Shown one piece after another: positions 1 through 64,000 of a DNA stretch of 64,000 bases (positions are counted from its first letter, which is position 1; the number at the start of each line of letters is the position of its first letter). The notes under the pieces are model-generated. The model made no database searches. It saw only the letters and a list, made by a program, of their open reading frames with translations, and was not told where the DNA came from. The DNA comes from an uncultured Bacilli bacterium (GTDB taxonomy: Bacteria; Bacillota_I; Bacilli_A; RF39; UBA660). The stretch spans positions 95,042 through 159,041 of the forward strand of contig CANRFQ010000001.1 of NCBI GenBank assembly GCA_947629935.1, written 5' to 3'. The position numbers and the translations under genes are program-made.

Positions 1-257
1 TTATACGCTTCCATTTTACCTGTTATTTCATCATTCCAATATGAATAATATTGCTTAGAAGTAGCAAAAAAATTATTAACTGCATTATACATAGTCTGAT
101 AAGTTGCATTTAATGTTTGCGACCCTTTAATTGCTTTACCTAATTCAGATTTAGTTGATTGCATCCAGGTAACTTTATTATCTAAGACAGCTTTGTATTG
201 ACTAAGAGCGGTTAAAATTTCTTGCCCTGCTTTGGCGGTAATACCAACAGTTGCCAT
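1..257 (-). CDS. small alpha-helical protein, partial (N-terminus in window, C-terminus off the edge); WXG100-like, possible T7SS substrate
   Basis: ATG at 257..255 on the minus strand, open to the window edge. Translation MATVGITAKAGQEILTALSQYKAVLDNKVTWMQSTKSELGK... is predicted helical. It lies directly downstream of esxA in the T7SS operon. Confidence 0.4.
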   Translation of the reverse strand, partial: MATVGITAKAGQEILTALSQYKAVLDNKVTWMQSTKSELGKAIKGSQTLNATYQTMYNAVNNFFATSKQYYSYWNDEITGKMEAY

Positions 258-277
258 AATTCTTTCCTCCTTTTATT

Positions 278-583
278 TTAATTTTTATTTTGAAAACTTA
301 AAAATTCGTTCAATGCTTGATCTAAAGCTGTATCTATTGCTTTTTTTACAATATTAGCTTGGCCTTTTAAATCATTAATATCACTTTGAATTACTTTTTT
401 ATATCTATCTGCATCAGCACCTACCCAATTTTTATCAATAGTATTCATAATTTTTTGATAATATTCATTAGATGATTCAAATAATTTCATTAAAGCTTTA
501 TAATTTACTTCAACATTATTTTTTAATTGCATAATTGTTTCTTTGCTTCTCCCATAAGAAGCACTTCCAATATCTAATGCCAT
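278..583 (-). CDS. esxA: WXG100-family secreted protein (EsxA/YukE-like)
   Basis: 101 aa with a central W-V-G motif (KNWVGADADRY). The helical hairpin length and the position next to yukD and essC are typical of T7SSb substrates. Confidence 0.75.
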   Translation of the reverse strand: MALDIGSASYGRSKETIMQLKNNVEVNYKALMKLFESSNEYYQKIMNTIDKNWVGADADRYKKVIQSDINDLKGQANIVKKAIDTALDQALNEFLSFQNKN

Positions 584-669
584 GCGTTTCTCCTTTCTAT
601 TATATTTTTATTATACCCTATATGTTATTTTGTTATCAAGAATGCTAGTCCTCTCTATGTCAAATCATG

Positions 670-933
670 TCAATTTGCTTGAATCAATACTAATTTTGTA
701 CCATTTCGAATATTAGTATTAAATAATGTAACATCTGATTCATATAGTTCTTTAGTTTTAGCATTATATAATCTATTTGTATTTGTAATTTCAATTTCAT
801 TATTTGTTATTTCACAAATAGCTTTAGTCAATAAGTTTATAATGTTCCCAATTTTTTTAGAAATTGGCAGATAAACGTCAAATTCTTTATCAATTTCCGG
901 AACTAATATTTTAACAAATACTTTATTATTCAT
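670..933 (-). CDS. esaB: YukD/EsaB-like ubiquitin-fold T7SS protein
   Basis: 87 aa, about the size of a beta-grasp protein. It sits immediately downstream of essC with a 1-nt stop/start overlap. Confidence 0.65.
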   Translation of the reverse strand: MNNKVFVKILVPEIDKEFDVYLPISKKIGNIINLLTKAICEITNNEIEITNTNRLYNAKTKELYESDVTLFNTNIRNGTKLVLIQAN

Positions 934-3900
934 TATTCATCTCCTGCTCCTAACCCTTTTAATACTTTATATTGACCATTACATATTATATATATTGTAT
1001 CGTTATTATTGGATAAATCAGCTTTACTCAAATTTAATGGCATTATAGTTTGATTATCTACTCCTTTACCAGCCCATATAATACTATATATATTATTATT
1101 ACTATACCATTGTTCCATAGTAGTCTTTTTAAATGGTGCTGAATTATCAGTTAAAATAAAGTAAGAATTATTATAAAGACTTAAATTATTAAAGATGTCA
1201 AATAAAGAATTAATTCCCTCATCTAATACTTTATCATAAATAACGCTTATGCCATTTAAAATATAAACATTAGTTATTTTATCATTATTATTAGTTTTAA
1301 TATTTTCAATAGCTTGAGTAAACTCTGAATTAATATAATAATCCTCTCCATCAAAATCATATAAAGAATTGGCAAAATCTATAATGGTTAATTTAATAAC
1401 AGGAATAGAATTTAAAATTTTTATTAAATTAATTATAAACTTATTTTCTAATATTAAAGAATTACCTATTATAGGCGTAATTTTTTGACTAGCAAAATCA
1501 TATTTAACAATAGTGCCATCATAAATACTATATCCAATTGGAATATCTTTTAAAGAATTAATATACGGAATCATTAAATCCGCATTTATGAGTTTTGGAA
1601 TTATGGGAATACTACGAGCTTGAGGATATTGCATTTTTTCCCCAACAGACTTAATTATATCTGTAATCTGATCTTTTAAATAAATATAGGCTCCTTGGAA
1701 TTCATAAGCAGTGTCATTAACACCTATAATACCTCTTCCAAAACATTTGGCAGGAACTAACCCACTTGGTGCATTCAAAACAAATTTATAATCAAAGGAA
1801 TCGGCAACTTGGGTAGCCAATTTAATATTGAAATATTGAGAAACTCTAGTAGAAACATTATTATTAGCAGTAGCTGTTATAATAAAACTTATTCCGTATT
1901 TTGTACTATCTCTTAAAATAGAATTAAATTTTTCATCAGCCTCATTGCTACAACTATCATAGAAATTTTCATAATTATTAATTACAACTAATATAAATGG
2001 TAAAAAATTACCAGTATTAATAAAGGAGTTATAACTTCCACCATAATCGGAAAACAATTCTTTTCGACGATTTAATTCATTTTCTAACATATCAAATAGA
2101 TTATCAATTTTAGATATTTCATCAGATAGTAAGATGTCTCCTACCTGAGGAAAACTTGAGAAGACCTTAAGAGTTTCGGCTCCTAAATCAACAATATAAA
2201 TATTAATTTCCTCAGATGTATGATAAATTGATATGGAATATAATGTTGTAAGTAATAAATTTTCTTTTCCAGTACCTGGATTACCAAATATATACATATT
2301 TCCTTGATTAGTAAAATCAAATATTAAAGGTTTTTGCTCTTGATTCATAGGAATATCATATTCGCCCACAATGGGATTTATCAAATATCTACGTCCTTGA
2401 TAATTATATTTTTTTATTAAATCACCTAAATATATTTCTTTAGGGATACTAGGTAACCATAACTGAGTAAATTTAATTTTTTCACGGTTAGCTAAACTAT
2501 ACATATATCTAACTAAATTGCTTAATTGATCACCTAAATCTTGTTGACTCTCAATTTTAGCTTCATCATTTACAACTTTAATTTCTTCTCCTACATTATT
2601 AATAAACGTTATATCATCATCATAAAATTTCATTAATCTTTCAGTAGGAAAATAACGTGCCCCTGCCCAAGCCGATTGGCCTAACTCAAACGTTTCATTA
2701 TAACCTACTTGAAGATAAAATCTACCCGTTTCATTAATAGAAGCGGCTTCAGGTCTTTTTAAAAGTTCATTACTATCTTCTGGAGTTTGGACTTTTAAAC
2801 ATACTTTAAAACGAGCATTACTCCAAATTTGATCATCTACGATACCACTTGGCTTTTGAGTTGCTAAAATTAAATGAACTCCTAAACTACGACCAATACG
2901 CGCAGTTGAAACTAATTCTTCCATAAAATCAGGTTGTTGAGTTTTTAACTCCGCAAATTCATCAGAAATAATAAATAAATGTGAGATAGGAATATCTAAT
3001 TTATTTTCTCGATAAAATTTTTGATATTTATAGATATCGATTGTACTTTCCCCTAATTTTTCTCGGGCATCATTAAATAAACTTTGTCTTCTTTGCAATT
3101 CAGATTTTATAGATACTAAAGTTCTGTTCATTTCACTTTTATCTAAATTTGTAATAGATCCTACCAAATGCGGAAGTTTGATGTTAGTTTCTTTATTTTC
3201 AAATGCTCCAGCCAAGCCACCGCCTTTATAATCTATTAAAACAAATTGGACTTCATATGGATGAAAGTTCATTGCTAAAGACAGAATAAAAGTTATTATA
3301 AATTCTGATTTACCACTACCCGTAGCTCCCGCAATTAACCCATGCGGACCTTGAGCTTTCTCATGTAAATCTAAAGTAAATAATTTTCCATCAACATTTA
3401 TTCCTATAGGAACAGATAATGTAATAGTCGGATCACTACTCATCCATCTATTTAAAATATTTAACTGTTCAATTTTTCCAACTTTATACATTTCTAAAAA
3501 ATTAATATTTGTAGGCAAATTATTACCGGTAGCCGTTGAGGAGATAGGAACGTTTGCCACTAATTCAAGATATTGATCAATTCTTTTATTCATAGTTTCA
3601 ACTTTAAAGTGAGTGGTATCCTCAGCACTTAAATTTTTATTAGATATCGTTGCTAATTCGCCGTTTATTTGAATAAATCTACTACTTTTAGAGGGAACAT
3701 TTTTTAAAGATTGGTCAATAGTTAACAAAGAAAAACCATAATTATTTTGCGCATTAATTATTTTATCAATAATACCTAATTTTTTTGTTTCAATAAAATC
3801 ATCAGTTATTATTAAATAATATTCATTAAAGTTTTTATAGGCTTCTTTTTTATCTATTTTAGTATTAGAATTTTTAGCATTGCTCTCTCTTTCATTAAAT

Positions 3901-5462
3901 ATATCTTCTAAATATGTAGATATAACCCTACTATCTTCATCATTATTTGCAAAGAAATGAGCCTTTTCGCCTTTTAAGTAAAAAGTATATTTTAAGTTTT
4001 CCCATAAATAGCTTTTATTTTCGTTAGTTAAAATAACTATTTTCAAATCACTAGCACTATAATAAGTAATAATTTGAATAATTAAATAATTTAAAAAGAA
4101 TTCTTTATATTTGAAACTAGGCTCAATAATTAATGGAAGGATATTATTCTCAACCAAAGAAATGGTAATAGGCACTTCTTCTAATATTAATGGAGTATCA
4201 ATCAGTTTTTGGACTTCATCTTTTAAATTATCATCTTCCATAGAAAACTCTTCCAAAGAAGCATCTAATTTAATAGAGGCTTTGATATTACCTACACCTA
4301 ATCTTAAAGTTAAAAAATCGTTATCTAAAATTTCGCGATTCCAAAATTTATTTTTATCACTTATGGCTTTTAAACATTCTTCGGCATTTAAATTGTTTTC
4401 ATATAATATTTCTTTTTCTACTTTTATTTCATTAGCTATTTCATCGCGCTTTTTATTTAAATATTGTGTATATTTCTCTTGCCTTTTGGCTTCTTTTTTT
4501 AATTTTAACTTTTTTGTATATTTATTTAAAAGCATAGGAAACATTATTGTACCTAAAATCATACTAATACAAATAATAATTTCCGTTAAAGAAGATGCCA
4601 AAGTATTTTTCCCACTAACTACATTAAATATAGCAATTATACCTGTAATAGATGAAGATAAACTCATCATAATTGTAGCTCCCATTGTAAGTACTAAAGG
4701 TGGCTCGTTATCTTCTCTTTTTTCAGGAGGGTTAACTATTTTAATTTCTTTTTGCGTTATTTCCTTTTTTAATCTAGGCGCATGAAAAAAAGTTTGATTT
4801 TCATTAAACAAAACAATTCTTTTTTCACTATCTTTTACCGGAGTAAAATGATTATCGGAATCAATTTCTAATTTTGTCTCTTTTTCTAAATTAATTGTAC
4901 AATAATTACGAGGGTTATTTAATTTGATAAATTTATCCATAAAAATTATTTTTAAGCCACTTAAAAAGATTATATCGCCCATCACTAAATTTTTTTTATT
5001 ATATCTTTTAGAATTAACAAAAACATTTTCTGTTTTAGTTTCAAAAATCCAGTTGAAACCATCTTTATGTAAAGTTATTATCGGTGACTTTTGACTTAAA
5101 ATAGGATAAATTATATCACTGTTTCCCCCTCCAATAGTAAGATTATCTTTATTAAAAATTGAATAAGAATAATATTTAGTAGGGATATTAAAGCAATATA
5201 AGAACACGCTATCTTCTAAATCACGAAATTTTAAATTATAAAAAGAGCCATCTGTAATTTCATCTTTATCAATTAGCTCAATATCTTTATAGACACTAAC
5301 ATCATAATCACTAGAAATAGTCCAATTTCCATTTATAGCAGTAAATAAAATGTTTTCTGATACACCATTAATAGATGTATATTCTATAACAAAAGAGTCC
5401 TCAATTTTAGAAGGTAAAGTATAATTTTTTATACTAAATTTATCTGCTAAATATACCTTCAT
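933..5462 (-). CDS. essC: EssC/YukB FtsK-SpoIIIE family T7SS ATPase
   Basis: 1509 aa. The N-terminal region is FHA-like, followed by two TM segments (ITGIIAIFNVV..., ICISMILGTIMFPML) and three P-loop ATPase modules. The first Walker A is GATGSGKSE. The second (GNPGTGKEN) and third are degenerate, as is usual for EssC. Confidence 0.9.
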   Translation of the reverse strand: MKVYLADKFSIKNYTLPSKIEDSFVIEYTSINGVSENILFTAINGNWTISSDYDVSVYKDIELIDKDEITDGSFYNLKFRDLEDSVFLYCFNIPTKYYSYSIFNKDNLTIGGGNSDIIYPILSQKSPIITLHKDGFNWIFETKTENVFVNSKRYNKKNLVMGDIIFLSGLKIIFMDKFIKLNNPRNYCTINLEKETKLEIDSDNHFTPVKDSEKRIVLFNENQTFFHAPRLKKEITQKEIKIVNPPEKREDNEPPLVLTMGATIMMSLSSSITGIIAIFNVVSGKNTLASSLTEIIICISMILGTIMFPMLLNKYTKKLKLKKEAKRQEKYTQYLNKKRDEIANEIKVEKEILYENNLNAEECLKAISDKNKFWNREILDNDFLTLRLGVGNIKASIKLDASLEEFSMEDDNLKDEVQKLIDTPLILEEVPITISLVENNILPLIIEPSFKYKEFFLNYLIIQIITYYSASDLKIVILTNENKSYLWENLKYTFYLKGEKAHFFANNDEDSRVISTYLEDIFNERESNAKNSNTKIDKKEAYKNFNEYYLIITDDFIETKKLGIIDKIINAQNNYGFSLLTIDQSLKNVPSKSSRFIQINGELATISNKNLSAEDTTHFKVETMNKRIDQYLELVANVPISSTATGNNLPTNINFLEMYKVGKIEQLNILNRWMSSDPTITLSVPIGINVDGKLFTLDLHEKAQGPHGLIAGATGSGKSEFIITFILSLAMNFHPYEVQFVLIDYKGGGLAGAFENKETNIKLPHLVGSITNLDKSEMNRTLVSIKSELQRRQSLFNDAREKLGESTIDIYKYQKFYRENKLDIPISHLFIISDEFAELKTQQPDFMEELVSTARIGRSLGVHLILATQKPSGIVDDQIWSNARFKVCLKVQTPEDSNELLKRPEAASINETGRFYLQVGYNETFELGQSAWAGARYFPTERLMKFYDDDITFINNVGEEIKVVNDEAKIESQQDLGDQLSNLVRYMYSLANREKIKFTQLWLPSIPKEIYLGDLIKKYNYQGRRYLINPIVGEYDIPMNQEQKPLIFDFTNQGNMYIFGNPGTGKENLLLTTLYSISIYHTSEEINIYIVDLGAETLKVFSSFPQVGDILLSDEISKIDNLFDMLENELNRRKELFSDYGGSYNSFINTGNFLPFILVVINNYENFYDSCSNEADEKFNSILRDSTKYGISFIITATANNNVSTRVSQYFNIKLATQVADSFDYKFVLNAPSGLVPAKCFGRGIIGVNDTAYEFQGAYIYLKDQITDIIKSVGEKMQYPQARSIPIIPKLINADLMIPYINSLKDIPIGYSIYDGTIVKYDFASQKITPIIGNSLILENKFIINLIKILNSIPVIKLTIIDFANSLYDFDGEDYYINSEFTQAIENIKTNNNDKITNVYILNGISVIYDKVLDEGINSLFDIFNNLSLYNNSYFILTDNSAPFKKTTMEQWYSNNNIYSIIWAGKGVDNQTIMPLNLSKADLSNNNDTIYIICNGQYKVLKGLGAGDE

Positions 5463-5666
5463 AATATTTCACACCCTTTTTATTTACTAATTCTATTCGT
5501 GCCGAATTATAGCATTTATATATGGAGTTTGTTTGTTACATCCCTCTATTTTAATAGTATAACACAGAACCCTTTGTTTTTAAATAAATTTTAAAATTAT
5601 TAAGAATAGAGAAAAATAAAAAGCATACACAGTAAATTGTTTAATATAGGCTAGCTTGAACTTTCA

Positions 5667-6701
5667 TTATTTTCTAAAACATTTTTTTACTCTAACTAAA
5701 ATATTTTTATTTTGTTGTTCTAATTTTTCGTTTACGATATTACATATAACTTTCTGAAAATAGAAAGGACAATTACCTATTCTTATAAAAGCATTTTTAA
5801 AGATTAAATCTTCTTTATCAGTAATCTTATCATGCATCACTTCGGCTAGTTTACCTTCAAGTTCATATACATTAAATCTTGAAAATCTAAGTTGTAAAGA
5901 CCCAGCAGGATATAAATGAATAGATATCTCCCAAGGGCCAATGTTTGCTGCAAATTTGGAATTAATTAAATACCTATCAAGCTTATCATCATAGAAAAAA
6001 CTACCATATTTCATTAAGTTATCGTACATATATGATAAATCGGCAATAAGCTCGTTGCTAATATTTAATGATTGCCTATCGTCCCTATTTAATTCTACCA
6101 AAGAAAAATCTTTATTTCGATTATAAATCTTAACTAACGAATTATCGGGATTTTTCGAAATATATAACTCTTTATTACCAATATTTACAAGTAATTTGTA
6201 TTTATATTCTTCATCTATTATTGCTATAAAACATACCACACTAAAATATTCCATTTTTACATTTCCATATTTTTCGGCAAGTTCTTTATTAAATTTCTTT
6301 AATAAACCATTACATTCTTTATTAGTCTTTACAATAATTTGATTAAGATCGTATAAGCTTATAAAATCTTCAAATTCATGCATCCTATGCGTATATTTAA
6401 AATTATCATCATACAATCTTAAATAATGGTCATCTTGAATTTCTTCTTGGTTTAAAAGAGAATTAATTTCAGTTTCAGCTCTATATTTAAGCCAATTAGT
6501 AATTGATAGTTGCTTTTCTGCTTTGAAATCTAATGCCCTAATCATTCTTGAGTAATAAATATTATAAATTGGTATATTGCTATTTTCCGCCATAATTTTT
6601 TGGACACAATCATTAATTTCGTTTTCTTCTACTCTGGGAATACTAGTTACTATACTATCACTCTTTTGAGGCCAATATAAATCGCAAATTTTTACTTCCA
6701 T
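5667..6701 (-). CDS. hypothetical protein upstream of essC (possible T7SS accessory protein)
   Basis: 344-aa ORF with no TM segments and no recognisable motif. It lies immediately upstream of essC on the same strand. Confidence 0.4.
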   Translation of the reverse strand: MEVKICDLYWPQKSDSIVTSIPRVEENEINDCVQKIMAENSNIPIYNIYYSRMIRALDFKAEKQLSITNWLKYRAETEINSLLNQEEIQDDHYLRLYDDNFKYTHRMHEFEDFISLYDLNQIIVKTNKECNGLLKKFNKELAEKYGNVKMEYFSVVCFIAIIDEEYKYKLLVNIGNKELYISKNPDNSLVKIYNRNKDFSLVELNRDDRQSLNISNELIADLSYMYDNLMKYGSFFYDDKLDRYLINSKFAANIGPWEISIHLYPAGSLQLRFSRFNVYELEGKLAEVMHDKITDKEDLIFKNAFIRIGNCPFYFQKVICNIVNEKLEQQNKNILVRVKKCFRK

Positions 6702-6847
6702 TAATTATCCCTTCCTTTTTACTAAAATGCCTAGAAATTCCTTAAATTTCATATATTTTATTTTATAATTTCTAATTAGTATTTGCAAGGCATTATTACG
6801 CATAAACTCATATATTTTAGAATTTTTTCCATTGAAAAAGTGACCAG

Positions 6848-7270
6848 TTAGTCACTTATTTCTACATATTTCTTTTCTGGTAATTCTTTTTTCTCGTCTT
6901 TTTTCGGAACATTTAATTTTAAGGTACCATTTTTAAAAGAAGCGCTAACATCTTCAGTTTGAATATCTTTTCCGACATAAAAGCTACGAGAACATTTGCC
7001 AAAGTATCTTTCTTTACGAACAAAACGGCCTTCTTCTTTTTCTTCGCTGTTTTCATTTTTAGAGGCTGTTACTGTTAAATAACCGTCTTCTACTTCAATT
7101 TGGATGTCGTTTTTTTCATAACCTGGTAAATCAATTTCGATTAAGTAATGATTGTCTTTTTCTTTAATATCTGTTTTCATGATGTTTTTTTCTTTAGGGA
7201 AATCCCAAAAATCATCAAAGCTATCAAATAAATCGAAATTGCGTTTTCTTGGGTACAACATTTTTAACAC
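6848..7270 (-). CDS. Hsp20/alpha-crystallin small heat-shock protein
   Basis: 140 aa with an alpha-crystallin domain pattern (YLIEIDLPGYEKNDIQIEVEDGYLTVTA...GTLKLNVPK). Confidence 0.85.
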   Translation of the reverse strand: MLKMLYPRKRNFDLFDSFDDFWDFPKEKNIMKTDIKEKDNHYLIEIDLPGYEKNDIQIEVEDGYLTVTASKNENSEEKEEGRFVRKERYFGKCSRSFYVGKDIQTEDVSASFKNGTLKLNVPKKDEKKELPEKKYVEISD

Positions 7271-7318
7271 TTCCTTTCTAAATTCATTATAGCACTTTTG
7301 CAGTTTTTTTATGCAAAA

Positions 7319-8239
7319 TTATTTTAAATATTGCGCATATACCCAAGCATTCTGTCCAATTTTTGTCCACCCGTTTTTTTCTTCTAAAACACTAACTACT
7401 GTATTAACAGGAATACTTTTTAAAATCTTCCCATTGTTATAGTTTTGCCGAACATTAAGGGATTGGCAATTATAAACTTCCATGCTTTTATAATGTTTAG
7501 ATGGCTTAGATGAGGTAAGAAAATTGTTACTAACCCACATACCCGTTTCAATGCGAGCCCAACTACCATTTATCTCATAAACTCTTACTGCGGTATTAGC
7601 AGAAAGACTATTTACAATAGAATAATTAGTGCCGGGACCTGTTCTTTCATTTAAATCCGTAGTAGTATATTTAATACCTAAATTATTAGGGCTAGGTTCT
7701 ATCGGATTTACAGTCTCATCTTCTATTTTGAAAGAATATTTTTTTCCTTTATAAATATCATTTTTGATAATAGTATCTTTCTTTAAAAATAAATATTCTT
7801 CACATTTTACGGCATTATCTATCATATAAACCCCTTGGGAATTTTTATGCCAACCACAAGTACCTAAACCTAATTCCATATGTAAATGATTACCAGAAGC
7901 ATTTCCCGTTTTTCCTTCATGACAAACAAGTTCTCCTTGTTTAAAGGTTTGACCAACTTGTAAGTTAGCAATATCTTCAGGATGGACAATCATCATCGTT
8001 AAATATTCTTCTTGGCCATTGGCACATAATACTTTATCTAAACTAGTAAGCCAAATGGTATAAGCATGACCGGCTTTGACATATTTTTTGGTAACTTTAC
8101 AAGAAAACGGCGCATAAATATCGTCTTTGCCCGTATCCTTTCCGGCAGTATCTAGAGCATATGTTCCTTGATGGGTGCTACTATTTAAATAACCTTGGGT
8201 TAAATTATAATATTTCATAGGAAAATAAGCTTTTTCCAT
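7319..8239 (-). CDS. M23 (LytM) peptidase fused to two bacterial SH3 (SH3b) domains; cell-wall hydrolase or endolysin-like
   Basis: HxH metal motif (GNHLHMELG) and two C-terminal SH3b-like repeats (RVYEINGSWARIETGMW and VVSVLEEKNGWTKIGQNAW). The start was moved to the ATG at 8239, which has SD AGAGGGAA. No signal peptide is present. Confidence 0.65.
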   Translation of the reverse strand: MEKAYFPMKYYNLTQGYLNSSTHQGTYALDTAGKDTGKDDIYAPFSCKVTKKYVKAGHAYTIWLTSLDKVLCANGQEEYLTMMIVHPEDIANLQVGQTFKQGELVCHEGKTGNASGNHLHMELGLGTCGWHKNSQGVYMIDNAVKCEEYLFLKKDTIIKNDIYKGKKYSFKIEDETVNPIEPSPNNLGIKYTTTDLNERTGPGTNYSIVNSLSANTAVRVYEINGSWARIETGMWVSNNFLTSSKPSKHYKSMEVYNCQSLNVRQNYNNGKILKSIPVNTVVSVLEEKNGWTKIGQNAWVYAQYLK

Positions 8240-8330
8240 TTCATTCCCTCTTTCTAATTTCATTGTATGAAAAAGGAACATTTTTGGTATGTATGAATAT
8301 AATATAGTCACCAAAAAACACCCGAAGGTG

Positions 8331-11147
8331 TTATTTTACAACGATATTAACTATTTTATTTGGTACGACAATTATCTTAACTATTTCTTTACCTTCTAGA
8401 TGTTTTTGAACTTTCTCATCATTTTTGGCTAGTTCTTCTAGAGTTTCCTTTGAACTATCTACAGGGACTTTAATAGTATTACGTAATTTGCCATTAACAG
8501 AAATAGCTATTCCTACTTCACTATCCACTAATTTTGTTTCATCATATTTTGGCCAAGTTTCTTCTGTTAAAGGTTTATACCCTAGTTCTTCATTTAATTC
8601 TTCAGTTATATGAGGAGCAATTGGATTAAGTAAAATTAACAATAAATGATAATCATCTTTTGTAAGCTCTTCTTTTTCTTCATAAGCATTAGCTAAAATC
8701 ATCAAAGTAGAAACGGCCGTATTATAAGCCATATGAGTTAAATCATATTCTACCTTTTTAATACTTTTATGAATTAAAGCCTCTAAATCTTTACTATATC
8801 CTGTTTTTGATCCTACTTTATCTTTAAGTCTTATCACTTTGTCAATAAATCTTTTGCAACCTTTTAAAGAATCTGTACTCCATGGGGCATCTTGTTCATA
8901 ATTACCCATAAACATTTCATATAAGCGTAAAGTATCTGCACCATATTCATTAATGATATCATCAGGATTAATGACATTTCCCTTTGATTTACTCATTTTT
9001 TCATTATTTGAACCTAAAACCATTCCATGAGAAACTCGGGTCCAAATCATTTCTTTATTGGGTACTAAACCAATGTTGTATAAAAATTGAACCCAAAAGC
9101 GCGCATAAAGTAAATGACGAGCTGTATGTTCCATACCGCCATTATACCAATCAACTTTTTGCCAATATTTCATGGCATCCATTGAGGCAAATTCCTCATT
9201 ATTATGAGCATCCATAAATCTTAAGAAATACCAGGAAGATCCGGCCCAGTTCGGCATAGTATCTGTTTCCCTTTTGGCTGGTGATCCACATTTTGGACAA
9301 GTTGTATTTACCCAGTCGGTTATTTTGGCAAGAGGACTCTCACCAGTATCAGTTGGTTCATATTCAGCAACATCAGGAAGTAGTAAAGGTAAATCTTTTT
9401 CATCCATTGGCACCCAACCACATTTTTCACAATAGATCATAGGAATTGGTTCTCCCCAGAATCTTTGACGAGAGAATATCCAATCACGCATTTTATAATT
9501 TACTTGTTTCTTACCACAATGGTTTTGTTCAAGCCAATTAATCATTTTATTAATAGCATCTTCTTTATTTAGGCCATTTAATTCTTCTGAGTTAATATGA
9601 ATTCCATCACCGGTCATAGCTCCCGGTTTTTTAGCATATTCATAAGTTTTCATATGTAATTCATCTTTAATTTCTTTAGAAATTACATCTTCGCTTACCC
9701 ATTCTACTTTAAAATCCTCATCTTCATCTAAATTTTGCCCTATTTTACTATTATCTTTTAATTTAAAGAAATAGCCAGTACTTTCAATATTAAAATATTT
9801 ATCTTTATTATAAACATAGTAGTGATGATTTATTTTCGGTAACTCTTTAATTAATTCTAAAGAAATATATCCCGTTTCTTCAGCAATTTCCCGTTTAGCA
9901 CACTCAAGTGGAGTTTCTTTATCTTTAATAGTTCCCCCTATAAATAAACGGCCACCTTTTTTACCCCAATTTAAAGTCAAATATTTTTTTTCTTTTTCAT
10001 CATAAACTATCGCAACAATAGAGTTTTTCTTTTCTTCCCCATCGTGTGGCGTACCTGTAACTTCTTCTAAAACTTGAATAATCGGAATATTAAACTTTTG
10101 GGCAAATTCATAGTCTCGATCATCATGAGCCGGCACTGCCATAATAGCTCCTGTTCCATAAGTTGCTAAAACATAGTCACTAATATAAATCGGAATTTCT
10201 TTTTTATTAACAGGATTAATTGCATAAGCTCCGGTAAATACACCCGTTTTTTCTTTATTTAATTCTGTTCTTTCCAAATCATTTTTTAAAGCACAAGCTT
10301 TTTTATATGCATCTACTTCCGCTTTTTTGTCTTGTGTCGTTATAATATCAACATATTTATGTTCTGGAGCTAAAACACAGTAAGTTGCTCCATAAAGAGT
10401 ATCACATCTAGTCGTAAAAACGGTAAAAGTTAAATCATGATGAGCAATTTTAAAATCTACATGTGCTCCTACAGATTTACCAATCCAATTTATTTGTCCT
10501 AACTTAACTTTATCGGCAAAATTAGTATCATCTAAACCTTTTAATAAATCTTCTGAGTAAGAAGCCATTTTAAGCATCCACTGTGATTTTTCTTTTTGGA
10601 CAACTCGACTACCACAACGTTCACAAACGCCTCCCGCTGAATCTTCATTTGATAAAACCGTTTTACAAGTCTCACACCAATTAACTGGTACCTTTTCTTT
10701 ATATGCCATTCCATGCTTATAAAATTGTAAAAATTGCCACTGTGTCCATTTATAATAATCCGGATCAGTTGTCGAAAATTCTCGATCCCAATCAAAAGAG
10801 AAACCAATTGATTTCATTTGTTTTTTAAAAGTTGCAATATTTTCTTTAACTGCTTCTTTTGGATGAATATGATTTTTTATTGCATACTGTTCAGCTGGAG
10901 CACCAAATGCATCCCATCCCATTGGATATAACACGTTATACCCTTGCATTCTTTTCATTCGAGCTAAAGCATCTTGGGCTGTATAACTACGAACATGCCC
11001 AACATGTAACCCAGCTCCCGAAGGATAAGGAAATTCAACTAAAATATAATATGGTGGCTTCTCACTACCATTTATTGCTTTAAAAACTCCCTTCTCTTCC
11101 CATCTATTTTGCCATTTTTTTTCGATTGCTTGATGATTTTTTACCAT
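8331..11147 (-). CDS. leuS: leucyl-tRNA synthetase carrying an inserted Nudix hydrolase domain
   Basis: HIGH motif (PYPSGAGLHVGH), KMSKS motif and the LeuRS N-terminus (EKKWQNRWEE). About 145 in-frame residues contain a canonical Nudix box GGTIKDKETPLECAKREIAEETGY. SD GAAAGGATGG lies upstream. Confidence 0.95.
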   Translation of the reverse strand: MVKNHQAIEKKWQNRWEEKGVFKAINGSEKPPYYILVEFPYPSGAGLHVGHVRSYTAQDALARMKRMQGYNVLYPMGWDAFGAPAEQYAIKNHIHPKEAVKENIATFKKQMKSIGFSFDWDREFSTTDPDYYKWTQWQFLQFYKHGMAYKEKVPVNWCETCKTVLSNEDSAGGVCERCGSRVVQKEKSQWMLKMASYSEDLLKGLDDTNFADKVKLGQINWIGKSVGAHVDFKIAHHDLTFTVFTTRCDTLYGATYCVLAPEHKYVDIITTQDKKAEVDAYKKACALKNDLERTELNKEKTGVFTGAYAINPVNKKEIPIYISDYVLATYGTGAIMAVPAHDDRDYEFAQKFNIPIIQVLEEVTGTPHDGEEKKNSIVAIVYDEKEKKYLTLNWGKKGGRLFIGGTIKDKETPLECAKREIAEETGYISLELIKELPKINHHYYVYNKDKYFNIESTGYFFKLKDNSKIGQNLDEDEDFKVEWVSEDVISKEIKDELHMKTYEYAKKPGAMTGDGIHINSEELNGLNKEDAINKMINWLEQNHCGKKQVNYKMRDWIFSRQRFWGEPIPMIYCEKCGWVPMDEKDLPLLLPDVAEYEPTDTGESPLAKITDWVNTTCPKCGSPAKRETDTMPNWAGSSWYFLRFMDAHNNEEFASMDAMKYWQKVDWYNGGMEHTARHLLYARFWVQFLYNIGLVPNKEMIWTRVSHGMVLGSNNEKMSKSKGNVINPDDIINEYGADTLRLYEMFMGNYEQDAPWSTDSLKGCKRFIDKVIRLKDKVGSKTGYSKDLEALIHKSIKKVEYDLTHMAYNTAVSTLMILANAYEEKEELTKDDYHLLLILLNPIAPHITEELNEELGYKPLTEETWPKYDETKLVDSEVGIAISVNGKLRNTIKVPVDSSKETLEELAKNDEKVQKHLEGKEIVKIIVVPNKIVNIVVK

Positions 11148-11496
11148 CTTTTTTCCATCCTTTCTTTACTGCATATATTCCTAATAATTCATAGCATAAA
11201 AACATTAAAACAAATAGTAATACAAAGCCAATTAACATTTGCCACATCAATTTTAAAGGTAAAACTGATATGATTGTACAAACAAAGGCAATAATAAAAG
11301 CATTGGCAATGTTAATTAATCGAAAAAGTTTTTGATAGTCAATTTTTTTCTTATCAATATTAAAACGACTTATTAAGTATTTTATTTCCGCCATTTGATA
11401 TTTTTTATTATTCTTAAGTTTTCTTTTATTAATCAAAAAAAATACTAACCATGCTCCCAAAAATAAAACTAGAAAAAATATTAAATTATATAACAT
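11104..11496 (-). CDS. small membrane protein between the T-box leader and leuS, overlapping the leuS start by 44 nt
   Basis: 130 aa with 3 predicted TM helices. A strong SD (AAGAGGA) sits 7 nt upstream of the ATG. It starts right after the T-box terminator. Confidence 0.4.
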   Translation of the reverse strand: MLYNLIFFLVLFLGAWLVFFLINKRKLKNNKKYQMAEIKYLISRFNIDKKKIDYQKLFRLINIANAFIIAFVCTIISVLPLKLMWQMLIGFVLLFVLMFLCYELLGIYAVKKGWKKDGKKSSSNRKKMAK

Positions 11497-11520
11497 ATAT
11501 CATCCTCTTTTCTAAAATAA

Positions 11521-11745
11521 AAACACATCCTCTAAAGGACGTGTTTAAACGTGGTACCACCTAAAGTTTCTAGTATTACTAGCTTATTTATCCATAAGGG
11601 AGATAACCCATCACATCCAAAAGCAAGTTCATATAATCTTTATTACTAGTTTTCATCAACCACTAGCTTTCTTTAAATATTAATTATATTACTACTCTTT
11701 TTTCTTCGCTTGATAATATTATATTAGATTAAAATAAATTAATCA
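11521..11745 (-). promoter_or_regulatory. T-box riboswitch leader (Leu specifier) controlling the small ORF and leuS
   Basis: Minus-strand TTAGGTGGTACCACG matches the T-box consensus AANNNGGGTGGNACCGCG. A terminator hairpin (AAACACGTCC...GGATGTGTTTTTATTTT) follows. A candidate specifier is GAA-CUU-G. Confidence 0.6.
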
Positions 11746-11773
11746 ATCATTTTTTTCAAGCTTTAAAAAGGCC

Positions 11774-14188
11774 TTATACCTCAGCGATATATTCTAATAG
11801 TTTAATAAACATACGGATAAAAATACTCTTTAAACCTTTACGTCTTAATTTCCTAATTTCAATTCTTTTCTTACTAATATCATTTTCACTATAAAAGATA
11901 TTGGCAATTTGTTCTTTTAAAGATGTTTCAATTTGTAGGTCGCTAATAATGGAATCAATATCTTCATTGATTAAACGTACTGCATCAATTTCAATATCTT
12001 TACCTTTACAATTGATTGTTAGTTGCTTGACAGTAGATACATTTTCTACTTCCACAATAAAATCCGCATCATCAACATAAGCTTTAAAATTTATTGCATC
12101 TTTATCAACAAAGGCTGTAACATCTTCCGCATGTTTCGTATTTCTAAAACGAATCTTATAATTTCTTTGATTAGGAATAATTCCACTTTTTCCTTCCGTA
12201 GGACGAATGATTAAAGTATAATTATTAGCTAAATAATTATATTCAATACGTGTGTTAATAAAATATCCATCTTCATGCAAGCGCGTAACCCCATCATCTT
12301 CATATAAATTATAAAAATTACTACGGCCGGGGAAGACATGAATTTCCATCGTTTTAGGAGCTTCAGTAACATTGATATTATCTTCTAATTTGGCAAGAGG
12401 AATAATCGACCCACTGCGCGCATAGACAGGATAATCTTCATCCTTAAAAAATAAGACATATCTTTTATTACCAGCAATTTTTTTGCCTGTCTTAAAATCA
12501 TACCACATCCCATTTGGTAAAAATATTCGTTCTACAGCCCTATTCATGACCACATCTTTTTTATTTGTTATCGGACATACAAATAATTCACTACCAAAAA
12601 AATATTCATTTTTATATAAAGGCTCATCATATATTTCTGGATATATATAGTAAAGAGGTTGAATTAAAGGTAAGCCGGTTTTAGAGTATTTATAAGCTTC
12701 GGCATATAAATAAGGAATTAAACGTTGACGCATTTTACAATAATCTTTAACAATACTTAAAGTTCGAACATCCCAACGCCAAGGCTCTCTTTTATAAAAG
12801 CGCCCATCTTTAGAAGCAAATCTAAAAATCGGACTATAAACACCTAATTGCACGTATCTCGCATATAACTCGGGATCTTCAATACCATCTTTATAGCCCC
12901 CGATATCATGACTCCACCATGAAATGCCGATATTACTAGCGGAACTATTATAAAAAGGTAAGTATTTTAAAGTTTTCCAACTAACAATCGTTTGACCAGA
13001 ATATAAAACAGGATAACGATGCGCAGCGACATTGCCATTACGGCTTAAAATTAATCCTCGTTTAGTTGTATTTTCAAGGCAACTATTAAATTGATAATAA
13101 TTCAAAGCTCTTAAAGTTAACATATCATCCGGATTATAATAATCTATCCAGTAAAAATCAGTACCAACTTGAGTTAATGGCGCAATTAATTTTTCCAAGT
13201 ACGTTGTAACAATATATTTATCAAAAACATTAAAAGGAATTGTATCTTTATTTACTAAACCTAAATCTGTAGCAATTTCGCTATATGCTTCTTCATGCGG
13301 CATAATACCCTCTTTTGGATCAATATTAAGTCCTAAATAAATAGCCCGTTCATGTAGATAAGTTGTTAAATTTTCCGGATTAGGAAAATTATCTGGATCA
13401 AAAGTAAATCCCGTTTTTAAAGTTTCAGGATTTTTAGGATCTTTAATATGCCAACTATCTCCTAAAAGCATAACACTTAAAGGAATTTCATTACGATTAA
13501 AAGCAGTGACTAAATCTTTAATATCTTCAAAAGAATATGCTTGATTTTTATTCCACCATATACCTAAAGCATACCTAGGAATTAAAGCCGGATAGCCCGT
13601 TAAGTGGAAATAGTCTCTTAAACATAATCCAAAGTCACGACGATATATAAATAAGTAAGTATCAATTCTAATTGCATCCCTTTTAATTAGACCTCCCTCA
13701 TCATCAACAACTAAAGTGTGTGAATCATCCAAAGTTGCAAAACCATCCGTTGAATAAAGACCTTTAGCTAATTTAACATTTCCTTCACTATCATCTAAAG
13801 AAACAGCACTACCATTAAAATTACGAGCTTCAGGATGTTTATAATACCAGAATTTATCAGTCCCATTTAAGACCACTTTTAAATTAGAATCGGGAGCCAC
13901 TTTAGAACCAATAAATGGTTTACCCTTAGAATATGATAAAGTGAAATATTTTGTAACTATTTGTAAAAATTTGTCATCTTCTTTAACTTCCATTTGCGGC
14001 ACATCAAAGTCACGATTAATTACAAGTTCTGTAAGACGATCTAAAAATTTACCATCTTCGGCATATTCAAGGCGAATCAAAAGATCACTTAAAATAGTAA
14101 TACGATATTTTTCTCCTTTAAAAATTGCTTCTGGCTTACTTAAAGCTTTACTTTGATCAACTTTAAAATATTCTGGTAACTTTGCCAT
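11774..14188 (-). CDS. glycoside hydrolase family 31-like (alpha-glucosidase/alpha-xylosidase)
   Basis: 804 aa. Shows the GH31-like core GIWWNKNQAYSF...DFYWIDYYNPDD (compare the WIDMNE signature). The size and layout are consistent with YicI-like enzymes. Confidence 0.55.
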   Translation of the reverse strand: MAKLPEYFKVDQSKALSKPEAIFKGEKYRITILSDLLIRLEYAEDGKFLDRLTELVINRDFDVPQMEVKEDDKFLQIVTKYFTLSYSKGKPFIGSKVAPDSNLKVVLNGTDKFWYYKHPEARNFNGSAVSLDDSEGNVKLAKGLYSTDGFATLDDSHTLVVDDEGGLIKRDAIRIDTYLFIYRRDFGLCLRDYFHLTGYPALIPRYALGIWWNKNQAYSFEDIKDLVTAFNRNEIPLSVMLLGDSWHIKDPKNPETLKTGFTFDPDNFPNPENLTTYLHERAIYLGLNIDPKEGIMPHEEAYSEIATDLGLVNKDTIPFNVFDKYIVTTYLEKLIAPLTQVGTDFYWIDYYNPDDMLTLRALNYYQFNSCLENTTKRGLILSRNGNVAAHRYPVLYSGQTIVSWKTLKYLPFYNSSASNIGISWWSHDIGGYKDGIEDPELYARYVQLGVYSPIFRFASKDGRFYKREPWRWDVRTLSIVKDYCKMRQRLIPYLYAEAYKYSKTGLPLIQPLYYIYPEIYDEPLYKNEYFFGSELFVCPITNKKDVVMNRAVERIFLPNGMWYDFKTGKKIAGNKRYVLFFKDEDYPVYARSGSIIPLAKLEDNINVTEAPKTMEIHVFPGRSNFYNLYEDDGVTRLHEDGYFINTRIEYNYLANNYTLIIRPTEGKSGIIPNQRNYKIRFRNTKHAEDVTAFVDKDAINFKAYVDDADFIVEVENVSTVKQLTINCKGKDIEIDAVRLINEDIDSIISDLQIETSLKEQIANIFYSENDISKKRIEIRKLRRKGLKSIFIRMFIKLLEYIAEV

Positions 14189-14346
14189 TTTTTCACTCCT
14201 CTATTATATCAGTGTATCATTTATCTTTAATTTTTTCTATAACCATCTTTTTCTTTGCTAATTATTGACAAAATATTTACTGTTAAATTTTAAATAGCTA
14301 TTTTCTTAAATATATAGTAAAATTAGGAATAGAAAGGAGTTAGCTT

Positions 14347-14715
14347 ATGTACGATGAAGTTTATAATCAAATAATAACCTCTCCAGTGTATTTAACGATT
14401 CTATGTCTTGTTAGTATTTATCAAATAGTCGTAATGTGGAAAGTATTTACAAAAGCAGGAGTTGCGGGATGGAAAAGTATTATTCCAGTTTATAATACCT
14501 ATATTCTGACAAAGATTACATATGGAAACGGTTGGCTATTTTTACTACTTATTGTCCCAATCGTTGGATTTGTCTTTTCCATAATGTTATACATTAAATT
14601 GGCTAAAGCATTTGGTAAGGGTACAGGCTTTGGGATTGGATTATGGTTATTATCACTAATCTTTTTATCAATTCTGGCTTTTGACTCAAGCGAATACCAA
14701 GGAGTTCAAAACTAA
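14347..14715 (+). CDS. small integral membrane protein
   Basis: 122 aa with 3 TM helices. Confidence 0.5.
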   Translation: MYDEVYNQIITSPVYLTILCLVSIYQIVVMWKVFTKAGVAGWKSIIPVYNTYILTKITYGNGWLFLLLIVPIVGFVFSIMLYIKLAKAFGKGTGFGIGLWLLSLIFLSILAFDSSEYQGVQN

Positions 14716-14733
14716 ATTTAACCTGAGGATTAA

Positions 14734-15852
14734 TCAATCCTCTTTTTTTTCTTGAAAATTAATAAAGCCACTTAAAAAGATAAACATTATACATATATAT
14801 AAAACAGTGCGCATTTTTAAACTAAATAAAAGCATTAAAGAAACGATAATAATTCGTCCTATATTATACAAAATTTCCATATATAAAAAATAACTACTAC
14901 CCTCTAAATCTTTTTGCAGGGCATACATTTTATTAGTTACACTTGTTTCGTATAACTTAATAATAATTCCTTCTATAAATAAAATAATGATAACAAGATA
15001 ATGATTTGTTATATACATATCGAAAAGTAGAATGCTTGCTAATAAAGTAGTCGATAGCCGCAAATAATTTTTGTTTGGATTATCCATTTTCCTAGAAATA
15101 AAATAAATAAAGATAATGCTTGCTAATCCCGTAACAAAATAAACTAACCCCAAAAAAGAATAAGTATTATCTACATAAATATAAACATATAAAGGATATA
15201 ACGTAAAATAAATTACTTTAAATTGTTCCAACAGGAAAAAGAGTTTATTCGATTTACTAATTTTTTGATTTACTTTTTTTAATTTAAGAGGTACTGACTT
15301 TTTATTTTGGGGAAGAAAAAAAATAAAAGATGTACCAATCAAATAAATAATCGTAATAATTATCGCTAATATAAACATTGGCAAATCATCTAAGAAAATG
15401 GCCGAAAATACACTAGCTGTCATACTTGCTAAAACCGTCGAAATTAAAATACTTCCTACTTTCCGAGCCATTTGTTTTTTAGCTAAAACCAATCCTGCAT
15501 AGTAATGCCGTCCTAAGTAGTAAAAAATATTAGTTAAGCTAGATAAAAAGGCCACGGCTAAAAAATAAAAAATATTTTTCTGTAAAAGACTTACTAAAAA
15601 ATACAATGCTACAAATAAAAAGGCACTGATTAAAATGACATATTTATATCCAAATCGGCGGCCGATTTTAGTGGCAGGAATACATACTAATATATTAATA
15701 ACAAAGGTTAAAATTAAATAAATTAAAATATCGGTAATACTATAATTTAGTTTATATAAAATAACGGGCATAAAAAGTTCGACCGAAAACTTGGCAAACA
15801 TCGTAAAAAATATAAATAAATTAAATTTAGCATTATCTTTTAATTTAAGCAT
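14734..15852 (-). CDS. polytopic membrane protein, MFS-transporter-like
   Basis: 372 aa with about 10-12 hydrophobic helices and a short loop motif IGRRFG. Confidence 0.45.
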   Translation of the reverse strand: MLKLKDNAKFNLFIFFTMFAKFSVELFMPVILYKLNYSITDILIYLILTFVINILVCIPATKIGRRFGYKYVILISAFLFVALYFLVSLLQKNIFYFLAVAFLSSLTNIFYYLGRHYYAGLVLAKKQMARKVGSILISTVLASMTASVFSAIFLDDLPMFILAIIITIIYLIGTSFIFFLPQNKKSVPLKLKKVNQKISKSNKLFFLLEQFKVIYFTLYPLYVYIYVDNTYSFLGLVYFVTGLASIIFIYFISRKMDNPNKNYLRLSTTLLASILLFDMYITNHYLVIIILFIEGIIIKLYETSVTNKMYALQKDLEGSSYFLYMEILYNIGRIIIVSLMLLFSLKMRTVLYICIMFIFLSGFINFQEKKED

Positions 15853-15918
15853 GATTAATCACCTTTTTTAGTTTGACCAAAATATTTAAAATAATTATAA
15901 TAATAACCAGGTGATATA

Positions 15919-16839
15919 ATGTTTACAAAAACTTGCGATAATAAACGTTATCATACTTTAAATTATTTTTATCAAAACAAATTTAACCAAAAAGTCAGTA
16001 AAATAAGTTTAAATGGCAATTTCTCTTGTCCTAATTATCAAAATAATCAAGGGTGTATTTTTTGTTCTTTATCCGGTAGTGGCGATTTTGCGGGCGATAA
16101 ACACAAATCGTTAGAAGAACAGTTTTATGATATTACGCAAAAAATGGCCAAAAAGTGGCCTAACTCTTTATACATTGCCTATTTTCAAGCTAATACCAAT
16201 ACCTATGCTCCTTTAGATATTCTAAAAGAAAAATATGAAAGAGTTTTAAAATTACCGAAAGTAGTTGGCCTTGCCATTGCCACAAGAAGTGATGCCATCA
16301 GTGATGAAGTATTAGATTATTTAGAAAGTTTAAATAAGAAAACATTTTTAACTGTCGAATTAGGCCTACAATCAATGCATGATAAAACTTTAAAATTAAT
16401 TAATCGGGGCCACGATCTTCAAAATTTTGAAGAAATGGTCCAGAAATTAAAAGCTCGTCATATTAATGTCGTAGTTCATATTATAAATGGCCTACCTTAT
16501 GAGACTAAAGAGGATATGATAGAAACTGTTAAATATCTAAATAAGTTAAATATTGATGGTCTAAAAATTCATATGCTCTATATTTTGAAGCATACTAAAT
16601 TGGCAGAGTTGTATAAAGAAAAACCATTTCCGGTTTTAACTAAAGAGGAATATATAGATATAGTTTGTGAACAACTAGCTTACTTAAACGAAAATATTGT
16701 AATTCATCGCCTTACAGGTGATCCAAAGCCGGAAGATTTAATTGCTCCTCAGTGGCTTTTAAAAAAATTCTGTGTGTTAAACGATATAGATAAAGAAATG
16801 AAAAAAAGAAACTATTATCAAGGCATAAAAGTCTCTTAA
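15919..16839 (+). CDS. radical SAM protein, TIGR01212/ELP3-like family
   Basis: N-terminal CPNYQNNQGCIFC cysteine cluster typical of the TIGR01212 family. Confidence 0.7.
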   Translation: MFTKTCDNKRYHTLNYFYQNKFNQKVSKISLNGNFSCPNYQNNQGCIFCSLSGSGDFAGDKHKSLEEQFYDITQKMAKKWPNSLYIAYFQANTNTYAPLDILKEKYERVLKLPKVVGLAIATRSDAISDEVLDYLESLNKKTFLTVELGLQSMHDKTLKLINRGHDLQNFEEMVQKLKARHINVVVHIINGLPYETKEDMIETVKYLNKLNIDGLKIHMLYILKHTKLAELYKEKPFPVLTKEEYIDIVCEQLAYLNENIVIHRLTGDPKPEDLIAPQWLLKKFCVLNDIDKEMKKRNYYQGIKVS

Positions 16840-17618
16840 GCTTTTTTACGAACAGTCGGAACAAAATATTTAGCTACTTTGCTTTTATCCCGATTTTGAA
16901 TGTAGAAAAAACCAATAACGGAAAATACCATGGCTCCTAGACAATTAACTAATAAATCTTTCATTGTGTCATTGATACCTAAATCTAAATAACCATCTTT
17001 GACTACATATGTTTTGGCTTTATTATCAACTTTTCCTTCAATCGTTGTTTTTTTGATATCCTTAATTATTAATGGTACATTTTCCCCGCTTGGATTTAAT
17101 TCTACACTCGATATAGTCTTAACGATTCGATCTTTTTGCATATCTTGTTCTAATATACGATCTGATCCCCATTCAAAAAATTCCCAGACAACGCCAACAG
17201 TCATCGAAAAACAAAAAGCGACTAAACACACGAATATGGGTGACAAGCTAATATTAACTTTTTCACTCTGGTTTAAAATATCGACTAAAGATAAGCCAAT
17301 GGCAGCCATTAAAAAGCCGTTTATAGTATGTAGCAAGGTATCCCAATGTTGAAAAGTACCGTAAAAATTTCGCACTTCTCCTAATATTTCTGCACTAAAA
17401 ATAAATAAAATTATGATTATTTCCAGCACACTAGGAAGTTCTATTTGGAACCTTTTATTAACAAAGGTCGGTATCATAAACAAAACTAAAGTTAAAACGC
17501 ACAAAAAGACATTATGATAGTTATGTTGAAATAATTGAAAAACTAGCGAAGCGACAACAAATATTCTAAGTAATAAATAAACAATCATCTTTTTAGTTCT
17601 TTTTTTCTTGGTTTTCAT
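16836..17618 (-). CDS. membrane protein of unknown function
   Basis: 260 aa. A basic N-terminus is followed by 4-5 TM helices. Confidence 0.5.
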   Translation of the reverse strand: MKTKKKRTKKMIVYLLLRIFVVASLVFQLFQHNYHNVFLCVLTLVLFMIPTFVNKRFQIELPSVLEIIIILFIFSAEILGEVRNFYGTFQHWDTLLHTINGFLMAAIGLSLVDILNQSEKVNISLSPIFVCLVAFCFSMTVGVVWEFFEWGSDRILEQDMQKDRIVKTISSVELNPSGENVPLIIKDIKKTTIEGKVDNKAKTYVVKDGYLDLGINDTMKDLLVNCLGAMVFSVIGFFYIQNRDKSKVAKYFVPTVRKKA

Positions 17619-17710
17619 AAAGTTTAACTCCTGACTCTAAAATTATACCAAATTATCTAAATATTCGCCAAAAAAAGTAAGGGAAATTAAATTTTTTTAG
17701 CATTAAATTA

Positions 17711-17740
17711 TTGACATTGCTTATAATATTAGTATATAAT
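17711..17740 (+). promoter_or_regulatory. sigma-A type promoter for tRNA-Asn
   Basis: TTGACA (17711-17716), an 18-nt spacer, then TATAAT (17735-17740), about 11 nt upstream of the mature tRNA 5' end. Confidence 0.5.
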
Positions 17741-17751
17741 GAATAAGCAAT

Positions 17752-17827
17752 GCCTGATTAGCTCAGTCGGTAGAGCGCACGGCTGTTAACCGTTAGGTCG
17801 TAGGTTCGAGTCCTACATCAGGCGCCA
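17752..17827 (+). tRNA. tRNA-Asn (GTT)
   Basis: Cloverleaf with 7-bp acceptor stem GCCTGAT/ATCAGGC, D-arm TAGCTCAGTCGGTAGAGC, anticodon loop CTGTTAA, T-arm GGTTCGAGTCC and an encoded CCA. Confidence 0.9.
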
Positions 17828-17833
17828 TTTAAG

Positions 17834-17868
17834 GATATAAAAACAAAGCTTGAAATAGCTTTGTTTTT
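17834..17868. terminator. rho-independent terminator after tRNA-Asn, also flanking the convergent small ORF
   Basis: AAACAAAGC-TTGAAATA-GCTTTGTTT followed by TTTTTA. Confidence 0.6.
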
Positions 17869-18026
17869 TATTGTTCTTTAACCGTAAATATATAATGTTC
17901 ATTAATTAGGTATTCCTCAATGTTTTGGTAAGAAATTCTGCTAACCTTCCAAATATCGTTATCCCATCCTTTAAAAAACTTTTCCACAAATAACTTGCGT
18001 TCTTCTTCATTTAATACTTCAAACAT
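17868..18026 (-). CDS. small hypothetical protein (52 aa)
   Basis: ATG preceded by AAAGGAG. Translation is MFEVLNEEERKLFVEKFFKGWDNDIWKVSRISYQNIEEYLINEHYIFTVKEQ. Confidence 0.3.
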   Translation of the reverse strand: MFEVLNEEERKLFVEKFFKGWDNDIWKVSRISYQNIEEYLINEHYIFTVKEQ

Positions 18027-18107
18027 AAATACTCCTTTTCTTAATTTAAGAATACTCTAATTTAGTAAACTTCGCAAACAAAACCGTTCGACAAAAATCG
18101 ACATTTT

Positions 18108-18977
18108 TTAACCTTTACGAGATTTTTTAGTCAATTTTTTTTCATCATAATCCTCTATTAAATAGCTTTGTAAATTAGAAGTGTGCGGACAATATTTAAG
18201 TTTTTTTAAAGCTTTATGCTCTCTAATAAATACTCTTTGTTTAGTTCTCCCAACTATTTTCCCTACTTCATCCAATGTCCGAACTTTACCATCATAAAGT
18301 CCATAATGTAACATTAAAATTTTAACATCTATCGGTTGCAAAATATTGAGAGCTTTTAACAAATCTTGGCTAATAAACTTTTGAATTACTTCTTCTTCAG
18401 GAGTTTGGTTAATATCAGGAATTTTATCACCTAATTCATCATTTTCATCCGCAGTTATTTTTTGATTCAAAGAAATAAGATCCTTAGTACTAAACAATAT
18501 TCTTTTTAATTTATCAACGCTAACTTTAAGTTCTGGGGCTATTTCTTCTAAAGAAGGAATTCGGTTTTCTTCTTTTAAATATTTATATATAACCAATTTA
18601 TATTTTGCTAACAAATCTTGGATTTCTTTTGGGGCTCTGATAGTTTGGCCATACTTTAGTATACTTTGCTGAATATTTTGATTTATCCAATAACCAGCAT
18701 AAGTAAGCAAACTATAATTTTTGGTTAAATCAAAACGTTCTATTGCTTTCATAAAACCAATCAATGCTTCTTGTTTGATATCATCCTTATCAAAAGTAGT
18801 ATCTAAAGGATGATATTTGTGGGCTTGTTGATAAATAAAATTCTGATGCATAGCAACAAGAGCATTAAAATATTGTGAATCATGAGTTTCTTGATATAGT
18901 TTAATTAATTCATGTTCCCTTTTTTGTTGATTACTTTTTTGGGGAGAATTATCATTCTCAGTTTTTAATTCTTTCAT
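18108..18977 (-). CDS. sigma-70 family RNA polymerase sigma factor (RpoD-like paralog)
   Basis: Region 2 (IGFMKAIERFDLTKNYSLLTYAGYWINQNIQQSI) and region 4 (LHYGLYDGKVRTLDEVGKIVGRTKQRVFIREHKALKKL). Confidence 0.8.
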   Translation of the reverse strand: MKELKTENDNSPQKSNQQKREHELIKLYQETHDSQYFNALVAMHQNFIYQQAHKYHPLDTTFDKDDIKQEALIGFMKAIERFDLTKNYSLLTYAGYWINQNIQQSILKYGQTIRAPKEIQDLLAKYKLVIYKYLKEENRIPSLEEIAPELKVSVDKLKRILFSTKDLISLNQKITADENDELGDKIPDINQTPEEEVIQKFISQDLLKALNILQPIDVKILMLHYGLYDGKVRTLDEVGKIVGRTKQRVFIREHKALKKLKYCPHTSNLQSYLIEDYDEKKLTKKSRKG

Positions 18978-18995
18978 AATTTTTCCCTTATAAAT

Positions 18996-21900
18996 TTATA
19001 TTCTTTCCTTTAACAACTTTGTTAGCGAATTGGTCAAAGCCTTAGGTTCTAATAAATCATTACAGTTTTCTTTAATAACTTGTAAGCCTTCTTTAATATA
19101 TTTTAGAGTTGTTAATTTATCTAACCCTAATAAATTAGCAATATTTTCTACTGAAAAATTATATCCTATTACTTCTGGTATATATAATATTGTAGCATAA
19201 ACTTTCATATTATAAAGATAATTTTTTAAAGTTAATGATAAGTTAGAGTTCTCTAATATTTCATTAATATTATTATTTTTTAAAGAAAATTGATCTAATT
19301 TTTCAGTACTAATAACCTTAAGAGGAAGATTTATGGGCTGATAATCATATATTTTAAGTTCTTCCCTTTTCCTTAAGGATAGATAAGTATCCTTTAAACT
19401 TTCAAAATCATCATTTTTACTTAAACGATAAACTTTATTTAAAGTTCTTACTATATTACTAATTATCATATAGAATCTAGTATCCTTTTTAGATTTTAAT
19501 GTACTATTAAAATCTTGAGGATTTTCCACAGAATTTTGACAGATTTTCAGATTTGTCTTAGTTTGATAACTTAAAAGTAAATCAACTATTTCCTTAGTTA
19601 TTGGATAAGAAATACGGCTTTCAATATATTGATATAAAGATCCGGAATTAAATTGTGATAACTTAATATCACCGTTTTTATATTCCGCATAATGTTTTTT
19701 TAGTAAACTTTTAAGGCGGTTTAATATATAATCAAAATTACCAGTATCTTCTTGTAAAGTGGCGCGATTAAAAGGGGTTTTAAAGTCCGGACCAAAATAA
19801 TTTTTAAGTGACTGTTGGAAATTTAAAGTTTGACTTTCAATAATATATAAAATATATTCTTCTTCATAATTTAAACGGTCAAATAAATTTAAAGCCGTTT
19901 GTTTTTTTGATGATATATATATTTTCTCATATGTAGCGCATAAAGTCTCGGGATTTTGATTTTCACTTTCTGCATAAACTTTTTCTATTTTACTTTTAAT
20001 TAAAAATATAAAACTACTAAATTTGTTGGCATCTTTGGGAGAAAGTGATTTATAAGTGGCTAATTGATAATCCTTTTCTAAAGCTAAAGATTTAAAGAAA
20101 TTTAATTGTGTTTTAGTTAAATTATTTAAAACTAAATCCATGAAAACTTGGTGAATATTATAATCAGGAATTCGATCTTGAATATAATAAGCTAAAGTAT
20201 ATTTTTTATATAAATTATTTTTTCCAAAAAATTGACCATTTTGATATTCTTTATAGTATCGTCCTAATTTTTTATAAAACTTATTTAAAATTATTTGCAA
20301 ATTTTCCTTTTGTTCGCTACTAAAATTTGCTATATTAATGTCTTCCTTATAATTTTCACCTAGTATACTAATAAATTCATCTTCTAAAAAGCTTGATCTA
20401 CTTAAAAGTCCATCAATATAATTTTGATCATAGAAATAAAAATATTCATAAAGATTAAAGGTAGTTAAAGAATTTAGATTTTTTAAGCGTCTAGGAGTAA
20501 GTAAAATATACTCTTTTTTTAATTCATTAATATTTCCATCTGGAACTTTTTCGTAAGCTAACATTAACTTTTCAATAACCATATTAATAACATGATAAAA
20601 TTTTAGTGGATCATCATTATCTAAATTATAAGCACTAGCTGCCGAAAATGGTTTTTGACAAAATAAGGATAAGGTTTTCTCTTGCTTTCCGGTTAAAGAT
20701 TTTAAAGCATAATCTACTAATTGTTTATCTATTTTTAAATTCGTAACTCTTTTATTTATGTAATCCATAATAGTCATATATTGAAGATTAGTAGTTGTTA
20801 AAAGGCCATTTTGATATTCTGCATATCGACTCTCCAAGTAACTACGCACTTTCTCTAAAAGTTCATTTAATTTATCTTTATCCTGTTTGTTTAAATCATT
20901 GAAATTTACAGACTTTGATAAATCTTCTCCAAAATATTGTTTTAACATTTGCAAACGCTTGGTAGTATCAAGCTTTAGCATATAGTTTATATATTCTAAA
21001 TCATAGTTTTGGTAGTATTCATAAAAATTAAAAATTTCGGTTTTTTTCTGTTCATAATGGTTATTTTCATTAATAATTCTTTTAAGGTTCTCTATATCCC
21101 CATTATTGTGTGCTTGACGATAAGCTTTCTTTAAAATATTGCGAATATTGGCCAATAAATTAGCTAAGATATTTTTGGTTTGAGTATTGACAATATAGAA
21201 AGTCCCATTTTTATAATCTTGACCAAATAATGTTTGAAAAAACTTGATTGTCTTTTCAGAAGAATTATCAAGTACGTAGTCAATAATCTCTTGAGAAAAT
21301 TGATAAGTTTTATTATTAACTAAACTATATATATTACTTAATTTAATGTCATAATTTTGTTGGTGCACTTCTAAAGCCCTTGTCTGCAGTTGCGAATCAT
21401 TATTTAAATTTGAATCATAAACTAAATGTAACTGATAATTTAGATTAATAATAATTTGACAAAAAAGAGCTATATTAATATTATTTAAATTTAAAGATTG
21501 GGAATTTTTATAATCTTCGCTTTGCCAAACCTTTTGTAATAAACCAATTTCTCTTTTACTTAAACTATTTAAAAAAATATCAATAATTTCTTTATGATAA
21601 TTAACTTTTGGATTAAATTTTTGTAAATAGCTATATATATCGATATTAAGAGTACCATTTTCATTAGAGCTTATAAAATCATGAGAAATCACGGAAAACA
21701 ATTGGGAATCATAAAGATAAAAAGGATAATATTTAGCTAGCAAATTTTGAAAATTATATAATTTTGTTAAGCTGTTATTAGATAAACGAATTTTTTCATT
21801 AGTAAATGGGAGATCACTTTCATTCGAATAAGCTTTAATCATTAAATCGAGGTATTCTTTAGGATAATTGGCAAAATATTCGTGCATATTAAGAACTTTT

Positions 21901-23660
21901 AGGGGCACTTTTTCATTTTTTTCGAGTTTTGCAAAAATATATTTTACGCGATTTAAGGAATTGTCATCTATAAAAACCTTAGCTTCTAAATTAGAGCCAA
22001 ATTTAGAAGTTAATAGATTGTAATCTTCTAACGTTAAATAATTTAAATAATTTTGGATTTTCGATTTCGAAAGGGCAAAATATTGATTAATTGTTTTGCT
22101 GTGACATGCTTCGTATTCTTCCTGCTTGGTTTGCAAAGTTTGAGCAAAATCTGCTTGAGCCATTTTAAAAGCATCGGCATAAAAGAATATGCGCAGTAAA
22201 TTAAAATCCTGATTAGGTTTTAAACATAAAGAATCATAATAAGTTTGATTTAGACAATATTTAATATATTCTGGGTTATATTGGTCATATAAGGTGTAAA
22301 TATTAACAAGCTTACCATCTGCAAACAGTTGAAATAAATCCGGATTTTTAATTGCTACCTCTAAAGCATATTCCGATTTAGTTTTAAGAAAAAATTGTTT
22401 ATATTTTTTAATAAATTGGTGAAGTGGCTCCATATTTGGTACATATTGTTGAGGAATTTTTTTCGTTAAACTTTCACCCCAATTTTTCTTTACGCCCTCT
22501 TTAACATAATCAGGCATATATTTAAGAGCAATCTTAATTAACTCTATACTAGTATGAAAATAATCTGTTATTTTAAAGTCCTCGGTTCTTTTAGATATAG
22601 AATTATCTTCCCAATCATCTCTAATATAACTTTGCAAAGGTTTAAATTTATAATAATTTTTTAATTTATTTAAAGCTTTTTTTTCAATTTGTCTAATTCT
22701 TTCTCGCGTTACATTAAATACTTGTCCTACTTCCTCCAAAGTCCTTTCTCGTCCATCACCTAATCCAAATCTTAAAGAAAGAATACGCATTTGACGAGGA
22801 TTTAAAATTTTTTGCATTATTTGTAATATTTCTTTACTTTTAACATTTTCAATAATCTCTCTTTCAATATCTAACTCTGTATCAGGGATAAATTCTTGCA
22901 GTTCACTTTCATCATCCTCAAAAGTGGTTTGTAAAGAAATAGTTTTTTGATTAAATTTTTTGTATTCCTGAATTCTACCAACAGTTACTCCCAACTCATC
23001 TGCAAGTTCTTTTTCAGTTGGTTCTCTTCCTAATATTTCGGTAAGTCTTACTTGCGTTCTAATCATCTTATTAATCTTATCGCGCATATGGACGGGAATT
23101 CTAATAGTTTCAGAGCTATCGGCAATGGTTCTTGAGATACTTTGATTTATCCACCAAGTAGCATAAGTAGAAAATTTATAACCCTTTGTGTAATCAAATT
23201 TATCAATAGCTTTTAAAAGTCCTTCATTACCCGCTTGAATTAAATCTAAAAATTCCAGACTGTGCCCTACATATTTTTTGGCAATAGAAACAACTAAACG
23301 TAAATTAGCTTCCGTAAATTTACGTTTGGCTTCTTTATTTCCTGCCGCTGTAGCTTTGGCTAAAGCAATCTCTTCTTGAACTGTTAATAATTTAATTTGG
23401 CCAATTTCTTTTAAATACACTTTGACAGAATCATCATATACAAAATCATAGTTTTCTTCCTCGTAAAAGTTAGCTTCATCGGTTTTTGAAACTTTTATTT
23501 CTACATTATTTTCTGTCAAAAAATTATATAAATCATCAAAAGAATCACTATTTAACTTTAACTCCTTAATTAAATTATCTAATTCATTTAAAGTGACATA
23601 ACCTCGATCTTGGCCTAATTTTAATAATTCTGCCTTTTTTTCCTTATAATCTTCAACCAT
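18996..23660 (-). CDS. rpoD: primary sigma factor RpoD fused to a ~1200-aa C-terminal repeat-containing extension
   Basis: The N-terminal ~345 aa are a complete sigma-70: region 1.2, region 2 ([20 protein letters not shown]), region 3 and region 4 ([37 protein letters not shown]). The same ORF then continues for about 1200 aa, including at least three ~190-aa tandem repeats (YFGxD...EYxNG...LTxxQ). Confidence 0.85.
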
Positions 23661-23687
23661 TTTAAAAACTCCCCAACTTATTTACCT

Positions 23688-23716
23688 AGTGTACTTAATT
23701 TCGCTTTTTATGTCAA
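23688..23716 (-). promoter_or_regulatory. sigma-A type promoter of rpoD
   Basis: Minus-strand TTGACA, a 17-nt spacer, then TACACT. GGGGAG SD lies before the ATG at 23660. Confidence 0.5.
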
Positions 23717-23752
23717 GAAAAAAGAGCTAAAATTTTACGGTAAAATATTAGC
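23717..23752 (-). terminator. tyrS terminator
   Basis: GAGCTAA...TTAGCTC hairpin followed by TTTTTTC on the minus strand. Confidence 0.5.
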
Positions 23753-24949
23753 TCGCCAATAATTTTTCTTGCCCTTTTGAATAATAAAACTTTCTTCTTT
23801 TAAAATGTTGTTATCAACGATAAAATTAGGATCAAGTTGTTTTTCATTATTTAAAGAAATTCCCCCTTGGATAATTAGCCGGCGCGCCTCACTTTTCGAA
23901 GGAGCAATTTTTGTTTCTACTAAGAAATCAACAAGCGTTATTCCTTGTTCTAAAACACTTTTGGCCACATCAACTGCTGGCATATCCGCACTAATGCCTT
24001 TATGGGCAAAGACTTCTTCACTAGTTTTTTGTGCTTTTAAAGCCTCTTCTTCACCATGAACAAATTTCACAACTTCAAAAGCTAAAGTCTTCGCAGCTTC
24101 TCTTAACTCCGGTTTTTCTTGATGTTTTTGAGCTAATTTTTCAATTTCTTCTAAAGATAAAAAAGTATAAATTTTTAAATAAGGAATAACCATTTCATCT
24201 TCAGAATTTAAGAAAAACTGATACAATTCATATGGTGATGTTTTTTCTTTATCAAGCCACAATGCTCCTTTTTCACTTTTCCCAAACTTAGTTCCATCTT
24301 TCTTCGTTACTAAAGGCATTGTAAAAGCATATGCTTCTTTATTTAATTTCTTGCGAATTAATTCAATACCAGCGGTGATATTACCCCATTGATCTTGTCC
24401 CGCAACTTGCATAGTACAATTATTACTTTGATATAAATGCATAAAATCTAATGATTGCATTATCATATAAGAAAATTCGGTATAAGTGATACCTTCATCT
24501 AATCTTCTTCTAATTATATCCTTGTTAAGCATATAATTAATATTAAAATATTTTCCATAATCTCTTAAATAATCAATAAAAGTTATATCTTTACTCCACT
24601 CATAATTATCAACAACTAAAACGTCCGGAAATAGTTTTTCAATTTGTTTTTTTAAGCCTTCAAAATTATGATGCACTTCCTCATAAGTTATCATCGCACG
24701 TTCGGCCGTAGGACGAGGATCCCCAATCAAACCGGTTGCTCCTCCTATTAAAATAATCGGTTTATGACCATATGCCGCTAGCCTTTTACAGATTAAAAGC
24801 GAAGATAAATGGCCAATATGTAAACTATCGGCGGTTGGATCTGTGCCAATATAAAATGTCATTTTTTCTTCATTTAATTTTTTTTCTATCTCAGGACTAG
24901 AAATATCTTTAATTAATCCTCTTTTTTTTAATTCTTCAAAACATGTCAT
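23735..24949 (-). CDS. tyrS: tyrosyl-tRNA synthetase
   Basis: HIGH motif (LHIGHL), KFGKS motif and a C-terminal S4-like domain. The start was moved to MTCFEELKKRGLI, which has SD AAAGGAG. Confidence 0.9.
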   Translation of the reverse strand: MTCFEELKKRGLIKDISSPEIEKKLNEEKMTFYIGTDPTADSLHIGHLSSLLICKRLAAYGHKPIILIGGATGLIGDPRPTAERAMITYEEVHHNFEGLKKQIEKLFPDVLVVDNYEWSKDITFIDYLRDYGKYFNINYMLNKDIIRRRLDEGITYTEFSYMIMQSLDFMHLYQSNNCTMQVAGQDQWGNITAGIELIRKKLNKEAYAFTMPLVTKKDGTKFGKSEKGALWLDKEKTSPYELYQFFLNSEDEMVIPYLKIYTFLSLEEIEKLAQKHQEKPELREAAKTLAFEVVKFVHGEEEALKAQKTSEEVFAHKGISADMPAVDVAKSVLEQGITLVDFLVETKIAPSKSEARRLIIQGGISLNNEKQLDPNFIVDNNILKEESFIIQKGKKNYWRANILP

Positions 24950-25200
24950 AATCTCACTCCTTTTAAAAAATAAAAAGTTCATAAACTTAAGGGTGCAGCA
25001 AAGCACGGTACCACCTTAATTTATGAACTAATCATACACTTTAGACCTTTAACGAAGTTACCCGTTTTAAACTCCTATTTTTGTAATTTCTTTTATAAAT
25101 TGTTTTTGTTTTCACCAACCACAAAATCTCTTTAGCCAAATTTATAAAATACTTTAAAATAATCTTTGTTTAACTAAATTTAGTATAGCATACTAATCTT
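24950..25200 (-). promoter_or_regulatory. T-box riboswitch leader (Tyr) of tyrS
   Basis: Minus-strand AAGGTGGTACCGTG T-box sequence. A terminator GTTCATAAATTAAGG...CCTTAAGTTTATGAAC is followed by a T-run. A candidate UAC specifier is present. Confidence 0.6.
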
Positions 25201-25215
25201 TATTTTTCAAATCAA

Positions 25216-26193
25216 CTAAATATGCTTTTCATATTCATTAATAGTATCTAATAATTCCTGTTTAGTTTTACATTGACAGATTTTCTTTTTCATTTCTTTA
25301 CTTTCTGGCATACCTTTTAAGTAATATAAAATATGATTTCGAATTTCCAAATTAGCCAATTTTTCAATTTTATATTTTAAAAGTAATTGATAATGTTTTT
25401 TCATCATTGCTACTTTTTCCAAATTCGACACTTCTTGAGGTTCAATCCCTTTTTCTAAATAATCGTTGCATTCTTTAATAAGCCACGGATTGCCTAAAGC
25501 TCCTCGACCAATCATGACAGCATCGCACTTAGTTTCATCTAACATTTTTTGAGCATCATAGCAACTTTTTATGTCTCCATTACCAATAACGGGAATATTC
25601 ACACTTTCTTTAACTTGTTTGATAATATTCCAGTCCGCCTGTCCACTATAGCCTTGAGTTTTGGTTCTCGCATGAATAGCAATAGCATCAGCTCCAGCCT
25701 CTTCACATATTTTAGCTATTAATGGGGCATTAATATGTCCTTCATCCCAACCACTACGAATTTTTACAGTAACAGGTACATTAACAGCTTGTTTCACAGC
25801 TGTAACGATTTCCTTCACTTTATCAGGATTTTTTAAAAGAGCACTTCCCGCCTCATTTTTAATAGCTACTTTAGGAACTGGACAGCCCATATTAATATCA
25901 ATAATTTTAGCTCCATAATCCTCGACTAATATTGACGCAGCTTTGGCCATAGTCTTAGGATTTGAACCAAAAATTTGAAAAGCTACAGGAATATTAAGCT
26001 CATTTAAGCCATTTAACATATCAAAAGTTTTTTTATTCCCTCTGACAATTGCTTCAGAACTTAAAAGCTCCGTTATTGCATAACCTAAAGAAAAATCAGC
26101 ACATATTTTAATAAAGGTCGCATCTGAAATTCCGGCCATTGGAGCTAAGACAATTTTATTTTTAATTTTAATATTTCCTATACAAAATCCCAT
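25216..26193 (-). CDS. dusB: tRNA-dihydrouridine synthase
   Basis: Dus family FMN-binding TIM barrel (LAPMAGISD, NMGCPVPKV, catalytic Cys region). Confidence 0.85.
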   Translation of the reverse strand: MGFCIGNIKIKNKIVLAPMAGISDATFIKICADFSLGYAITELLSSEAIVRGNKKTFDMLNGLNELNIPVAFQIFGSNPKTMAKAASILVEDYGAKIIDINMGCPVPKVAIKNEAGSALLKNPDKVKEIVTAVKQAVNVPVTVKIRSGWDEGHINAPLIAKICEEAGADAIAIHARTKTQGYSGQADWNIIKQVKESVNIPVIGNGDIKSCYDAQKMLDETKCDAVMIGRGALGNPWLIKECNDYLEKGIEPQEVSNLEKVAMMKKHYQLLLKYKIEKLANLEIRNHILYYLKGMPESKEMKKKICQCKTKQELLDTINEYEKHI

Positions 26194-26271
26194 AATTTCC
26201 TCACATGTTTATAATACTTAAATATGTTTAGGATTGCAAGGATTTATGTTATAATCGAGGTGGGTGACAAA

Positions 26272-28002
26272 ATGAAAAAAGAAGATTTTACTTGGGATTT
26301 TCAAGATTTTTTTCTAAATGACGAGGATTTTATAGAAACTAAAAAGCAATTTTTAATAAGTGTAAAAAATTTAGAGGAAAGTTTTAAAACTTTAAACTTA
26401 GAAGAAAAATTAAAAAATTATTATGATTTAGCACTTACAGCCGAAAAATTACATACTTACGCTGAACTTAATTATGATTTAAATCTGGCTAGCGATATCT
26501 ATGCTAAATATAAGGATGAAGTTTACATAGTTAAAGGAAAAATAGCTCAATTTAAAAATATTATCAATGAAGAAATTTTAAAAATTGATATGCCTTTGGA
26601 TATGTATATGCATAAATACCCTCATATGCAAAAATACTATATGCATTTTTATGATGTTTTAAGATGTAAAAAGCACAATATTAACTCTACTTTAACCACT
26701 AAAGAAGGCATAGCTATTGAAAATGTTAATACACTTTATAATACGCTTATGAATGTGGAGTTACCGTGTGAAGATATCCAAATAGATAAAGAAAAAGTGA
26801 AAGCTGATAAAAGTGCTTACAATAAATATAGTAAAAGTAAAGACCGTAATATTAGAAAAAATATATTCCTAGGTTTTATGCACAGTTTAGCTAATGTTAA
26901 TAAAAGTGTTAGTGGCCTTCTGAATTTAAGATATCAAATGTGTTATGATATTGCTTCTGAAAAAAATTTTAATTCCATTTTGGAGCAAGTTATAATTGAA
27001 GATGATTTAGATATGAAAATCATTGATAATTTAATTAAAGCCGTTCATGATAATCTAGAATTATTAAATAGATACTTAACTTTAAAAAAGCAAAGACAAG
27101 GTTTAGAAGATTTCCATTTTTATGATTTAACTATTAATGAGGATTACAATCCAAAATATACTTTTAATGAGGCCTTAGATGTTATTAAAGAAGCTCTAAA
27201 AGTTATGGGAGAAGACTATCGAGAAAAATTAGATATTGCTTTAAGTAGTGGATGTATTGATGCTTTTGAAAGAAAAAATAAATTTGGTGGCGGCTATCAT
27301 TTTCGTAATTATATTAAACCTATGATTTTAATGAATTATAAAGATAATTTTCGAGAAGTTGCCACATTAGCGCATGAACTAGGACATGCTGTAAATGGGA
27401 TTTATATAAGAGAAAATCAAACTTATCAAGATTTTCATTTCTCCGCATTTTTATCGGAAGTAGCTTCTACTGTTAACGAAGACCGTGTGGAAAAATATTT
27501 ATATGATAAAGCTGAGGATGAAAATAAAATTATTCATTTAGAACAAATTATTGATAAAATGACAACAGCTATCTATTTTCAAACTTTATATTTAGAATTT
27601 CAAAAAATATTATGCGAAGAAATTGAACAAGGAAATTCACTGAGTGCTTCTTTTATTAATGAGACCTTTATTAATTTATATAAAAAATATTATTATACAG
27701 TAGATGTTGATGAAGAATTAAAATATTTATGGCAAACAAGATTACACTTATTTTATGGCCAATATCGCTATTATAATTTTCAATATGCTACTGGAAAAAT
27801 TGCTGCTTTAGTTATTAATAAAAATATTGATGAGGGTAATATAACAGATTATTTAAATTTTTTAACTATTGGTGGTAGTAAACCTACTTTAGAGGCTTTA
27901 AAACAAGCTGGTATTGATTTAAGTAATCCCCAAATTTATGATAATGCATTTTCTTATTTAAATAATTTATTAAATGATTATGAAAGACTTTTAACAAAAT
28001 AA
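26272..28002 (+). CDS. pepF: oligoendopeptidase F (M3B family)
   Basis: HELGHAV zinc motif. The size and layout match PepF. The start was moved to MKKEDFTWDF, which has GAGGTG upstream. Confidence 0.8.
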   Translation: MKKEDFTWDFQDFFLNDEDFIETKKQFLISVKNLEESFKTLNLEEKLKNYYDLALTAEKLHTYAELNYDLNLASDIYAKYKDEVYIVKGKIAQFKNIINEEILKIDMPLDMYMHKYPHMQKYYMHFYDVLRCKKHNINSTLTTKEGIAIENVNTLYNTLMNVELPCEDIQIDKEKVKADKSAYNKYSKSKDRNIRKNIFLGFMHSLANVNKSVSGLLNLRYQMCYDIASEKNFNSILEQVIIEDDLDMKIIDNLIKAVHDNLELLNRYLTLKKQRQGLEDFHFYDLTINEDYNPKYTFNEALDVIKEALKVMGEDYREKLDIALSSGCIDAFERKNKFGGGYHFRNYIKPMILMNYKDNFREVATLAHELGHAVNGIYIRENQTYQDFHFSAFLSEVASTVNEDRVEKYLYDKAEDENKIIHLEQIIDKMTTAIYFQTLYLEFQKILCEEIEQGNSLSASFINETFINLYKKYYYTVDVDEELKYLWQTRLHLFYGQYRYYNFQYATGKIAALVINKNIDEGNITDYLNFLTIGGSKPTLEALKQAGIDLSNPQIYDNAFSYLNNLLNDYERLLTK

Positions 28003-28003
28003 A

Positions 28004-28046
28004 AAGAATGGCTTAAGTTTAAACTTTTAAATCATTCTTTTTTTAT
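28004..28046. terminator. bidirectional terminator between pepF and the pduL-like gene
   Basis: AAGAATG...CATTCTT hairpin followed by TTTTTT. Confidence 0.5.
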
Positions 28047-28618
28047 TTTAAAGTATCGCTTACTTCAACTTCATCATCATTATTAAGCATAAAAGCAAAA
28101 GCATCATCTGTATCGATGTGTAATTCTAAATAACCATTATCACTAACTTTTGCCACAGCTTCCATTATACCACTTTTTTCCCCATTGATTTTAATGTAAA
28201 GCTTTTCATCATCAACAATGTTATATTTTTGGGCATCTTCTGGATTAAAATGGACATGGCGATTAGCAATTATTATGCCTTCTTCTAAATCGACACGGCC
28301 CTTGGGGCCAATAATTGTTACCGGAACAGAGCCCTTAACATTGCCACTTTTTCTAACCGGCGGTTTTACTTTCAACTTGCGAGCATCACTGGCGGAAATC
28401 TCCACTTGATTATAAGGACGAAAGGGACCAATAATTCTTAAATTTTTAAGTTCATATTCTCCACATTTAATATCTACAGTTTGATTAGAGGCAAACTCTC
28501 CTATTTGATGTAAATTATTTCTTACTGTTAACTCTTCGGCAAATAATTTTTCATAAGTTTCTTTTGTCAAATGAACATGATGATTACTTATTCCTACTTT
28601 AATTCTTTCTTGCATATA
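28043..28618 (-). CDS. PduL/EutD-type phosphotransacylase-like protein
   Basis: Two repeats of the PduL domain signature (GISNHHVHL and IIANRHVHF). Confidence 0.6.
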   Translation of the reverse strand, partial: YMQERIKVGISNHHVHLTKETYEKLFAEELTVRNNLHQIGEFASNQTVDIKCGEYELKNLRIIGPFRPYNQVEISASDARKLKVKPPVRKSGNVKGSVPVTIIGPKGRVDLEEGIIIANRHVHFNPEDAQKYNIVDDEKLYIKINGEKSGIMEAVAKVSDNGYLELHIDTDDAFAFMLNNDDEVEVSDTLK

Positions 28619-28667
28619 TATACCCTCTTTCTTTAAAATTATACAAAGAACAAAAAAAGAAAACAAG

Positions 28668-29744
28668 CTATTTTAAACTCGTTTCTATTAACTTTTTATT
28701 ACTAATTAATCTTTTATTATCGGGTTCTTTTTCCAAAGCTCTATTTACAAATATTAAAGCTAAATCATAAACTCCTAAATTAGCATAAGCTACTGATAGT
28801 AAGTCGTCGATAGTTGCATCCCAACTGGAAGGCTCATTTATATATGATTTATACTTATCTGTTATTTCTAAAGCTTTTAAACAATATTCTTTTACCTTAC
28901 TATAATTTTTTAATGAATTTTCTAGTAAAGCAGCTTCCACTAAAGGTTCCCGTAAATAAGGGGTTTCTTCCATTGCTTTCTGATACCACATTTTCGCTTC
29001 CTCAAATCTGTTTAAACCTATATAAGATCGAGCAATAAAACGCATTGAAGCACTTCTTTCGTCTTTCCAAGTCGCCGTTTTTAATTTTAAATGTTTGAGT
29101 AATGTTTCAATACATTTTTCGTGCATGCCATAAAACATGTATTCCCTTCCCAAATAATGCATATTCCGATCATCTTCAGGATCTTCTTCTACCGAAAGTT
29201 CTAGCAGTTTTAAATACTGCCCTCGTGATTTTGTAGAATCAGGATAATGATTTAGAGTAATATCATCGGTGGTAACAATTTTTTCGGGATACGCACATTT
29301 TAAAACTTCATGAACAGGATGAGTCCATGTATAGCCCTGTCTTTTATGGATTTTATCTATATAGAAATTTACAGCGGGATTGCCACTAGTATCAAAACTC
29401 CAATTATAATTATATCTAACTCGCGTATTATTTTTCCAAATATCTTCAAGCACCTGGCGCCAACCTGGTTCAAAAACCTCATCTAAATCCGTACACACAC
29501 AAATGTCAGCATCTTCGGTAACCAAGTCTAAAGATGCATTTCGCGCGACATCAAAACGCCAAGGATTAATTTCTTTAACCTCAACCTTAACTCCTAATTC
29601 TTTTAATTTGGCCACCGTATTATCAGTAGAACCAGTATCTAGTACACATATTTCATCTGCTTCTTTCATAGATTCATACCAACGACTAACAAACTTTTCT
29701 TCATTCTTAGTAATAGCATAGACACATATTTTATATTTACTCAT
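28668..29744 (-). CDS. family 2 glycosyltransferase with C-terminal TPR repeats
   Basis: N-terminal GT2 core (KICVYAITKNEEKFVSRWYESMKEADEICVLDTGSTDNT). The C-terminal half has TPR-like helical repeats. It lies immediately downstream of the collagen-like gene. Confidence 0.7.
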   Translation of the reverse strand: MSKYKICVYAITKNEEKFVSRWYESMKEADEICVLDTGSTDNTVAKLKELGVKVEVKEINPWRFDVARNASLDLVTEDADICVCTDLDEVFEPGWRQVLEDIWKNNTRVRYNYNWSFDTSGNPAVNFYIDKIHKRQGYTWTHPVHEVLKCAYPEKIVTTDDITLNHYPDSTKSRGQYLKLLELSVEEDPEDDRNMHYLGREYMFYGMHEKCIETLLKHLKLKTATWKDERSASMRFIARSYIGLNRFEEAKMWYQKAMEETPYLREPLVEAALLENSLKNYSKVKEYCLKALEITDKYKSYINEPSSWDATIDDLLSVAYANLGVYDLALIFVNRALEKEPDNKRLISNKKLIETSLK

Positions 29745-29791
29745 AGAACACCTCAATTCTATATATGAAAAAAGAACTAAAATAGTTCTTT

Positions 29792-30568
29792 TTAAGCATC
29801 AAGTTTACGAACATTTAAAGAAACAGTTTCAAAAGTTGCTGTTGGTGTTCCAGATCCTGCTGTTGCTGCTAATGTTATTACGTCATCAGCATTTAAAGAA
29901 ACAATAGTATTTCCACTTATTACTTGATTTTGAGCATTAGTAATATATTGTTCTACAGCAGTGCCAGGAATATCTGTACTATTCCTTTGAACTGATAAAG
30001 TCACGTCACCAGCTACACTTAAATCTGTTGAAGCACTAAAACTAATCGCATAAATACCAGGAGTGCCAATAATTATTGAATTAGTTCCATAAGTAACGCC
30101 TAAGGCTGGACCTTGAGTTTCAATAGGTACCGTTGTTGCCGAAGTACTTAATTGTTCAGTATCAGTTGTTGTATCATATAATCCACCGTAAGCATTTAAG
30201 CCATTTGCAGGACCAGTTGGACCGGTTGCTCCCGTTGGACCTTGTGGACCTATAGCACCAGCAGCTCCAGTTTCACCTGTTGCTCCAGTTGCTCCCGTTG
30301 GACCGATTGGGCCTTGGATTCCTTGTGGACCGGTTGGACCTATAGCTCCGACTAAACCTTGGATTCCTTGGGCTCCAGTTGGACCAGTTGGACCAGTTGG
30401 GCCGGTTGGACCGGTTGGGCCTGCTACACCAGTTGGACCAATAGGACCTTGAACGCCTTGAGGACCAGCGGCTCCTGTAGAACCTACAGGGCCTTGAATA
30501 CCTTGGATTCCTTGAACACCTTGAGGACCGGTTGGACCGAAAGGACCTTGTGGGCCTGTTGGGCCAGT
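29792..30568 (-). CDS. 3' segment of an interrupted BclA-like collagen-repeat glycoprotein gene (Gly-X-Y triple-helix region plus C-terminal globular domain)
   Basis: The open frame has no start codon. It begins [23 protein letters not shown]... and runs through about 43 Gly-X-Y triplets, then a ~130-aa non-repeat C-terminal domain ending ...[10 protein letters not shown]. An in-frame TGA sits immediately upstream. Confidence 0.7.
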
Positions 30569-30606
30569 TCATACAACTATAAGTGAAAGTACAACCTATT
30601 TTTTAA

Positions 30607-32193
30607 TCATTTACTTAATGGTTTTATTTTATAAAATATATTAACATTTTGGTTTTCATCAATCACGATTTTGTCAATTAATGATGATAAAAGTTTTTTA
30701 CTAGGTTGCTTTAAAGATAAAAACTCTTTAATTATGTTTGTATATCTTAAATTATCTTTATTAGCCACTTTATTTTTAATAGCATATAACTTTGTTTCGA
30801 TTTCATTTGCTTTTTTCTTGAAGTCTAATGTTTCATTTGTAAAATCGTTATATTGCCTTTTAAACATTTCGTCATCTATTAACCCTCTCAACTTATCTTT
30901 ATATAGCTTATCAATGTATATTGTTTGCGTTTTTATATCATTTTTTATTTTAGTTAGTTGTTTTTCTAAATCTAATTGTATTTTATTCATTTTATCATTA
31001 TTTTTGAGCAATTCTTCAAAATTACTTGTCTTTAAATATTCATTACATTTCTTTTTAATATCCTTTAATATTTCAGTTTCTAACTCATTATAATCAACTT
31101 TATGGGGAGTACATACATTATATTTCGAAAACTTTTTCCAAAAGTTACAATAACAGATGTTTTTTGTTTTTTTTACTCCATTACAGCTCCATTTTGCTTG
31201 GCCTATGGAAATTGTGTGACCACACTCTTTACATACTAGAAAGCCCCTTAAAAGATATTCTAATGAGTTATCAGTTCTATTTTTATTTTTAGCGTACATA
31301 GCTTGAACGATATTAAAAGTTTCTTCATCGATAATAGCAGGACAAGCCCCTTTTGCTATAATCCAATTTTTTCTATCATTTTTTTTCCTTTTCTTTGATT
31401 TATAACTAATTTTATACTCACGACATTGTGTTAAATCTCCCATATATGTAGGATTTGTAAGTATATCACTTATGGTTGTTTCTTGCCATACCCCATATAC
31501 ACTTGATTTAACACCACGATTCAGATTTTTTTGTATGCTTGGTATAGGTACATTTTCATCAGTTAGTAAGTTCGCAATTTTTTTAACTCCTATACCATTT
31601 ATGAATAAATCATATATTCTTCTAACTATGGTTGCTTGTTCTTCATTTATAACAAGTTCATGCTTATCATATGGTAAATTTCTTTCATAGCCATAAGGTG
31701 CTATACCACCCATAAACTTGCCGTTTCTTTTTTGAGAGTTTAAAGTTGCTTTGATTTTAGTAGATATATCTTTTACATACATTTCATTATAAAATGCCTT
31801 AAACATTAACATATCAGTATTTTGGGATTTATCAAATGTGTCTATTCCATCAGTTAATGCAATATATCTTACATTTTTTTCTTGAAAATATTCAGTTGAA
31901 TAGTATAAACTTTGGGATATATTGCGTCCCAAACGGCTCGTATCTTTGGTAATAACCATATTTATTTTACCATTCTCTATATCTTCAATTAGCCTATTCC
32001 AACCGTTTCTATCAAACTCAGTACCACTCACGCCATCATCAATATATTCGTTAATAAATGTTAAATTGTTTTGTATAATATAATTCATTATATAATCTCT
32101 TTGGTTGCTGATGCTTTGACTTTCATCATCTTTTTCATCATCTCGAGATAATCTTAAGTATATACCTACTTTGTATGTTTCCATTTTATTCAT
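30607..32193 (-). CDS. large serine recombinase (SpoIVCA/phage-integrase type)
   Basis: Resolvase-type catalytic N-terminus (VGIYLRLSRDDEKDDESQSISNQRDY), recombinase domain, zinc ribbon (CKECGHT...CNGVKKTKNICYC) and C-terminal coiled coil. The start was placed at MNKMETYK, which has SD AGAGGAAAG. Confidence 0.85.
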   Translation of the reverse strand: MNKMETYKVGIYLRLSRDDEKDDESQSISNQRDYIMNYIIQNNLTFINEYIDDGVSGTEFDRNGWNRLIEDIENGKINMVITKDTSRLGRNISQSLYYSTEYFQEKNVRYIALTDGIDTFDKSQNTDMLMFKAFYNEMYVKDISTKIKATLNSQKRNGKFMGGIAPYGYERNLPYDKHELVINEEQATIVRRIYDLFINGIGVKKIANLLTDENVPIPSIQKNLNRGVKSSVYGVWQETTISDILTNPTYMGDLTQCREYKISYKSKKRKKNDRKNWIIAKGACPAIIDEETFNIVQAMYAKNKNRTDNSLEYLLRGFLVCKECGHTISIGQAKWSCNGVKKTKNICYCNFWKKFSKYNVCTPHKVDYNELETEILKDIKKKCNEYLKTSNFEELLKNNDKMNKIQLDLEKQLTKIKNDIKTQTIYIDKLYKDKLRGLIDDEMFKRQYNDFTNETLDFKKKANEIETKLYAIKNKVANKDNLRYTNIIKEFLSLKQPSKKLLSSLIDKIVIDENQNVNIFYKIKPLSK

Positions 32194-32439
32194 AATTTTC
32201 TTTCCTCTATTTTTATTTTGTAATATTATTTTCGTTATAAAATATAAGCAAAAATTGTTCCATAATAGCTTGTAATGTTTTACCATTTTCATCAAATGTA
32301 CTTGTTATTTTCATAAGTTCACCTATTTAAACTTATGCTAAATTAATTTTTTATTTTCATAATATTCAAAATTATGAAAACAATGTTATAATAAATTTAA
32401 TAAATAGATGATTTTCAAAATTGAAAGTGAGTTGAAACC

Positions 32440-33042
32440 ATGAATATCGCTGCCATAATTGCAATGTTAATAATGATAATATCTTTTCTCCTTTTTTTTA
32501 TTTTTATATTTATAAAATTTTATAAAATAAAAAATAAAAGTAATGGTTATAAAAAAATCAGAGGAAAATGTGTAGATTATAATAAAGTATTTATGAAAAA
32601 TTCTATAAGTGATGTTGGTGAATGGCGCAAATATCCTATTGTCATTTACGAAGTAGACAATCGACAATATCAAGTTACAGGCCAAACTGCTTACGGACTA
32701 GGGACACCACTAAAAAATATAAAATTTACAGTATTTTATAATCCAAATGATCCTAATGATGCAATTCTAGCCGATCAACATAGATGGTTTCTCATTATAC
32801 TTATAGGACTGTTACTTGGAATTGTATGTATCCTATACTTTTTAATAAATAATTTAATTTTAGGTAACAATATGAAAATTTATACATATCAAATAAAATG
32901 TAATTACAAAGGCTATGTTTATGACGAAATAGAAGAAACAGAGGCCAAATCCAGGGATGAAGCTTTAAATTTAATTAAGGAAAAATACAAAAATTGGCCT
33001 GCAACGTGTGAATTTGAAGAAGTTAATAAATATACAGATTAG
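32440..33042 (+). CDS. membrane protein (DUF3592-like) carried on the intervening element
   Basis: 200 aa. An N-terminal TM helix, a beta-rich middle and a second TM helix. Confidence 0.45.
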   Translation: MNIAAIIAMLIMIISFLLFFIFIFIKFYKIKNKSNGYKKIRGKCVDYNKVFMKNSISDVGEWRKYPIVIYEVDNRQYQVTGQTAYGLGTPLKNIKFTVFYNPNDPNDAILADQHRWFLIILIGLLLGIVCILYFLINNLILGNNMKIYTYQIKCNYKGYVYDEIEETEAKSRDEALNLIKEKYKNWPATCEFEEVNKYTD

Positions 33043-33164
33043 ATAATAAAAAAGCAATATTATTTCTTGAATTTCCGACGTTAAATACCCAAATGTAAGT
33101 TTTAAATGTTGATAAGCAAAAATAAGGCTATAGTATTTTAAAGATTTTATATCTTCTTATAATC

Positions 33165-33284
33165 TTAATTACTTTCACTTTTAAGAGCATGAGTTGGACC
33201 GGTTGGACCACTTACACTACCGGTTGGACCCGTAGGATTACATTGACTACATGTTTGGCGATTATAAATTAATCCATTATTCAT
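33165..33284 (-). CDS. 5' segment of the interrupted collagen-like gene (N-terminal domain plus first Gly-X-Y triplets, terminated early by element sequence)
   Basis: Translation is MNNGLIYNRQTCSQCNPTGPTGSVSGPTGPT. The frame then reads into element DNA (HALKSESN*). The first 31 codons end exactly at the AACT core. Confidence 0.55.
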   Translation of the reverse strand: MNNGLIYNRQTCSQCNPTGPTGSVSGPTGPTHALKSESN

Positions 33285-33307
33285 TTTTTCACATCCATTC
33301 TAATATT

Positions 33308-33335
33308 AATTTATGTGAGATATTAAAAATGCGTT
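33308..33335 (-). promoter_or_regulatory. candidate sigma-K-like (late mother-cell) promoter of the collagen-like gene
   Basis: Minus-strand AC, 16 nt, then CATAAATTA, matching the AC-16/17-CATAnnnTA consensus about 25 nt upstream of the ATG. Low specificity in AT-rich DNA. Confidence 0.3.
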
Positions 33336-33580
33336 AATAAAAAAATCTAGAAGTTTTCTAGTTATTTGCTCTTTACAATTCAATTAACAAAATCATATCT
33401 TAATAGTGAAAGAAGTTTTACTTCTTTTATACACTATCCATAAATCATATTATTCCTTACCTTTTAAACCTTTTATACTATATATTATGATATTTAATTT
33501 TTTTTGTTAAATATCATAATTTTTTTATTTTTTAATAAAAATATGTTACAATATGACCCATTAAGAAGGGAAAATAGTTT

Positions 33581-34810
33581 ATGAAAGAACAAGAATTAAA
33601 TTATATAAAAAAGTTAATCGATAAAGATGTAGCTAATAATGATCAAGAAAGCTTAGAAAAATTAAAAAATTATTTAACTAAGAAACTTTCAATTTTCGTT
33701 TATAATAATCCCGATATATTAAATTTAAATTTAATAACATTTTTAAAAAATGAAATTACCAAAATTAATATTCCTAGGAAAATTAAAATTTATACCCTAT
33801 GTAATCATTTAGCTAAATATTATAATATTCCTGCTCCAAATGTTCTTGTAAAACATCTCATAGAAGTGGATTTAACTTGGCTATTACAACAAAGCCATAT
33901 TGGACCTCAGACAATTATCACTTTAAATATAATTTTAAATCAATATAACTTTAGTTTAAAAGATATTTCGCCTCAAATTATTAATACAATATCTTTAAAA
34001 CAATTATTAATAATGGATGGTCAGAACGATAATTTAACCCAAATAATTCTCGAAGAATTATCTTCCTACTGGCAAATTTCTAAAGATTTAATAACAGTAA
34101 ATAAATTATGTTACTTAAATCTTAACGATCCTTTTGTCCAAAATGCTTTGGATAAAAATGTCATAACTTATTTAAATGAATTATTTCAAAAATATCATAT
34201 TGAATATAAAGGAAATCCGGTTAAATTCCAAAAAGATATACTAAATTTAGACCTAAATAATTTTCTCCAAATTGAAAGTAAGCACCCAAATTTTAAAGGT
34301 ATATTACATATTAGTGGTATTATTGATGCAGTTGGTACTTATCGTCACATTCCTAACAATATGACTAAAGTTTATGATTTAATCGGTATTAACCTTGATT
34401 GCTTTAAAAATAGTAATAATATTGGTATTAAAACAATTAATTATTTAGAGCACATTTTAAATAAATATGGCTTAAGTTTAACATCAACAAATGACACAAT
34501 TAGTAATTTACAAAGTCAAAGGGATAATTTAGAACTAGATATCCTAAATTGGAATTTAGAAAAATTTATTATTAATCATATTCCCGCCAATAAACAACAG
34601 TACTTAAAATATTTACTACCTGATTTTAAAAAGGCAATAATAGCAACGCTCAATAAAGATAATCAAGATATTACAGTTCAGGATGCAATTGACGCTATGA
34701 AGATGAATTTAGATATACCTATCGGAATAATAAAAGTGTTTAAAAAAAGTTTAAAGCGTTATGAAAACTCTATTTTACAAGAACAGATTACTTATTCATT
34801 AAAAGCATAA
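33581..34810 (+). CDS. hypothetical protein
   Basis: 409-aa soluble ORF with no recognisable motif. SD GAAGGGAAAA lies upstream. Confidence 0.5.
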   Translation: MKEQELNYIKKLIDKDVANNDQESLEKLKNYLTKKLSIFVYNNPDILNLNLITFLKNEITKINIPRKIKIYTLCNHLAKYYNIPAPNVLVKHLIEVDLTWLLQQSHIGPQTIITLNIILNQYNFSLKDISPQIINTISLKQLLIMDGQNDNLTQIILEELSSYWQISKDLITVNKLCYLNLNDPFVQNALDKNVITYLNELFQKYHIEYKGNPVKFQKDILNLDLNNFLQIESKHPNFKGILHISGIIDAVGTYRHIPNNMTKVYDLIGINLDCFKNSNNIGIKTINYLEHILNKYGLSLTSTNDTISNLQSQRDNLELDILNWNLEKFIINHIPANKQQYLKYLLPDFKKAIIATLNKDNQDITVQDAIDAMKMNLDIPIGIIKVFKKSLKRYENSILQEQITYSLKA

Positions 34811-34864
34811 AAGCCCACTCTCCCAAGATGAATATACATACCATAATTATAGGGGGTTATTGGT

Positions 34865-35665
34865 GTGTTAGAATTTCTTAATAATATAAACCCTATAATA
34901 GCAGCATTGTTAGCAACCCTATTTACTTATGCTATAACCGTTTTGGGAGCAGCTTTAGTTTTCTTTTTTAAAAAAATTAATAAAAACTTCATGGATGCCA
35001 TGTTAGGTTTTGCTGCCGGAGTTATGGTAGCGGCCTCTTTCTTTTCGCTATTAGCTCCTTCTATTGAAATGGCTAATAGTTTAAAAATGAATTCTTGGTT
35101 AACAGCTTTCTTAGGGTTCTTTAGTGGCGGAGTGCTACTTTTCATTGGTGATAAAATATACGACTATTTTATGAGTAAAAAGAAAAAAGAAAAATCTTCA
35201 AGTCTAAAACGGTGTCTAATGCTTGTATCTTCTATATCTCTTCACAATATTCCCGAAGGCATGGCCGTCGGTGTGGCCTTTGGCTCTTTAGCTTATAATT
35301 TAAACGGAGCAACACCCCTAGCGGCGATTATTTTAGCTTTTGGGATAGGTTTACAAAATTTTCCAGAAGGAACTGCCGTTTCTGTTCCTTTAAGAAGAGA
35401 AGGTTTTTCGCGCAAAAGAGCATTTTTCTGGGGACAATTTAGTGGTATTGTCGAACCGATTGCGGGGGTAATTGGGGCTCTACTTGTTTTAAAAATTAGA
35501 ATTATTTTACCATTTCTTCTTGCCTTTGCGGCCGGAGCCATGATATATGTCGTAGTTCAAGAACTTATCCCTGAAAGCCAAACAAATGAAAAAAAAGACC
35601 TTATGGCCTTATTTACTTTAATTGGTTTTTCCGTAATGATGATTCTAGATGTTGCTTTAGGTTAA
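34865..35665 (+). CDS. ZIP-family divalent metal transporter (ZupT-like)
   Basis: TM protein with LHNIPEGMAVG and LQNFPEGTAVS motifs characteristic of the ZIP family. Confidence 0.7.
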   Translation: MLEFLNNINPIIAALLATLFTYAITVLGAALVFFFKKINKNFMDAMLGFAAGVMVAASFFSLLAPSIEMANSLKMNSWLTAFLGFFSGGVLLFIGDKIYDYFMSKKKKEKSSSLKRCLMLVSSISLHNIPEGMAVGVAFGSLAYNLNGATPLAAIILAFGIGLQNFPEGTAVSVPLRREGFSRKRAFFWGQFSGIVEPIAGVIGALLVLKIRIILPFLLAFAAGAMIYVVVQELIPESQTNEKKDLMALFTLIGFSVMMILDVALG

Positions 35666-35672
35666 AATCTCT

Positions 35673-36581
35673 TTAAGAGATTTTTTTAGATGCTTCTTTA
35701 ATTATTTTTAGGGATTTTGCTAGCTCCTTTTTTTCAGGATTTGTTAAATCTAGGTTCTTTCTTTCAACTACGCCATGTTTTCCTAAAACAACCGGATAGC
35801 TATAATAAACATCTTCTTGCACATCATAAACTGAAAGCATTACTTCTTCTTTTTGATCATTTATAACTATTTGTGTTATCTCTGCCAAACAAGTGCCAAT
35901 TGCCCAAGAGGAAAAACCTTTAGTATAAAGTAATTCATATCCAACATTTCTCACCATTTTTTCGATGCTTTTAAGCTCCTTTTCATTTAGATATTCAGTT
36001 ACTTTTTTATTATCAATATAGCACTTGCCCCAAGGAATCGTCGCGCTATCACCATGTTCTCCTAGCACATAAGCAGAAATTTTCATATATGAGGCATTTA
36101 ACTGTTTATGTAAATAGTATTTTAAACGAGCGGTATCTAAAAAAGTCCCACTACCTATTACTTGATTTGCTTCCAAATTACTCTCTTTATAAATTTCCCA
36201 AGTAATAACATCTAAAGGATTAGTAGCATTTAAAATAATCCCATTAAAATTATGAGCCATTATATTACTGATTATATCTTTTATAATTTTACTATTTTTG
36301 GTTAATAAATCTAAGCGTGTCTGCCCAATATCTTGATTAGCCCCCGCACTTATAACAATAATGTTGGCATTTTGGCAATCTTGATAATCACCTAAATGAA
36401 TGTCAATATCCAAGTCAAGAAATGGTAAAGTATGATTAAAATCTAAAACTTCTCCTTTTACCTTTTCTTTATTTAAATCAATAATAGCAATTTCTTGGAT
36501 ATTTATTTTTTGATTTAAAAGAGCATGAATATAACTAGTACCGACATTACCACAGCCAATAACCACAATTTTATTTTGCAT
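35673..36581 (-). CDS. ldh: L-lactate dehydrogenase
   Basis: N-terminal Rossmann fold (KIVVIGCGNVGTS), substrate loop (AGANQDIGQTRLDLL) and the catalytic GEHGDS motif. Confidence 0.85.
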   Translation of the reverse strand: MQNKIVVIGCGNVGTSYIHALLNQKINIQEIAIIDLNKEKVKGEVLDFNHTLPFLDLDIDIHLGDYQDCQNANIIVISAGANQDIGQTRLDLLTKNSKIIKDIISNIMAHNFNGIILNATNPLDVITWEIYKESNLEANQVIGSGTFLDTARLKYYLHKQLNASYMKISAYVLGEHGDSATIPWGKCYIDNKKVTEYLNEKELKSIEKMVRNVGYELLYTKGFSSWAIGTCLAEITQIVINDQKEEVMLSVYDVQEDVYYSYPVVLGKHGVVERKNLDLTNPEKKELAKSLKIIKEASKKIS

Positions 36582-36644
36582 ATAATCACCAATTTTAATA
36601 TGTTAAAAATATTAAATTTTATAACTAATTTAGCAAAAGATTCC

Positions 36645-36672
36645 TTGCATAATAATTTAATTATGTTACAAT
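36645..36672 (+). promoter_or_regulatory. sigma-A type promoter of prs
   Basis: TTGCAT, a 16-nt spacer, then TACAAT. AAGGTAGG SD lies before the ATG at 36700. Confidence 0.4.
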
Positions 36673-36699
36673 CAAATTGAAGGTAGGTAGTTTGGTAGT

Positions 36700-37788
36700 A
36701 TGAAGAGTATTGACGATTTAAAATTAATTGTTTTAGACAATTGTAAAGAATTTGGTGAGAAAGTAGACAAGCATTTGCAAAAGATCCGTAAAGCAAAAAA
36801 TAGTTATATTGTTCCGGTTTGTTTAACAAGATTTAATAATGGAGAAGCAAAAGCTTGCATTAAAAATAGTATTCGGGGTAAAGATGTCTATATTATAAGT
36901 GATATTGGTAATTATAGTTGTACATATAAGATGTTTGATTTTACAAATCATTATAGTCCCGATGATCATTATCAAGATATTAAAAGAATTATTTTATCAA
37001 CAATGGGTCATGCTAAAAGCGTCAATGTTGTTATGCCTTTAATGTATGAAGCTAGACAACATAGACGAAAATCAAGAGAATCTCTAGATTGTGCCCAAGC
37101 CTTGCAAGAATTAAATCATTTAGGAGTTAAAGGCATTATAACTTTCGATGTACATGATCCCAATATTCAAAATGCAATTCCTAACTTGCCTTGCGACAAC
37201 TTTTATACTACTAATGATACTTTAAGAGAATTTTTAGAAAATGAAACAATTAATAAAGAAGAATTATTAGTAGTATCTCCGGACATGGGTGCTATGGAAC
37301 GTGCTAGATATTTAGCGGAAATTTTAAAAGTTGATGTTGGCATGTTTTATAAAAGACGTGATTTATCCAAAATAGTTGATGGCAAAAATCCGGTTGTTGC
37401 TCATGAATATTTAGGAAAAAATGTTAAAGATAAAGATATCATCATCGTTGATGATATGATAGCTAGTGGTGGATCTATCATTGATGTTGCTGAAGAGCTA
37501 AAAAGAAAAAAAGCTCGAAAGATATATTGCTTTGCCACTTATAGTTTATTTACGAGAGGTTATGAAATTTTTGATGATGCTTATAATAAAGGAGTAATCG
37601 ACAAAATATATACTTCAAACCTCTCATACATCCCCGAAATAATTAAAGAAAAACCTTGGATTCATATCGTTGACTGTTCTTTATATATGGCTAGTATTAT
37701 TGATACTTTAAATAAAGATGAATCAATTACTGATTTAATAGAGTATAATTCCGCACGATATAATTTTTATAAACATGATACTGATTAG
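36700..37788 (+). CDS. prs: ribose-phosphate pyrophosphokinase-like (PRPP synthetase family) with C-terminal extension
   Basis: Prs-like N-domain (RFNNGEAKACIKNSIRGKDVYIIS) and PRTase motif (IIIVDDMIASGGS). Confidence 0.65.
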   Translation: MKSIDDLKLIVLDNCKEFGEKVDKHLQKIRKAKNSYIVPVCLTRFNNGEAKACIKNSIRGKDVYIISDIGNYSCTYKMFDFTNHYSPDDHYQDIKRIILSTMGHAKSVNVVMPLMYEARQHRRKSRESLDCAQALQELNHLGVKGIITFDVHDPNIQNAIPNLPCDNFYTTNDTLREFLENETINKEELLVVSPDMGAMERARYLAEILKVDVGMFYKRRDLSKIVDGKNPVVAHEYLGKNVKDKDIIIVDDMIASGGSIIDVAEELKRKKARKIYCFATYSLFTRGYEIFDDAYNKGVIDKIYTSNLSYIPEIIKEKPWIHIVDCSLYMASIIDTLNKDESITDLIEYNSARYNFYKHDTD

Positions 37789-37810
37789 AAAGCTTTGGCT
37801 TTCTTTTTAT
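37788..37810 (+). terminator. prs terminator
   Basis: GAAAGC-TTTG-GCTTTC hairpin followed by TTTTTATT. Confidence 0.55.
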
Positions 37811-37871
37811 TAGATATAAGCACAGTTCTAATTTATATATTTTCATAAAATACTATAGGAGGTTAAATACT

Positions 37872-38078
37872 ATGAAAAAAGGAATAGATAACCTTTTTCT
37901 AATAGTTGCACTTCTTTATATTATATCTGCTTTTAGTGGAGCTTTAGCCGGCTATGTTGTTGGCGATTTTATCAATAAACTAGTGAACTGTACTGTCTGT
38001 GGTTTTTTTATAGGTATAAGTTTAGGCATGATATTTCACTACATTCTTCTGAAAATAAATAAAAAATTCATTGATTAG
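37872..38078 (+). CDS. small membrane protein
   Basis: 68 aa with 2 TM helices. AGGAGG SD upstream. Confidence 0.4.
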   Translation: MKKGIDNLFLIVALLYIISAFSGALAGYVVGDFINKLVNCTVCGFFIGISLGMIFHYILLKINKKFID

Positions 38079-38127
38079 AAGTTTTAAAACTTCTAATTTT
38101 TTTGTATAATTGTATTAAGGAGGAGAA

Positions 38128-38814
38128 ATGAAGAAGTATTTTAGTGAATTTTTAGGAACAGCCATTTTAGTTTTATTTGGTTGTGGTACAGCTGCTTTAG
38201 CAGGTGCCTATGTTGGTACTTTAGGAGTTGCAATTGCTTTTGGTCTGGCTCTAATAGTAGCAGCCTCAATTATTGGTGAAATATCGGGTTGCCATATTAA
38301 TCCAGCTGTCAGTTTAGCTATGTTTCTTTTAAAGAAAATTGATTTAAAAGAATTTATAGGTTATGTTATTTCACAAATTTTAGGAGCTTTAGTAGGATCA
38401 TTCTTATTAATGTGGATTATTACTAGTGCTAATTTAGGAAGTATTCAAAGTGTTGGTTTAGGGGCAAATGGCTTTAAAGAACTTTCGAGTGTTAATTTAT
38501 CTATGGGTGGTGCTTTACTCGTAGAAATAATTTTAACAATTGTCTTTATTTTAACGGTTATTAAGGTCACAAGTGATAAAAATAAAGCTAATATAAGTGG
38601 TTTACTTATCGGTCTTGCCTTAACACTAGTTCATATTATTGGCATTCCTTTAACTGGTACCTCAGTAAATCCTGCGCGCAGTTTAGCACCTGCTATTTTA
38701 TTAGGAGGCAAAGCCCTTGCGCAAGTGTGGGTATTTATTGTCGGACCGCTTATTGGTTCACTTATCGCCGTCATAATTTATAAGTTCACATTAAAACCTC
38801 ATAAAGAAAAATAA
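38128..38814 (+). CDS. aquaporin / MIP-family channel
   Basis: Two NPA boxes (HINPAVSL and VNPARSLAP) and a six-TM layout. Confidence 0.9.
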   Translation: MKKYFSEFLGTAILVLFGCGTAALAGAYVGTLGVAIAFGLALIVAASIIGEISGCHINPAVSLAMFLLKKIDLKEFIGYVISQILGALVGSFLLMWIITSANLGSIQSVGLGANGFKELSSVNLSMGGALLVEIILTIVFILTVIKVTSDKNKANISGLLIGLALTLVHIIGIPLTGTSVNPARSLAPAILLGGKALAQVWVFIVGPLIGSLIAVIIYKFTLKPHKEK

Positions 38815-38840
38815 TCAGCAGCACGCTGATTTATTTTTTT
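38815..38840. terminator. bidirectional terminator
   Basis: ATCAGC-AGCAC-GCTGAT hairpin followed by TTATTTTTTTT. Confidence 0.6.
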
Positions 38841-39292
38841 TGATTTAAAATACGACGATATTTGTAATGTTCCTGGAAGTCCTTTACTGTGTCAATTAAT
38901 ATTTGAGCATCTATTTCTTTACTTTTTTCAGGTTCTACAATTATGATATCATCTTCTAAAAATTCATCCTGTTTTTTCAAAGCCACTTTGACAATCACAA
39001 AGCCATCTTGTTCATAAACATATCCAAAAGTAACACATTTATTATTATTTGCTGCTACACAACTCGTTAAAAATCGCAATTTTTCATAATAATATCTACT
39101 AAAATTAATATTAGCAAATTCGCCTCGTCCATCAAAAATAATTATATCACTAGTTAAATTTAATTCTTTACGTTGATGAGCTAGTAAGGCTCTTTCAACA
39201 CACTCTTCATATATTATATTATAATCTTTACTGATATTTTGTGGTTCATTAAAGGATATATAAAATATTTCTGGTAAATTTTCTGTCGTCAT
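38831..39292 (-). CDS. hypothetical protein
   Basis: 153-aa ORF with no motif recognised. Confidence 0.45.
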   Translation of the reverse strand: MTTENLPEIFYISFNEPQNISKDYNIIYEECVERALLAHQRKELNLTSDIIIFDGRGEFANINFSRYYYEKLRFLTSCVAANNNKCVTFGYVYEQDGFVIVKVALKKQDEFLEDDIIIVEPEKSKEIDAQILIDTVKDFQEHYKYRRILNQKK

Positions 39293-39369
39293 AATATCTC
39301 TCCTTAGTAAAATTATTATATATTTAGATATCTAATAAGTCAATTTAAAATACTAGAGAAATCTAGTAT

Positions 39370-41703
39370 TTAAATTTCAAATTGCGAATTATATAGATCG
39401 GCATAGAAACCTTTTTTTGCTATAAGTTCTTCATGGCTACCTGTTTCAATAATATTTCCATCCTTCATTACTAAAATTAAATCAGCATTTTTAATAGTAG
39501 AAAGACGATGGGCAATTATAAATGAAGTTCTACCTTCCGTTAATTTATCCATAGCCTTTTGGACTAATTCCTCCGTTCTAGTATCAACATTACTTGTAGC
39601 TTCATCTAAGATTAGGAAAGGCGTGTCTTCTAACATACCACGAGCAATAGTTAAAAGTTGTTTTTGACCAGCTGATATCGTATCATTATCAACAATTTTA
39701 GAATTGTAACCTTTTGGTAAAGTTTTAATAAAGTGATCAAGTCCTACAGTTTTACATACTTCTTTGACTTCTTCATCACTTATATTTTGACGATTATAAA
39801 TAATGTTTTCTTTCACTGTACCATCAAAAACCCAAGTATCTTGTAAGACCATCGTAAATAAATCATGAACATTTTCGCGAGTTAATTCTTTCGTAGATAT
39901 ACCATCAATCAAAATATCTCCACTATCTATTTCATAAAATTTCATTAGTAAATTAACCATTGTGGTTTTTCCAGCGCCGGTTGGACCCACAATTGCAATT
40001 TTTTCACCCGCATGGGCCACAGCACTAAAGTTTTTGATTGTAGGCTTATCATTGCCATCATATTTAAAAACAACATTTTTAAATTCAATATTTCCTTTAA
40101 CTTTCGAACGAGAAAGCGATTTAATAATATTTTTTTCATTATTCATTTCTTCTTCATCAATAAAAGCAAAGACACGCTCACTAGCGGCGGCAGTTGATTG
40201 CATCGCCGTCATAGCTTGAGCTATTTGTGATAATGGTGAAGTAAATAGTCTTACATAAGTAATAAAAGCCACAATAACACCAAAGCTAATTTGATTTTTC
40301 ATTGTCAATACGGCCCCAACAATACATACTGCTACATATCCTAAATTACCAATAAATCCCATCATTGGCATCATTAAACCTGATAAGAACTGACTTTTAC
40401 GATTAGCTTCATAAACTTTTTTATTATATTCATCAAATTTACGATCTGCTTCTTTAGAGCCATTGTAGGCTTTAACAACATTTAAGCCGGAATAAATCTC
40501 TTCGATATGACCATTTAAATTTCCTAGTTCTTCCTGACGAGCACTAAAATACTTTTGGGATCTTCCCAACACTTGGGACATAAACAAAAATCCTAAAAAA
40601 CTTGATAAAATTGCTGTTATAGCCATTATCCAATTAGTATAAAACATCATGATAATACTTCCCAAAAATAACGTTAAAGCTGACACTAAAGTAGCTAAAG
40701 ATTGGTTCATATTCATCGCAATCATATCGACATCATTTGTTACTCTAGATAAAATATCCCCTGTTGAATGTCGATCAAAATACTTCAGTGGTAAACGATT
40801 AATTTTATTCGAAATTCGTGTTCTTAGACTTTTGGCAAATTTATTAGAAACATCAGTCATAGAAATTTGTTCAATATAAGTAAACAAAGCACTACTTAAA
40901 TACATGGCAATTAAGATAATACCTATAGTTTTAATTGCTTTCATACTCATTTTTGGTTCAATTACTTGTTTAATATGCTTTGGAGCCTTATCTAACTGTT
41001 TATAAAGTTGAGTTTGGTCTTCTCCTACTTTGCTCATAAGCTCTAAAAATTTGGCTTGATCTTGGGAAGTTATTTGCACCTTATCCACAGTAATTTCAGA
41101 AAATAAAACCTTTTCAATATTCGTCGGAATGTCTATTTCTTTTTGAGCCTCGATATTTTGAGAAGCTTTTAAAAATGCTATCTTATCTTGCGTTGTTATA
41201 GCAACATCTTGATAAATACTATCTTGTAATAAAACTTCTAAAACACTAGTTGGTAAATTGGTAAGGTTTTGCACAAAATCTTCTTGTTTACTTGTTTGAA
41301 TCTCATTTAAAAATTTATTAAATTCTTCTTTATCTTCGGAAGTAATTGAACTAGACGCCATAATAGCAAAAGATGTTTTTTCATTTAATTGAATATCTAA
41401 AATAGCATTTAGCCTATCATTATTTGATAACGAAGAGGTAATATCTTTAGTTAATTTTTCTAAATTTTTTGTATTAACAATTAAGCCCTTCGAGATTTCA
41501 TCAGTTAAATCCGCCAGACGGTTTGGGGCCATAATCGATAAAGCAGCTCCTGCAATTGCTAAAATCATCGATAAAGTGATTAAAAACTTAAATGGTTTTA
41601 ATTCCTTTAAAAGACGCATGATAGAACTTTTAAAATTTTTAGCTTTTTGTAAAGGAGCCATTGGCCCTCTTGGAGGTCTTTTTACATGTTTTTCTTCTTT
41701 CAT
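39370..41703 (-). CDS. ABC exporter subunit (permease plus ATPase) with a large repeat-containing extracytoplasmic loop
   Basis: Walker A (GPTGAGKTT), ABC signature (ISAGQKQL) and Walker B (ILDEATS). A ~190-aa insertion between TM1 and TM2 contains ITTQDKIAFLKAS / ITSQDQAKFLELMS repeats. Confidence 0.85.
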   Translation of the reverse strand: MKEEKHVKRPPRGPMAPLQKAKNFKSSIMRLLKELKPFKFLITLSMILAIAGAALSIMAPNRLADLTDEISKGLIVNTKNLEKLTKDITSSLSNNDRLNAILDIQLNEKTSFAIMASSSITSEDKEEFNKFLNEIQTSKQEDFVQNLTNLPTSVLEVLLQDSIYQDVAITTQDKIAFLKASQNIEAQKEIDIPTNIEKVLFSEITVDKVQITSQDQAKFLELMSKVGEDQTQLYKQLDKAPKHIKQVIEPKMSMKAIKTIGIILIAMYLSSALFTYIEQISMTDVSNKFAKSLRTRISNKINRLPLKYFDRHSTGDILSRVTNDVDMIAMNMNQSLATLVSALTLFLGSIIMMFYTNWIMAITAILSSFLGFLFMSQVLGRSQKYFSARQEELGNLNGHIEEIYSGLNVVKAYNGSKEADRKFDEYNKKVYEANRKSQFLSGLMMPMMGFIGNLGYVAVCIVGAVLTMKNQISFGVIVAFITYVRLFTSPLSQIAQAMTAMQSTAAASERVFAFIDEEEMNNEKNIIKSLSRSKVKGNIEFKNVVFKYDGNDKPTIKNFSAVAHAGEKIAIVGPTGAGKTTMVNLLMKFYEIDSGDILIDGISTKELTRENVHDLFTMVLQDTWVFDGTVKENIIYNRQNISDEEVKEVCKTVGLDHFIKTLPKGYNSKIVDNDTISAGQKQLLTIARGMLEDTPFLILDEATSNVDTRTEELVQKAMDKLTEGRTSFIIAHRLSTIKNADLILVMKDGNIIETGSHEELIAKKGFYADLYNSQFEI

Positions 41704-43457
41704 TTTGCTAACTCCTCCTCTGATATTTGGGATAAGGCAATTTGTTTATAAACTTCACAATTTTGTAATAACTCTTTGTGAGTGCCTATTCCCACACATT
41801 TACCATTATCTAAAACTATTATTTGATCAGCATGCATAATAGTACCAATTCTTTGGGCAACAATTAAAGTCGTTGCCTCTTTTGTATATTTTTTTAATTC
41901 TTTTCGTAATGTAGCATCCGTTTTATAATCTAAGGCCGAAAACGAATCATCAAAGATATAAATTTCGGGATCTTTAGCAATAGCTCGTGCAATGGCTAAT
42001 CGTTGTTTTTGCCCTCCTGATATATTTGTACCTCTAGCGGCAATATGCGAATCGTATTTATCATCCATTTTTAAAACAAATTCTTCTGCTTGGGCAATTT
42101 TAATCGCTTCTTTAATTTTTTTATCACTAATCTTTTTTCCATTATCACCATAAGCAACATTCTCTTTAACAGTTCCATTAAACAATACCGCTTTTTGAGG
42201 AACATACCCTATTTTATTATGTAAATCCGTTTGTTTATAGTCCTTAATATTAATTCCATCTACGAAAATTTCACCTTTAGTTACATCATAAAAACGCGGA
42301 ATTAAATTAATAAGAGTTGATTTACCACTACCCGTAGAACCAATAAAAGCTACTGTTTGCCCTTTTTCTACTTTAAACGAAATATCTTCCAGCAAGTACT
42401 CTTCAGCATCGGGATACATAAAGCTCACATTTTTAAATTCTACTGTGCCTTTTTGCTTAGTTTCCAAGCTTTCTTGTTGGCCATCCATAATAGTGATATC
42501 TTCATCTAATACTTCTCTAATACGTTTGGCTGAAATACTGGCTCTTGGCATCATCATAAAAATCATAGCTAGCATTAAAAAGGACATAATTACTTGCATA
42601 GCATATGATGAGAAAACAACCATATCACCAAACAAAGAAATTTTATCAGCCAATAATGCACCATCAATTAAATTAGCACCAATTAAATAGATAAATAAAG
42701 TTAGAAAATACATAACCAAATACATAATCGGCATCATAATAGCAAAAGTTTTTTGATTAAATAATTGTTGTTTAGTTAATTTATTATTAACATCATCAAA
42801 TTTATCTTGTTGGAATTTCTCCGCATTAAAAGCTCTAATTACTCTAATACCTGTTAGATTTTCTCTAGTTACTCCGTTAACTTTATCAATTAATTTTTGA
42901 ACAATTTTAAATCTGGGCATAACAATAGCAGTAATTATACCAATAACTGTAAGCAAAATAATAACAGCAATCCCAGTAAGCATACTCCATTCCCAACTTT
43001 TATTTAAAATCTTCGTAATCGCCCAAATGGCTGTAATAGGAGCTTTAATCAACAATTGGACTCCCATTGCTAAAAACATTTCAATTTGGGTAATATCATT
43101 TGTTGTTCGCGTAATTAAGCTAGATGTACTAAATTGTTTTACTTCATGCATAGCCAAATTTTCGACTTTAGTAAATAATTTTTTACGAGTTTCTAAGGAA
43201 AACAAAGCAGCCACATTAGCAATAAAATAACCAACAATAATAGCCGATATTAAGCTTCCTAAAGCACATAACATCATAAAGCCCCCATTTTTTAAAATTT
43301 CGGCCATTTTACTACCCTCAGTTTGCACTAAAACAGTTATTTCTGACATGTAATCAGGCATTTTTAATTCCAACCATACTTGGGCAAAAATTAAAATAAA
43401 ACTGATAGCTATAAATAAGTAAACCTTTTTATTCAATCCTTTTAATAATTTAAGCAT
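41700..43457 (-). CDS. ABC exporter subunit (permease plus ATPase), partner of the downstream gene
   Basis: Walker A (GSTGSGKST), signature (ISGGQKQRL) and Walker B (IFDDSFS). A 4-nt overlap with the next gene indicates a heterodimeric type I exporter. Confidence 0.85.
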   Translation of the reverse strand: MLKLLKGLNKKVYLFIAISFILIFAQVWLELKMPDYMSEITVLVQTEGSKMAEILKNGGFMMLCALGSLISAIIVGYFIANVAALFSLETRKKLFTKVENLAMHEVKQFSTSSLITRTTNDITQIEMFLAMGVQLLIKAPITAIWAITKILNKSWEWSMLTGIAVIILLTVIGIITAIVMPRFKIVQKLIDKVNGVTRENLTGIRVIRAFNAEKFQQDKFDDVNNKLTKQQLFNQKTFAIMMPIMYLVMYFLTLFIYLIGANLIDGALLADKISLFGDMVVFSSYAMQVIMSFLMLAMIFMMMPRASISAKRIREVLDEDITIMDGQQESLETKQKGTVEFKNVSFMYPDAEEYLLEDISFKVEKGQTVAFIGSTGSGKSTLINLIPRFYDVTKGEIFVDGINIKDYKQTDLHNKIGYVPQKAVLFNGTVKENVAYGDNGKKISDKKIKEAIKIAQAEEFVLKMDDKYDSHIAARGTNISGGQKQRLAIARAIAKDPEIYIFDDSFSALDYKTDATLRKELKKYTKEATTLIVAQRIGTIMHADQIIVLDNGKCVGIGTHKELLQNCEVYKQIALSQISEEELAK

Positions 43458-43578
43458 TTTTACCTCCTTATTTATTTAAAACACACCATATAACATATTA
43501 GACATTTTACCAAAATATGTCAAGTTTGCGGGATAAATTTTCGTTTAAAAAAAGAAAAAGTGGCAATAATAATTTTAG

Positions 43579-43779
43579 GTGATTAAAATGAAAAATAAAG
43601 GTTGTAGTAAATGTGAGGAAAGCACTTTACAAGGACGTGCTTATATTGATGAAGAAACAGGTATATTATGTGTTTCTTTAGAAGAAAAATATGAAAAACC
43701 GAAAGGCAAAAAAGTTTTAGTTCCCTTTGTTTGTACAACCTGCGGAGAAACTACTTGGAAAACAATTGATAATGAGTAA
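43579..43779 (+). CDS. small zinc-ribbon protein
   Basis: 66 aa with two CxxC pairs (CSKCEES and CTTCGET). Confidence 0.45.
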   Translation: MIKMKNKGCSKCEESTLQGRAYIDEETGILCVSLEEKYEKPKGKKVLVPFVCTTCGETTWKTIDNE

Positions 43780-43855
43780 AAGCCGACCTTAGGTCTTTTT
43801 TTATTGACTATATTTTGAATTATAATATAATATTATCTACCTGAGGGGTGGCAAT

Positions 43856-44722
43856 ATGCAAAATTTTACGAATGCTAAAACGAAAATTATAAATTTACAA
43901 CCTAATTATTTTGACAAAAATCATTTCCCGGAAAAACAAATTACTTCCGCTATTGCTCATAAAATAAGTGAGCAAACCGGATTACCTCTCAAACATATAT
44001 GGTCAGGTGACACAATTGAGTGGTTTGATTATGTACTAAATTGGTATAACATAGATGGTAAATGGTTTTATTTTAAATGGGCAAAAGGCCTAAAAAGTAT
44101 TATTAATGAATTAATGGGTGAAGTTATTTCAAAATATTTTAATCTAGAAAGCGCGCACTATATACTAGCAAAATTAGACCATAAAGAGGGTGTAATTAGT
44201 CAAAACTTTTGCTGTAAAGATTTTTCTTATAAAACTAGCAGGGAATTAAAATTTACAGGGCAAATTAATTTAGATATTCTAAATAAGATTAAGGATAATC
44301 CTAACCTACCTAATAGTGAGTTATTGTTAGAAGATATTAAAAAATTATTTATTAGAGATTTTTATACTATACAAAATGATAGAAATAATAATAATCTTTT
44401 ATTTAAGTGTCAAAAAAATAGTATAAGAATGGCACCATTATTTGATTATGAGATGGCTTTTGACCCCTACACTAACTTTCATTGTTACCGTAATGTTTTA
44501 GGAACATTATATTTAGATTTTATAGAAACTCGCCAATTAGTTATTAACGATGACTTTTTTCAAAAACTCTTACTATTACTTATGGACGCTCGCATGCCAC
44601 TTTTTATACAAGAAGTAGAAGATATTAATGAAATAATAATACCCAAACATATTAAAGAGACATACCTCCAAAGTGACTTACTAGTTAAAAAATATATTAA
44701 AAATATTAAGGTAATCCGTTAG
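43856..44722 (+). CDS. hypothetical protein, possibly kinase-like
   Basis: 288 aa. A DRNNNNLLF segment resembles a kinase catalytic loop and is followed by FDYEMAF. Weak evidence. Confidence 0.45.
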   Translation: MQNFTNAKTKIINLQPNYFDKNHFPEKQITSAIAHKISEQTGLPLKHIWSGDTIEWFDYVLNWYNIDGKWFYFKWAKGLKSIINELMGEVISKYFNLESAHYILAKLDHKEGVISQNFCCKDFSYKTSRELKFTGQINLDILNKIKDNPNLPNSELLLEDIKKLFIRDFYTIQNDRNNNNLLFKCQKNSIRMAPLFDYEMAFDPYTNFHCYRNVLGTLYLDFIETRQLVINDDFFQKLLLLLMDARMPLFIQEVEDINEIIIPKHIKETYLQSDLLVKKYIKNIKVIR

Positions 44723-44824
44723 TTAATTTTATACATTTTTTGATGCGACTAACATACTATATTAGTAGTTAGTTCAATTGACAAATGCCTCTTATTAGTG
44801 TAAAATCAAAATGTATTTAAAAAA

Positions 44825-44899
44825 CGGGTCTATAGCCAAGTGGTAAGGCGTGGGACTGCAACTCCCTGATGCGTTGGTTCAAATCCGACTAGGCCCTCC
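44825..44899 (+). tRNA. tRNA-Cys (GCA)
   Basis: Acceptor GGGTCTA/TAGGCCC (one G-U pair), D-arm AGCCAAGTGGTAAGGC, anticodon loop CTGCAAC, T-arm GGTTCAAATCC and an encoded CCA. Confidence 0.85.
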
Positions 44900-45009
44900 A
44901 GTGGGAAATCTGTCCGAACTTTATAAGTTCAGACTTAAAGTATAAACGTATCAATTTCTAAGAAGTTGGTACTTTTTTATTGTTTTAAGTTAAGAAAGGA
45001 TAGGTTTAT

Positions 45010-45285
45010 ATGATTAAGATTACAAAGAAAGAATTAGAGTTTGATAAAGAATTAAAGAAAAAGATTTTATTTATATGTGATTTTTGTAATGCTAAACCCA
45101 CTATTATTAATGGGAAAATTCGCAAAATCGAAAAAACAAACTTAACTTATATAGAGCCACATAGAGTTATTATTAAAGATACTACTTTTTTAATTTTTAA
45201 TTATTCTAATACTTTGTATATTGATAATTTATCAAATAAGATAGAATTAAAAGATTTAGAAGCCTACATAAAGCAATTAAACTAG
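45010..45285 (+). CDS. hypothetical small protein
   Basis: 91 aa with AAGGA SD upstream. Confidence 0.4.
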   Translation: MIKITKKELEFDKELKKKILFICDFCNAKPTIINGKIRKIEKTNLTYIEPHRVIIKDTTFLIFNYSNTLYIDNLSNKIELKDLEAYIKQLN

Positions 45286-45529
45286 AATTATAAAATAAGT
45301 GCCAGCTTTCTTTAAAAACTTGAAAAAAGCCTTAAAATTAGCTTATGTCTTGACTTTTAAATAAAATTATATATAATAACAACCAAGAAACAAGTTTTAT
45401 GTTTTGTGGGTTAATATAAAACAAGTTAAAAATTAATTATAACCTTTAGAGGTGTCAAAGACATAAAATTGTTTTTAAGTCTTTGTCGCCTCTTTTTTAA
45501 TAAAAAAGATAGAAAGGAATTTAAACTAA

Positions 45530-47374
<1,845 letters not shown>

Positions 47375-47724
47375 AAATTTATAGCTATAATTTTAATAAT
47401 TAAAAAAGGTGAAAATTGCTAGGTAGTTGAAAAATAGTTGATATGAAAGCCTTATAAATAAAGGGTTAAAATGGTTTTGTTACTAAATTTCAACTATAAA
47501 AAGGTATAAAATAGTTGTTTTCGCAAGTGCGAAAATGGTTGGTGGTGCATCTACGATATGGAAAAACCCTTTATTTTAAAGGGTTTTGAAATTTCGTGGT
47601 GCATTCCCATATCCTGTTGTATTTAAAAAAATAGCTATTTTTTTTTATAACATTAAAATTTAATAAAAAAATAAGATTAGATATAATATTTTTAAAAGAT
47701 AAAATAAGTGGCAATTTTTATCTT

Positions 47725-48180
47725 TTATTTTTCTATTTTCCCTTTACCACAAATCTCATTAATAGAAACTTTAAATTCCTTACAAAACTTATAAAGATTT
47801 GAAGTTGATATACAAATTAAACCTTTTTCATATCTAGTAATACAAGCTTGTGTTACACCTAAAATATCTGCAATGTTTTCTTGTGATAATTTATTTTTAA
47901 TTCTTACTGCTTTTAAATTATTTCCTAAAATTTTCAAATTTAAACCTTTAATTAAATTCTTATGAGAACTATTATTACTTAAACCTAAAACATAGTCTAA
48001 ACTATAATTAAAATAATCAGCAAATTCACATAAAAATTTAAGAGGAATAATATTGATTCCTAATTCCCATAAAGAATATCTGGAACGATTAACTTTTAAT
48101 ATTTCAGATATTTTGTTTTGACTTATGTCTTTATCTTCTCTAATATCTTTGAGTCTAGTAAAATCTATCATATTCATCAC
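47725..48180 (-). CDS. XRE-family HTH transcriptional regulator (two HTH_3-like modules), repressor-like
   Basis: SQNKISEILKVNRSRYSLWE and SQENIADILGVTQACITRYE helix-turn-helix cores. Confidence 0.7.
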   Translation of the reverse strand: MMNMIDFTRLKDIREDKDISQNKISEILKVNRSRYSLWELGINIIPLKFLCEFADYFNYSLDYVLGLSNNSSHKNLIKGLNLKILGNNLKAVRIKNKLSQENIADILGVTQACITRYEKGLICISTSNLYKFCKEFKVSINEICGKGKIEK

Positions 48181-48288
48181 CTATATTTAATTTTCCCATT
48201 ATGTGAATTAAATACAGGTAAATTGCTATTATGAGTTATTATTTTATGCTATTCTGTGTTATAATTTCTTATGAAAGGATAAGGTAAT

Positions 48289-48582
48289 ATGGAAAAAAAT
48301 AAAAATGAAAGTGAACTCACAAATAAAGTAATAAATTTATGTTTACTTAATAGCATAGAAGAGTCTGAACTATATATTAATTTTTTAAAAAATCAGATAG
48401 AACTTGATAAAAAATATATTCAATATTTAGAAGACTCTAAACCATTATTTTTTCGAAGAAAAAAATTAAAGGAACATAATAAAGAAATTGAAGAATATCA
48501 AACTAAAATTAAAAATACTTATTTAAAAATTGCCGAAGAATTCGAAGAAATAAAAAAAATTCAGAAGGGAATTTCTGAATAA
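48289..48582 (+). CDS. hypothetical coiled-coil protein
   Basis: 97 aa, transcribed divergently from the XRE regulator. Confidence 0.4.
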   Translation: MEKNKNESELTNKVINLCLLNSIEESELYINFLKNQIELDKKYIQYLEDSKPLFFRRKKLKEHNKEIEEYQTKIKNTYLKIAEEFEEIKKIQKGISE

Positions 48583-48749
48583 TTTCTTCTAATTTATATT
48601 ATTTAGATCTGAAAATTTTACAAAATTTATTAAAATTCAGCATTTTGCTATTGCAAATAATAAAATTCATTATTAAAATAATAATAGAAATTGATATTAA
48701 ATAATTAATTTCTCATTAACGAGAAAAAGTTTGAAACAACTTTACCACT

Positions 48750-48886
48750 CGCTCCAATGTTGATTATTACTCGATTTATTTCATTTCGAGAATTATAAAT
48801 GCTAACTAGAAATAGTTAGTTTTTTAATTATTAATAAGATAGTAAAAAACAAAGAAATATTAAAAAACAAACAAATTTTAAATGCT
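48750..48886 (+). repeat. ~135-bp repeat copy 1 (two hairpins; candidate sRNA with intrinsic terminator)
   Basis: About 88% identical to 50132-50265. Contains CTCGA...TCGAG hairpin and a perfect palindrome CTAACTAGAAATAGTTAG followed by TTTTTT. Confidence 0.6.
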
Positions 48887-49027
48887 CAGCTTTTTATAAA
48901 AACCATTTTACCGAAATGATAATAACAACTTCGCTATTGTCAAAGCCAATAATGATGTTAAAAGGAAATTCCCTTTTGAAACCCTTGTTCACTGAATCTT
49001 TCTATGGCTTTAATTAACAATTAAATA

Positions 49028-49957
49028 TTAATTTTTATATTTTAGATTATCTAATATTGTTTGCATTAAATTATCAAGTGAAATAGTTATTTGATCTTGT
49101 TTTAAATCTATAATACCTATTTTTAATTGTTCTGTTGGCATAGTAAAAGGACCAGCCCCTAAACTTAATTGATAAAAATCATGCATTTTTGGTTCAACAA
49201 AATATGCAATAAAATTTCTAATCACTTTCTTTTGGTTTTGAACATTTATAATCATATCTTGAACATATAATTTAAAATTAAATATACCATTATTATAATC
49301 TTTATAATATATAAAACTATTATCTACATCTTCACAACCATTATTCTTCATAAATTGTTTAGTATTATTTATTACTAAATCAATTCTTTTTTCAAATTGT
49401 CCATCTTCAATATATCCATCTGATGTTAATTGTTCCATAAATCCTCGTCCAGAAGCCAATAATATAGTTTGTGGATTATTGTCATTTTGTATTTGAAAAT
49501 CATTTAAAATAGGAATAAATAATTGTTCTGCATGCATTCTATAATTCATTATTCTTGCCATATCATTTGCAACATGTTGTATATCTTTACTTTGATAATT
49601 TAAAAATTCATTTTTTACACTTTTTAAATCATCTTTTCTTTGTATTATTTGTTTTGTAAATTCATTAAACTTTGACTTATTTTTTGCTAAATTTTCTAAA
49701 TCTTCAATTGCTTCTTCTTTATCTTCATAAGTTGTATTCACAAAGTTATCTATTGTAGTAAACCAAAATGGGTCATCATTTCCTAACAATTGTTTTAACC
49801 TATTCTCATAAGTGATATCAATATTTTCATTAAAATTAGGATTTCTAAATTTCATTTCATTATTACATTTAGGACATCTAATCAATTTGAATTTTTCGTT
49901 ATCATTCCATTCTAAACTTAACTCATTACCACACAAACATTTTTCAACCATAGTCAT
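49028..49957 (-). CDS. hypothetical protein with N-terminal zinc ribbon
   Basis: 309 aa. CLCGN...CPKCNN zinc ribbon. Flanked by the two repeat copies. Confidence 0.5.
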   Translation of the reverse strand: MTMVEKCLCGNELSLEWNDNEKFKLIRCPKCNNEMKFRNPNFNENIDITYENRLKQLLGNDDPFWFTTIDNFVNTTYEDKEEAIEDLENLAKNKSKFNEFTKQIIQRKDDLKSVKNEFLNYQSKDIQHVANDMARIMNYRMHAEQLFIPILNDFQIQNDNNPQTILLASGRGFMEQLTSDGYIEDGQFEKRIDLVINNTKQFMKNNGCEDVDNSFIYYKDYNNGIFNFKLYVQDMIINVQNQKKVIRNFIAYFVEPKMHDFYQLSLGAGPFTMPTEQLKIGIIDLKQDQITISLDNLMQTILDNLKYKN

Positions 49958-50131
49958 ATCATTACCTCCATCAATATTTTATCATAAAAATATCGCTTTT
50001 AAGCAACGTATTTGTAAAAAATATACAAAATTGTTAGTTAAATGTAAAATATGGAATATAATTATATTAGTCATAGTTATTACTACCTATTATTAAGCAT
50101 GAGAAAGGTTATTCGACTTCGTCTTTATACG

Positions 50132-50265
50132 CTCCAATATTGATTGTTACTCGATCTATTTTATTTCGAGAGTTATAAATACTACCTAGAAATAGTTAGT
50201 TTTTTAATTATTAATAAGATAGTAAAAACAAATAGATATTAAAAAGCAAGCAAATTTTAAATGCT
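50132..50265 (+). repeat. ~135-bp repeat copy 2
   Basis: Aligned to copy 1 with about 15 substitutions. The terminator palindrome is weakened in this copy (CTACCT vs AGTTAG). Confidence 0.6.
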
Positions 50266-50298
50266 TGATTTAGACATTTTATGATACTAGAATGCCTA

Positions 50299-50874
50299 TT
50301 AAGAAATTTTATTTATTGGCAAATTTTCAGCCCATTCTATTAACAACTTACATTTGTAATCTATTTCTTTTAAAACATCAATCTTTTTTCTATGCTTATT
50401 ATTTTTATCATAATAATTAATTTCACACTTGATGCAAGTTCTTGGATAATCTAATCCATCATTAATATATAGCTCAAATTCACTTGGTAAATTACTAAAT
50501 TCATATTTATCGGTAAATAAGATATATAATAATGTTTTATCTATTTCTTTCCAATAGTCAAAACTATTATCTTTTATTTTTTTTATGATAATTTTATCAT
50601 CTTGTTTATATTCTTTTAGCTTACTTATATCTTCATCAAAGTATTCATAAAACTCTATTCTATAATGACCAGAACAACTTGCAAAGGTTTTATAACCTTT
50701 TTTATTTAATATTGATATTGCAGGAGCGATAGGTTTATCGCAAACAAATACCTTTGGATGATTTTCAGCGTGAATACAAACTTCAAATGTTGTTTTATCA
50801 ATAATACTATTTTTATCCATTTTTTCCCAACCTTTTTCATTTAATAATAAAATAATTATTTTGTATTTAATCAA
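50299..50874 (-). CDS. hypothetical protein, operonic with the HD-domain protein
   Basis: 191 aa. Overlaps the upstream gene by 8 nt. Confidence 0.45.
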   Translation of the reverse strand: MIKYKIIILLLNEKGWEKMDKNSIIDKTTFEVCIHAENHPKVFVCDKPIAPAISILNKKGYKTFASCSGHYRIEFYEYFDEDISKLKEYKQDDKIIIKKIKDNSFDYWKEIDKTLLYILFTDKYEFSNLPSEFELYINDGLDYPRTCIKCEINYYDKNNKHRKKIDVLKEIDYKCKLLIEWAENLPINKIS

Positions 50875-51898
50875 TTGTAAAATCTAAATATACATAATTA
50901 TCCATATCATAGGCCAAATTATCTTCTATCATTTTCCTCGCAATTTTACAACATTTAGAAATTCTTTTCCCATTAAATAGGGGATCTATATATCTAACTT
51001 TTGCTCCATGATGAACATAATAAACATTGTCTGGTTTTGTTTTTGAAATTTTTACTTTTTTTGCATTTTTCCATAAATTAAAAACATCTTTATATTTAGA
51101 AGTTTCAATAATATCTATTACTTCCCTTTCTTTTAATTCATACAAATCTTTTTTTGATATTTTACCTTCATTATTTAATTTTTTTAAAATATCAGCAATA
51201 AATTGCATAGAATATCTAGTTCTATCTTCACGATAGATAATAGATAATCTGCTTGTAACTTTTACAAAATTTCTAGCTAGTTTTTTCGTTTTAAATCCCA
51301 GTTCTATCTCATTTCCTTCGTTATTTTGAATTTCTATATCAGCATATATCTCTTTAATACTTTGGAAATCTAATAATTTATAAATAAATAATGCTTTAGA
51401 TAATGAATATTCCAATCTATCCGCGGATAATTTGGGCGTATCATTATCAGCAATTGGATAAAGATGATAATTATCTACTTCTGATACTTCAATGTTGTCT
51501 CTTTTTAATAAAGCCATGATTTCTTTAGAATTTTTGATAATTTCAGAAGTTAAATCTTCGGTTGATTCTTGATTCATATAATCCCCATTTAGAAAATCAA
51601 CACAATGTTTAAATGCCGGTGTTGCTATATCATGAAATAATCCTGATAGTGTTTGTTTTTTATCATGAGTAAAGTGCCAGACAATTAAAGCCACTGCCAC
51701 GGAATGATCAAGACTAGAAAAGAAAAAATCACTTTCGAATAAATTTGAATAAATTGTACCATTGGTAATACTAATATATTTTTGGGATAATAATTCTTTT
51801 GTATCTATATATTCATTTAACCATTCCGGAAAATTTGGCTCTAATATTTCCAAATAATTTTTAATTTCTTTATTAACATTACTATAATATTTACCCAT
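50867..51898 (-). CDS. HD-domain phosphohydrolase-like protein
   Basis: H...HD signature (LDHSVAVALIVWHFTH...LSGLFHDIATP) in the N-terminal half. The C-terminal half is unknown. Confidence 0.5.
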   Translation of the reverse strand: MGKYYSNVNKEIKNYLEILEPNFPEWLNEYIDTKELLSQKYISITNGTIYSNLFESDFFFSSLDHSVAVALIVWHFTHDKKQTLSGLFHDIATPAFKHCVDFLNGDYMNQESTEDLTSEIIKNSKEIMALLKRDNIEVSEVDNYHLYPIADNDTPKLSADRLEYSLSKALFIYKLLDFQSIKEIYADIEIQNNEGNEIELGFKTKKLARNFVKVTSRLSIIYREDRTRYSMQFIADILKKLNNEGKISKKDLYELKEREVIDIIETSKYKDVFNLWKNAKKVKISKTKPDNVYYVHHGAKVRYIDPLFNGKRISKCCKIARKMIEDNLAYDMDNYVYLDFTID

Positions 51899-52057
51899 TT
51901 ATAACTCCTTATTTTTTTAAATTCTTCTTCTATTTTTTTGTTTTCATATTTTTAAGATTGGAGGACCACACTCACATCAAATGCTCTAGAGAAATTATAT
52001 CATATAGAAATATAAAACAAGAAATCATTTTTGATCTCTTGTTTTTAAATATTATAA

Positions 52058-53787
52058 TTATTTAACAACAATATTAACTAATTTTTTGGCAACAGCAATT
52101 TCTTTAATAATAGTTTTGCCTTCTAATTGGTTTTTAACACTTCCTATTTCTTTGGCTTGTGACTTCATTTTCTCTTCATAAGAAATACAGGTACTTCTAC
52201 TTTACCTCTTATTTTACCATTTATTTGGACAACCATTTCATACGTTTCGTCAACTATTTTACTTTCATCATAACTAGGCCATGATTCATAAGCAATTGTA
52301 TTTGCCTTATTAAATACTGTTTGCCAAATCTCTTCGGTTATATGAGGTGTTATAGGATTTAATAATTTAATAAAGTTCTGCGCGTACTCTAAGTTCCATG
52401 TTTTTTCTTTATATACAGCATTAACAAAAATCATCATTTGGGCAATAGCGGTATTGAAATTTAGAGATTCATAATCTTCCGTCACTTTTTTAACGGTTTT
52501 ATTATAAACTTTATCCAAATTAGGATTATCTTTAAATTCGCGCAAATCCTCATGATAAAGACGCCAAACTCGATCTAAGAATTTTTTAATTCCTCTAACT
52601 CCTTCATCATTCCAAGGCTTATCAGCTTCTAAAGGTCCCATGAACATTTCGTACATTCTTAAAGTATCGGCTCCATATTCTTTTTCGACATCATCAGGAT
52701 TAACAACATATTTAGGAAAACGTTTACCCATTTTAATTCCATTAGAACCTAATATCATTCCTTGATGAACAAGTTTTTTAAATGGTTCTTTAACACTTAC
52801 TAAACCTTTATCATATAAGAAATTATTCCACATTCTAGAATATAGTAAATGTCCAACAGCATGCTCCGGTCCACCCACATACAAATCGACTGGCATCCAA
52901 TGTTCAATTAGCTTAGGATCGGCCAATTTCTGATCATTATGAGGATCGATATATCTTAAAAAATACCAACTAGATCCTGCTGAACCGGGCATTGTTGAAG
53001 TTTCACGTACGCCTTTGACGCCATCAACCTCAACGTTTTTCCATTCAGTAGCATTTTCCAAAGGGGCTTGGCCATTTTTACTTTTATAATCCGCCATTTC
53101 TGGTAAAGTTAGTGGTAAATCTTTATCATCTAAAACAATATCTCTTCTATCTTCTAAATGAATTATTGGAATTGGTTCACCCCAATATCTTTGACGAGCA
53201 AAAATCCATTCTCTAATATGGTAATTCACTTTTTTCTTACCACAACCCATGTTTATAAGTTTATCAGTAATCTTTTCTTTCGCTTCTTCTACCGTTAGAC
53301 CACTAAATTCTTCACTATTAATTAATTTACACCCTTTATTCAAATAATCTTGTTTCTCAAAAGCGCACTTAGTTGTATCACGGCCCTCAATTACTTGAAT
53401 CATAGGAATATGATATTTTTCGGCAAATTCAAAATCTCTTTGGTCATGAGAAGGAACAGCCATAACGGCTCCCGTACCATAATTGGCTAAAACAAAAGCA
53501 CTAAGATATACTGGTACTTCTTGATTATTAACCGGATTTATCGCCATAATTCCTTCTAATTTAACCCCAGTTTTATCTTTATTTACTTCCGTGCGATCAA
53601 AATCCGATTTTTTAGCAGTTTCATTTCTATAATTAACTACTTCATCCCAATTAGTAATACGGTCTTTTAGTTCATCTACTAATTTATTTTCTGAGCTAGA
53701 ACCATAAATGTTATACCGTATATCGTTTCAATACAAGTAGTATAAATATTCTTGCCATGTTTTTTCAATTTCAATAAAGTTATACAT
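52058..53787 (-). pseudogene. leuS: decayed second copy of leuS (leucyl-tRNA synthetase pseudogene)
   Basis: The start, SD AGGAGG and the LeuRS N-terminus MYNFIEIEKTWQEY are retained, then a stop. An internal deletion removes the HIGH catalytic half and most of CP1. A 460-aa ORF (52165-53547) covers the C-terminal half with a degenerate KMSKS (KMGKR). The final ~37 aa (...KKLVNIVVK) are in a different frame. Confidence 0.8.
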
Positions 53788-53962
53788 TTTCCTACCTCCT
53801 AATTTTTCCATAAAAGAAATTATAATTAAGAAATTAATAAATTGCCAAATATAACAAGATCTTACATTTATTACGGTATCAAGCTTTTTTTCAAAAGTCA
53901 AATATATTAAACATAAAATAATTCCCTATTTTAATTTAGAAATGCTATAATAACTTCATGAG

Positions 53963-54658
53963 GTGAATGAAGTGAAAAAAAGAAGTTTATTATTAGTTTT
54001 AATTTTAGGATGTTTAATTCTGGGAGGATGTAAAGTTAAAGATACAGATGCTTTAAAATTTAAAAATGATTATGAAAGTCTTAATAATAAGGAAACTGCT
54101 ACAGCAGGTGTTAAATACCGTAGTATAAAAATAGATAAAAACAATCCTATTATATATATGACCTTTAAAGATGTTACGAAAAAAATTGCAAATAAAGATA
54201 CTTTTATTTTATATGTTGGTTTTTCAGGTTGTCCTTGGTGTCGTTCTGTTATTCCTTATGTTCTAAAAGAAGCGAAAAAGTATGGTATAGATAAAATATA
54301 TTATGTTAATGTGCGTGAAGATAATACTAAAGAATCTGACCTACGCGGCTACTACAAAGTAAGTGAAGAAGGCAAAGTAGTTTATGAAGTATATCCGGAT
54401 AAATATTATCATGATGTATTAAATACTTTAAATGACTTTTTAACTCCTTATAAGGTAACTGATGAAAACAACAAAGAATATGAAACGGGTGAAAACCGCC
54501 TATTTGCTCCAACTTTTATCGTATATAAAAAAGGAAAAGCAAAAGCTTTAGACGATTGTATTTCTGAAAAGCAAACAGATGGTTACCAAAAATTAACTCA
54601 AGATATAACCAAAGATATGGAAGAAAAAGCTACTAAATTATTTAAAGAATATAAATAA
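53963..54658 (+). CDS. lipoprotein, thioredoxin-like thiol-disulfide oxidoreductase
   Basis: Lipobox LILGGC followed by a CPWC redox motif (FSGCPWCRS). Confidence 0.7.
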   Translation: MNEVKKRSLLLVLILGCLILGGCKVKDTDALKFKNDYESLNNKETATAGVKYRSIKIDKNNPIIYMTFKDVTKKIANKDTFILYVGFSGCPWCRSVIPYVLKEAKKYGIDKIYYVNVREDNTKESDLRGYYKVSEEGKVVYEVYPDKYYHDVLNTLNDFLTPYKVTDENNKEYETGENRLFAPTFIVYKKGKAKALDDCISEKQTDGYQKLTQDITKDMEEKATKLFKEYK

Positions 54659-54730
54659 TACGCAAATTATAAATTGACATTTTTACTAAACAATATTAAT
54701 ATAGCAGATAACAGAAATGAGGTTTCATTT

Positions 54731-56176
54731 ATGAAATATAGAAGCATAAGTTTAAATTCTCAGAGTGATATAGGTTTAGTTAAATATAACGAAAAATACC
54801 AAGAAGATTATTCCTATTACTTTGATGTAAATGATCATAATATCTTAATGGCTGATGATATTAAAAAGGGTGAGCAATTATTTAAAGATAACCAAATCCA
54901 AAGTTACATGCTTTGTTATCGATATAATCTTCTAGGTGGTGTAAGTATTGATACATCTAAAAAAGATTTAGAGGTTCGTTTACACTTAAATCCTAATAAC
55001 CCATATGGTCCAAATAAAATTGCTATGATAGTAAATGACCTTGCTACTTCCTTAAAACAATATTTTTATGACAAAGAAAATGTTATTTTAAATATTTTGA
55101 ATAAGGAAGACTTAGAATTAGATAGTGATAGCAAAAATTTAAATGATGATGGCACTTTTACTTATATCTTTAAAAATGCACGAAATAATATTTTAGTACC
55201 TGCCCTAGTAGAAGAAGTAACTACTTGTGAAGAAAATTTAACTAATTGGGGTGAAGGTTGGTTTCAACATTTAGATATGAACCAAAATTTATCTAAAACA
55301 TATGATAATTTATTAAAAGAAAGTATTCAAGATGGGACAGTTACCTATCCTGAACTATTTAGTAAATTTGATAAAATAGTATGGCAAGACATTAATTCTA
55401 ATAATGCGACAAGAAATATTATATTTTACCAAAATGGAGATATTTCTTATTCTAAACAAAATTATAAAACTAGAAATAGAAAAAATTATAAAAATTGTAC
55501 AATCGATTATAATGTTTTAGCCGATAGATTTACATTAGTAGAACACGGCCACTTAGAAAATTTTAAAATTGAGCATAATCCTATTTTTACAGAAATTCAA
55601 AATAATAATTTAAAAATTGTAATTAATCCTGACAGAAGTAGAATTAATTATATTAGTGATATAGTTAATAACTCTTCGATAGCTATAGAATTATGGTGCA
55701 AAGAAGGGAAATTAACTAATTGTTATATTGATTTTCGTACCCATAAAAACTATAAAAATAAAATAAATGGCTTATATAGATTAAGAATTGCTCCCGATAA
55801 AAATTATGGCCAATTTTCTTTAAAATTTGTAAGTCGCAAAGATTATTATGGGTATGACTTTAGTGAAAAAATAATTAAAGAAGATGAAGAACTTTATACT
55901 ACTTTATTTTATGGTGACATTACTTTAGATTTAATTGGAGAGTTAGTAAATAAATTAATTCCTATTATTAATAAAGAAGCAGTTCATAATAATAAACCAT
56001 TAATTGCTTTAGATAATGCTATATCAATCCAAACAATAAAAGAATTAGATAATAGAGTTTTAGAGTTACTTAGTGAAGTAAAAGACGGAGTTCCTTTAAA
56101 ACATTTAGAAAACATCTTACAAACATTTATTAAATATTATACAGAAGAAAGACCAAAGAAAAAAATCTTAAAATAA
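54731..56176 (+). CDS. hypothetical protein
   Basis: About 480 aa. The start was placed at MKYRSISLN, which has TGAGGT SD. No motif recognised. Confidence 0.5.
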   Translation: MKYRSISLNSQSDIGLVKYNEKYQEDYSYYFDVNDHNILMADDIKKGEQLFKDNQIQSYMLCYRYNLLGGVSIDTSKKDLEVRLHLNPNNPYGPNKIAMIVNDLATSLKQYFYDKENVILNILNKEDLELDSDSKNLNDDGTFTYIFKNARNNILVPALVEEVTTCEENLTNWGEGWFQHLDMNQNLSKTYDNLLKESIQDGTVTYPELFSKFDKIVWQDINSNNATRNIIFYQNGDISYSKQNYKTRNRKNYKNCTIDYNVLADRFTLVEHGHLENFKIEHNPIFTEIQNNNLKIVINPDRSRINYISDIVNNSSIAIELWCKEGKLTNCYIDFRTHKNYKNKINGLYRLRIAPDKNYGQFSLKFVSRKDYYGYDFSEKIIKEDEELYTTLFYGDITLDLIGELVNKLIPIINKEAVHNNKPLIALDNAISIQTIKELDNRVLELLSEVKDGVPLKHLENILQTFIKYYTEERPKKKILK

Positions 56177-56180
56177 AATA

Positions 56181-56208
56181 AAACGCCCTAGAGCGTTTAT
56201 TTTATTTT
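56181..56208. terminator. bidirectional terminator
   Basis: AAACGC-CCTAGA-GCGTTT hairpin followed by ATTTTATTTT. Confidence 0.6.
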
Positions 56209-57801
56209 GACAACATATTCTCTATTTCTAATAGAAAGTACTAGTTCGACATTATCGGCATTCCTAATTGCAGCATCAACCTGTAAAACAACTTTGCCTT
56301 CCAATTCTTTAGGTGTCAAATTTTCCGTATTTACCGTAACAGGATCACTATCATTTTGACTATATCTAACTTTAGCAAATTGGCTAAAAAATGTACTAGC
56401 ATTTTTATTATTCTTATAATAATTAGTTGTTTCATCAAGTTTTAAATCATAATCTAAAACTAATAAAATAGCATTAGAAGCTTTTGTATATTTCGGAGTT
56501 ACGATACCTACAGAGTCACGACAATCTTCATTAATACAAAATTCATAATTATATTTATAAGTATTCGTAATATTATAATTTGTTATTTTAAGAGAACTAT
56601 CTTTTAGCATGCTATCTTTAAATGATATTTTTTCTTGCTGTTTATAAGTACCCACATTCTCTACTTTCGAAATATCTTCAGGAACTACTTTAACTTTTTT
56701 ATAATTGGCTTTAATATCACCCACATTATAATTAATAGACTCTAATATATTAATAACATAATTTTTGCGCAAGTAAGGTTTGTCTAATTCAAAAATTAAA
56801 ATATAATTACCATCAGACTCCGCCTTTAATTTATCTCCTTTATAAGGAGTACCTAAATCGGTAAAATACTCTATTTTACTTTTAGTAGGATATATATTAT
56901 CACTATTTAATCTTAAACGAAAATCAGTAAGTTCTAAATTATTTGCAACATTAGATTTATTAACAATATTCATATTAACAATTAAATAGTATTTATCTTT
57001 AATTAGTTCATTACCCCGATAATCCGTATTCGTAATGTAACTATTATTAACTTTTAAATTAAAAGTTTTATACGAAAATACTGCATTTTGTTTGTATACT
57101 TTGTTATAAACATTGACATTCATAAATATTCCGGTGCCAATAATGATCCCAACAATGGAAATAATACAAATAAAGATAAATGTATTTTCCATTATATAGT
57201 ATTTAAATTCTCTAATAAATCTACGTAAAGTTCTTTTGGCTTTATAAGTTTCAACTCCAACAGTCAGTTCGACTTCCTCATTATCAGTAGCTTCAATTTC
57301 CATTTCTTTTAAATCTAATTGGAAATTAAATTTCTTTAAATTAAATCCTAAACCGCGCATAGCTGTAACGGTTATGAAGAAATATTGTGGCAAAGAAAAT
57401 AACAGAGATAAATCCCGATACAAACGAGCCGATTGGGCATCTACAACACTTTTTTCTAAACCTTGTAATATACCAAATGAGACAGATAATAAAACAAATA
57501 CAAATATGTAATAAGCTATTAAAGCCATATATAATCTTGTATCTTTCTTTTTATTCTTCATTAGCATATAAACAAAAATACTAATACCCAAAATCAAAAT
57601 TACGGCTAAATACATAAATAAATTAATGTAGCTTCCCGCAATATTTGAAGATGATGTGTAATATCCGGAAGAAGCAAATTCACTAAAAAATCTTACTAAA
57701 TTAAACACCTTAAAAGCTAAATAAACAAGTAAACCTACTATTACTAAATGAATTGCTTTAAAATGTTTGATTAAAAAAGCATAAGGTTTTTTAAATACCA
57801 T
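56197..57801 (-). CDS. membrane protein with large extracytoplasmic domain
   Basis: 534 aa. Five to six N-terminal TM helices are followed by a ~330-aa beta-rich domain. Confidence 0.5.
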   Translation of the reverse strand: MVFKKPYAFLIKHFKAIHLVIVGLLVYLAFKVFNLVRFFSEFASSGYYTSSSNIAGSYINLFMYLAVILILGISIFVYMLMKNKKKDTRLYMALIAYYIFVFVLLSVSFGILQGLEKSVVDAQSARLYRDLSLLFSLPQYFFITVTAMRGLGFNLKKFNFQLDLKEMEIEATDNEEVELTVGVETYKAKRTLRRFIREFKYYIMENTFIFICIISIVGIIIGTGIFMNVNVYNKVYKQNAVFSYKTFNLKVNNSYITNTDYRGNELIKDKYYLIVNMNIVNKSNVANNLELTDFRLRLNSDNIYPTKSKIEYFTDLGTPYKGDKLKAESDGNYILIFELDKPYLRKNYVINILESINYNVGDIKANYKKVKVVPEDISKVENVGTYKQQEKISFKDSMLKDSSLKITNYNITNTYKYNYEFCINEDCRDSVGIVTPKYTKASNAILLVLDYDLKLDETTNYYKNNKNASTFFSQFAKVRYSQNDSDPVTVNTENLTPKELEGKVVLQVDAAIRNADNVELVLSIRNREYVVKIK

Positions 57802-57868
57802 GTGAATTCCCCTCTTTCTATCATATTAATTATAATATAGGAGACAAAAAAAAGAAAGATTAAACTTT

Positions 57869-58324
57869 CTACATACTTTTGCGTGATACTAGTAATTGAT
57901 CAGGCATTAAATATATAGTTTCATTCTCACGCATTACTCGATCTTTATCAACTTTAAAACGATTAGCAACAATATCTAAAGTATCTCCTTCGGTTGTAAT
58001 ATAATAACTATAGCCACTTTTCGGAATTAAAATTTCTTGACCAGGATAAATATAATCATTCATTGTCAAACCGTTTAAAGCTGCTAATAACTCGGGATTA
58101 ATATTATAACGTCTGGCTATTTGATATAAATTATCGCCTTTTTCAATAGTATAATATTCAAAATATTGTTCTTTATTTTTCGGAACGATAATTTCCATCC
58201 CTTGTCTTAATAAAGTAGCATATTCCATATTATTAATATCTTTTAACATATCTACCGTCGTATTAAATTTTTTAGCGATAATTTCTAAATTATCTCCTTG
58301 TTTAATTGTATATTTATCAAACAT
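57869..58324 (-). CDS. LysM-repeat protein (three LysM domains)
   Basis: YTIKQGDNLEIIAKKF, YTIEKGDNLYQIARRY and YITTEGDTLDIVANRF. The start was moved to the ATG that has TAGGAGTG SD. Confidence 0.75.
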   Translation of the reverse strand: MFDKYTIKQGDNLEIIAKKFNTTVDMLKDINNMEYATLLRQGMEIIVPKNKEQYFEYYTIEKGDNLYQIARRYNINPELLAALNGLTMNDYIYPGQEILIPKSGYSYYITTEGDTLDIVANRFKVDKDRVMRENETIYLMPDQLLVSRKSM

Positions 58325-58367
58325 ACTATCACTCCTAATAGTAAGATATGATAAATATCTTAGAATG

Positions 58368-59495
58368 TTATTGACGATAAACAAAAATCATATTTTGATA
58401 ATTAAAATTCCATTCAAAATTTTCTAATAATAATTGTTCTCCTAAATTAGGATTGTAACGATATAACTTAGAGTCACATAAATAATAGATATTTTCTTGA
58501 TCATAATCAACAATTTTTAGATTCTCTTTCTTACTTACTAATATTTTATTATCACTATTATATAGTTTTAAATATAAGTTACCGTTATTTGCTGTATAGT
58601 TATATGCATTTAATTTTTGAAATTGATAATCTTTTTGGACCAGTTTAGTTAAACTAATTTTCGTAAATTTTTGATCATAAATAATTCCTGATTTGTTATT
58701 AGTTCCGACTATTCTAATTTTTTGATGAGATGGCACAATTTCATATTCGATTTTCGCTTTGCGATTGACTAAGAAAACGCTTTCATTATAGCTTCCTAAG
58801 ATATAGCTATCCATAGAAATATCATAATCAATTTTCCAAGTACTTTTTTTGCCATTTTCTAAGTTAATAATGATAAATTTATTAAAATGATAATCTTCAT
58901 TATAATCCGCTAAGATAACTAAATTATTTAATTTGGCTATAACGTTTAAATTATAGACATCATGATCCGTAATTTTTAAATTATCAGTAATATTATTGTT
59001 TAGGTAATAAAAACCTTTATAATTCCAGAGTAAGAATGCAGAGCTATCTTGGTTATAAATTGTTATATTGTTAAATTGGGTGTTTACCTTACTATTATCA
59101 TTTTTAATTTTATAATGCTTTAAAACATCTTGATTTTTAATTAAACTAATGTCTTTAGAGAGTTTATTTTCAATACATATAGGTCTAGAAGTGCTATTTT
59201 TAGTTACAATAGCTAAACAATAGATATTATCTTTTTGATAATAATCAACATCTTGAACTATTTTTCTTTTCCAAATATTATTAATGACAAATTCATATGT
59301 ATGCTTATCTTTTTGCACTTGAATATAATGAGCTTTTAATTTTTTATTATATTCTTCCTCTACTAGAATAGATCCTAATTTATAATGAATTTTATAATTA
59401 TGAGGCATTTTAAAAAGAAATATAATAAAAATTATACTTAATAGAAATATAACAATTCTTTTTTTATGAATTTTTCTAGTCTTCCTCTTCTTCAT
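58368..59495 (-). CDS. membrane-anchored extracytoplasmic protein
   Basis: 375 aa. N-terminal basic stretch plus one TM helix (IVIFLLSIIFIIFLF), then a beta-rich domain. Confidence 0.5.
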   Translation of the reverse strand: MKKRKTRKIHKKRIVIFLLSIIFIIFLFKMPHNYKIHYKLGSILVEEEYNKKLKAHYIQVQKDKHTYEFVINNIWKRKIVQDVDYYQKDNIYCLAIVTKNSTSRPICIENKLSKDISLIKNQDVLKHYKIKNDNSKVNTQFNNITIYNQDSSAFLLWNYKGFYYLNNNITDNLKITDHDVYNLNVIAKLNNLVILADYNEDYHFNKFIIINLENGKKSTWKIDYDISMDSYILGSYNESVFLVNRKAKIEYEIVPSHQKIRIVGTNNKSGIIYDQKFTKISLTKLVQKDYQFQKLNAYNYTANNGNLYLKLYNSDNKILVSKKENLKIVDYDQENIYYLCDSKLYRYNPNLGEQLLLENFEWNFNYQNMIFVYRQ

Positions 59496-59919
59496 TATTC
59501 TGATATTTTTGCTTCTCCCTAATCATATATTCCGTAATTTCTGTTTCAATTTTATTTAAAGCCTTTTTAGATAGTTTTGAAACGGTAATTAACTCTTTTA
59601 TAGTATCAATTGTAATTCGTCCCCAAATAATTCCTTCTCTAACTGTTAAATCATTATACATATCGGGAGTTATTGATAAAAAAGTATATCCCCATAACAC
59701 TCTTTTTTTTGCAACAATCAATCTTTTATTTGTAATAGCGACCACACAAGTTGAGAAAATATCCCACAAACTAATAGTTTTTTGACCACAGAAAATAAAC
59801 AAAATTTCTTCTTCTGGATTTAAGTGTTCTTCAATTACACGGCAGTGTTTTTTAATGCGCCAAGCGATACCACCGGGATAATTTTTAATATATTCTAAAA
59901 GTTTTGCATATACATTCAT
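59476..59919 (-). CDS. bacterial PH-domain-like protein
   Basis: 147 aa with an AITNKRLIV core resembling bPH/YdbT-like folds. Weak evidence. Confidence 0.35.
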   Translation of the reverse strand: MNVYAKLLEYIKNYPGGIAWRIKKHCRVIEEHLNPEEEILFIFCGQKTISLWDIFSTCVVAITNKRLIVAKKRVLWGYTFLSITPDMYNDLTVREGIIWGRITIDTIKELITVSKLSKKALNKIETEITEYMIREKQKYQNNEEEED

Positions 59920-60037
59920 ATTTTTTTCCTCTTTATCTACTTTTATTTTACATATATATCATTCATTTAGCAAGAATAAATAAAATTTTTATACTTACTT
60001 TCTATTAAAGATTAACTAAAAAAAGTAGCTAATTATC

Positions 60038-60364
60038 TTAATTAAAATATGGCTTTACAATGTCAAGAACATATTGTTTCATATTTTTATAAAGATCAGC
60101 TACTCCTTCTTTTTCGCTATTTCCTAATATTTGAATAGTTTCATCAAGAAAATATTCATCATAAAAATTTATTCTTTGCATATTATCACTAATGTCTTTA
60201 GTACCTATAAAATCTGTTAAATCGGCTATATATTCAAAATTATTCATAAAATATTCATGAATTTTACTAACAATTTCTTCACTTATAATAGTCTGATTAT
60301 TATAAGTTACCCTATTTCCATCTATATCTAAAATTAATTCATTATCATACAATTTAAATTCCAT
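60038..60364 (-). CDS. hypothetical protein
   Basis: 108-aa acidic ORF. Confidence 0.4.
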   Translation of the reverse strand: MEFKLYDNELILDIDGNRVTYNNQTIISEEIVSKIHEYFMNNFEYIADLTDFIGTKDISDNMQRINFYDEYFLDETIQILGNSEKEGVADLYKNMKQYVLDIVKPYFN

Positions 60365-60379
60365 ATTTTTAAAACTCCT

Positions 60380-61099
60380 TTAATCCATATTAACATTATG
60401 ATATATTTCAGTTACATCTTCTATTTCATCTAATAAATTATAAAGGCGCTCAAAGATTTCTTTATCTTCACCTTCTAAAGTAATTTTTTCTTTTGGATAC
60501 ATACCGACTTCATCAATATCATAATCAACATCAGGAATGATACTTTCAATTACATCTTTGATATGATGGGCGTCAGTTGGATTAGCACTAATTGTAATAA
60601 AGCCATCTTCATTTTCAAAATCCACTATTTCAATACCCGCATTTAATAACGCTTCAAAAATTTCTTCTTCTTTATCACTTTTAAAACTAATAATTGCTAA
60701 ATGATCATAATTATAGGAAACCGAATTTGTGACACCTAAGCTTTTGCCTACTTTATTGAAAGCTGCTCTTACAAAACCAACAGTTCGATTGACATTATCA
60801 GTTAAAGTTTTAATAATTAATGTAGAAGCACCAGGACCAAATCCTTCATAGATAACCTCTTTATAGTCTTCGCCCCCAACCCCTTTCGCTTTATCAATTG
60901 CTCGATTAATTATATCACTTGGAACTTGTTGTTTTTTGGCTTTATCAACAATTCTTTTTAAAGCAATATTCGAATCTATTTCCGGTACACCACTTTTGGC
61001 AGCTAAATAAATTTCCTTCGCAAAATTAGAATATAATTTAGCTTTTATAGCTCCGGTTTTAGCAATACTTGCTTTTCTTACTTCATAAGCTCTTCCCAT
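60380..61099 (-). CDS. YebC/PmpR-family DNA-binding regulator
   Basis: 239 aa. N-terminal pattern K.A...A.K..LY....KEI..AAK.G...........V.KAK....P.D.I.RAI.KA.G is typical of the YebC family. Confidence 0.7.
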   Translation of the reverse strand: MGRAYEVRKASIAKTGAIKAKLYSNFAKEIYLAAKSGVPEIDSNIALKRIVDKAKKQQVPSDIINRAIDKAKGVGGEDYKEVIYEGFGPGASTLIIKTLTDNVNRTVGFVRAAFNKVGKSLGVTNSVSYNYDHLAIISFKSDKEEEIFEALLNAGIEIVDFENEDGFITISANPTDAHHIKDVIESIIPDVDYDIDEVGMYPKEKITLEGEDKEIFERLYNLLDEIEDVTEIYHNVNMD

Positions 61100-61140
61100 A
61101 ATAAGTCCTTCTTTCTTTTAGTATTATATCATATGTATTT

Positions 61141-62070
61141 TCATTTAGATAATTTTCTAATATAAAAATAAGCAATAAGTCTATTTATCGAACGTAAAAA
61201 TTTCTTAGAAACAGTAAAACTGTTTAAATATTCGGATATGGAACCTTTTTGAAAATCTAAAATCCCATTTAACTCATGACTATCTGGATATATGTGCCCA
61301 TAAAAATTTTGGGGAATAAAATAACGCATCAAGAAAAATCTCAAAGAAACTCCTTCAATTTGCAAAGCTTTAATATATAATGCATTAGTAGATATTTGGT
61401 ATTTTTTACCACCTGATAAATTAAATGTTTTTTTATTTAATTTTCGTTTATTTGTTAAGCTCGTAATTAAAGCATTTGCTACTAAAGAATTAGTTATTAC
61501 TTCAATTTTTGTATTTAAAGGAATATTATACATAAACGAATTATAATTATTCTTTTCAATAATTAATGGCACACGATATATAGTGTAATTAGTTAAATTC
61601 TTTCTAATATAATCTTCTATTTTATACTTATTTTGACTATATATATCATGATTTAAAATATTAATATCACTATCAACCGTTGCCTGTTTAACATTGCCAT
61701 AAACTGCTGTTGTCGAAAGAAATATAAAATAAGCTTTAGGATTAAATTCCTTTATCGCATCTATTATACTTTTACTACCGCCATACTCAATAATATTAGC
61801 TAAATTAGGATGTAACTCCGTAGTCGGAGGCATAAGTCCCGCTAAATGAAAAATTACATCGTGATCTTTTATTAAAGCATTCATAATTGTACTATCGTTT
61901 ATATCGCCATAAACTATATTAATCTTATTTTTAAATTTATTAAGAGTTTTAACAGATTTCGTACTTTTTAAATCTAAAGCTGTTATTTCATAGTTACCAC
62001 TATTTAAAAGCTTAGATATTAATTTTTTTCCTACTATTCCACTTGCCCCTGTTACTAAACACTTCTTCAT
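61141..62070 (-). CDS. NAD-dependent epimerase/dehydratase (SDR superfamily)
   Basis: N-terminal VTGASGIVGKKL Rossmann motif. Confidence 0.7.
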   Translation of the reverse strand: MKKCLVTGASGIVGKKLISKLLNSGNYEITALDLKSTKSVKTLNKFKNKINIVYGDINDSTIMNALIKDHDVIFHLAGLMPPTTELHPNLANIIEYGGSKSIIDAIKEFNPKAYFIFLSTTAVYGNVKQATVDSDINILNHDIYSQNKYKIEDYIRKNLTNYTIYRVPLIIEKNNYNSFMYNIPLNTKIEVITNSLVANALITSLTNKRKLNKKTFNLSGGKKYQISTNALYIKALQIEGVSLRFFLMRYFIPQNFYGHIYPDSHELNGILDFQKGSISEYLNSFTVSKKFLRSINRLIAYFYIRKLSK

Positions 62071-62083
62071 AGTCTTACTCCTT

Positions 62084-62848
62084 TTATAAAAATAATGTTG
62101 CGGTCATTAGAACTAATCCCGTAATTAGACCTAAAATTATTTCCTTATGTTTAATATTATTTTTTATTTCCCCAAATAATTCAAAAAAAGAAATATAAAT
62201 TAGCATTCCACACGTTATACACATTAAAATTCCTAAAAAAACTTCGTTAATATTATTAAAAATAGCAACCATTAACCCTCCCAGTAAAGGAGATATTATT
62301 AATAATCCATAAGTTATTACCCGATTAAATTTATTTTTAATAATATCTAATGTTAAGGATATTTCCATTCCTAAGGGAATATTATGTAAGGCTACTCCAA
62401 GTCCCATTAATAATCCCGCTTTTAAAGAAGTTATACTAAGACTATAAATAGCCATACCTTCAATGATGTTATGAATAATTAAAGCCACACTTGTCATTAT
62501 TCCAATATGAATCAAATGGTTTTCATGTTCCACAATATTAGTTTCTGCTTCTTGATGGTGGTGGGTATGAGTCGGAACTAAGCTATCTAATATTTTTAAA
62601 ACAATAATCCCAATTAAAGTAAAGCCTAAAAAATAAATTAGGCGTTTATTACCACCCATTTCCCCAAAAGAAGTCATTATCTCGGGAATAATATCTAAAA
62701 TTAACAAGCATATAATTACACTAAAAGCTAAAGCGCTAGCAAATTTATAAAAAAAGTCTTTGCGTTTTACTTTTTTGATAATTAATATACCTAAAAAAAA
62801 TAAAAATCCCGCTATTAAGGTAATTAAAAATGCTAAAAAATTAGTCAT
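62084..62848 (-). CDS. ZIP-family metal transporter
   Basis: His-rich loop (HTHHHQEAE) with HNIIEGMAIY and LHNIPLGMEIS motifs. Confidence 0.65.
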   Translation of the reverse strand: MTNFLAFLITLIAGFLFFLGILIIKKVKRKDFFYKFASALAFSVIICLLILDIIPEIMTSFGEMGGNKRLIYFLGFTLIGIIVLKILDSLVPTHTHHHQEAETNIVEHENHLIHIGIMTSVALIIHNIIEGMAIYSLSITSLKAGLLMGLGVALHNIPLGMEISLTLDIIKNKFNRVITYGLLIISPLLGGLMVAIFNNINEVFLGILMCITCGMLIYISFFELFGEIKNNIKHKEIILGLITGLVLMTATLFL

Positions 62849-62933
62849 TGCAATCTTCCTTTTTCTTTTTTACTTTTTTCTTCAAATTTTCTATCTAAAT
62901 TTTATCTTATCAAATTTCAAAAGTCAATGGACC

Positions 62934-63938
62934 TTAAAATAACTCTAACGTACTAGAAGCATTTAAATCTAAGGAAGCAAATTCTTTTTTTAAATACATG
63001 GGATAAGCAGCGGCTCCTATCATAGCAGCATTATCAGTACAATATTTAAATTCTGGTACAGCTAAATTTACATTATACTCATCACATAGTTTTTCCATTT
63101 CCCTGCGTAAGTATTTATTAGCGGAAACACCCCCAGCAATAATAACATTTTTTATTTGTTCATTTTCAATAGCTTTTTTAACTTTGGAAATTAATTGATT
63201 AATAGCCACCGTCTGAAAAGAGCAAGCTAAATCTGCTTTATTAAGCGTATTTCCTCTTTGCTTTTCATTATGAGCTATATTGATAACACTCGATTTTAAG
63301 CCACTATAAGAAACGTTATAATTATCATTATTATGAATAATCCCTAATTTATAAGTTGGCAAGCCTTCTTGAGCTAATTTTTCCACATTAGGTCCTCCTG
63401 GATATTTCAAGTCCAAAACGCGGGCTACTTTATCAAAGGCTTCCCCAATCGCATCATCTAAAGTTTTGCCTATTACTTTAAAATCATAATCTTTTTGCAT
63501 CATAACTAAATCTGTATGACCACCACTTACTACCAAAGCTAAAAGAGGAAACTTTAAAGTAGAAGTTAAATTATTAGCATAAATATGCCCCGCAATATGA
63601 TTAACAGCAATTAATGGTTTTTCATATAAATAACTTAAGGTTTTAGCAAATTCCACTCCAACTAGTAAACTACCCAATAATCCGGGCGCATAGGTTATAG
63701 CAATAGCATCCATATCTTCTATTTGCATATGAGAATTAGTTAAAACATCATCTAACACCATCGTAATATTTTCCGTATGCATGCGCGAAGCAATTTCAGG
63801 CACAACTCCCCCAAAATTAGCATGAATATCCATTTGGGTTAAAACATTCATATAAATACACTCGTGACCATTTTTAACAATTGCTATACTAGTTTCATCA
63901 CAAGACGTTTCAATCGCTAAAATATATACATTTTTCAT
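62934..63938 (-). CDS. tsaD: tRNA N6-adenosine threonylcarbamoyltransferase
   Basis: MKNVYILAIETSCDETSIAIV N-terminus and metal-binding histidines (HIAGH). Confidence 0.9.
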   Translation of the reverse strand: MKNVYILAIETSCDETSIAIVKNGHECIYMNVLTQMDIHANFGGVVPEIASRMHTENITMVLDDVLTNSHMQIEDMDAIAITYAPGLLGSLLVGVEFAKTLSYLYEKPLIAVNHIAGHIYANNLTSTLKFPLLALVVSGGHTDLVMMQKDYDFKVIGKTLDDAIGEAFDKVARVLDLKYPGGPNVEKLAQEGLPTYKLGIIHNNDNYNVSYSGLKSSVINIAHNEKQRGNTLNKADLACSFQTVAINQLISKVKKAIENEQIKNVIIAGGVSANKYLRREMEKLCDEYNVNLAVPEFKYCTDNAAMIGAAAYPMYLKKEFASLDLNASSTLELF

Positions 63939-64000
63939 TTTTCATACTTCCTTCCCATTAAATATCCATCACCATCAGGGTAATAATTTTTACGAATAGT
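63910..64000 (-). CDS. 3' end of an upstream gene (partial; likely GNAT/rimI-like by position)
   Basis: Open frame ...TIRKNYYPDGDGYLMGRKYEKCIYFSD* ending at 63910. It overlaps the tsaD start. Identity is inferred only from the usual tsaB-rimI-tsaD neighbourhood. Confidence 0.25.

What the first reader, a model, noticed from the sequence alone, without database searches (positions are those of the whole stretch)
9650..10080. Nudix hydrolase domain inserted in-frame inside leucyl-tRNA synthetase
Between the LeuRS segments ...NIPIIQVLEE and GAMTGDGIHINSEELNGL... the protein contains about 145 extra residues. These include a textbook Nudix box GGTIKDKETPLECAKREIAEETGY, matching Gx5Ex7REUxEExGU, preceded by a MutT-like beta-strand region (SIVAIVYDEKEKKYLTLNW.KKGGRLF).

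The decayed leuS paralog elsewhere in this window has the ordinary short linker (QVIEGRDTTKCAFEKQDYLNKGCKLINSEEFSGL) at the same position. The insertion is therefore a gain in this copy.

Aminoacyl-tRNA synthetases generate Ap4A and related dinucleotides, which Nudix enzymes hydrolyse. A covalently fused Nudix module in LeuRS would be a novel moonlighting or quality-control arrangement.
Basis: seen in the sequence. Interest (0 to 1): 0.7.

Follow-up and report, generated by a model that had tools for sequence, protein, structure and literature searches.

The report
Nudix hydrolase domain inside leucyl-tRNA synthetase
The enzyme that loads leucine onto tRNA here carries a complete, well-conserved nucleotide-pyrophosphate-cleaving (Nudix) domain spliced into its proofreading domain, an arrangement shared by hundreds of ultra-small Patescibacteria and apparently never described, so it points to an unknown job physically coupled to tRNA charging.

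Summary

It is not a misassembly. At least 120 protein clusters from many assemblies share it, and it is under purifying selection (dN/dS 0.10-0.22).

It is not a recent gain in this copy. The same Nudix subfamily sits at the same LeuRS site in hundreds of Patescibacteria (CPR) species. There it also occurs at other LeuRS sites, in tandem, or as a separate gene just upstream of leuS.

In this Bacilli lineage the Nudix-leuS lies behind a Leu-specific T-box. The second, canonical leuS in the window is a genuine pseudogene.

The substrate is unknown. The nearest relatives are RppH- and ApnA-hydrolase-like enzymes. My best guess is an active hydrolase for RNA 5' ends or dinucleoside polyphosphates, tethered to LeuRS.

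No publication describing this was found. I rate it a new variant of a known kind, with moderately high interest.

The parts
11532..11714 (-). T-box leader with the specifier reading GAA-CUU-G (Leu), upstream of the small ORF and the leuS operon
   Evidence: Rfam RF00230 scores 99.9 bits against a gathering score of 93. TGAACTTGC is invariant in the T-boxes of relatives L005, L007 and L089.
11104..11496 (-). 130-aa predicted small membrane protein between the T-box and leuS; it overlaps the leuS start by 44 nt
   Evidence: The ORF is listed. An ORF of the same size occupies the same position in L005, L007, L089 and L093. It has no family match.
8331..11147 (-). leuS, a complete bacterial leucyl-tRNA synthetase of 938 aa that carries the Nudix insert
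   Evidence: TIGR00396 scores 976 bits against a cutoff of 548. The AF2 full-length model has pLDDT 87.4. Foldseek gives TM 0.79-0.83 to the T. thermophilus and E. coli LeuRS structures.
10995..11006 (-). HIGH motif (HVGH, aa 48-51) of the aminoacylation site
   Evidence: Present in 121 of 121 clade members.
10062..10490 (-). CP1 editing domain, the part before the insert (aa 220-362). It contains TTRCDT (aa 245-250, window 10398-10415) and HDDRD (aa 341-345, window 10113-10127).
   Evidence: PF13603 covers aa 220-371, which is profile positions 2-150 of 185. The motifs are in 121 of 121 clade members. T245, T246, T250, D342, R344 and D345 are invariant in the 32 sequences of alignment A3 (window, Bacilli Nudix-type, canonical 804-aa and ten divergent Nudix-type LeuRS, one of them from a named CPR genome).
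9624..10061 (-). Nudix domain insert (aa 363-508)
9867..9935 (-). Nudix box G405-x5-E-x7-REIAEETGY427, the catalytic metal-binding motif
   Evidence: Read directly from the sequence. The strict motif is in 120 of 121 clade members. G405, E420, E423, E424 and G426 are invariant in 30 divergent LeuRS inserts.
9513..9623 (-). Remainder of the CP1 editing domain after the insert (aa 509 to about 545)
   Evidence: PF13603 has a second matched stretch, and the LeuRS alignment resumes at GAMTGDGIHINS.
8985..8999 (-). KMSKS motif (aa 717-721)
   Evidence: Present in 121 of 121 clade members.
52058..53790 (-). Pseudogene of a second, canonical (Nudix-less, 804-aa type) leuS
   Evidence: tblastn with the intact relative P0294 finds aa 259-762 (85% identity), aa 762-804, aa 232-261 and aa 1-14 in three different frames. 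About aa 15-231 are missing. The 460-aa remnant ORF is shown.

Best explanation
**What it is (shown).** The gene encodes a working, housekeeping-type LeuRS. The aminoacylation motifs and the CP1 editing motifs are intact, and expression is controlled by a leucine-specific T-box. A self-contained 146-aa Nudix pyrophosphohydrolase domain is inserted into a surface loop of the CP1 editing domain. By my reading this corresponds to roughly E. coli LeuRS residues 361-380. The domain has an intact catalytic box and folds as a separate lobe without disturbing the LeuRS fold.

**Where it belongs (shown).** It is a member of a distinct LeuRS-associated Nudix subfamily. That subfamily has been joined to LeuRS repeatedly: at this site, at the start of CP1, at a third site, in tandem, or as a separate gene directly upstream of leuS. 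This is seen across Patescibacteria and in this gut Bacilli lineage.

**How it most likely works (inferred).**
- LeuRS charges and proofreads tRNA-Leu as usual.
- The tethered Nudix uses Mg2+ bound by E420, E423 and E424 to cleave a pyrophosphate linkage in a nucleotide-linked structure held or generated close to the tRNA acceptor end.
- I favour an RppH-like action on 5'-polyphosphate or nucleotide-capped RNA ends, with tRNA-Leu or another LeuRS-bound RNA as the target.
- Hydrolysis of free dinucleoside polyphosphates (Ap3A to Ap6A) made from enzyme-bound Leu-AMP is the close second. RppH-type enzymes typically do both.
For: **Identity and fold.**

**Catalytic competence and selection.**
- The strict Nudix box is present in 120 of 121 clade members.
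- The box residues are invariant in 30 inserts that are only 24-64% identical to the window's.
- dN/dS is 0.10-0.22 for the insert and 0.04-0.12 for the rest of the gene.
- GC3 of the insert matches the rest of the gene.

**LeuRS function retained.**
- HIGH, KMSKS, TTRxDT and HDxRD are present in 121 of 121 members.
- A T-box with a CUU specifier lies upstream in the window and in L005, L007 and L089.
- The only other leuS in the window is a pseudogene.

**Coupling to LeuRS.**
- 85 of the best 150 representative clusters found with the insert are LeuRS.
- 77 of 80 GTDB loci show the order LeuRS N-part, Nudix, LeuRS C-part.
- There are multiple insertion sites and tandem copies.
- A free-standing copy lies 11 nt upstream of leuS in L083 and upstream of valS in L024.

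**Substrate class.**
- 29 of 30 inserts give their most consistent, though sub-threshold, NCBIfam matches to RppH models, and 24 of 30 to YtkD.
- Structure and profile neighbours include the AvrM14 decapping effector, Dcp2, Ndx1 Ap6A hydrolase, the Rv2985 diadenosine polyphosphatase and Ap4A hydrolases.
- The other hosts of this Nudix are RNA-end enzymes: RNase PH and a LigT-like 2H phosphoesterase.
Against: - No enzymatic evidence exists.
- All matches to characterised Nudix subfamilies fall far below the curated cutoffs, for example RppH at 24 bits against 118.
- The best structural neighbour, 2AZW, has no known function.
- Mature tRNAs normally carry a 5' monophosphate, so a tRNA 5'-end substrate is not obvious.
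- LeuRS is not a prominent Ap4A producer (my own knowledge).
- The same domain also occurs in a GNAT/M17-peptidase fusion and as a free protein, so coupling to LeuRS may be opportunistic.
- I could not obtain model coordinates, so the position of the Nudix site relative to the tRNA path is unknown.
- A subset of CPR copies carry a variant box (E to Q, R lost). That may mean that catalysis is dispensable in some copies.
Confidence: 0.5

Rival explanations
1. By-product clearance only. The Nudix destroys free dinucleoside polyphosphates (Ap4A, Ap3A) or other adenylate-derived nucleotides made by the LeuRS active site. It has no RNA substrate.
For: Ap4A, Ap6A and diadenosine polyphosphate hydrolases are among the closest solved relatives: 1F3Y, 3I7U, 1VC8, 9CXX and CT771. 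Aminoacyl-tRNA synthetases are the established cellular source of Ap4A (my own knowledge). The free-standing copy next to valS in L024 fits a link to class I synthetases generally.
Against: It does not explain the strong bias to LeuRS rather than the efficient Ap4A producers LysRS and PheRS. It also does not explain the fusions to RNase PH and to a LigT-like enzyme. A soluble product does not need a tethered hydrolase.
Confidence: 0.22
2. Non-catalytic module. The Nudix fold serves as a nucleotide or RNA-binding or regulatory domain, for example sensing ADP-ribose or an alarmone, or adding a tRNA contact. MutY's C-terminal domain, NrtR and the mitoribosomal Nudix-fold proteins work this way.
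Against: The window's clade keeps every catalytic residue in 120 of 121 sequences. The three metal-binding glutamates are invariant even in the variant copies. Known binding-only Nudix domains have normally lost these residues (my own knowledge).
Confidence: 0.12
3. Hitch-hiking housekeeping enzyme. A general house-cleaning Nudix was fused into a permissive loop of an essential, highly expressed gene in streamlined genomes. There is no mechanistic link to leucylation.
For: The same domain occurs free-standing (50 short clusters) and in unrelated hosts such as a GNAT/M17-peptidase fusion. It occupies several different loops of LeuRS, so no precise geometry seems required. CPR LeuRS also carry other large inserts that are not Nudix.
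Against: LeuRS is overwhelmingly the main host (85 of 150 clusters and 77 of 80 loci). There is operon adjacency to leuS when the Nudix is not fused (L083). The arrangement is kept in a Bacilli lineage with a larger genome and is placed under a Leu T-box.
Confidence: 0.13
4. Artefact: a chimeric misassembly, an intein, or a recent insertion of a mobile element.
For: None was found. Only the unusual architecture itself suggests it.
Against: At least 120 clusters of 935-940 aa from NCBI, ENA, JGI and Logan assemblies carry it. It appears in independent short-read and long-read contigs with conserved synteny. It is under purifying selection and has matched GC3. Pfam finds no Hint or intein domain. 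The junctions (EE|VTG and KKP|GAM) lack the intein Cys/Ser and His-Asn residues.
Confidence: 0.01

Closest known systems
Bacterial leucyl-tRNA synthetase (NCBIfam TIGR00396; structures 2BTE of T. thermophilus and 4AQ7/4ARC of E. coli)
   Same: The full domain set is present: Rossmann core with HIGH and KMSKS, the CP1 editing domain with the Thr-rich and Asp motifs, the anticodon-binding domain and the C-terminal domain. TM is 0.79-0.83 to the solved structures. Control by a Leu T-box is typical of Firmicutes.
   Different: It has 146 extra residues forming a Nudix lobe inside CP1. No solved LeuRS has this; the longest target is 876 aa.
Enterococcus faecalis MutT/nudix family protein, PDB 2AZW (structural-genomics target, function unknown)
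   Different: It is a free-standing 148-aa protein, only 17% identical, with no link to LeuRS and no known substrate.
RNA pyrophosphohydrolase RppH/NudH (NCBIfam PRK00714 models) and B. subtilis YtkD/BsRppH (TIGR02705)
   Different: Scores are far below the curated cutoffs (24-45 bits against 116-118 for RppH and 154 for YtkD), so this is not an orthologue. RppH is free-standing.
Nudix dinucleoside polyphosphate hydrolases (Ap4A hydrolase 1F3Y/3I7U/1KT9, Ndx1 Ap6A hydrolase 1VC8, Rv2985 9CXX, CT771 4ILQ)
   Different: No subfamily-specific signature could be tested here. They are free-standing enzymes.
Aminoacyl-tRNA synthetases with an added catalytic domain, or present as paired paralogs
   Same: There is precedent for a class Ia synthetase carrying an unrelated enzyme domain, namely IleRS with a GNAT domain (NCBIfam NF040702, seen). 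There is also precedent for a second synthetase paralog under separate control: AgnB2 LeuRS (5AH5), and thrS/thrZ and tyrS/tyrZ in B. subtilis (my own knowledge).
   Different: Here the added enzyme is a Nudix hydrolase. It is inserted inside the editing domain rather than appended at an end.

Membership tests
Nudix hydrolase superfamily (Pfam PF00293) | Match to the family HMM above the gathering score | tested here: met
   52.2 bits against 21.1, E=8.4e-14, aa 375-491. The insert alone scores 55.7 bits.
Nudix hydrolase superfamily (Pfam PF00293) | Nudix box GX5EX7REUXEEXGU | tested here: met
   G405, E411, R419-E420-I421, E423-E424, G426-Y427, read from the sequence. Present in 120 of 121 clade members.
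Nudix hydrolase superfamily (Pfam PF00293) | Alpha/beta/alpha sandwich fold with the box on a loop-helix-loop | tested here: met
Nudix hydrolase superfamily (Pfam PF00293) | Divalent-cation-dependent hydrolysis of a nucleoside diphosphate linked to X | not testable with these tools
   Needs an enzyme assay.
Bacterial leucine-tRNA ligase (NCBIfam TIGR00396) | Equivalog HMM above the curated cutoff | tested here: met
   976.1 bits against 548.4.
Bacterial leucine-tRNA ligase (NCBIfam TIGR00396) | Class I signature motifs HIGH and KMSKS, and the CP1 editing residues (Thr-rich TTRxDT and the conserved Asp in HDxRD) | tested here: met
   The motifs are at aa 48, 717, 245 and 341, in 121 of 121 relatives. 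They are invariant across alignment A3.
Bacterial leucine-tRNA ligase (NCBIfam TIGR00396) | Leucylation of tRNA-Leu | not testable with these tools
   Indirect support only: a T-box with a Leu (CUU) specifier lies upstream, and the other leuS in the window is a pseudogene.
RNA pyrophosphohydrolase RppH (NCBIfam NF001936 and related) and YtkD (TIGR02705) | Equivalog HMM above the curated cutoff | tested here: not met
   24.0 bits against 118 for RppH and 22.5 against 154.4 for YtkD. This is resemblance only.
MutT 8-oxo-dGTP diphosphatase (TIGR00586) | Equivalog HMM above the curated cutoff | tested here: not met
   20.7 bits against 97.9.
Asymmetric Ap4A hydrolase subfamily of Nudix | Subfamily-specific residues that stack the adenine downstream of the box, and ApnA hydrolase activity | tested here: inconclusive
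Intein (protein-splicing element) | Hint-domain blocks, an N-terminal Cys/Ser, and a C-terminal His-Asn followed by Cys/Ser/Thr | tested here: not met
   Pfam gives no Hint or intein match. The insert starts with VTG and ends with KKP followed by G.

The most novel reading that the evidence does not exclude
A LeuRS-associated Nudix family performs a previously unrecognised step that is physically coupled to tRNA handling. One possibility is removing 5' polyphosphate or nucleotide caps from tRNA-Leu or other LeuRS-bound RNAs. Another is destroying adenylate-derived nucleotide adducts as an integral part of leucylation and editing. On this reading the coupling is obligatory enough to have been fixed repeatedly across Patescibacteria, at three LeuRS sites, in tandem, and in an operon. 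It then moved between Patescibacteria and a gut Bacilli lineage, where the Nudix-LeuRS has displaced the canonical enzyme.
Probability: 0.3. Interest if true: 0.85.

Novelty: new variant of a known kind. Interest (0 to 1): 0.66.

Why it matters
Aminoacyl-tRNA synthetases are among the most studied enzymes, and bacterial LeuRS is a drug target for benzoxaboroles and agrocin-type inhibitors. A catalytic Nudix domain built into its editing domain is conserved across hundreds of CPR species and a gut Bacilli clade. That implies an unrecognised chemical link between leucylation and proofreading on one side and nucleotide or RNA-end metabolism on the other.

The finding gives a directly testable system: a single 938-aa protein and a separable 146-aa domain. 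It offers a handle on the biology of Patescibacteria, whose translation apparatus is known to be unusual. It also provides a natural experiment, because one genome has lost its canonical LeuRS and relies on the Nudix-bearing enzyme.

If the Nudix turns out to act on tRNA or RNA 5' ends, it would be the first synthetase with a built-in RNA-end processing activity.

Tried and rejected
**Rejected readings.**
- Misassembly or chimera. Many independent assemblies carry the same ORF, it is under purifying selection, and GC3 matches the rest of the gene.
- Intein or mobile element. There is no Hint domain and no splicing residues.
- Recent gain in a duplicate of the canonical leuS. The paralogs are only 45-48% identical, and the insert is shared with CPR LeuRS at the same site.
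- MutT, NudB, NudE, RppH or YtkD orthology. All are far below the curated cutoffs.

**Attempts that did not resolve or led nowhere.**
- Direction of transfer between CPR and Bacilli. A neighbour-joining tree of 30 LeuRS on 790 columns is star-like. The Bacilli Nudix-type is monophyletic and groups with the other (mostly CPR-like) Nudix-type LeuRS when the tree is rooted on the canonical type. Its sister group is unresolved, with bootstrap support of 31% or less for any placement, and I had no wider LeuRS outgroups.
- Whether relatives carry both leuS types in one genome. Seven look-ups gave seven different assemblies. The Nudix type came from GCA_947625365.1, GCA_947585915.1, GCA_947594925.1 and GCA_947626055.1. 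The canonical type came from GCA_947632205.1, GCA_947631785.1 and GCA_947623945.1. This remains untested.
- The first genome scan, with the 30-sequence alignment, failed because the alignment was not conserved enough. A 12-sequence alignment worked.
- Cluster look-ups for organism names yielded only one organism name, Moranbacteria.
- The AFDB50 fold library was not available.
- Six literature searches found nothing on a Nudix in LeuRS. The one candidate paper only cites a Nudix druggability study.
- A Nudt16-like Pfam signature is seen in some free tandem relatives, but in only 1 of 30 LeuRS inserts.
Full report
**1. The observation**

The minus strand carries one uninterrupted 938-aa ORF at 8331..11147. 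NCBIfam calls it bacterial LeuRS: TIGR00396 scores 976 bits against a cutoff of 548.

Pfam finds the class I catalytic domain, the LeuRS editing domain PF13603, the anticodon-binding domain and, at aa 375-491, a NUDIX domain. The NUDIX match has E=8.4e-14 and 52.2 bits against a gathering score of 21.1. PF13603 is split by it: aa 220-371 cover profile positions 2-150 of 185, and the rest follows the insert.

The insert is therefore aa 363-508, which is window 9624-10061. The Nudix box G405-x5-E411-x7-R419-E420-I-x-E423-E424-x-G426-Y427 is canonical.

The insertion is in CP1. It is not in the leucine-specific or KMSKS-proximal region.

**2. It is a real, folded, selected domain**

- AlphaFold2 on the insert, using an alignment of 30 LeuRS inserts, gives pLDDT 95.7 and pTM 0.89.
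- The full-length model has pLDDT 87.4 and pTM 0.76, and keeps the Nudix lobe confident. It superposes on T. thermophilus, E. coli and N. gonorrhoeae LeuRS with TM 0.79-0.83 on the target length. No solved LeuRS carries such a lobe.
- A full-length search returns at least 120 clusters (90% identity level) of 935-940 aa that are 75-92% identical to the window's protein. All have PF00293. They come from NCBI, ENA, JGI and Logan assemblies, and one is named Candidatus Onthocola stercoravium, which NCBI places in Bacilli incertae sedis.
- In these 121 sequences the strict Nudix box is present in 120. HIGH, KMSKS, TTRxDT and HDxRD are present in all. The insert is 69% identical to the window's on average, against 79% for the rest of the protein.
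- Nei-Gojobori dN/dS is 0.10-0.22 for the insert and 0.04-0.12 for the body.
- GC3 is 0.17 for the insert and 0.19 for the body.
- Misassembly, an intein and a recent mobile insertion are therefore excluded.

**3. The wider family**

An exhaustive HMMER search with the 146-aa insert finds 288 representative clusters (50% identity level) at E of 1e-3 or better. Of the best 150:

- 85 are LeuRS;
- 50 are short proteins or fragments of 80-199 aa;
- 15 are other long proteins, at least three of which are LeuRS fragments.

Most LeuRS hosts carry the Nudix at exactly the window's site. Others carry it at the start of CP1 (after the equivalent of aa 208-236) or at a third site downstream of CP1. Some have two or three copies per protein. 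Pfam confirms 2-3 NUDIX domains in P0132, P0136, P0150, P0152, P0158 and P0176.

The box is canonical in 58 of 76 same-site copies. A distinct variant, GGxExGQT...xEIxEETGY, marks the second tandem copies and a subgroup that includes the Moranbacteria protein P0173.

A scan of one genome per GTDB species used a single peptide pattern. The best 80 loci are almost all titled Patescibacteria/CPR. The named groups are Paceibacterota, Parcubacteria, Saccharibacteria, Moran-, Falkow-, Taylor-, Zambryski-, Kaiser-, Giovannoni-, Jorgensen- and Berkelbacteria. In 77 of the 80 loci the order is LeuRS N-part, Nudix, LeuRS C-part.

In L083 the same Nudix is a separate 161-aa gene ending 11 nt before the leuS start. 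In L024 a 170-aa copy precedes valS.

Other hosts are RNase PH (P0190), a LigT-like 2H phosphoesterase (P0205) and a GNAT/M17-peptidase protein (P0267).

So this is a LeuRS-associated Nudix subfamily with repeated, independent joining to LeuRS. The conserved subfamily features beyond the box are W483, K448 (in an HK..NR segment), Y427 and L463.

**4. The two leuS genes and regulation**

The second leuS, at about 52058-53790 on the minus strand, is a pseudogene. Against the intact 804-aa relative P0294 it retains:

- aa 259-762 at 85% identity;
- aa 762-804 in another frame;
- aa 232-261 in a third frame;
- aa 1-14.

About aa 15-231, including HIGH, are deleted. Relatives hold intact 804-aa versions that are 77-87% identical to the remnant and have no Nudix.

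The two types are only 45-48% identical to each other. The Nudix-type body is equally distant (41-51%) from CPR Nudix-LeuRS. The Nudix came with an old, separate LeuRS lineage. A neighbour-joining tree could not resolve whether the Bacilli copy nests inside the CPR diversity.

Rfam finds a T-box leader at 11532-11714 on the minus strand (99.9 bits). It lies upstream of a conserved 130-aa membrane ORF and the Nudix-leuS. The specifier reads GAA-CUU-G, which is leucine, and is invariant in L005, L007 and L089. The specifier assignment rests on my reading of the conserved GAA plus codon plus purine layout.

Three canonical-type loci (L004, L006, L090) and 20 CPR loci have no T-box at the gathering threshold.

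The cell thus regulates the Nudix-LeuRS as a true LeuRS. In this genome it is the only intact leuS within the window. Whether relatives hold both genes in one genome could not be shown (see Tried and rejected).

**5. Mechanism**

Shown:
- an intact LeuRS with intact editing residues;
- an autonomous Nudix lobe with a complete metal-binding box, under purifying selection;
- a strong and repeated association with LeuRS.

Inferred:
- the Nudix is catalytically active;
- it acts on something present at LeuRS.

The alternative hosts, RNase PH and the LigT-like enzyme, work on RNA ends, and CP1 is the LeuRS domain that receives the tRNA acceptor end. I therefore favour an RppH-like action on RNA 5' polyphosphate or cap structures. 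Free ApnA hydrolysis is the close second, and RppH-type enzymes do both (my own knowledge).

Non-catalytic and hitch-hiking readings remain possible. They are weighted in the rival explanations.

**6. Comparison with what is known, and novelty**

The protein passes every testable membership criterion for bacterial LeuRS and for the Nudix superfamily. It fails the curated cutoffs for RppH, YtkD and MutT.

There is precedent for synthetases that carry foreign catalytic domains (IleRS with a GNAT domain, NF040702). There is also precedent for paired synthetase paralogs. A Nudix inside CP1 is not among the solved structures. It is not mentioned in 7.7 million PMC papers plus bioRxiv under six term combinations.

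The sequences themselves are in public databases, labelled simply as leucine-tRNA ligase.

I therefore rate it a new variant of a known kind. It is widespread, conserved and experimentally tractable, with interest of about 0.66.

Noticed in passing
window 11532-11714 (-): A T-box leader with an apparent CUU (Leu) specifier controls the Nudix-type leuS operon. The same T-box is present in relatives L005, L007 and L089. It is absent at three canonical-leuS loci (L004, L006, L090) and at 20 CPR loci.
   Followed up: yes
window 11104-11496 (-): A conserved 130-aa predicted membrane protein with no family match sits between the T-box and leuS. It overlaps the leuS start by 44 nt. The same arrangement is seen in L005, L007, L089 and L093. 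Its function is unknown.
   Followed up: partly
window 52058-53790 (-): Pseudogene of a canonical 804-aa-type leuS. About aa 15-231 are deleted and there are two frameshifts. A 460-aa remnant ORF (52165-53547) is still 85% identical to intact relatives, so the decay looks recent.
   Followed up: yes
proteins P0132, P0136, P0150, P0152, P0158, P0176, P0242; loci L019, L038, L046, L073, L087: Divergent LeuRS (loci L019-L087 titled as CPR taxa; the representative proteins are unnamed) with two or three Nudix domains, at the start of CP1, late in CP1 and at a third site. The second tandem copies carry a conserved variant box, GGxExGQT...xEIxEETGY, which lacks the first Glu and the Arg.
   Followed up: partly
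L083 492-977; L024 3462-3974; L026 3483-3977: Free-standing copies of the same Nudix subfamily. One ends 11 nt upstream of leuS (L083), one lies upstream of valS (L024), and one is not next to any synthetase (L026).
   Followed up: partly
proteins P0190, P0205, P0267: The same Nudix subfamily is inserted in RNase PH, fused to a LigT-like 2H phosphoesterase (DUF1045), and embedded in a GNAT/M17 aminopeptidase multidomain protein.
   Followed up: partly
proteins P0134, P0195, P0200, P0201, P0214, P0222; loci L011, L013, L029, L052, L058: Many divergent Nudix-type LeuRS (the loci listed are titled as CPR taxa) carry a further 130-200-aa insert that is not Nudix, about 70 residues after the Nudix site. 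I did not identify it.
   Followed up: no
L005 12414-13085; L006 1933-2760: NrtR-like regulators (Nudix plus winged helix) lie near both the Nudix-type and the canonical leuS in relatives. This may be coincidence. Their relationship to the LeuRS Nudix was not tested.
   Followed up: no
L001, L002, L003: Relatives from long-read metagenome assemblies show leuS, GH31 and FemAB broken into many short ORFs. This looks like frameshift sequencing error. It explains why the first insert-only search returned only fragments.
   Followed up: partly
window 933-5462 (-): A very large 1509-aa ORF lies downstream of the leuS neighbourhood. It was not examined.
   Followed up: no

Follow-up and report, generated by a model that had tools for sequence, protein, structure and literature searches.

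The group 1 σ factor SigA of Bacillus subtilis contains regions 1.1, 1.2, 2, 3, and 4 in that order, and in established holoenzyme structures the C-terminus of σ4 lies beside the β flap, on the upstream side. Additional sequence after region 4 is known from the ECF41- and ECF42-type σ factors, group 4 proteins with regions 2 and 4 only, in which the extension is one domain of ~100–200 aa, unrelated in fold (SnoaL-like or TPR), and is thought to modulate the activity of the σ factor that carries it. Another unusually large σ70 protein is MzaA of the MZA anti-phage system (NF041931, PDLC02203). Here, we describe a SigA-like σ factor that continues far beyond region 4, an architecture that is apparently undescribed; our literature searches turned up no account of it.

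The window, i.e., the whole stretch of DNA that was analyzed, comprises 64,000 nt from an uncultured Bacilli bacterium (RF39; UBA660; GCA_947629935.1, CANRFQ010000001.1 positions 95,042–159,041, forward strand). The giant σ ORF (18996..23660, minus strand) encodes 1,554 aa and runs from an ATG to a single TAA; neither TGA nor TAG occurs in frame, so the reading frame stays open whether code 11 or code 4 is applied. We are highly confident of its anatomy, in which a SigA-like σ factor is followed by a 15-residue linker, twelve helical beads, a short linker, and a second complete region-4-like domain. The features of the locus, all on the minus strand, are as follows:

23688..23716, minus strand: promoter-like TTGACA-17-TACACT (consensus scan, 10/12 matches, and direct sequence reading; frequency about that of chance here)
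23669..23674, minus strand: Shine-Dalgarno-like GGGGAG, 8 nt 5' of the ATG at 23660 (direct sequence reading)
22620..23660, minus strand: SigA-like σ70 moiety, aa 1–347 (five Pfam regions and an end-to-end match to B. subtilis SigA)
23469–23648, minus strand: region 1.1, aa 5–64 (Pfam)
23331–23432, minus strand: region 1.2, aa 77–110 (Pfam)
23118–23312, minus strand: region 2, aa 117–181 (Pfam)
22875–23078, minus strand: region 3, aa 195–262 (Pfam)
22659–22805, minus strand: region 4, aa 286–334 (Pfam)
22575..22619, minus strand: polar linker of 15 residues, aa 348–362 (between the end of the SigA alignment at aa 346 and the first unit at aa 363)
22095..22574, minus strand: junction module, units U1–U2, aa 363–522, C-terminal to region 4 (HMM built without window sequences; junction alignment)
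21648..22094, minus strand: U3–U4, degenerate, aa 523–671 (same HMM, i-Evalues 3e-05 and 1.7e-04; pairwise z ~2)
21036..21647, minus strand: U5–U6, both B-type, aa 672–875 (same HMM, 5.5e-12 and 3.7e-17)
20463..21035, minus strand: super-repeat 1, U7 (A, acidic) and U8 (B, basic), aa 876–1066 (z = 16–17 against super-repeats 2 and 3)
19896..20462, minus strand: super-repeat 2, U9 (A) and U10 (B), aa 1067–1255 (shuffle z scores, same HMM)
19353..19895, minus strand: super-repeat 3, U11 (A) and U12 (B), aa 1256–1436 (shuffle z scores, same HMM)
19254..19352, minus strand: linker or degenerate start of a 13th unit, aa 1437–1469 (low pLDDT at model residues 181–192, corresponding to aa 1436–1447; alignment)
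18999..19253, minus strand: complete region-4-like domain, aa 1470–1554 (hhalign against genuine region 4)
18108..18977, minus strand: sig2, a second σ70 family gene of 289 aa without regions 1.1 and 1.2 (Pfam regions 2, 3, and 4)

All five regions of the σ moiety score above the Pfam gathering scores and occur in the normal order; region 1.1 was missing from the list in the earlier note. Residues 7–346 align to SigA of B. subtilis (7ckq_F, 371 aa) over its residues 15–370 with an E-value of 6e-91, and since the alignment runs to the end of SigA, the extension begins exactly where SigA stops. The motifs that read the −10 and −35 elements (15 and 10 residues) are kept, as are the determinants in regions 2.3/2.4 and 4.2 (stretches of 19 and 24 residues, from direct reading and the SigA alignment). 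The protein had been described as a complete housekeeping σ factor, and completeness is borne out by the Pfam and SigA matches. Its housekeeping role, in turn, is unproven, because the protein misses the NCBIfam RpoD equivalog cut-offs (355.5 versus 572 for PRK09210; 289.2 versus 354 for TIGR02393, RpoD_Cterm), because it has no dnaG neighbor, and because its core appears, from sequence comparison, to evolve faster than the flanking genes. The gene upstream is tyrS, not dnaG, and a Pfam scan of 32 ORFs of the window turned up no DnaG-family protein (nine ORFs of at least 150 aa lay outside the scan). The σ core is 51–53% identical to that of its syntenic orthologues, versus 57–82% for the flanking genes and 80% for the adjacent sig2.

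The promoter and Shine-Dalgarno motifs, which had been taken to mean that the gene is presumably expressed, are both present. However, promoter-like matches in this AT-rich DNA (49 observed versus 39.4 ± 5.7 in shuffles) are not clearly above chance, and therefore the TTGACA-17-TACACT match is no evidence of expression of the giant gene. On the downstream side, sig2 begins 18 nt past the giant gene's stop codon and a terminator scan found none in between, so that the two genes are probably co-transcribed.

An assembly or sequencing error that deleted a stop codon could have joined an rpoD gene to a downstream repeat-protein gene. Free-standing repeat-protein genes do exist (P0001, P0002, P0009, and P0012), and in L015 a 2,090-aa ORF and P0002 lie in adjacent frames, so indels or gene splits happen at such loci. 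However, there is no missed stop codon at the junction, and L002, an independent metagenome contig of the same species that is 99.86% identical over window positions 25279–22457, is open across it. (The gene call on L002 ends early because of errors in the final ~40 bases of this 2x-coverage contig.) The junction from region 4 to U1 is also continuous and homologous in L011, L012, L015, P0006, P0007, P0022, P0027, and P0028, and GC3 is uniform along the giant gene (0.176 in the σ part and 0.171 in the tail). An artefact is essentially refuted by these observations, with only a minimal probability left to it, and the fusion proposed in the earlier note is real.

Comparison with relatives further upholds the view of a lineage-specific fusion, one that is very unusual among group-1-like σ factors. 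It is conserved in syntenic orthologues: two assemblies (L011 and L012) carry a 1,760-aa orthologue in the same TyrRS...rSAM-MFS-GH31 synteny, and in L015 an ORF of 2,090 aa is collinear with aa 9–1419 of the window protein, with P0002 as the next gene and an 80%-identical sig2 as the third. The same architecture occurs in at least 10 further metagenomic proteins, including P0011, P0022, P0027, P0028, P0034, and P0036, and appears to be confined to a few uncultured low-GC bacteria of gut and rumen.

The tail (aa 348–1554) has no significant Pfam match. The claim of at least three clear tandem repeats of ~190 aa holds, as the three super-repeats (aa 876–1066, 1067–1255, and 1256–1436) score z = 14.6–17.3 against shuffles, with 0/300 shuffles reaching the observed score; the peptide motifs that had been quoted are all found in the tail. 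The segment at aa 672–875 matches the next super-repeat at z = 4.8. In contrast, the earlier count of about five units of 190 aa has to be replaced, since the basic period is ~95 aa (autocorrelation peaks at lags 99, 189, 288, and 481). With an HMM built solely from unit sequences of other proteins, 12 units of 63–104 aa are detected. They start at aa 363, 453, 523, 591, 674, 776, 878, 963, 1069, 1149, 1258, and 1341, and their i-Evalues lie between 3e-21 and 8e-4. The ~190-aa super-repeat results from the alternation of A- and B-type units. The units follow the pattern (I/L)Y.YF..Y..E.I...L..L.......L...(F/Y)G.D, then a long helix. A search for a long-period tandem repeat at the DNA level found none.

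The AF2 model of a single unit (U7) has a pLDDT of 89.8 and consists of 4–5 helices, and that of the 299-aa C-terminal block has a pLDDT of 79.6 and a pTM of 0.40, with low-confidence linkers. The models thus predict a string of beads, each well folded by itself but with undefined relative placement. As a whole, the bead region is slightly basic (pI 8.5; relatives reach 9.7), with B-type units at pI ~9 and A-type units at ~5, and the net charge of the full 1,207-aa tail is +7. The beads are fast-evolving, and their surfaces have no conserved polar residues.

The tail had been interpreted as an array of region-4 helix-turn-helix (HTH) modules. The similarity to region 4.1 that underlies this interpretation is present: the sub-motif L..q...L...(F/Y)G.D aligns with σ region 4.1, the unit profile matches genuine region 4 in hhalign (P 2.5e-4, probability 43%) over 28 columns that cover region 4.1 only, and a unit HMM from distant relatives matches 6/6 genuine region 4 sequences. 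The HTH itself is where the interpretation fails, as PF04545 (Sigma70_r4) gives no match to the window units at E up to 10, and the units of P0012 match it at profile positions 2–20 only. In Foldseek, the AF2 unit has region 4 among its top matches, although below significance (E ≥ 2.9). Altogether, the units weakly resemble region 4.1 only, with first helices that may be derived from it or convergent on it, and they appear to have lost the HTH, leaving just the 4.1 half detectable.

We also tried and rejected the possibility that the ~95-aa units are WXG100/ESAT-6-like helical hairpins tied to an EssC-like ATPase 13.5 kb away. This reading drew on a window-only unit profile whose top PDB sequence match was Staphylococcus aureus EsxA (E 0.007; two further WXG100 proteins at E 0.2–0.3), on a unit length of ~100 aa with (W/F/Y)xG in a loop, which recalls WXG100, and on an FtsK/SpoIIIE protein encoded at 933–5462. 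With a broader profile of 36 units, however, EsxA recedes into unrelated noise (E 0.12), the AF2 model shows a domain of 4–5 helices rather than a two-helix hairpin, and the (R/K)YGED carried by the units of relatives matches σ region 4.1. We consider its probability negligible.

The last part of the tail is a complete region-4-like domain that the earlier note missed. In hhalign, it matches genuine region 4 at 94.7% (E 6e-8) over 73 columns, spanning both 4.1 and the 4.2 HTH; its profile has σ region 4 as the top 12 matches among PDB sequences (best E 0.013), and its Foldseek top matches are nearly all σ factors (E ≥ 0.05). Pfam gives no match to this domain of the window protein. No other part of the tail is as well conserved: the domain is 60% identical to P0002, versus 25–37% between the units and their L015 counterparts. 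Its equivalent of the recognition helix differs from that of genuine region 4 (13 residues each), and the conserved Arg, Glu, and Gln contacts to the −35 element are absent. Across the family, this helix has 0–2 Arg and a net charge of −3 to +1, whereas the genuine one is at +2 to +3 in 5/6 compared proteins, the exception being P0007 at −2. In the window protein, it contains three Lys and has a net charge of +1.

These properties bear on whether the tail could be an arm that runs along the DNA 5' of the −35 element, with the terminal HTH, and possibly the B-type beads, binding a distal element. Such an arm would provide promoter specificity or anchoring in a genome of 25–30% GC with frequent −10/−35 look-alikes, and the roughly chance frequency of promoter-like hexamer pairs would make added specificity useful. 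The full HTH fold of the terminal domain, the mildly basic bead region, and the upstream exit of the tail from σ4, which is established structural knowledge, all agree with this proposal. However, the −35 contacts are absent and the recognition-helix equivalent is neutral to acidic with few Arg across the family, the A-type beads are acidic, the beads have no first HTH helix, and a net charge of just +7 is spread over the whole tail. We therefore regard DNA reading as unlikely.

The beads and the terminal domain also occur apart from the giant σ factor. A unit HMM derived from the window finds tandem arrays in every repeat-bearing homologue, and in some genes, including ones immediately downstream of orthologous giant σ genes, the cassette of beads and terminal domain stands free: P0001 and P0002 adjoin giant σ genes, and P0009 and P0012 are repeat-only proteins. 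Super-repeat 3 is collinear with P0002, P0009, P0004, and P0001. In P0004, P0006, and P0007, the tail is carried by another σ paralogue, with a core closer to sig2 than to the window's RpoD-like core; a module homologous to U1–U2 again follows region 4 in these proteins, and the junction module has phmmer matches to P0005, P0006, and P0007 (E 2e-12 to 6.5e-16). The cassette is N-terminal to the σ core in one case. The proteins have between 1 and 18 beads, with near-identical recent duplications in P0001 and P0028. This distribution shows that the cassette is an autonomous evolutionary unit.

Free-standing cassettes encoded beside giant genes would also fit a tail that is a built-in autoinhibitor, as in a pro-σ factor. 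The tail or the terminal σ4 mimic would fold back on the σ moiety or compete with its region 4, keeping the σ factor inactive until a signal or a protease removes the tail; cassettes that stand free would on this view act in trans as anti-σ-like proteins. The regulatory C-terminal extensions of the ECF41/ECF42-type σ factors (PMC3426412) are a precedent, and a flexible linker is present after region 4. Against this, the tail is far longer than autoinhibition requires, the number of beads is variable, and the window locus has no conserved protease or anti-σ partner, so that this reading seems improbable to us.

The rapid change of the cassette could alternatively reflect a genetic conflict in which the beads and the σ4 mimic serve as decoys that titrate σ4-targeting factors, such as phage anti-σ proteins of the AsiA/ORF67 type, and thereby shield transcription. 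Rapid evolution and copy-number change would then be accounted for: at the syntenic locus, σ genes and tails are 25–53% identical, versus 57–82% for the flanking genes and 80% for sig2, domains have been shuffled and beads expanded, and the beads keep just the r4.1-like half. However, the only PADLOC match is that of the generic σ core to MzaA, with none in the tail, no defense genes adjoin the locus, searches of phage and plasmid collections found no relatives of the protein, and relaxed constraint on a spacer explains rapid change equally well. The decoy reading is accordingly a distinctly improbable one.

The explanation that we find best overall, and adopt tentatively at somewhat less than even confidence, is that the tail is a σ-tethered protein-interaction arm acting on RNA polymerase or on σ4 ligands. 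The specific mechanism suggested by the architecture, in which the terminal σ4-like domain would be the working end of this arm, we put forward with greater reserve. The σ moiety would form holoenzyme in the ordinary way, and the tail would emerge from region 4 beside the β flap, on the upstream side of the polymerase, as a long, flexible arm. Since the terminal domain keeps the region 4 fold but has no Arg-rich −35 helix, its likeliest partners would be σ4 ligands other than DNA, i.e., the tip helix of the β flap (of the same or another polymerase) or σ4-directed regulators. Partner binding would then adjust the σ factor's activity or insulate it, with the beads supplying reach and perhaps valency. 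The tail may also have one of the roles suggested in the earlier note (tether, scaffold, or built-in anti-σ factor).

Several observations speak against this mechanism. The Lys residues of the terminal domain (net +1) and the mildly basic beads leave DNA or RNA binding possible, and fast-evolving beads with no conserved polar surface suit a passive spacer as well as they suit a binding array. Moreover, competition in cis for the β flap would not obviously require a spacer of ~1,100 residues, and the structural similarity between beads and σ4 is below significance.

Among known systems, the giant protein compares with group 1 SigA, with which it shares all five regions in order, the end-to-end match, and the conserved −10 (YATWWI.Q.I.R) and −35 (10 residues) motifs. 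Unlike SigA, it has 1,207 residues past the normal C-terminus, and unlike a typical rpoD, its gene has tyrS upstream, a fast-evolving core, and a second σ gene 18 nt downstream. With regard to MzaA, the likeness lies in the large size and in homologous cores (E 3e-56, aa 105–352), but the extra sequence of MzaA is N-terminal (core at profile positions 424–673 of 683) and has no repeat beads. An identification as MzaA was rejected, as the score of 278.5 is far below the NCBIfam cut-off of 800 and reflects a generic σ core match; no Mza partner genes were seen, the scanned neighbors being housekeeping genes. Relative to the region 4 family (PF04545), the terminal domain likewise spans 4.1 and the 4.2 HTH and the beads match the helices of 4.1 up to their final (F/Y)G, whereas the beads have no HTH, the terminal domain has no −35 contacts, and neither is matched by Pfam in the window protein. 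Finally, the giant σ factor resembles the ECF41/ECF42 proteins in carrying a non-σ extension C-terminal to region 4, but it differs from these group 4 proteins in being group-1-like and in having an extension made of 12 r4.1-like beads and a second region-4-like domain.

The minus-strand gene at 18996-23660 is a single 1554-codon open reading frame (ORF) with an ATG start and a TAA end. Since it contains no in-frame TGA or TAG, this reading is independent of the genetic code. In Pfam searches, the encoded giant protein matches all sigma-70 regions listed below, with no significant match past residue 334.

23716-23688, upstream of the giant gene: promoter-like TTGACA-17-TACACT
upstream of the giant gene: GGGGAG ribosome-binding site
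residues 5-64 of the giant protein: sigma-70 region 1.1
residues 77-110: sigma-70 region 1.2
residues 117-181: sigma-70 region 2
residues 195-262: sigma-70 region 3
residues 286-334: sigma-70 region 4

Residues 7-346 align to residues 15-370 of the 371-aa B. subtilis SigA (7ckq_F, E 6e-91), and both promoter-reading motifs, for the -10 and the -35 element, are kept ([15 protein letters not shown] and [10 protein letters not shown]). Therefore, the sigma moiety is complete and the extension starts exactly at the normal SigA end, in agreement with the earlier note, which had described an uninterrupted 1554-aa ORF with a complete sigma factor at its start. That note had also taken an intact promoter and Shine-Dalgarno sequence as a sign of expression. 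Both motifs are present, but this 25-30% GC DNA has about as many promoter-like matches (49) as shuffled sequence (39.4 +/- 5.7), so the motif is not evidence that the gene is expressed. GC3 is 0.176 in the sigma part versus 0.171 in the tail, and exact database look-up returned no record for either the giant protein or the leucyl-tRNA synthetase (LeuRS) of the window.

The fusion is not an assembly artefact, which is ruled out by read-through in an independent contig and by syntenic fusions in related genomes. Specifically, L002, a 2.8-kb contig from an independent metagenome assembly that is 99.86% identical to window 25279-22457, crosses the junction between region 4 and the extension without a break, and no missed stop or frameshift was found there. 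The gene call on this contig (P0010, 389 aa) is cut short solely by errors within the final ~40 bases of the contig, which has 2x coverage. The same sigma-tail fusion recurs at syntenic loci of related genomes. Loci L011 and L012, from two assemblies, carry TyrRS, a 1760-aa sigma, the repeat protein P0001, pseudouridine synthase, radical SAM, MFS, and GH31; their 1760-aa protein matches window residues 12-442 over the junction (37.6% identity) and has about 11 units and a C-terminal helix-turn-helix (HTH). At L015, a 2090-aa sigma ORF is collinear with window residues 9-1419 in a single HSP (33% identity); P0002 comes next and, after it, a gene 80% identical to sig2, the second sigma gene of the window. 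The 2090-aa ORF stops at a TGA overlapping the TTG with which P0002 begins in an adjacent frame (L015 6400-6450), and P0002 provides the units and the sigma4-like cap missing from it; the pair is either a single gene of ~2370 aa interrupted by an indel or two separate genes. In addition, the giant gene contains no long-period DNA tandem repeats, which makes artefacts of repeat collapse or expansion unlikely.

Self-BLAST of the whole giant protein gave zero off-diagonal matches, and the internal repeats were resolved by chunked BLAST, autocorrelation, and hidden Markov models (HMMs). Chunked BLAST detects repeat offsets of about 95, 190, and 380 aa (best E 5e-14), and the autocorrelation of the tail peaks at lags 99, 189, 288, and 481. 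The ~190-aa tandem repeats reported earlier are borne out as three super-repeats (z = 14.6-17.3, with 0 of 300 shuffles matching the observed score), but the basic unit is smaller: two units of ~63-104 aa make up each super-repeat, giving 12 tail units (U1-U12). A-type units are acidic (pI about 5) with the pattern NLYEYF..Y..EYI; B-type units are basic (pI about 9), with an insertion past the first helix and an additional C-terminal helix. For a non-circular test, we used an HMM built from units of other proteins only, with no window sequence. It recovers 12 of 12 units (i-Evalues 3e-21 to 8e-4), starting at residues 363, 453, 523, 591, 674, 776, 878, 963, 1069, 1149, 1258, and 1341. Elsewhere in the window there are no further units (best E 0.095). 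AlphaFold2 models one unit, from a 36-unit alignment, as 4-5 main helices (pLDDT 89.8, pTM 0.76). Modelling 299 residues, from U11 and U12 through the linker to the C-terminus, gave confident domains (pLDDT 79.6), a pTM of 0.40, and low confidence at the linkers (model residues 78-84 and 181-192), which indicates that the tail would be arranged as beads on a string.

The beads, judged from sequence, appear to be only partly region-4-like. The unit pattern "Y.kE.Id..L..Lt......l...fGe" aligns by hhalign with genuine region 4.1 helices over 28 columns (P 2.5e-4, probability 43%), and an HMM of units taken from three distant relatives (P0008, P0011, and P0012) matches six of six genuine region 4 sequences. 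The units of P0012 collectively match Pfam Sigma70_r4 (E 7e-33), at profile positions 2-20 only, and also match phage sigma-factor PHROGs; the window units give no match to Sigma70_r4 even at E 10. As such, the array of region-4-like HTH modules proposed in the earlier note holds for the region 4.1 likeness but not for the HTH half of region 4, which is not detectable in the units. None of the Pfam, NCBIfam, PHROGs, or PADLOC models recognises the bead family in the giant protein, and the beads make up a new ~90-aa domain family, predicted to fold confidently.

A full region-4-like domain, missed in that first reading, makes up the last ~85 residues of the protein and is distinct from the units. 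It aligns with genuine region 4 over 73 columns (hhalign, 94.7% probability, E 6e-8), and the top 12 matches of its profile to PDB sequences are all sigma region 4. Foldseek matches to the 299-residue model are almost all sigma factors, none of them significant. Across the family, the equivalent of the recognition helix has 0-2 Arg and a net charge of -3 to +1, versus +2 to +3 in genuine region 4, with one to three Arg, in five of six cases (P0007 is the exception, at -2). This composition favours a protein partner over DNA as what the terminal domain would contact, and we consider it unlikely that the tail serves as an arm reading upstream DNA.

Relatives of the tail are rare. An exhaustive HMMER search of 1.84 billion representatives returned only 12, and a further search with P0012 added 10; word-indexed homology searches with the tail and the unit alignment found none. 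Their sources are metagenomic assemblies or MAGs throughout (ENA, Logan, NCBI), and those of two are presumably published cattle-rumen and ruminant-gut MAG sets. A scan of GTDB-representative genome contigs returned only an unrelated RpoD, and no tail relatives were found in the JGI metagenomes and viral contigs scanned.

Architectures of proteins carrying tail units
RpoD-like fusions (window, L011 and L015 proteins, P0011, P0022, P0027, P0028, P0034): group-1-like core with 3-16 units
sig2-type fusions (P0004, P0006, P0007): extra N-terminal region-4-like HTH, core, 1-5 units
reversed order (P0036): units ahead of the sigma core
small sigma-like N-terminus (P0030): 18 units
repeat-only (P0001, P0002, P0009, P0012): units, then the cap (weakly conserved in P0012)

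Five further proteins (P0029, P0031, P0032, P0033, P0035) have units and no detected sigma core, in a scan that covered units only. The sigma4-like cap is found in the window, L011, P0011, P0022, P0027, and P0028 proteins and, for L015, in the adjacent P0002 ORF. Overall, the plan of a sigma core, then 1-12 beads, then a sigma4-like cap is seen in at least a dozen metagenomic proteins of low-GC gut or rumen bacteria, and the free-standing cassette of beads and cap reaches 18 beads. The extra N-terminal HTH precedes the sigma core in P0004, P0006, and P0007 (residues ~20-80) and at L011 2704-2950; in P0004 it matches Pfam Sigma70_r4 (E 0.002), and the window protein has no such HTH.

At the locus, sig2 (18108-18977, minus strand) encodes 289 aa with regions 2, 3, and 4 and no region 1, and starts 18 nt downstream of the giant gene with no terminator between them. 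The sigma cores of P0004, P0006, and P0007 are closer to sig2 than to the RpoD-like core of the window, so that in these relatives the tail sits on the other paralogue. Synteny common to the relatives comprises Dus, TyrRS, DUF2238, radical SAM, MFS, and GH31, and the flanking genes are 57-82% identical. The RpoD-like core is 51-53% identical to its L011 and L015 orthologues, sig2 is 28-38% identical to the sig2-type cores and 80% identical between the window and L015, and identities between tail units and their L015 counterparts are 25-37%. At 60% identity to P0002, the terminal domain is the best-conserved part of the tail. By these identities, the sigma genes appear to diverge far faster than their neighbours.

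A 265-283-aa gene lies 3' of the giant sigma gene in three distant relatives, overlapping it at L013 (14049-14846) and L014 (6575-7426) and 55 nt downstream at L005 (6234-7076); the L005 protein, with a zinc ribbon and DUF5684, has no counterpart at the window locus and may be an anti-sigma-like partner. At L004 6938-7858, between TyrRS and the sigma-repeat gene, where the window has the RpoD-like part, lies the gene of a secreted or membrane-anchored 306-aa protein that has a signal peptide and, near its C-terminus, a hydrophobic segment. An ABC-transporter pair adjoins the sigma gene at L003 and L004, as does YebC at L003; in the window these genes lie 16-37 kb away (39370-43457 and 60380-61099).

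Regions 1.1 and 1.2 and the canonical recognition residues favour a housekeeping role for the giant protein. It scores below both NCBIfam RpoD cut-offs, its core evolves faster than neighbouring genes, the gene upstream is tyrS, and a scan of 32 window ORFs, a set that leaves out nine of 150 aa or more, found no DnaG-family protein. That it is the housekeeping sigma is thus unproven. Such genes will receive the label "rpoD" despite this doubtful role, which calls for caution among annotators.

Altogether, an intact sigma moiety is followed by a flexible tail of region 4.1-like beads and a conserved sigma4-like end domain, and this cassette is autonomous and has been fused to sigma factors repeatedly. 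Fusion and adjacency suggest that the cassette would act on the same complex as sigma. In established holoenzyme structures, the C-terminus of sigma4 lies on the upstream face, next to the beta flap. We tentatively favour a mechanism through a protein partner of the terminal domain: the tip of the beta flap, whether in cis or on a different polymerase, or else a regulator directed at sigma4. An autoinhibitory or pro-sigma function of the tail seems to us rather improbable. A bolder and speculative version, to which we give little weight, is that the cassette is an unrecognised mobile mimic of sigma4 that binds the beta-flap tip, sigma4-targeting regulators, or phage anti-sigma proteins; each of 12-18 beads would present a flap-binding 4.1 surface, and the giant sigma would bring several polymerases together on one scaffold or, in an arms race, serve as a decoy sponge. 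Such mimicry would explain the fast shuffling of sigma cores, bead number, and free-standing cassettes at the locus. Least probable among these readings is a tail that serves as a decoy array in genetic conflict. PHROGs gave no match to the window tail and PADLOC detected only the generic sigma core of the giant protein (to MzaA), which lends no support to a defence role; tblastn against phage and plasmid collections found no tail relatives. Contact of the tail with RNA polymerase or sigma4 ligands, if real, would constitute a new layer of control on transcription initiation and a natural case of a duplicated sigma domain reused for regulation.

Other features of the window are as follows.

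933-5462, minus strand: 1509-aa FtsK/SpoIIIE-family protein resembling EssC of type VII secretion
8331-11147, minus strand: full 938-aa LeuRS
30607-32295, minus strand: large serine recombinase
44826-44900: tRNA-Cys
45530-47374, plus strand: large serine recombinase
52165-53547, minus strand: 460-aa truncated LeuRS copy

No link of the FtsK/SpoIIIE-family protein to the sigma tail was found, and the lead that the units are WXG100 proteins was rejected. The two recombinases and the tRNA-Cys suggest integrated mobile elements. The truncated LeuRS copy retains the end of the editing domain, part of the catalytic core, and the anticodon-binding domain. Pfam gives no match for nine ORFs of 231-534 aa, at E cut-offs of 0.001 (5667-6701 and 33581-34810) or 1e-5 (43856-44722, 49028-49957, 50867-51898, 53963-54658, 54674-56176, 56197-57801, and 58368-59495). 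Six of them lie between 49 and 60 kb, a stretch that may belong to a mobile or otherwise novel region.

The giant-sigma architecture, which includes a new domain family, is robust and surprising. Known group 1 sigma factors stop after region 4, the part that rests on the beta flap and reads the -35 element, and we know of no primary-like sigma that runs >1,000 residues past it. Full-text searches of the literature returned no description of a primary-like sigma with a sigma4-derived bead array of >1,000 residues and a second sigma4-like domain, an absence from those texts that is not proof. Known systems comprise sigma-70 factors and ECF sigma factors with single C-terminal regulatory domains (PMC3426412). 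Whereas those ECF factors carry one such domain, the giant sigma carries a bead array of >1,000 residues and a second sigma4-like domain.

Follow-up and report, generated by a model that had tools for sequence, protein, structure and literature searches.

The skinCd element of C. difficile splits the mother-cell sporulation gene sigK and combines a constitutive large serine recombinase (LSR), driven by sigmaA, with a 72-aa recombination directionality factor that depends on sigmaE and SpoIIID and is expressed in sporulation from a promoter that leaves only a minimal leader, the transcription start lying 14 bp upstream of the ATG (PMC5025042). A similar pairing of an LSR with a small directionality factor expressed in sporulation is found in the gin element within gerE of B. 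cereus (GirC/GirX, the latter being a 42-aa protein) and in SPbeta within spsM (SprA/SprB), and the genes that their excision reconstitutes have roles at the envelope or surface of the spore (PMC5595907, PMC4191935). The multi-targeting LSRs, considered here together with the TnpX/TndX serine transposases, have in turn been defined by the presence of one 90%-identity recombinase cluster in more than three diverse target genes (Durrant et al. 2022, PMC10083194). Here we compare with these systems a BclA-like collagen gene that is interrupted by a 2,626-bp LSR element in the window, the whole 64-kb stretch of DNA from an uncultured Bacilli bacterium that was analysed. On balance we favour as probable the reading that this is a conservative, in principle reversible LSR insertion in a predicted spore-surface gene, which may be excised developmentally.

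The interrupted BclA-like gene and its empty sites

The element spans positions 30568–33193 and interrupts a BclA-like gene on the minus strand, the break falling in the AC of one of its Thr codons. The 5' fragment (33195–33284, minus strand, ATG at 33284; translation MNNGLIYNRQTCSQCNPTGPTGSVSGPTGPT) encodes a Cys-containing N-terminus without a signal peptide and the first Gly-Pro-Thr triplets, after which its frame enters the element for eight codons (HALKSESN) and terminates at 33165. The Gly-X-Y frame restarts at 30567/30568, directly past an in-frame TGA, and the 3' fragment (29792–30566, minus strand) contains about 40 Gly-X-Y triplets and a 138-aa C1q/TNF-like C-terminal domain before the stop at 29792. 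The same crossover dinucleotide AC is present on the minus strand at attL (33193–33194), inside the Thr codon ACT, and at attR (30567–30568). When the 2,626 bp are removed in silico, in whichever register of the shared AACT, a single 288-aa ORF results, so that the in-frame restoration proposed in an earlier note on this DNA is borne out, and its central claim of a BclA-like gene split by a serine-recombinase element now stands to the base. Intact 289-aa orthologues in close relatives (L023, L024 and L025) are colinear with the in-silico excised sequence, are 100% identical to the joined ORF over the N-terminus and collagen region (150 aa), and carry the junction GGTCCAACTGG uninterrupted at the same position, which represents the empty site; the flanks of the insertion are 93–96% identical to those of these relatives. 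The predicted attB of the window is GGTCCAAC followed by TGGCCC, joined to the C-terminal domain of this strain. Close relatives differ in whether they carry the insertion, which, as for LSR elements, falls precisely at the shared 2-bp core, being base-exact against L023–L025 and in a second case, L046, described below.

These comparisons bear on the possibility that the locus is either a dead scar, with a fixed, decaying remnant in a pseudogene, or an artefact of assembly-chimera junctions. The window recombinase is indeed devoid of a recognisable promoter of its own and the exact insertion occurs in two assemblies only. However, the identical filled junction is reproduced by a contig of an independent assembly (L045), the junctions coincide exactly with the core of a wider element family, the recombinase, the micro-ORF next to it and both arms of the element are intact, and so are both gene halves, with the N-terminus and collagen part identical to those of functional orthologues. 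We therefore regard a scar or artefact as very improbable.

The joined 288-aa protein matches the Pfam Collagen model (7.9e-19), and the HMM check suggested for the fused ORF also recovered BclA_C, at 3.4e-8 and 33.8 bits, under the 38-bit gathering cut-off. An AF2 model of the C-terminal domain (pLDDT 94.2) retrieved BxpB (8d02), BclA (2z5w/1wck) and ExsFA (7r1m) in Foldseek searches, with TM 0.74–0.77 and E about 1e-8. With the model taken into account, the succession of a Gly-X-Y region and a BclA_C-type (C1q/TNF-like) domain points to a BclA-type protein, albeit one with a sub-gathering Pfam score. The exact fused protein is absent from a collection of 15 billion proteins. By eye, its N-terminus (MNNGLIYNRQTCSQCNP) is unlike the B. 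anthracis-type motif that directs proteins of the B. cereus group to the exosporium, and the N-termini of the collagen-gene paralogues are alike only in being short and Cys-containing.

The gene neighborhood contains, immediately downstream and as previously noticed, a GT2-TPR glycosyltransferase gene (28668–29744, minus strand), separated from the collagen gene by a hairpin and a T-run. Orthologous GT2-TPR genes adjoin collagen genes in L010 and L012, each with its own CATA box. A promoter-like site of sigmaK-type geometry (33307–33334, minus strand), 31 nt upstream of the collagen-gene ATG, consists of AC (33334–33333), 17 nt and CATAAATTA (33315–33307). The earlier suggestion of a sigma-K-like promoter is strengthened in that all collagen-like target genes examined have a CATAnnnTA box between -26 and -31, though the spacer is 17 nt (AC-17-CATAAATTA) and not 16. 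This box has a background of at most 6 in 141 genes, collagen-like genes counted in, and also precedes LysM/SafA-like and GT2-TPR genes; all of these promoter assignments depend on -10-like boxes in DNA of 28% G+C, with indistinct -35 elements. The bclA1 gene is itself a sigmaK target (PMC5025042). Taken together, the CATAnnnTA boxes of the paralogues, the exosporium-protein fold and the missing signal peptide suggest that the split gene may be a mother-cell sporulation gene.

The hosts of these elements are uncultured low-G+C gut Bacilli, and a related host MAG carries the label Ca. Coprovivens, of the order RF39, for which predictions of endospore formation are mixed (PMC10868615). The check for sporulation genes, which covered the 64-kb window, recognised no sporulation-specific gene there. 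Where the host carries an element that is 92% identical, genes for SpoIIIAH (PF12685), a GerE-family protein of 68 aa and GerM (Germane domain, 1.2e-24) all lie beside a collagen target; these genes belong to a different MAG from the data set and not to the window.

The recombinase, its attachment sites and the element family

The LSR predicted in the intervening DNA, in the orientation of the split gene, is confirmed as a full-length protein of 528 aa (30607–32193, minus strand) with Resolvase (PF00239, 8.2e-24), Recombinase (PF07508, 7.4e-24) and Zn_ribbon_recom domains, the last (PF13408, 2.9e-5) scoring 24.8 bits against a cut-off of 25.3 and being annotated in close homologues. It matches the PHROG 95 integrase family at 2.8e-100, carries a YLRLSRDD motif and, by inspection only, has a coiled-coil-like stretch at residues about 380–470. 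By its domains it is an integrase-type LSR. It is under selective constraint, with a pN/pS of 0.12–0.20 against its relatives. The ends of the element are formed by 23-nt arms on the minus strand, TCATGCTCTTAAAAGTGAAAGTA on the left (33170–33192) and TACTTTCACTTATAGTTGTATGA on the right (30569–30591), each being half of attP and the two agreeing at 19 of 30 compared positions; the imperfect inverted repeats seen earlier are thereby refined to arms around the AC core. Joined, the ends form an imperfect palindrome of ~48 bp (tACTTTCACTTaTanGnGtATGA-NN-TCATnC..AAGTGAAAGTa), and the predicted attP of the window element is GTATGAAC followed by TCATGC. This architecture is not due to chance: shuffled sequence gives 0 expected matches to the 23-mer of the right arm, and the excised sequence is colinear with intact orthologues. 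The attP junction had no match in the viral contigs searched, and no phage structural PHROGs were matched in the family elements, which range from 2.6 to about 10 kb, the window element being a "mini" member. Peculiar to it is a plus-strand cargo gene (32440–33042) for a 200-aa, weakly DUF3592-like membrane protein, preceded by the sigma70-like promoter TTCAAA-16-TATAAT with a TG (32365–32392); the cargo of other mini elements is unrelated.

Recombinases of this family, which are 76–92% identical, together with a clade at 56%, occupy at least 17 different sites. The 17 distinct attR and 9 attL flanks yield the consensus GGNCCN-AC-NGGNCCNAC, with the core at a constant position, and all family sites are collagen-repeat DNA of the form GGNCCN-AC-NGGNCC (Gly-Pro/Ala-Thr-Gly-Pro), collagen repeats being targeted by the 56% clade too. 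The orientation of an element in its gene follows the core, AC or GT, such that GT-core elements are inverted. The interiors of elements in different genes are 99.3–99.9% identical and their homology stops exactly at the core. A 6,894-bp element in L009 is precisely missing from L046, where the 2-bp overlap confirms the crossover core and the flanks are 99.3–99.8% identical, and in L014 two elements lie 126 nt apart within one gene. The near-identical copies in different genes and this second filled/empty pair indicate a mobile, multi-target LSR family. The family is previously undescribed and has its targets in the Gly-Pro-Thr repeats of collagen-like genes in uncultured gut Bacilli; the searchable literature yielded no described case of an intervening element in a bclA-type gene, in agreement with the earlier note. 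The likeness that the note drew to skin, SPbeta and gerE-type elements holds for the LSR and for the precise restoration of the gene, but not for a single fixed site, given the polymorphism, the many sites and both orientations.

An identical recombinase, P0143, adjoins at least five different collagen genes, whose C-terminal domains are C1q-like, beta-helix and others, and would thus count as multi-targeting under the published definition, with diversity judged here from the flanks rather than by 50%-identity clustering. This raises the alternative that the element is a serine transposon of the TnpX/TndX type, moving by cut-and-paste, or a stochastic phase switch, in which autonomous low-frequency excision and re-insertion in vegetative cells would toggle individual collagen genes on and off, with the micro-ORF acting as a regulator or leader peptide. 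In line with it, near-identical copies lie at different sites, the multi-target behaviour fits the operational definition (PMC10083194), and the nearest solved chain to the recombinase is the catalytic domain of TnpX (2mhc, 1.8e-24). However, the recombinase has no Pfam match to DUF4368, a domain characteristic of the multi-targeting clade around TndX (PMC10083194), and the att sites possess long palindromic arms of the kind typical of integrase attP. Furthermore, a promoter separates the micro-ORF from the recombinase in large elements, and a leader-peptide role is for this reason unlikely. We consider this alternative improbable. The class of TndX/TnpX-like serine transposases, which excise and insert without a directionality factor, was as such set aside, as DUF4368 is lacking and the core is AC/GT rather than GA.

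The micro-ORF and possible excision in the mother cell

The recombinase ORF directly follows a micro-ORF of 33 aa (MKITSTFDENGKTLQAIMEQFLLIFYNENNITK; 32213–32314, minus strand), 26 nt upstream of whose ATG is the sigmaE-like -10 box (CATAnnnT) CATAAGTTT (32332–32340, minus strand). A micro-ORF of 30–37 aa lies 5' of the recombinase in all elements of four clades; it falls into 16 small-protein representative clusters, matches no Pfam or PHROG family, and has a pN/pS of 0.17, indicating that it too is under constraint. In four recombinase clades the micro-ORF is preceded at -26 to -29 by CATAnnnTT, a box present in 3 of 146 control genes and also 5' of a GerM-like gene; the main-clade elements L015 and L016 are without the CATA box. 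Large elements have a promoter, TGnTATAAT or TATAAT, in the interval from micro-ORF to recombinase, and it is absent in L011, L012, L015 and the window element. By position, conservation and precedent, the micro-ORF is a candidate recombination directionality factor.

In the mechanism that we propose, the recombinase would pair the palindrome of the element ends with the pseudo-palindrome of the collagen-repeat DNA GGNCCN-AC-NGGNCC and cross over at the 2-bp core in the Thr codon, AC or GT setting the orientation relative to the gene. As serine recombination is conservative, excision would restore exactly the 288-aa ORF. The micro-ORF would serve as directionality factor under the control of a sigmaE-like CATAnnnTT promoter active in the mother cell, and in the mini element of the window, where the sigmaA-type promoter of the recombinase would have been lost, the two genes would be co-transcribed. 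Excision would occur only in the sporulating mother cell, before sigmaK-driven expression of the restored gene, and the germ line would retain the insertion, as in skinCd, SPbeta and gin. That the directionality factor, its sigmaE-like promoter, the co-transcription and the mother-cell-only excision all hold together, as argued here by analogy, may be the case, but we advance it with some doubt. Indirectly in its favour are the micro-ORF with its sigmaE-like box, in a layout resembling that of skinCd, and the SpoIIIAH, GerE-like and GerM-like genes beside a target in a related host; against it count the failure to find the attP junction in viral contigs or the exact fused protein in the protein collection, the indistinct -35 elements, the two main-clade elements without a CATA box and the lack of a recognised sporulation-specific gene in the 64-kb window. 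More tentative still is its extension to the whole family, as one specialised on Gly-Pro-Thr palindromic DNA, with a 30–37-aa directionality factor made from a mother-cell promoter and excision in the mother cell alone.

As the family is mobile and the insertion polymorphic, a tolerated knock-out accounts equally well for the window, with no need for programmed excision. A multi-target LSR element would then, by selfish insertion, have knocked out a single member of a redundant set of collagen-like genes, programmed excision would never take place, and the association with spore-surface genes would merely mirror where GGNCCNACNGGNCC DNA occurs. Consistent with this, identical elements sit in different genes in both orientations, several pile up in one gene, the recombinase of the large relatives has a sigmaA-like promoter, and GPT-repeat DNA in the 64-kb window is confined to the split gene. 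Yet a micro-ORF with a sporulation-type CATA box has been kept through four clades, the mini elements without a vegetative promoter still have both recombinase and micro-ORF under purifying selection, and the known elements that share this arrangement undergo mother-cell excision (PMC5025042, PMC4191935, PMC5595907). A purely selfish insertion appears to us rather unlikely. If mother-cell excision is instead correct, the 30–37-aa protein would be the smallest directionality factor yet proposed, uncultured RF39-type gut Bacilli would carry several interrupted exosporium genes, each interruption being heritable and reversible on its own, and genes needed only in a terminal cell would be the hiding place of the mobile element.

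Comparison with known systems

The window protein has in common with BclA, BxpB and ExsFA of the B. cereus group and BclA1-3 of C. difficile a short N-terminus without a signal peptide and a GPT-rich Gly-X-Y region followed by a C1q/TNF-like C-terminal domain, and the locus shares with BclA-type genes an adjacent glycosyltransferase and a sigmaK-type promoter, the latter being predicted here. It differs from BclA in that the C-terminal domains are only about 20% identical, and from the exosporium proteins of the B. cereus group in that its spore-surface location is predicted from sequence and fold.

Like skinCd (LSR CD1231 and 72-aa CD1234, in sigK), the window element is an LSR element that splits a gene, here a putative mother-cell sporulation gene, and near the recombinase it encodes a small accessory protein of acidic type that belongs to no database family. 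The large elements parallel the skinCd layout in their succession of CATA box, micro-ORF, TATAAT and recombinase. In contrast to the one site of skinCd in sigK, the window family targets a collagen-repeat motif that occurs in many places and genes; it is polymorphic, has moved recently, and has an accessory ORF of half the size (30–37 aa). The window element itself is 2.6 kb long with one cargo gene, and its excision is predicted from in-silico reconstruction. The gin element resembles the window family in being non-phage. Both gin and SPbeta differ from it in belonging to another recombinase clade and in having single fixed targets, whereas the window family, known here solely from sequence, is multi-target and has uncultured low-G+C gut Bacilli as hosts.

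As with the multi-targeting LSRs, a single recombinase cluster occurs in several different target genes that share a motif, and among solved structures TnpX has the catalytic domain most similar to that of the window recombinase. Unlike the multi-targeting LSRs and TnpX/TndX serine transposases, the window recombinase lacks DUF4368, and the AT-rich or GA-core sites that they target are replaced by a Gly-Pro-Thr coding repeat with an AC/GT core. The window family is further set apart from them by its conserved partner micro-ORF.

The split collagen gene and its uninterrupted counterparts

In the window (G+C content 27.8%) a minus-strand BclA-like collagen gene is divided by a 2,626-bp insertion (30568-33193). 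The 5' fragment starts at the ATG at 33284 and reads MNNGLIYNRQTCSQCNPTGPTGSVSGPTGPT, after which eight codons (HALKSESN) lead to a stop at 33165; the 3' fragment extends from 30567/30568 to the stop at 29792, lies directly after an in-frame TGA, and encodes about 40 Gly-X-Y triplets and a 138-aa C-terminal domain. The tetranucleotide AACT is common to both junctions, and in silico deletion of 2,626 bp in any register over it gives one 288-aa ORF, exactly as the earlier note had claimed. The predicted empty site (attB), with this strain's C-terminal domain, reads ...GGTCCAAC up to the junction and TGGCCCAACAGG after it. The other descriptive claims of that note also hold, namely the junctions, the recombinase, the repeats, and a GT2-TPR glycosyltransferase gene (28668-29744) downstream of the collagen gene. 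In profile searches the joined ORF matches the Pfam Collagen model (7.9e-19) and BclA_C (3.4e-8; at 33.8 bits this second match lies under the 38-bit cut-off). As a phmmer search of the C-terminal domain against PDB gave no matches, a fold search was needed. The AF2 model of this domain (pLDDT 94.2) superposes on Bacillus anthracis BxpB, the BclA C-terminal domain and B. cereus ExsFA (TM 0.74-0.77, E ~1e-8), and further matches are to C1q/TNF domains and to the knobs of some phage fibres.

Starting from proteins that share at least 90% identity with the adjacent GT2-TPR protein, we located three syntenic loci in relatives (L023, L024 and L025), with the gene order ldh, ZIP transporter, a 409-aa gene, the collagen gene, GT2-TPR, pduL, pepF and dus. 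Here the collagen gene is intact (289 aa) and colinear with the in silico excised window sequence; the N-terminus and collagen part (150 aa) are 100% identical in protein, and GGTCCAACTGG is unbroken at the predicted junction. Together with flanks of 93-96% DNA identity, the intact gene in these close relatives indicates that the insertion is a polymorphism and not a fixed feature of the lineage. The same filled junction and the same cargo, differing by a 31-bp deletion, recur in L045, an independent contig of low coverage that comes from a different sample, making an assembly artefact very unlikely. On these comparisons the collagen gene is genuinely interrupted, and by a recent insertion.

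Unlike the identical N-terminus and collagen region, the C-terminal domain is only 59% identical between the window strain and its close relatives (window 29792-30205 compared with L023 7083-7952), and it looks like a swapped or fast-evolving surface-exposed domain. The first ~340 residues of a 1,554-aa window protein (18996-23660, minus strand) make up an entire RpoD-like sigma factor, with regions 1.1 to 4, and the function of the remaining ~1,200 residues is not apparent; the relatives L023 and L025 have one 2,368-aa product in its place. A 289-aa sigma-70-family gene (18108-18977, minus strand) directly follows it. A T-box-controlled leucyl-tRNA synthetase locus (8331-11147 and 11532-11714, minus strand) encodes a 938-aa enzyme with a NUDIX domain inserted after the editing domain (residues 375-491), and, 41 kb away, a separate 460-aa fragment of this enzyme (52165-53547, minus strand) with part of the editing domain and the anticodon-binding domain. 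Two FtsK/SpoIIIE ATPase stretches give a 1,509-aa protein (933-5462, minus strand) an EssC-like appearance, a hint that a type VII secretion locus may lie here.

The element family, its target and its mobility

The window element encodes a full-length, 528-aa large serine recombinase (LSR; 30607-32193, minus strand) that combines Resolvase, Recombinase and Zn-ribbon domains. A 33-aa ORF (32213-32314, minus strand) shortly precedes the recombinase gene, and a 200-aa membrane protein is encoded divergently (32440-33042, plus strand). At its ends, next to the core, the element has imperfect inverted repeats of 23 nt (TCATGCTCTTAAAAGTGAAAGTA and TACTTTCACTTATAGTTGTATGA), and the excised circle is predicted to carry an attP junction reading ...TTGTATGAAC followed by TCATGCTCTTAAAAGTGAAAG; a search of viral contigs for this junction found none. 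Many gut metagenome contigs and 14 MAG loci encode recombinases 76-92% identical to that of the window. Most of these MAGs are of rabbit origin, and they bear the label 'uncultured Bacilli' apart from a Ca. Coprovivens and a 'Mycoplasma sp.'; one metagenome scan added a single short locus. The elements range from 2.6 kb (the window, L011 and L015) to ~10 kb (L013). The large ones have in common an XRE-type HTH gene, zinc-ribbon membrane proteins and several unknown genes, and the cargo of the mini elements consists of single genes unrelated to one another. Since the window recombinase has no relatives among IMG/VR viral contigs and the large elements have no matches to phage structural PHROG or Pfam families, we reject a prophage origin. 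A second recombinase in the window (45530-47374) is unrelated, with 23% identity. In the region 44826-47374 (plus strand), which extends to ~52000, this 614-aa LSR lies directly after a tRNA gene and is followed by an HTH gene and several ORFs that match no family, probably as parts of another integrated element.

At all loci where element ends are present, the same arms surround a 2-bp core, with Gly-X-Y coding DNA outside. The 17 distinct attR and 9 attL flanks yield GGNCCN-AC-NGGNCCNAC as their common target sequence, with the crossover point in the Thr codon of Gly-Pro/Ala-Thr-Gly-Pro. As GGNCC is self-complementary in pattern, the target is a pseudo-palindrome, which suits a dimeric serine recombinase. 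Elements with an AC core have the same orientation as the collagen gene and those with a GT core (L009, L018, L019 and the clade with 56% identity to the window recombinase) are inverted relative to it, as expected if a non-palindromic central dinucleotide fixes orientation. The recombinase appears to have evolved to recognise the coding repeat GGNCCN-AC-NGGNCC. The wider family does not target collagen genes throughout, as the 51% clade (recombinase P0238) inserts in a different, non-collagen gene. In the P0238 loci (L036-L043), which have the same micro-ORF, the interrupted gene is of unknown function and precedes a gene for a CtpB-like protease; these loci are possibly a further example of gene-intervening elements.

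Several observations, all drawn from sequence comparison, indicate that the family is recently mobile. One identical recombinase protein (P0143) adjoins five different collagen-gene flanks with different C-terminal domains, and the element interiors in these contigs are 99.3-99.9% identical, with homology ending exactly at the core. A 6,894-bp element in L009 is precisely missing from L046, with flanks 99.3-99.8% identical and alignments overlapping by 2 bp at the core; in this pair a second recombinase element lies in the same gene as the first. In L014 two elements lie 126 nt apart in one gene. The family falls under the operational definition of multi-targeting LSRs of Durrant et al. (PMC10083194). 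The best-supported reading is that a multi-target LSR family, specialised on the Gly-Pro-Thr repeat DNA of spore-surface genes, inserts conservatively and reversibly. The main rival is a selfish element whose knock-out of the gene is tolerated, and we consider it less likely than the skin-like excision discussed below. Related recombinase elements are also stacked, in tandem or nested, in or beside one collagen-like gene (L009 1249-2853 and 12218-13744; L014 2543-2730; L046 17084-19200), which could lead to deletions or inversions within the repeat arrays.

The micro-ORF, promoter-like boxes and probable sporulation of the hosts

In each element the recombinase is immediately preceded by an ORF of 30-37 aa (consensus MKITSTFDENGKTLQEIMEQFLIIYFNE), in the main clade as well as in the 56%, 53% and 51% clades. 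With pS of 0.49 and pN of 0.08 across 13 sequences, its pN/pS ratio of 0.17 shows purifying selection on the protein; that of the recombinase is 0.12-0.20. The micro-ORF belongs to no Pfam or PHROG family, and about 16 small-protein clusters match it among 1.8 billion representatives. To our knowledge, the small directionality factors of such systems as a rule belong to no known family. We infer that the micro-ORF is a candidate recombination directionality factor; the known factors GirX and CD1234 have 42 aa (PMC5595907) and 72 aa (PMC5025042), respectively.

In all collagen-like targets examined (the window gene and its L023 counterpart, two L010 genes, L011, L015, L018, L019, L009, L028 and L032/L033), the motif CATAnnnTA starts 26-31 nt before the ATG, and in about half of them AC lies 16-18 nt upstream of it. 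We take this combination to be a sigmaK-type promoter pattern, going by the B. subtilis and C. difficile consensus. The motif is found in at most 6 of 141 control genes, collagen genes counted in; the few non-collagen genes with such a box encode LysM/SafA-like proteins, GT2-TPR transferases and a GerM-like protein. One three-LysM protein in the window (57869-58324, minus strand) weakly matches the SafA/ExsA type. Its gene carries a CATATCTTA box, as far from the ATG as in the collagen genes, and it is possibly a coat-assembly protein of the same regulon.

A related box, CATAnnnTT, lies 26-29 nt before the micro-ORF ATG in all four clades (CATAAGTTT, CATAGAATT, CATATTTTT and CATAGTTTT), against a background of 3 in 146 non-collagen control genes; the GerM-like gene has this TT-type box as well. 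Larger elements have a clear TGnTATAAT or TATAAT promoter between micro-ORF and recombinase. This vegetative promoter is missing from the mini elements, the window's included, where the recombinase follows 19 nt after the micro-ORF. If the CATA box serves as a mother-cell promoter, the window element would express recombinase and micro-ORF only in the mother cell, and in that case would not move in the germ line and would act as a developmental intervening element. The skin-like excision in the mother cell proposed in the earlier note is plausible, with a likelihood we would place slightly short of even. In large elements (L001 at ~5780-5820, L009, L018, L019 and L021) the CATA box upstream of the micro-ORF overlaps with a perfect palindrome of 16 bp, CTTATGTCGGCATAAG, which is missing from the mini elements and is possibly the operator bound by the HTH protein of the large ones. 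In the same loci an 8-bp inverted repeat upstream of the micro-ORF (CATAAGTT...AACTTATG) could pair its start codon with the CATA box.

A compact cluster of spoIIIAH-like, 68-aa gerE-like and gerM-like genes lies beside a collagen-like gene in L046-L048 (9172-10945), from the genome of an uncultured low-G+C gut member of the Bacilli. In the host of a 92%-identical element, SpoIIIAH-family and 68-aa GerE-family genes precede a GerM-like gene (Germane domain, 1.2e-24) beside the collagen target, so at least this host has sporulation-specific genes. None was recognised within the 64-kb window, and tblastn of 467 kb with sporulation protein queries (Spo0A, SpoIIID, SspA, SpoIVA, SpoVS, CotJC, SpoVT and SigK) matched only RpoD-like genes; the window's own organism is accordingly a putative spore former. 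The short, Cys-containing N-termini of the collagen-like proteins, which have no signal peptide, are consistent with assembly inside the mother cell. Ca. Coprovivens is placed in order RF39 (PMC8035907), which is predicted to hold both sporulating and non-sporulating species (PMC10868615).

Significance and comparison with known intervening elements

Gene-intervening elements of sporulation are known in sigK, spsM, spoVFB, spoVR, gerE and yabG. In full-text literature consisting largely of non-subscription sources we found no description of such an element, or of an integrative one, in a bclA-type or collagen-like gene, in keeping with the earlier note. The present family would add BclA-type collagen-like spore-surface genes as a target class, and uncultured low-G+C gut Bacilli, with one related host MAG in order RF39, as a host group. 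A coding-repeat target would offer the recombinase numerous sites of equal value, in genes whose role is confined to the terminal mother cell. The sigmaK/sigmaE-type boxes and the spoIIIAH-, gerE- and gerM-like genes provide sequence-level evidence for sporulation in these uncultured gut lineages and for spores decorated with several variable collagen-like glycoproteins; for the presence of sporulation genes in this group the L046-L048 cluster is useful direct evidence. The minimal unit, an attP of ~48 bp, the 528-aa recombinase and the 33-aa candidate directionality factor, could be used for studying directionality control, and possibly also as a small tool for recombination at a short, defined motif.

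Among solved structures, TnpX is the closest to the catalytic domain of the window recombinase. This recombinase has no DUF4368 domain, which is typical of multi-targeting LSRs of the TndX-like clade. In skinCd, a sigmaA-driven recombinase is combined with a small directionality factor driven by sigmaE/SpoIIID from a very short leader (PMC5025042), and the larger elements described here have the same design: a putative sporulation-type box, the micro-ORF, a vegetative-type promoter and the recombinase.
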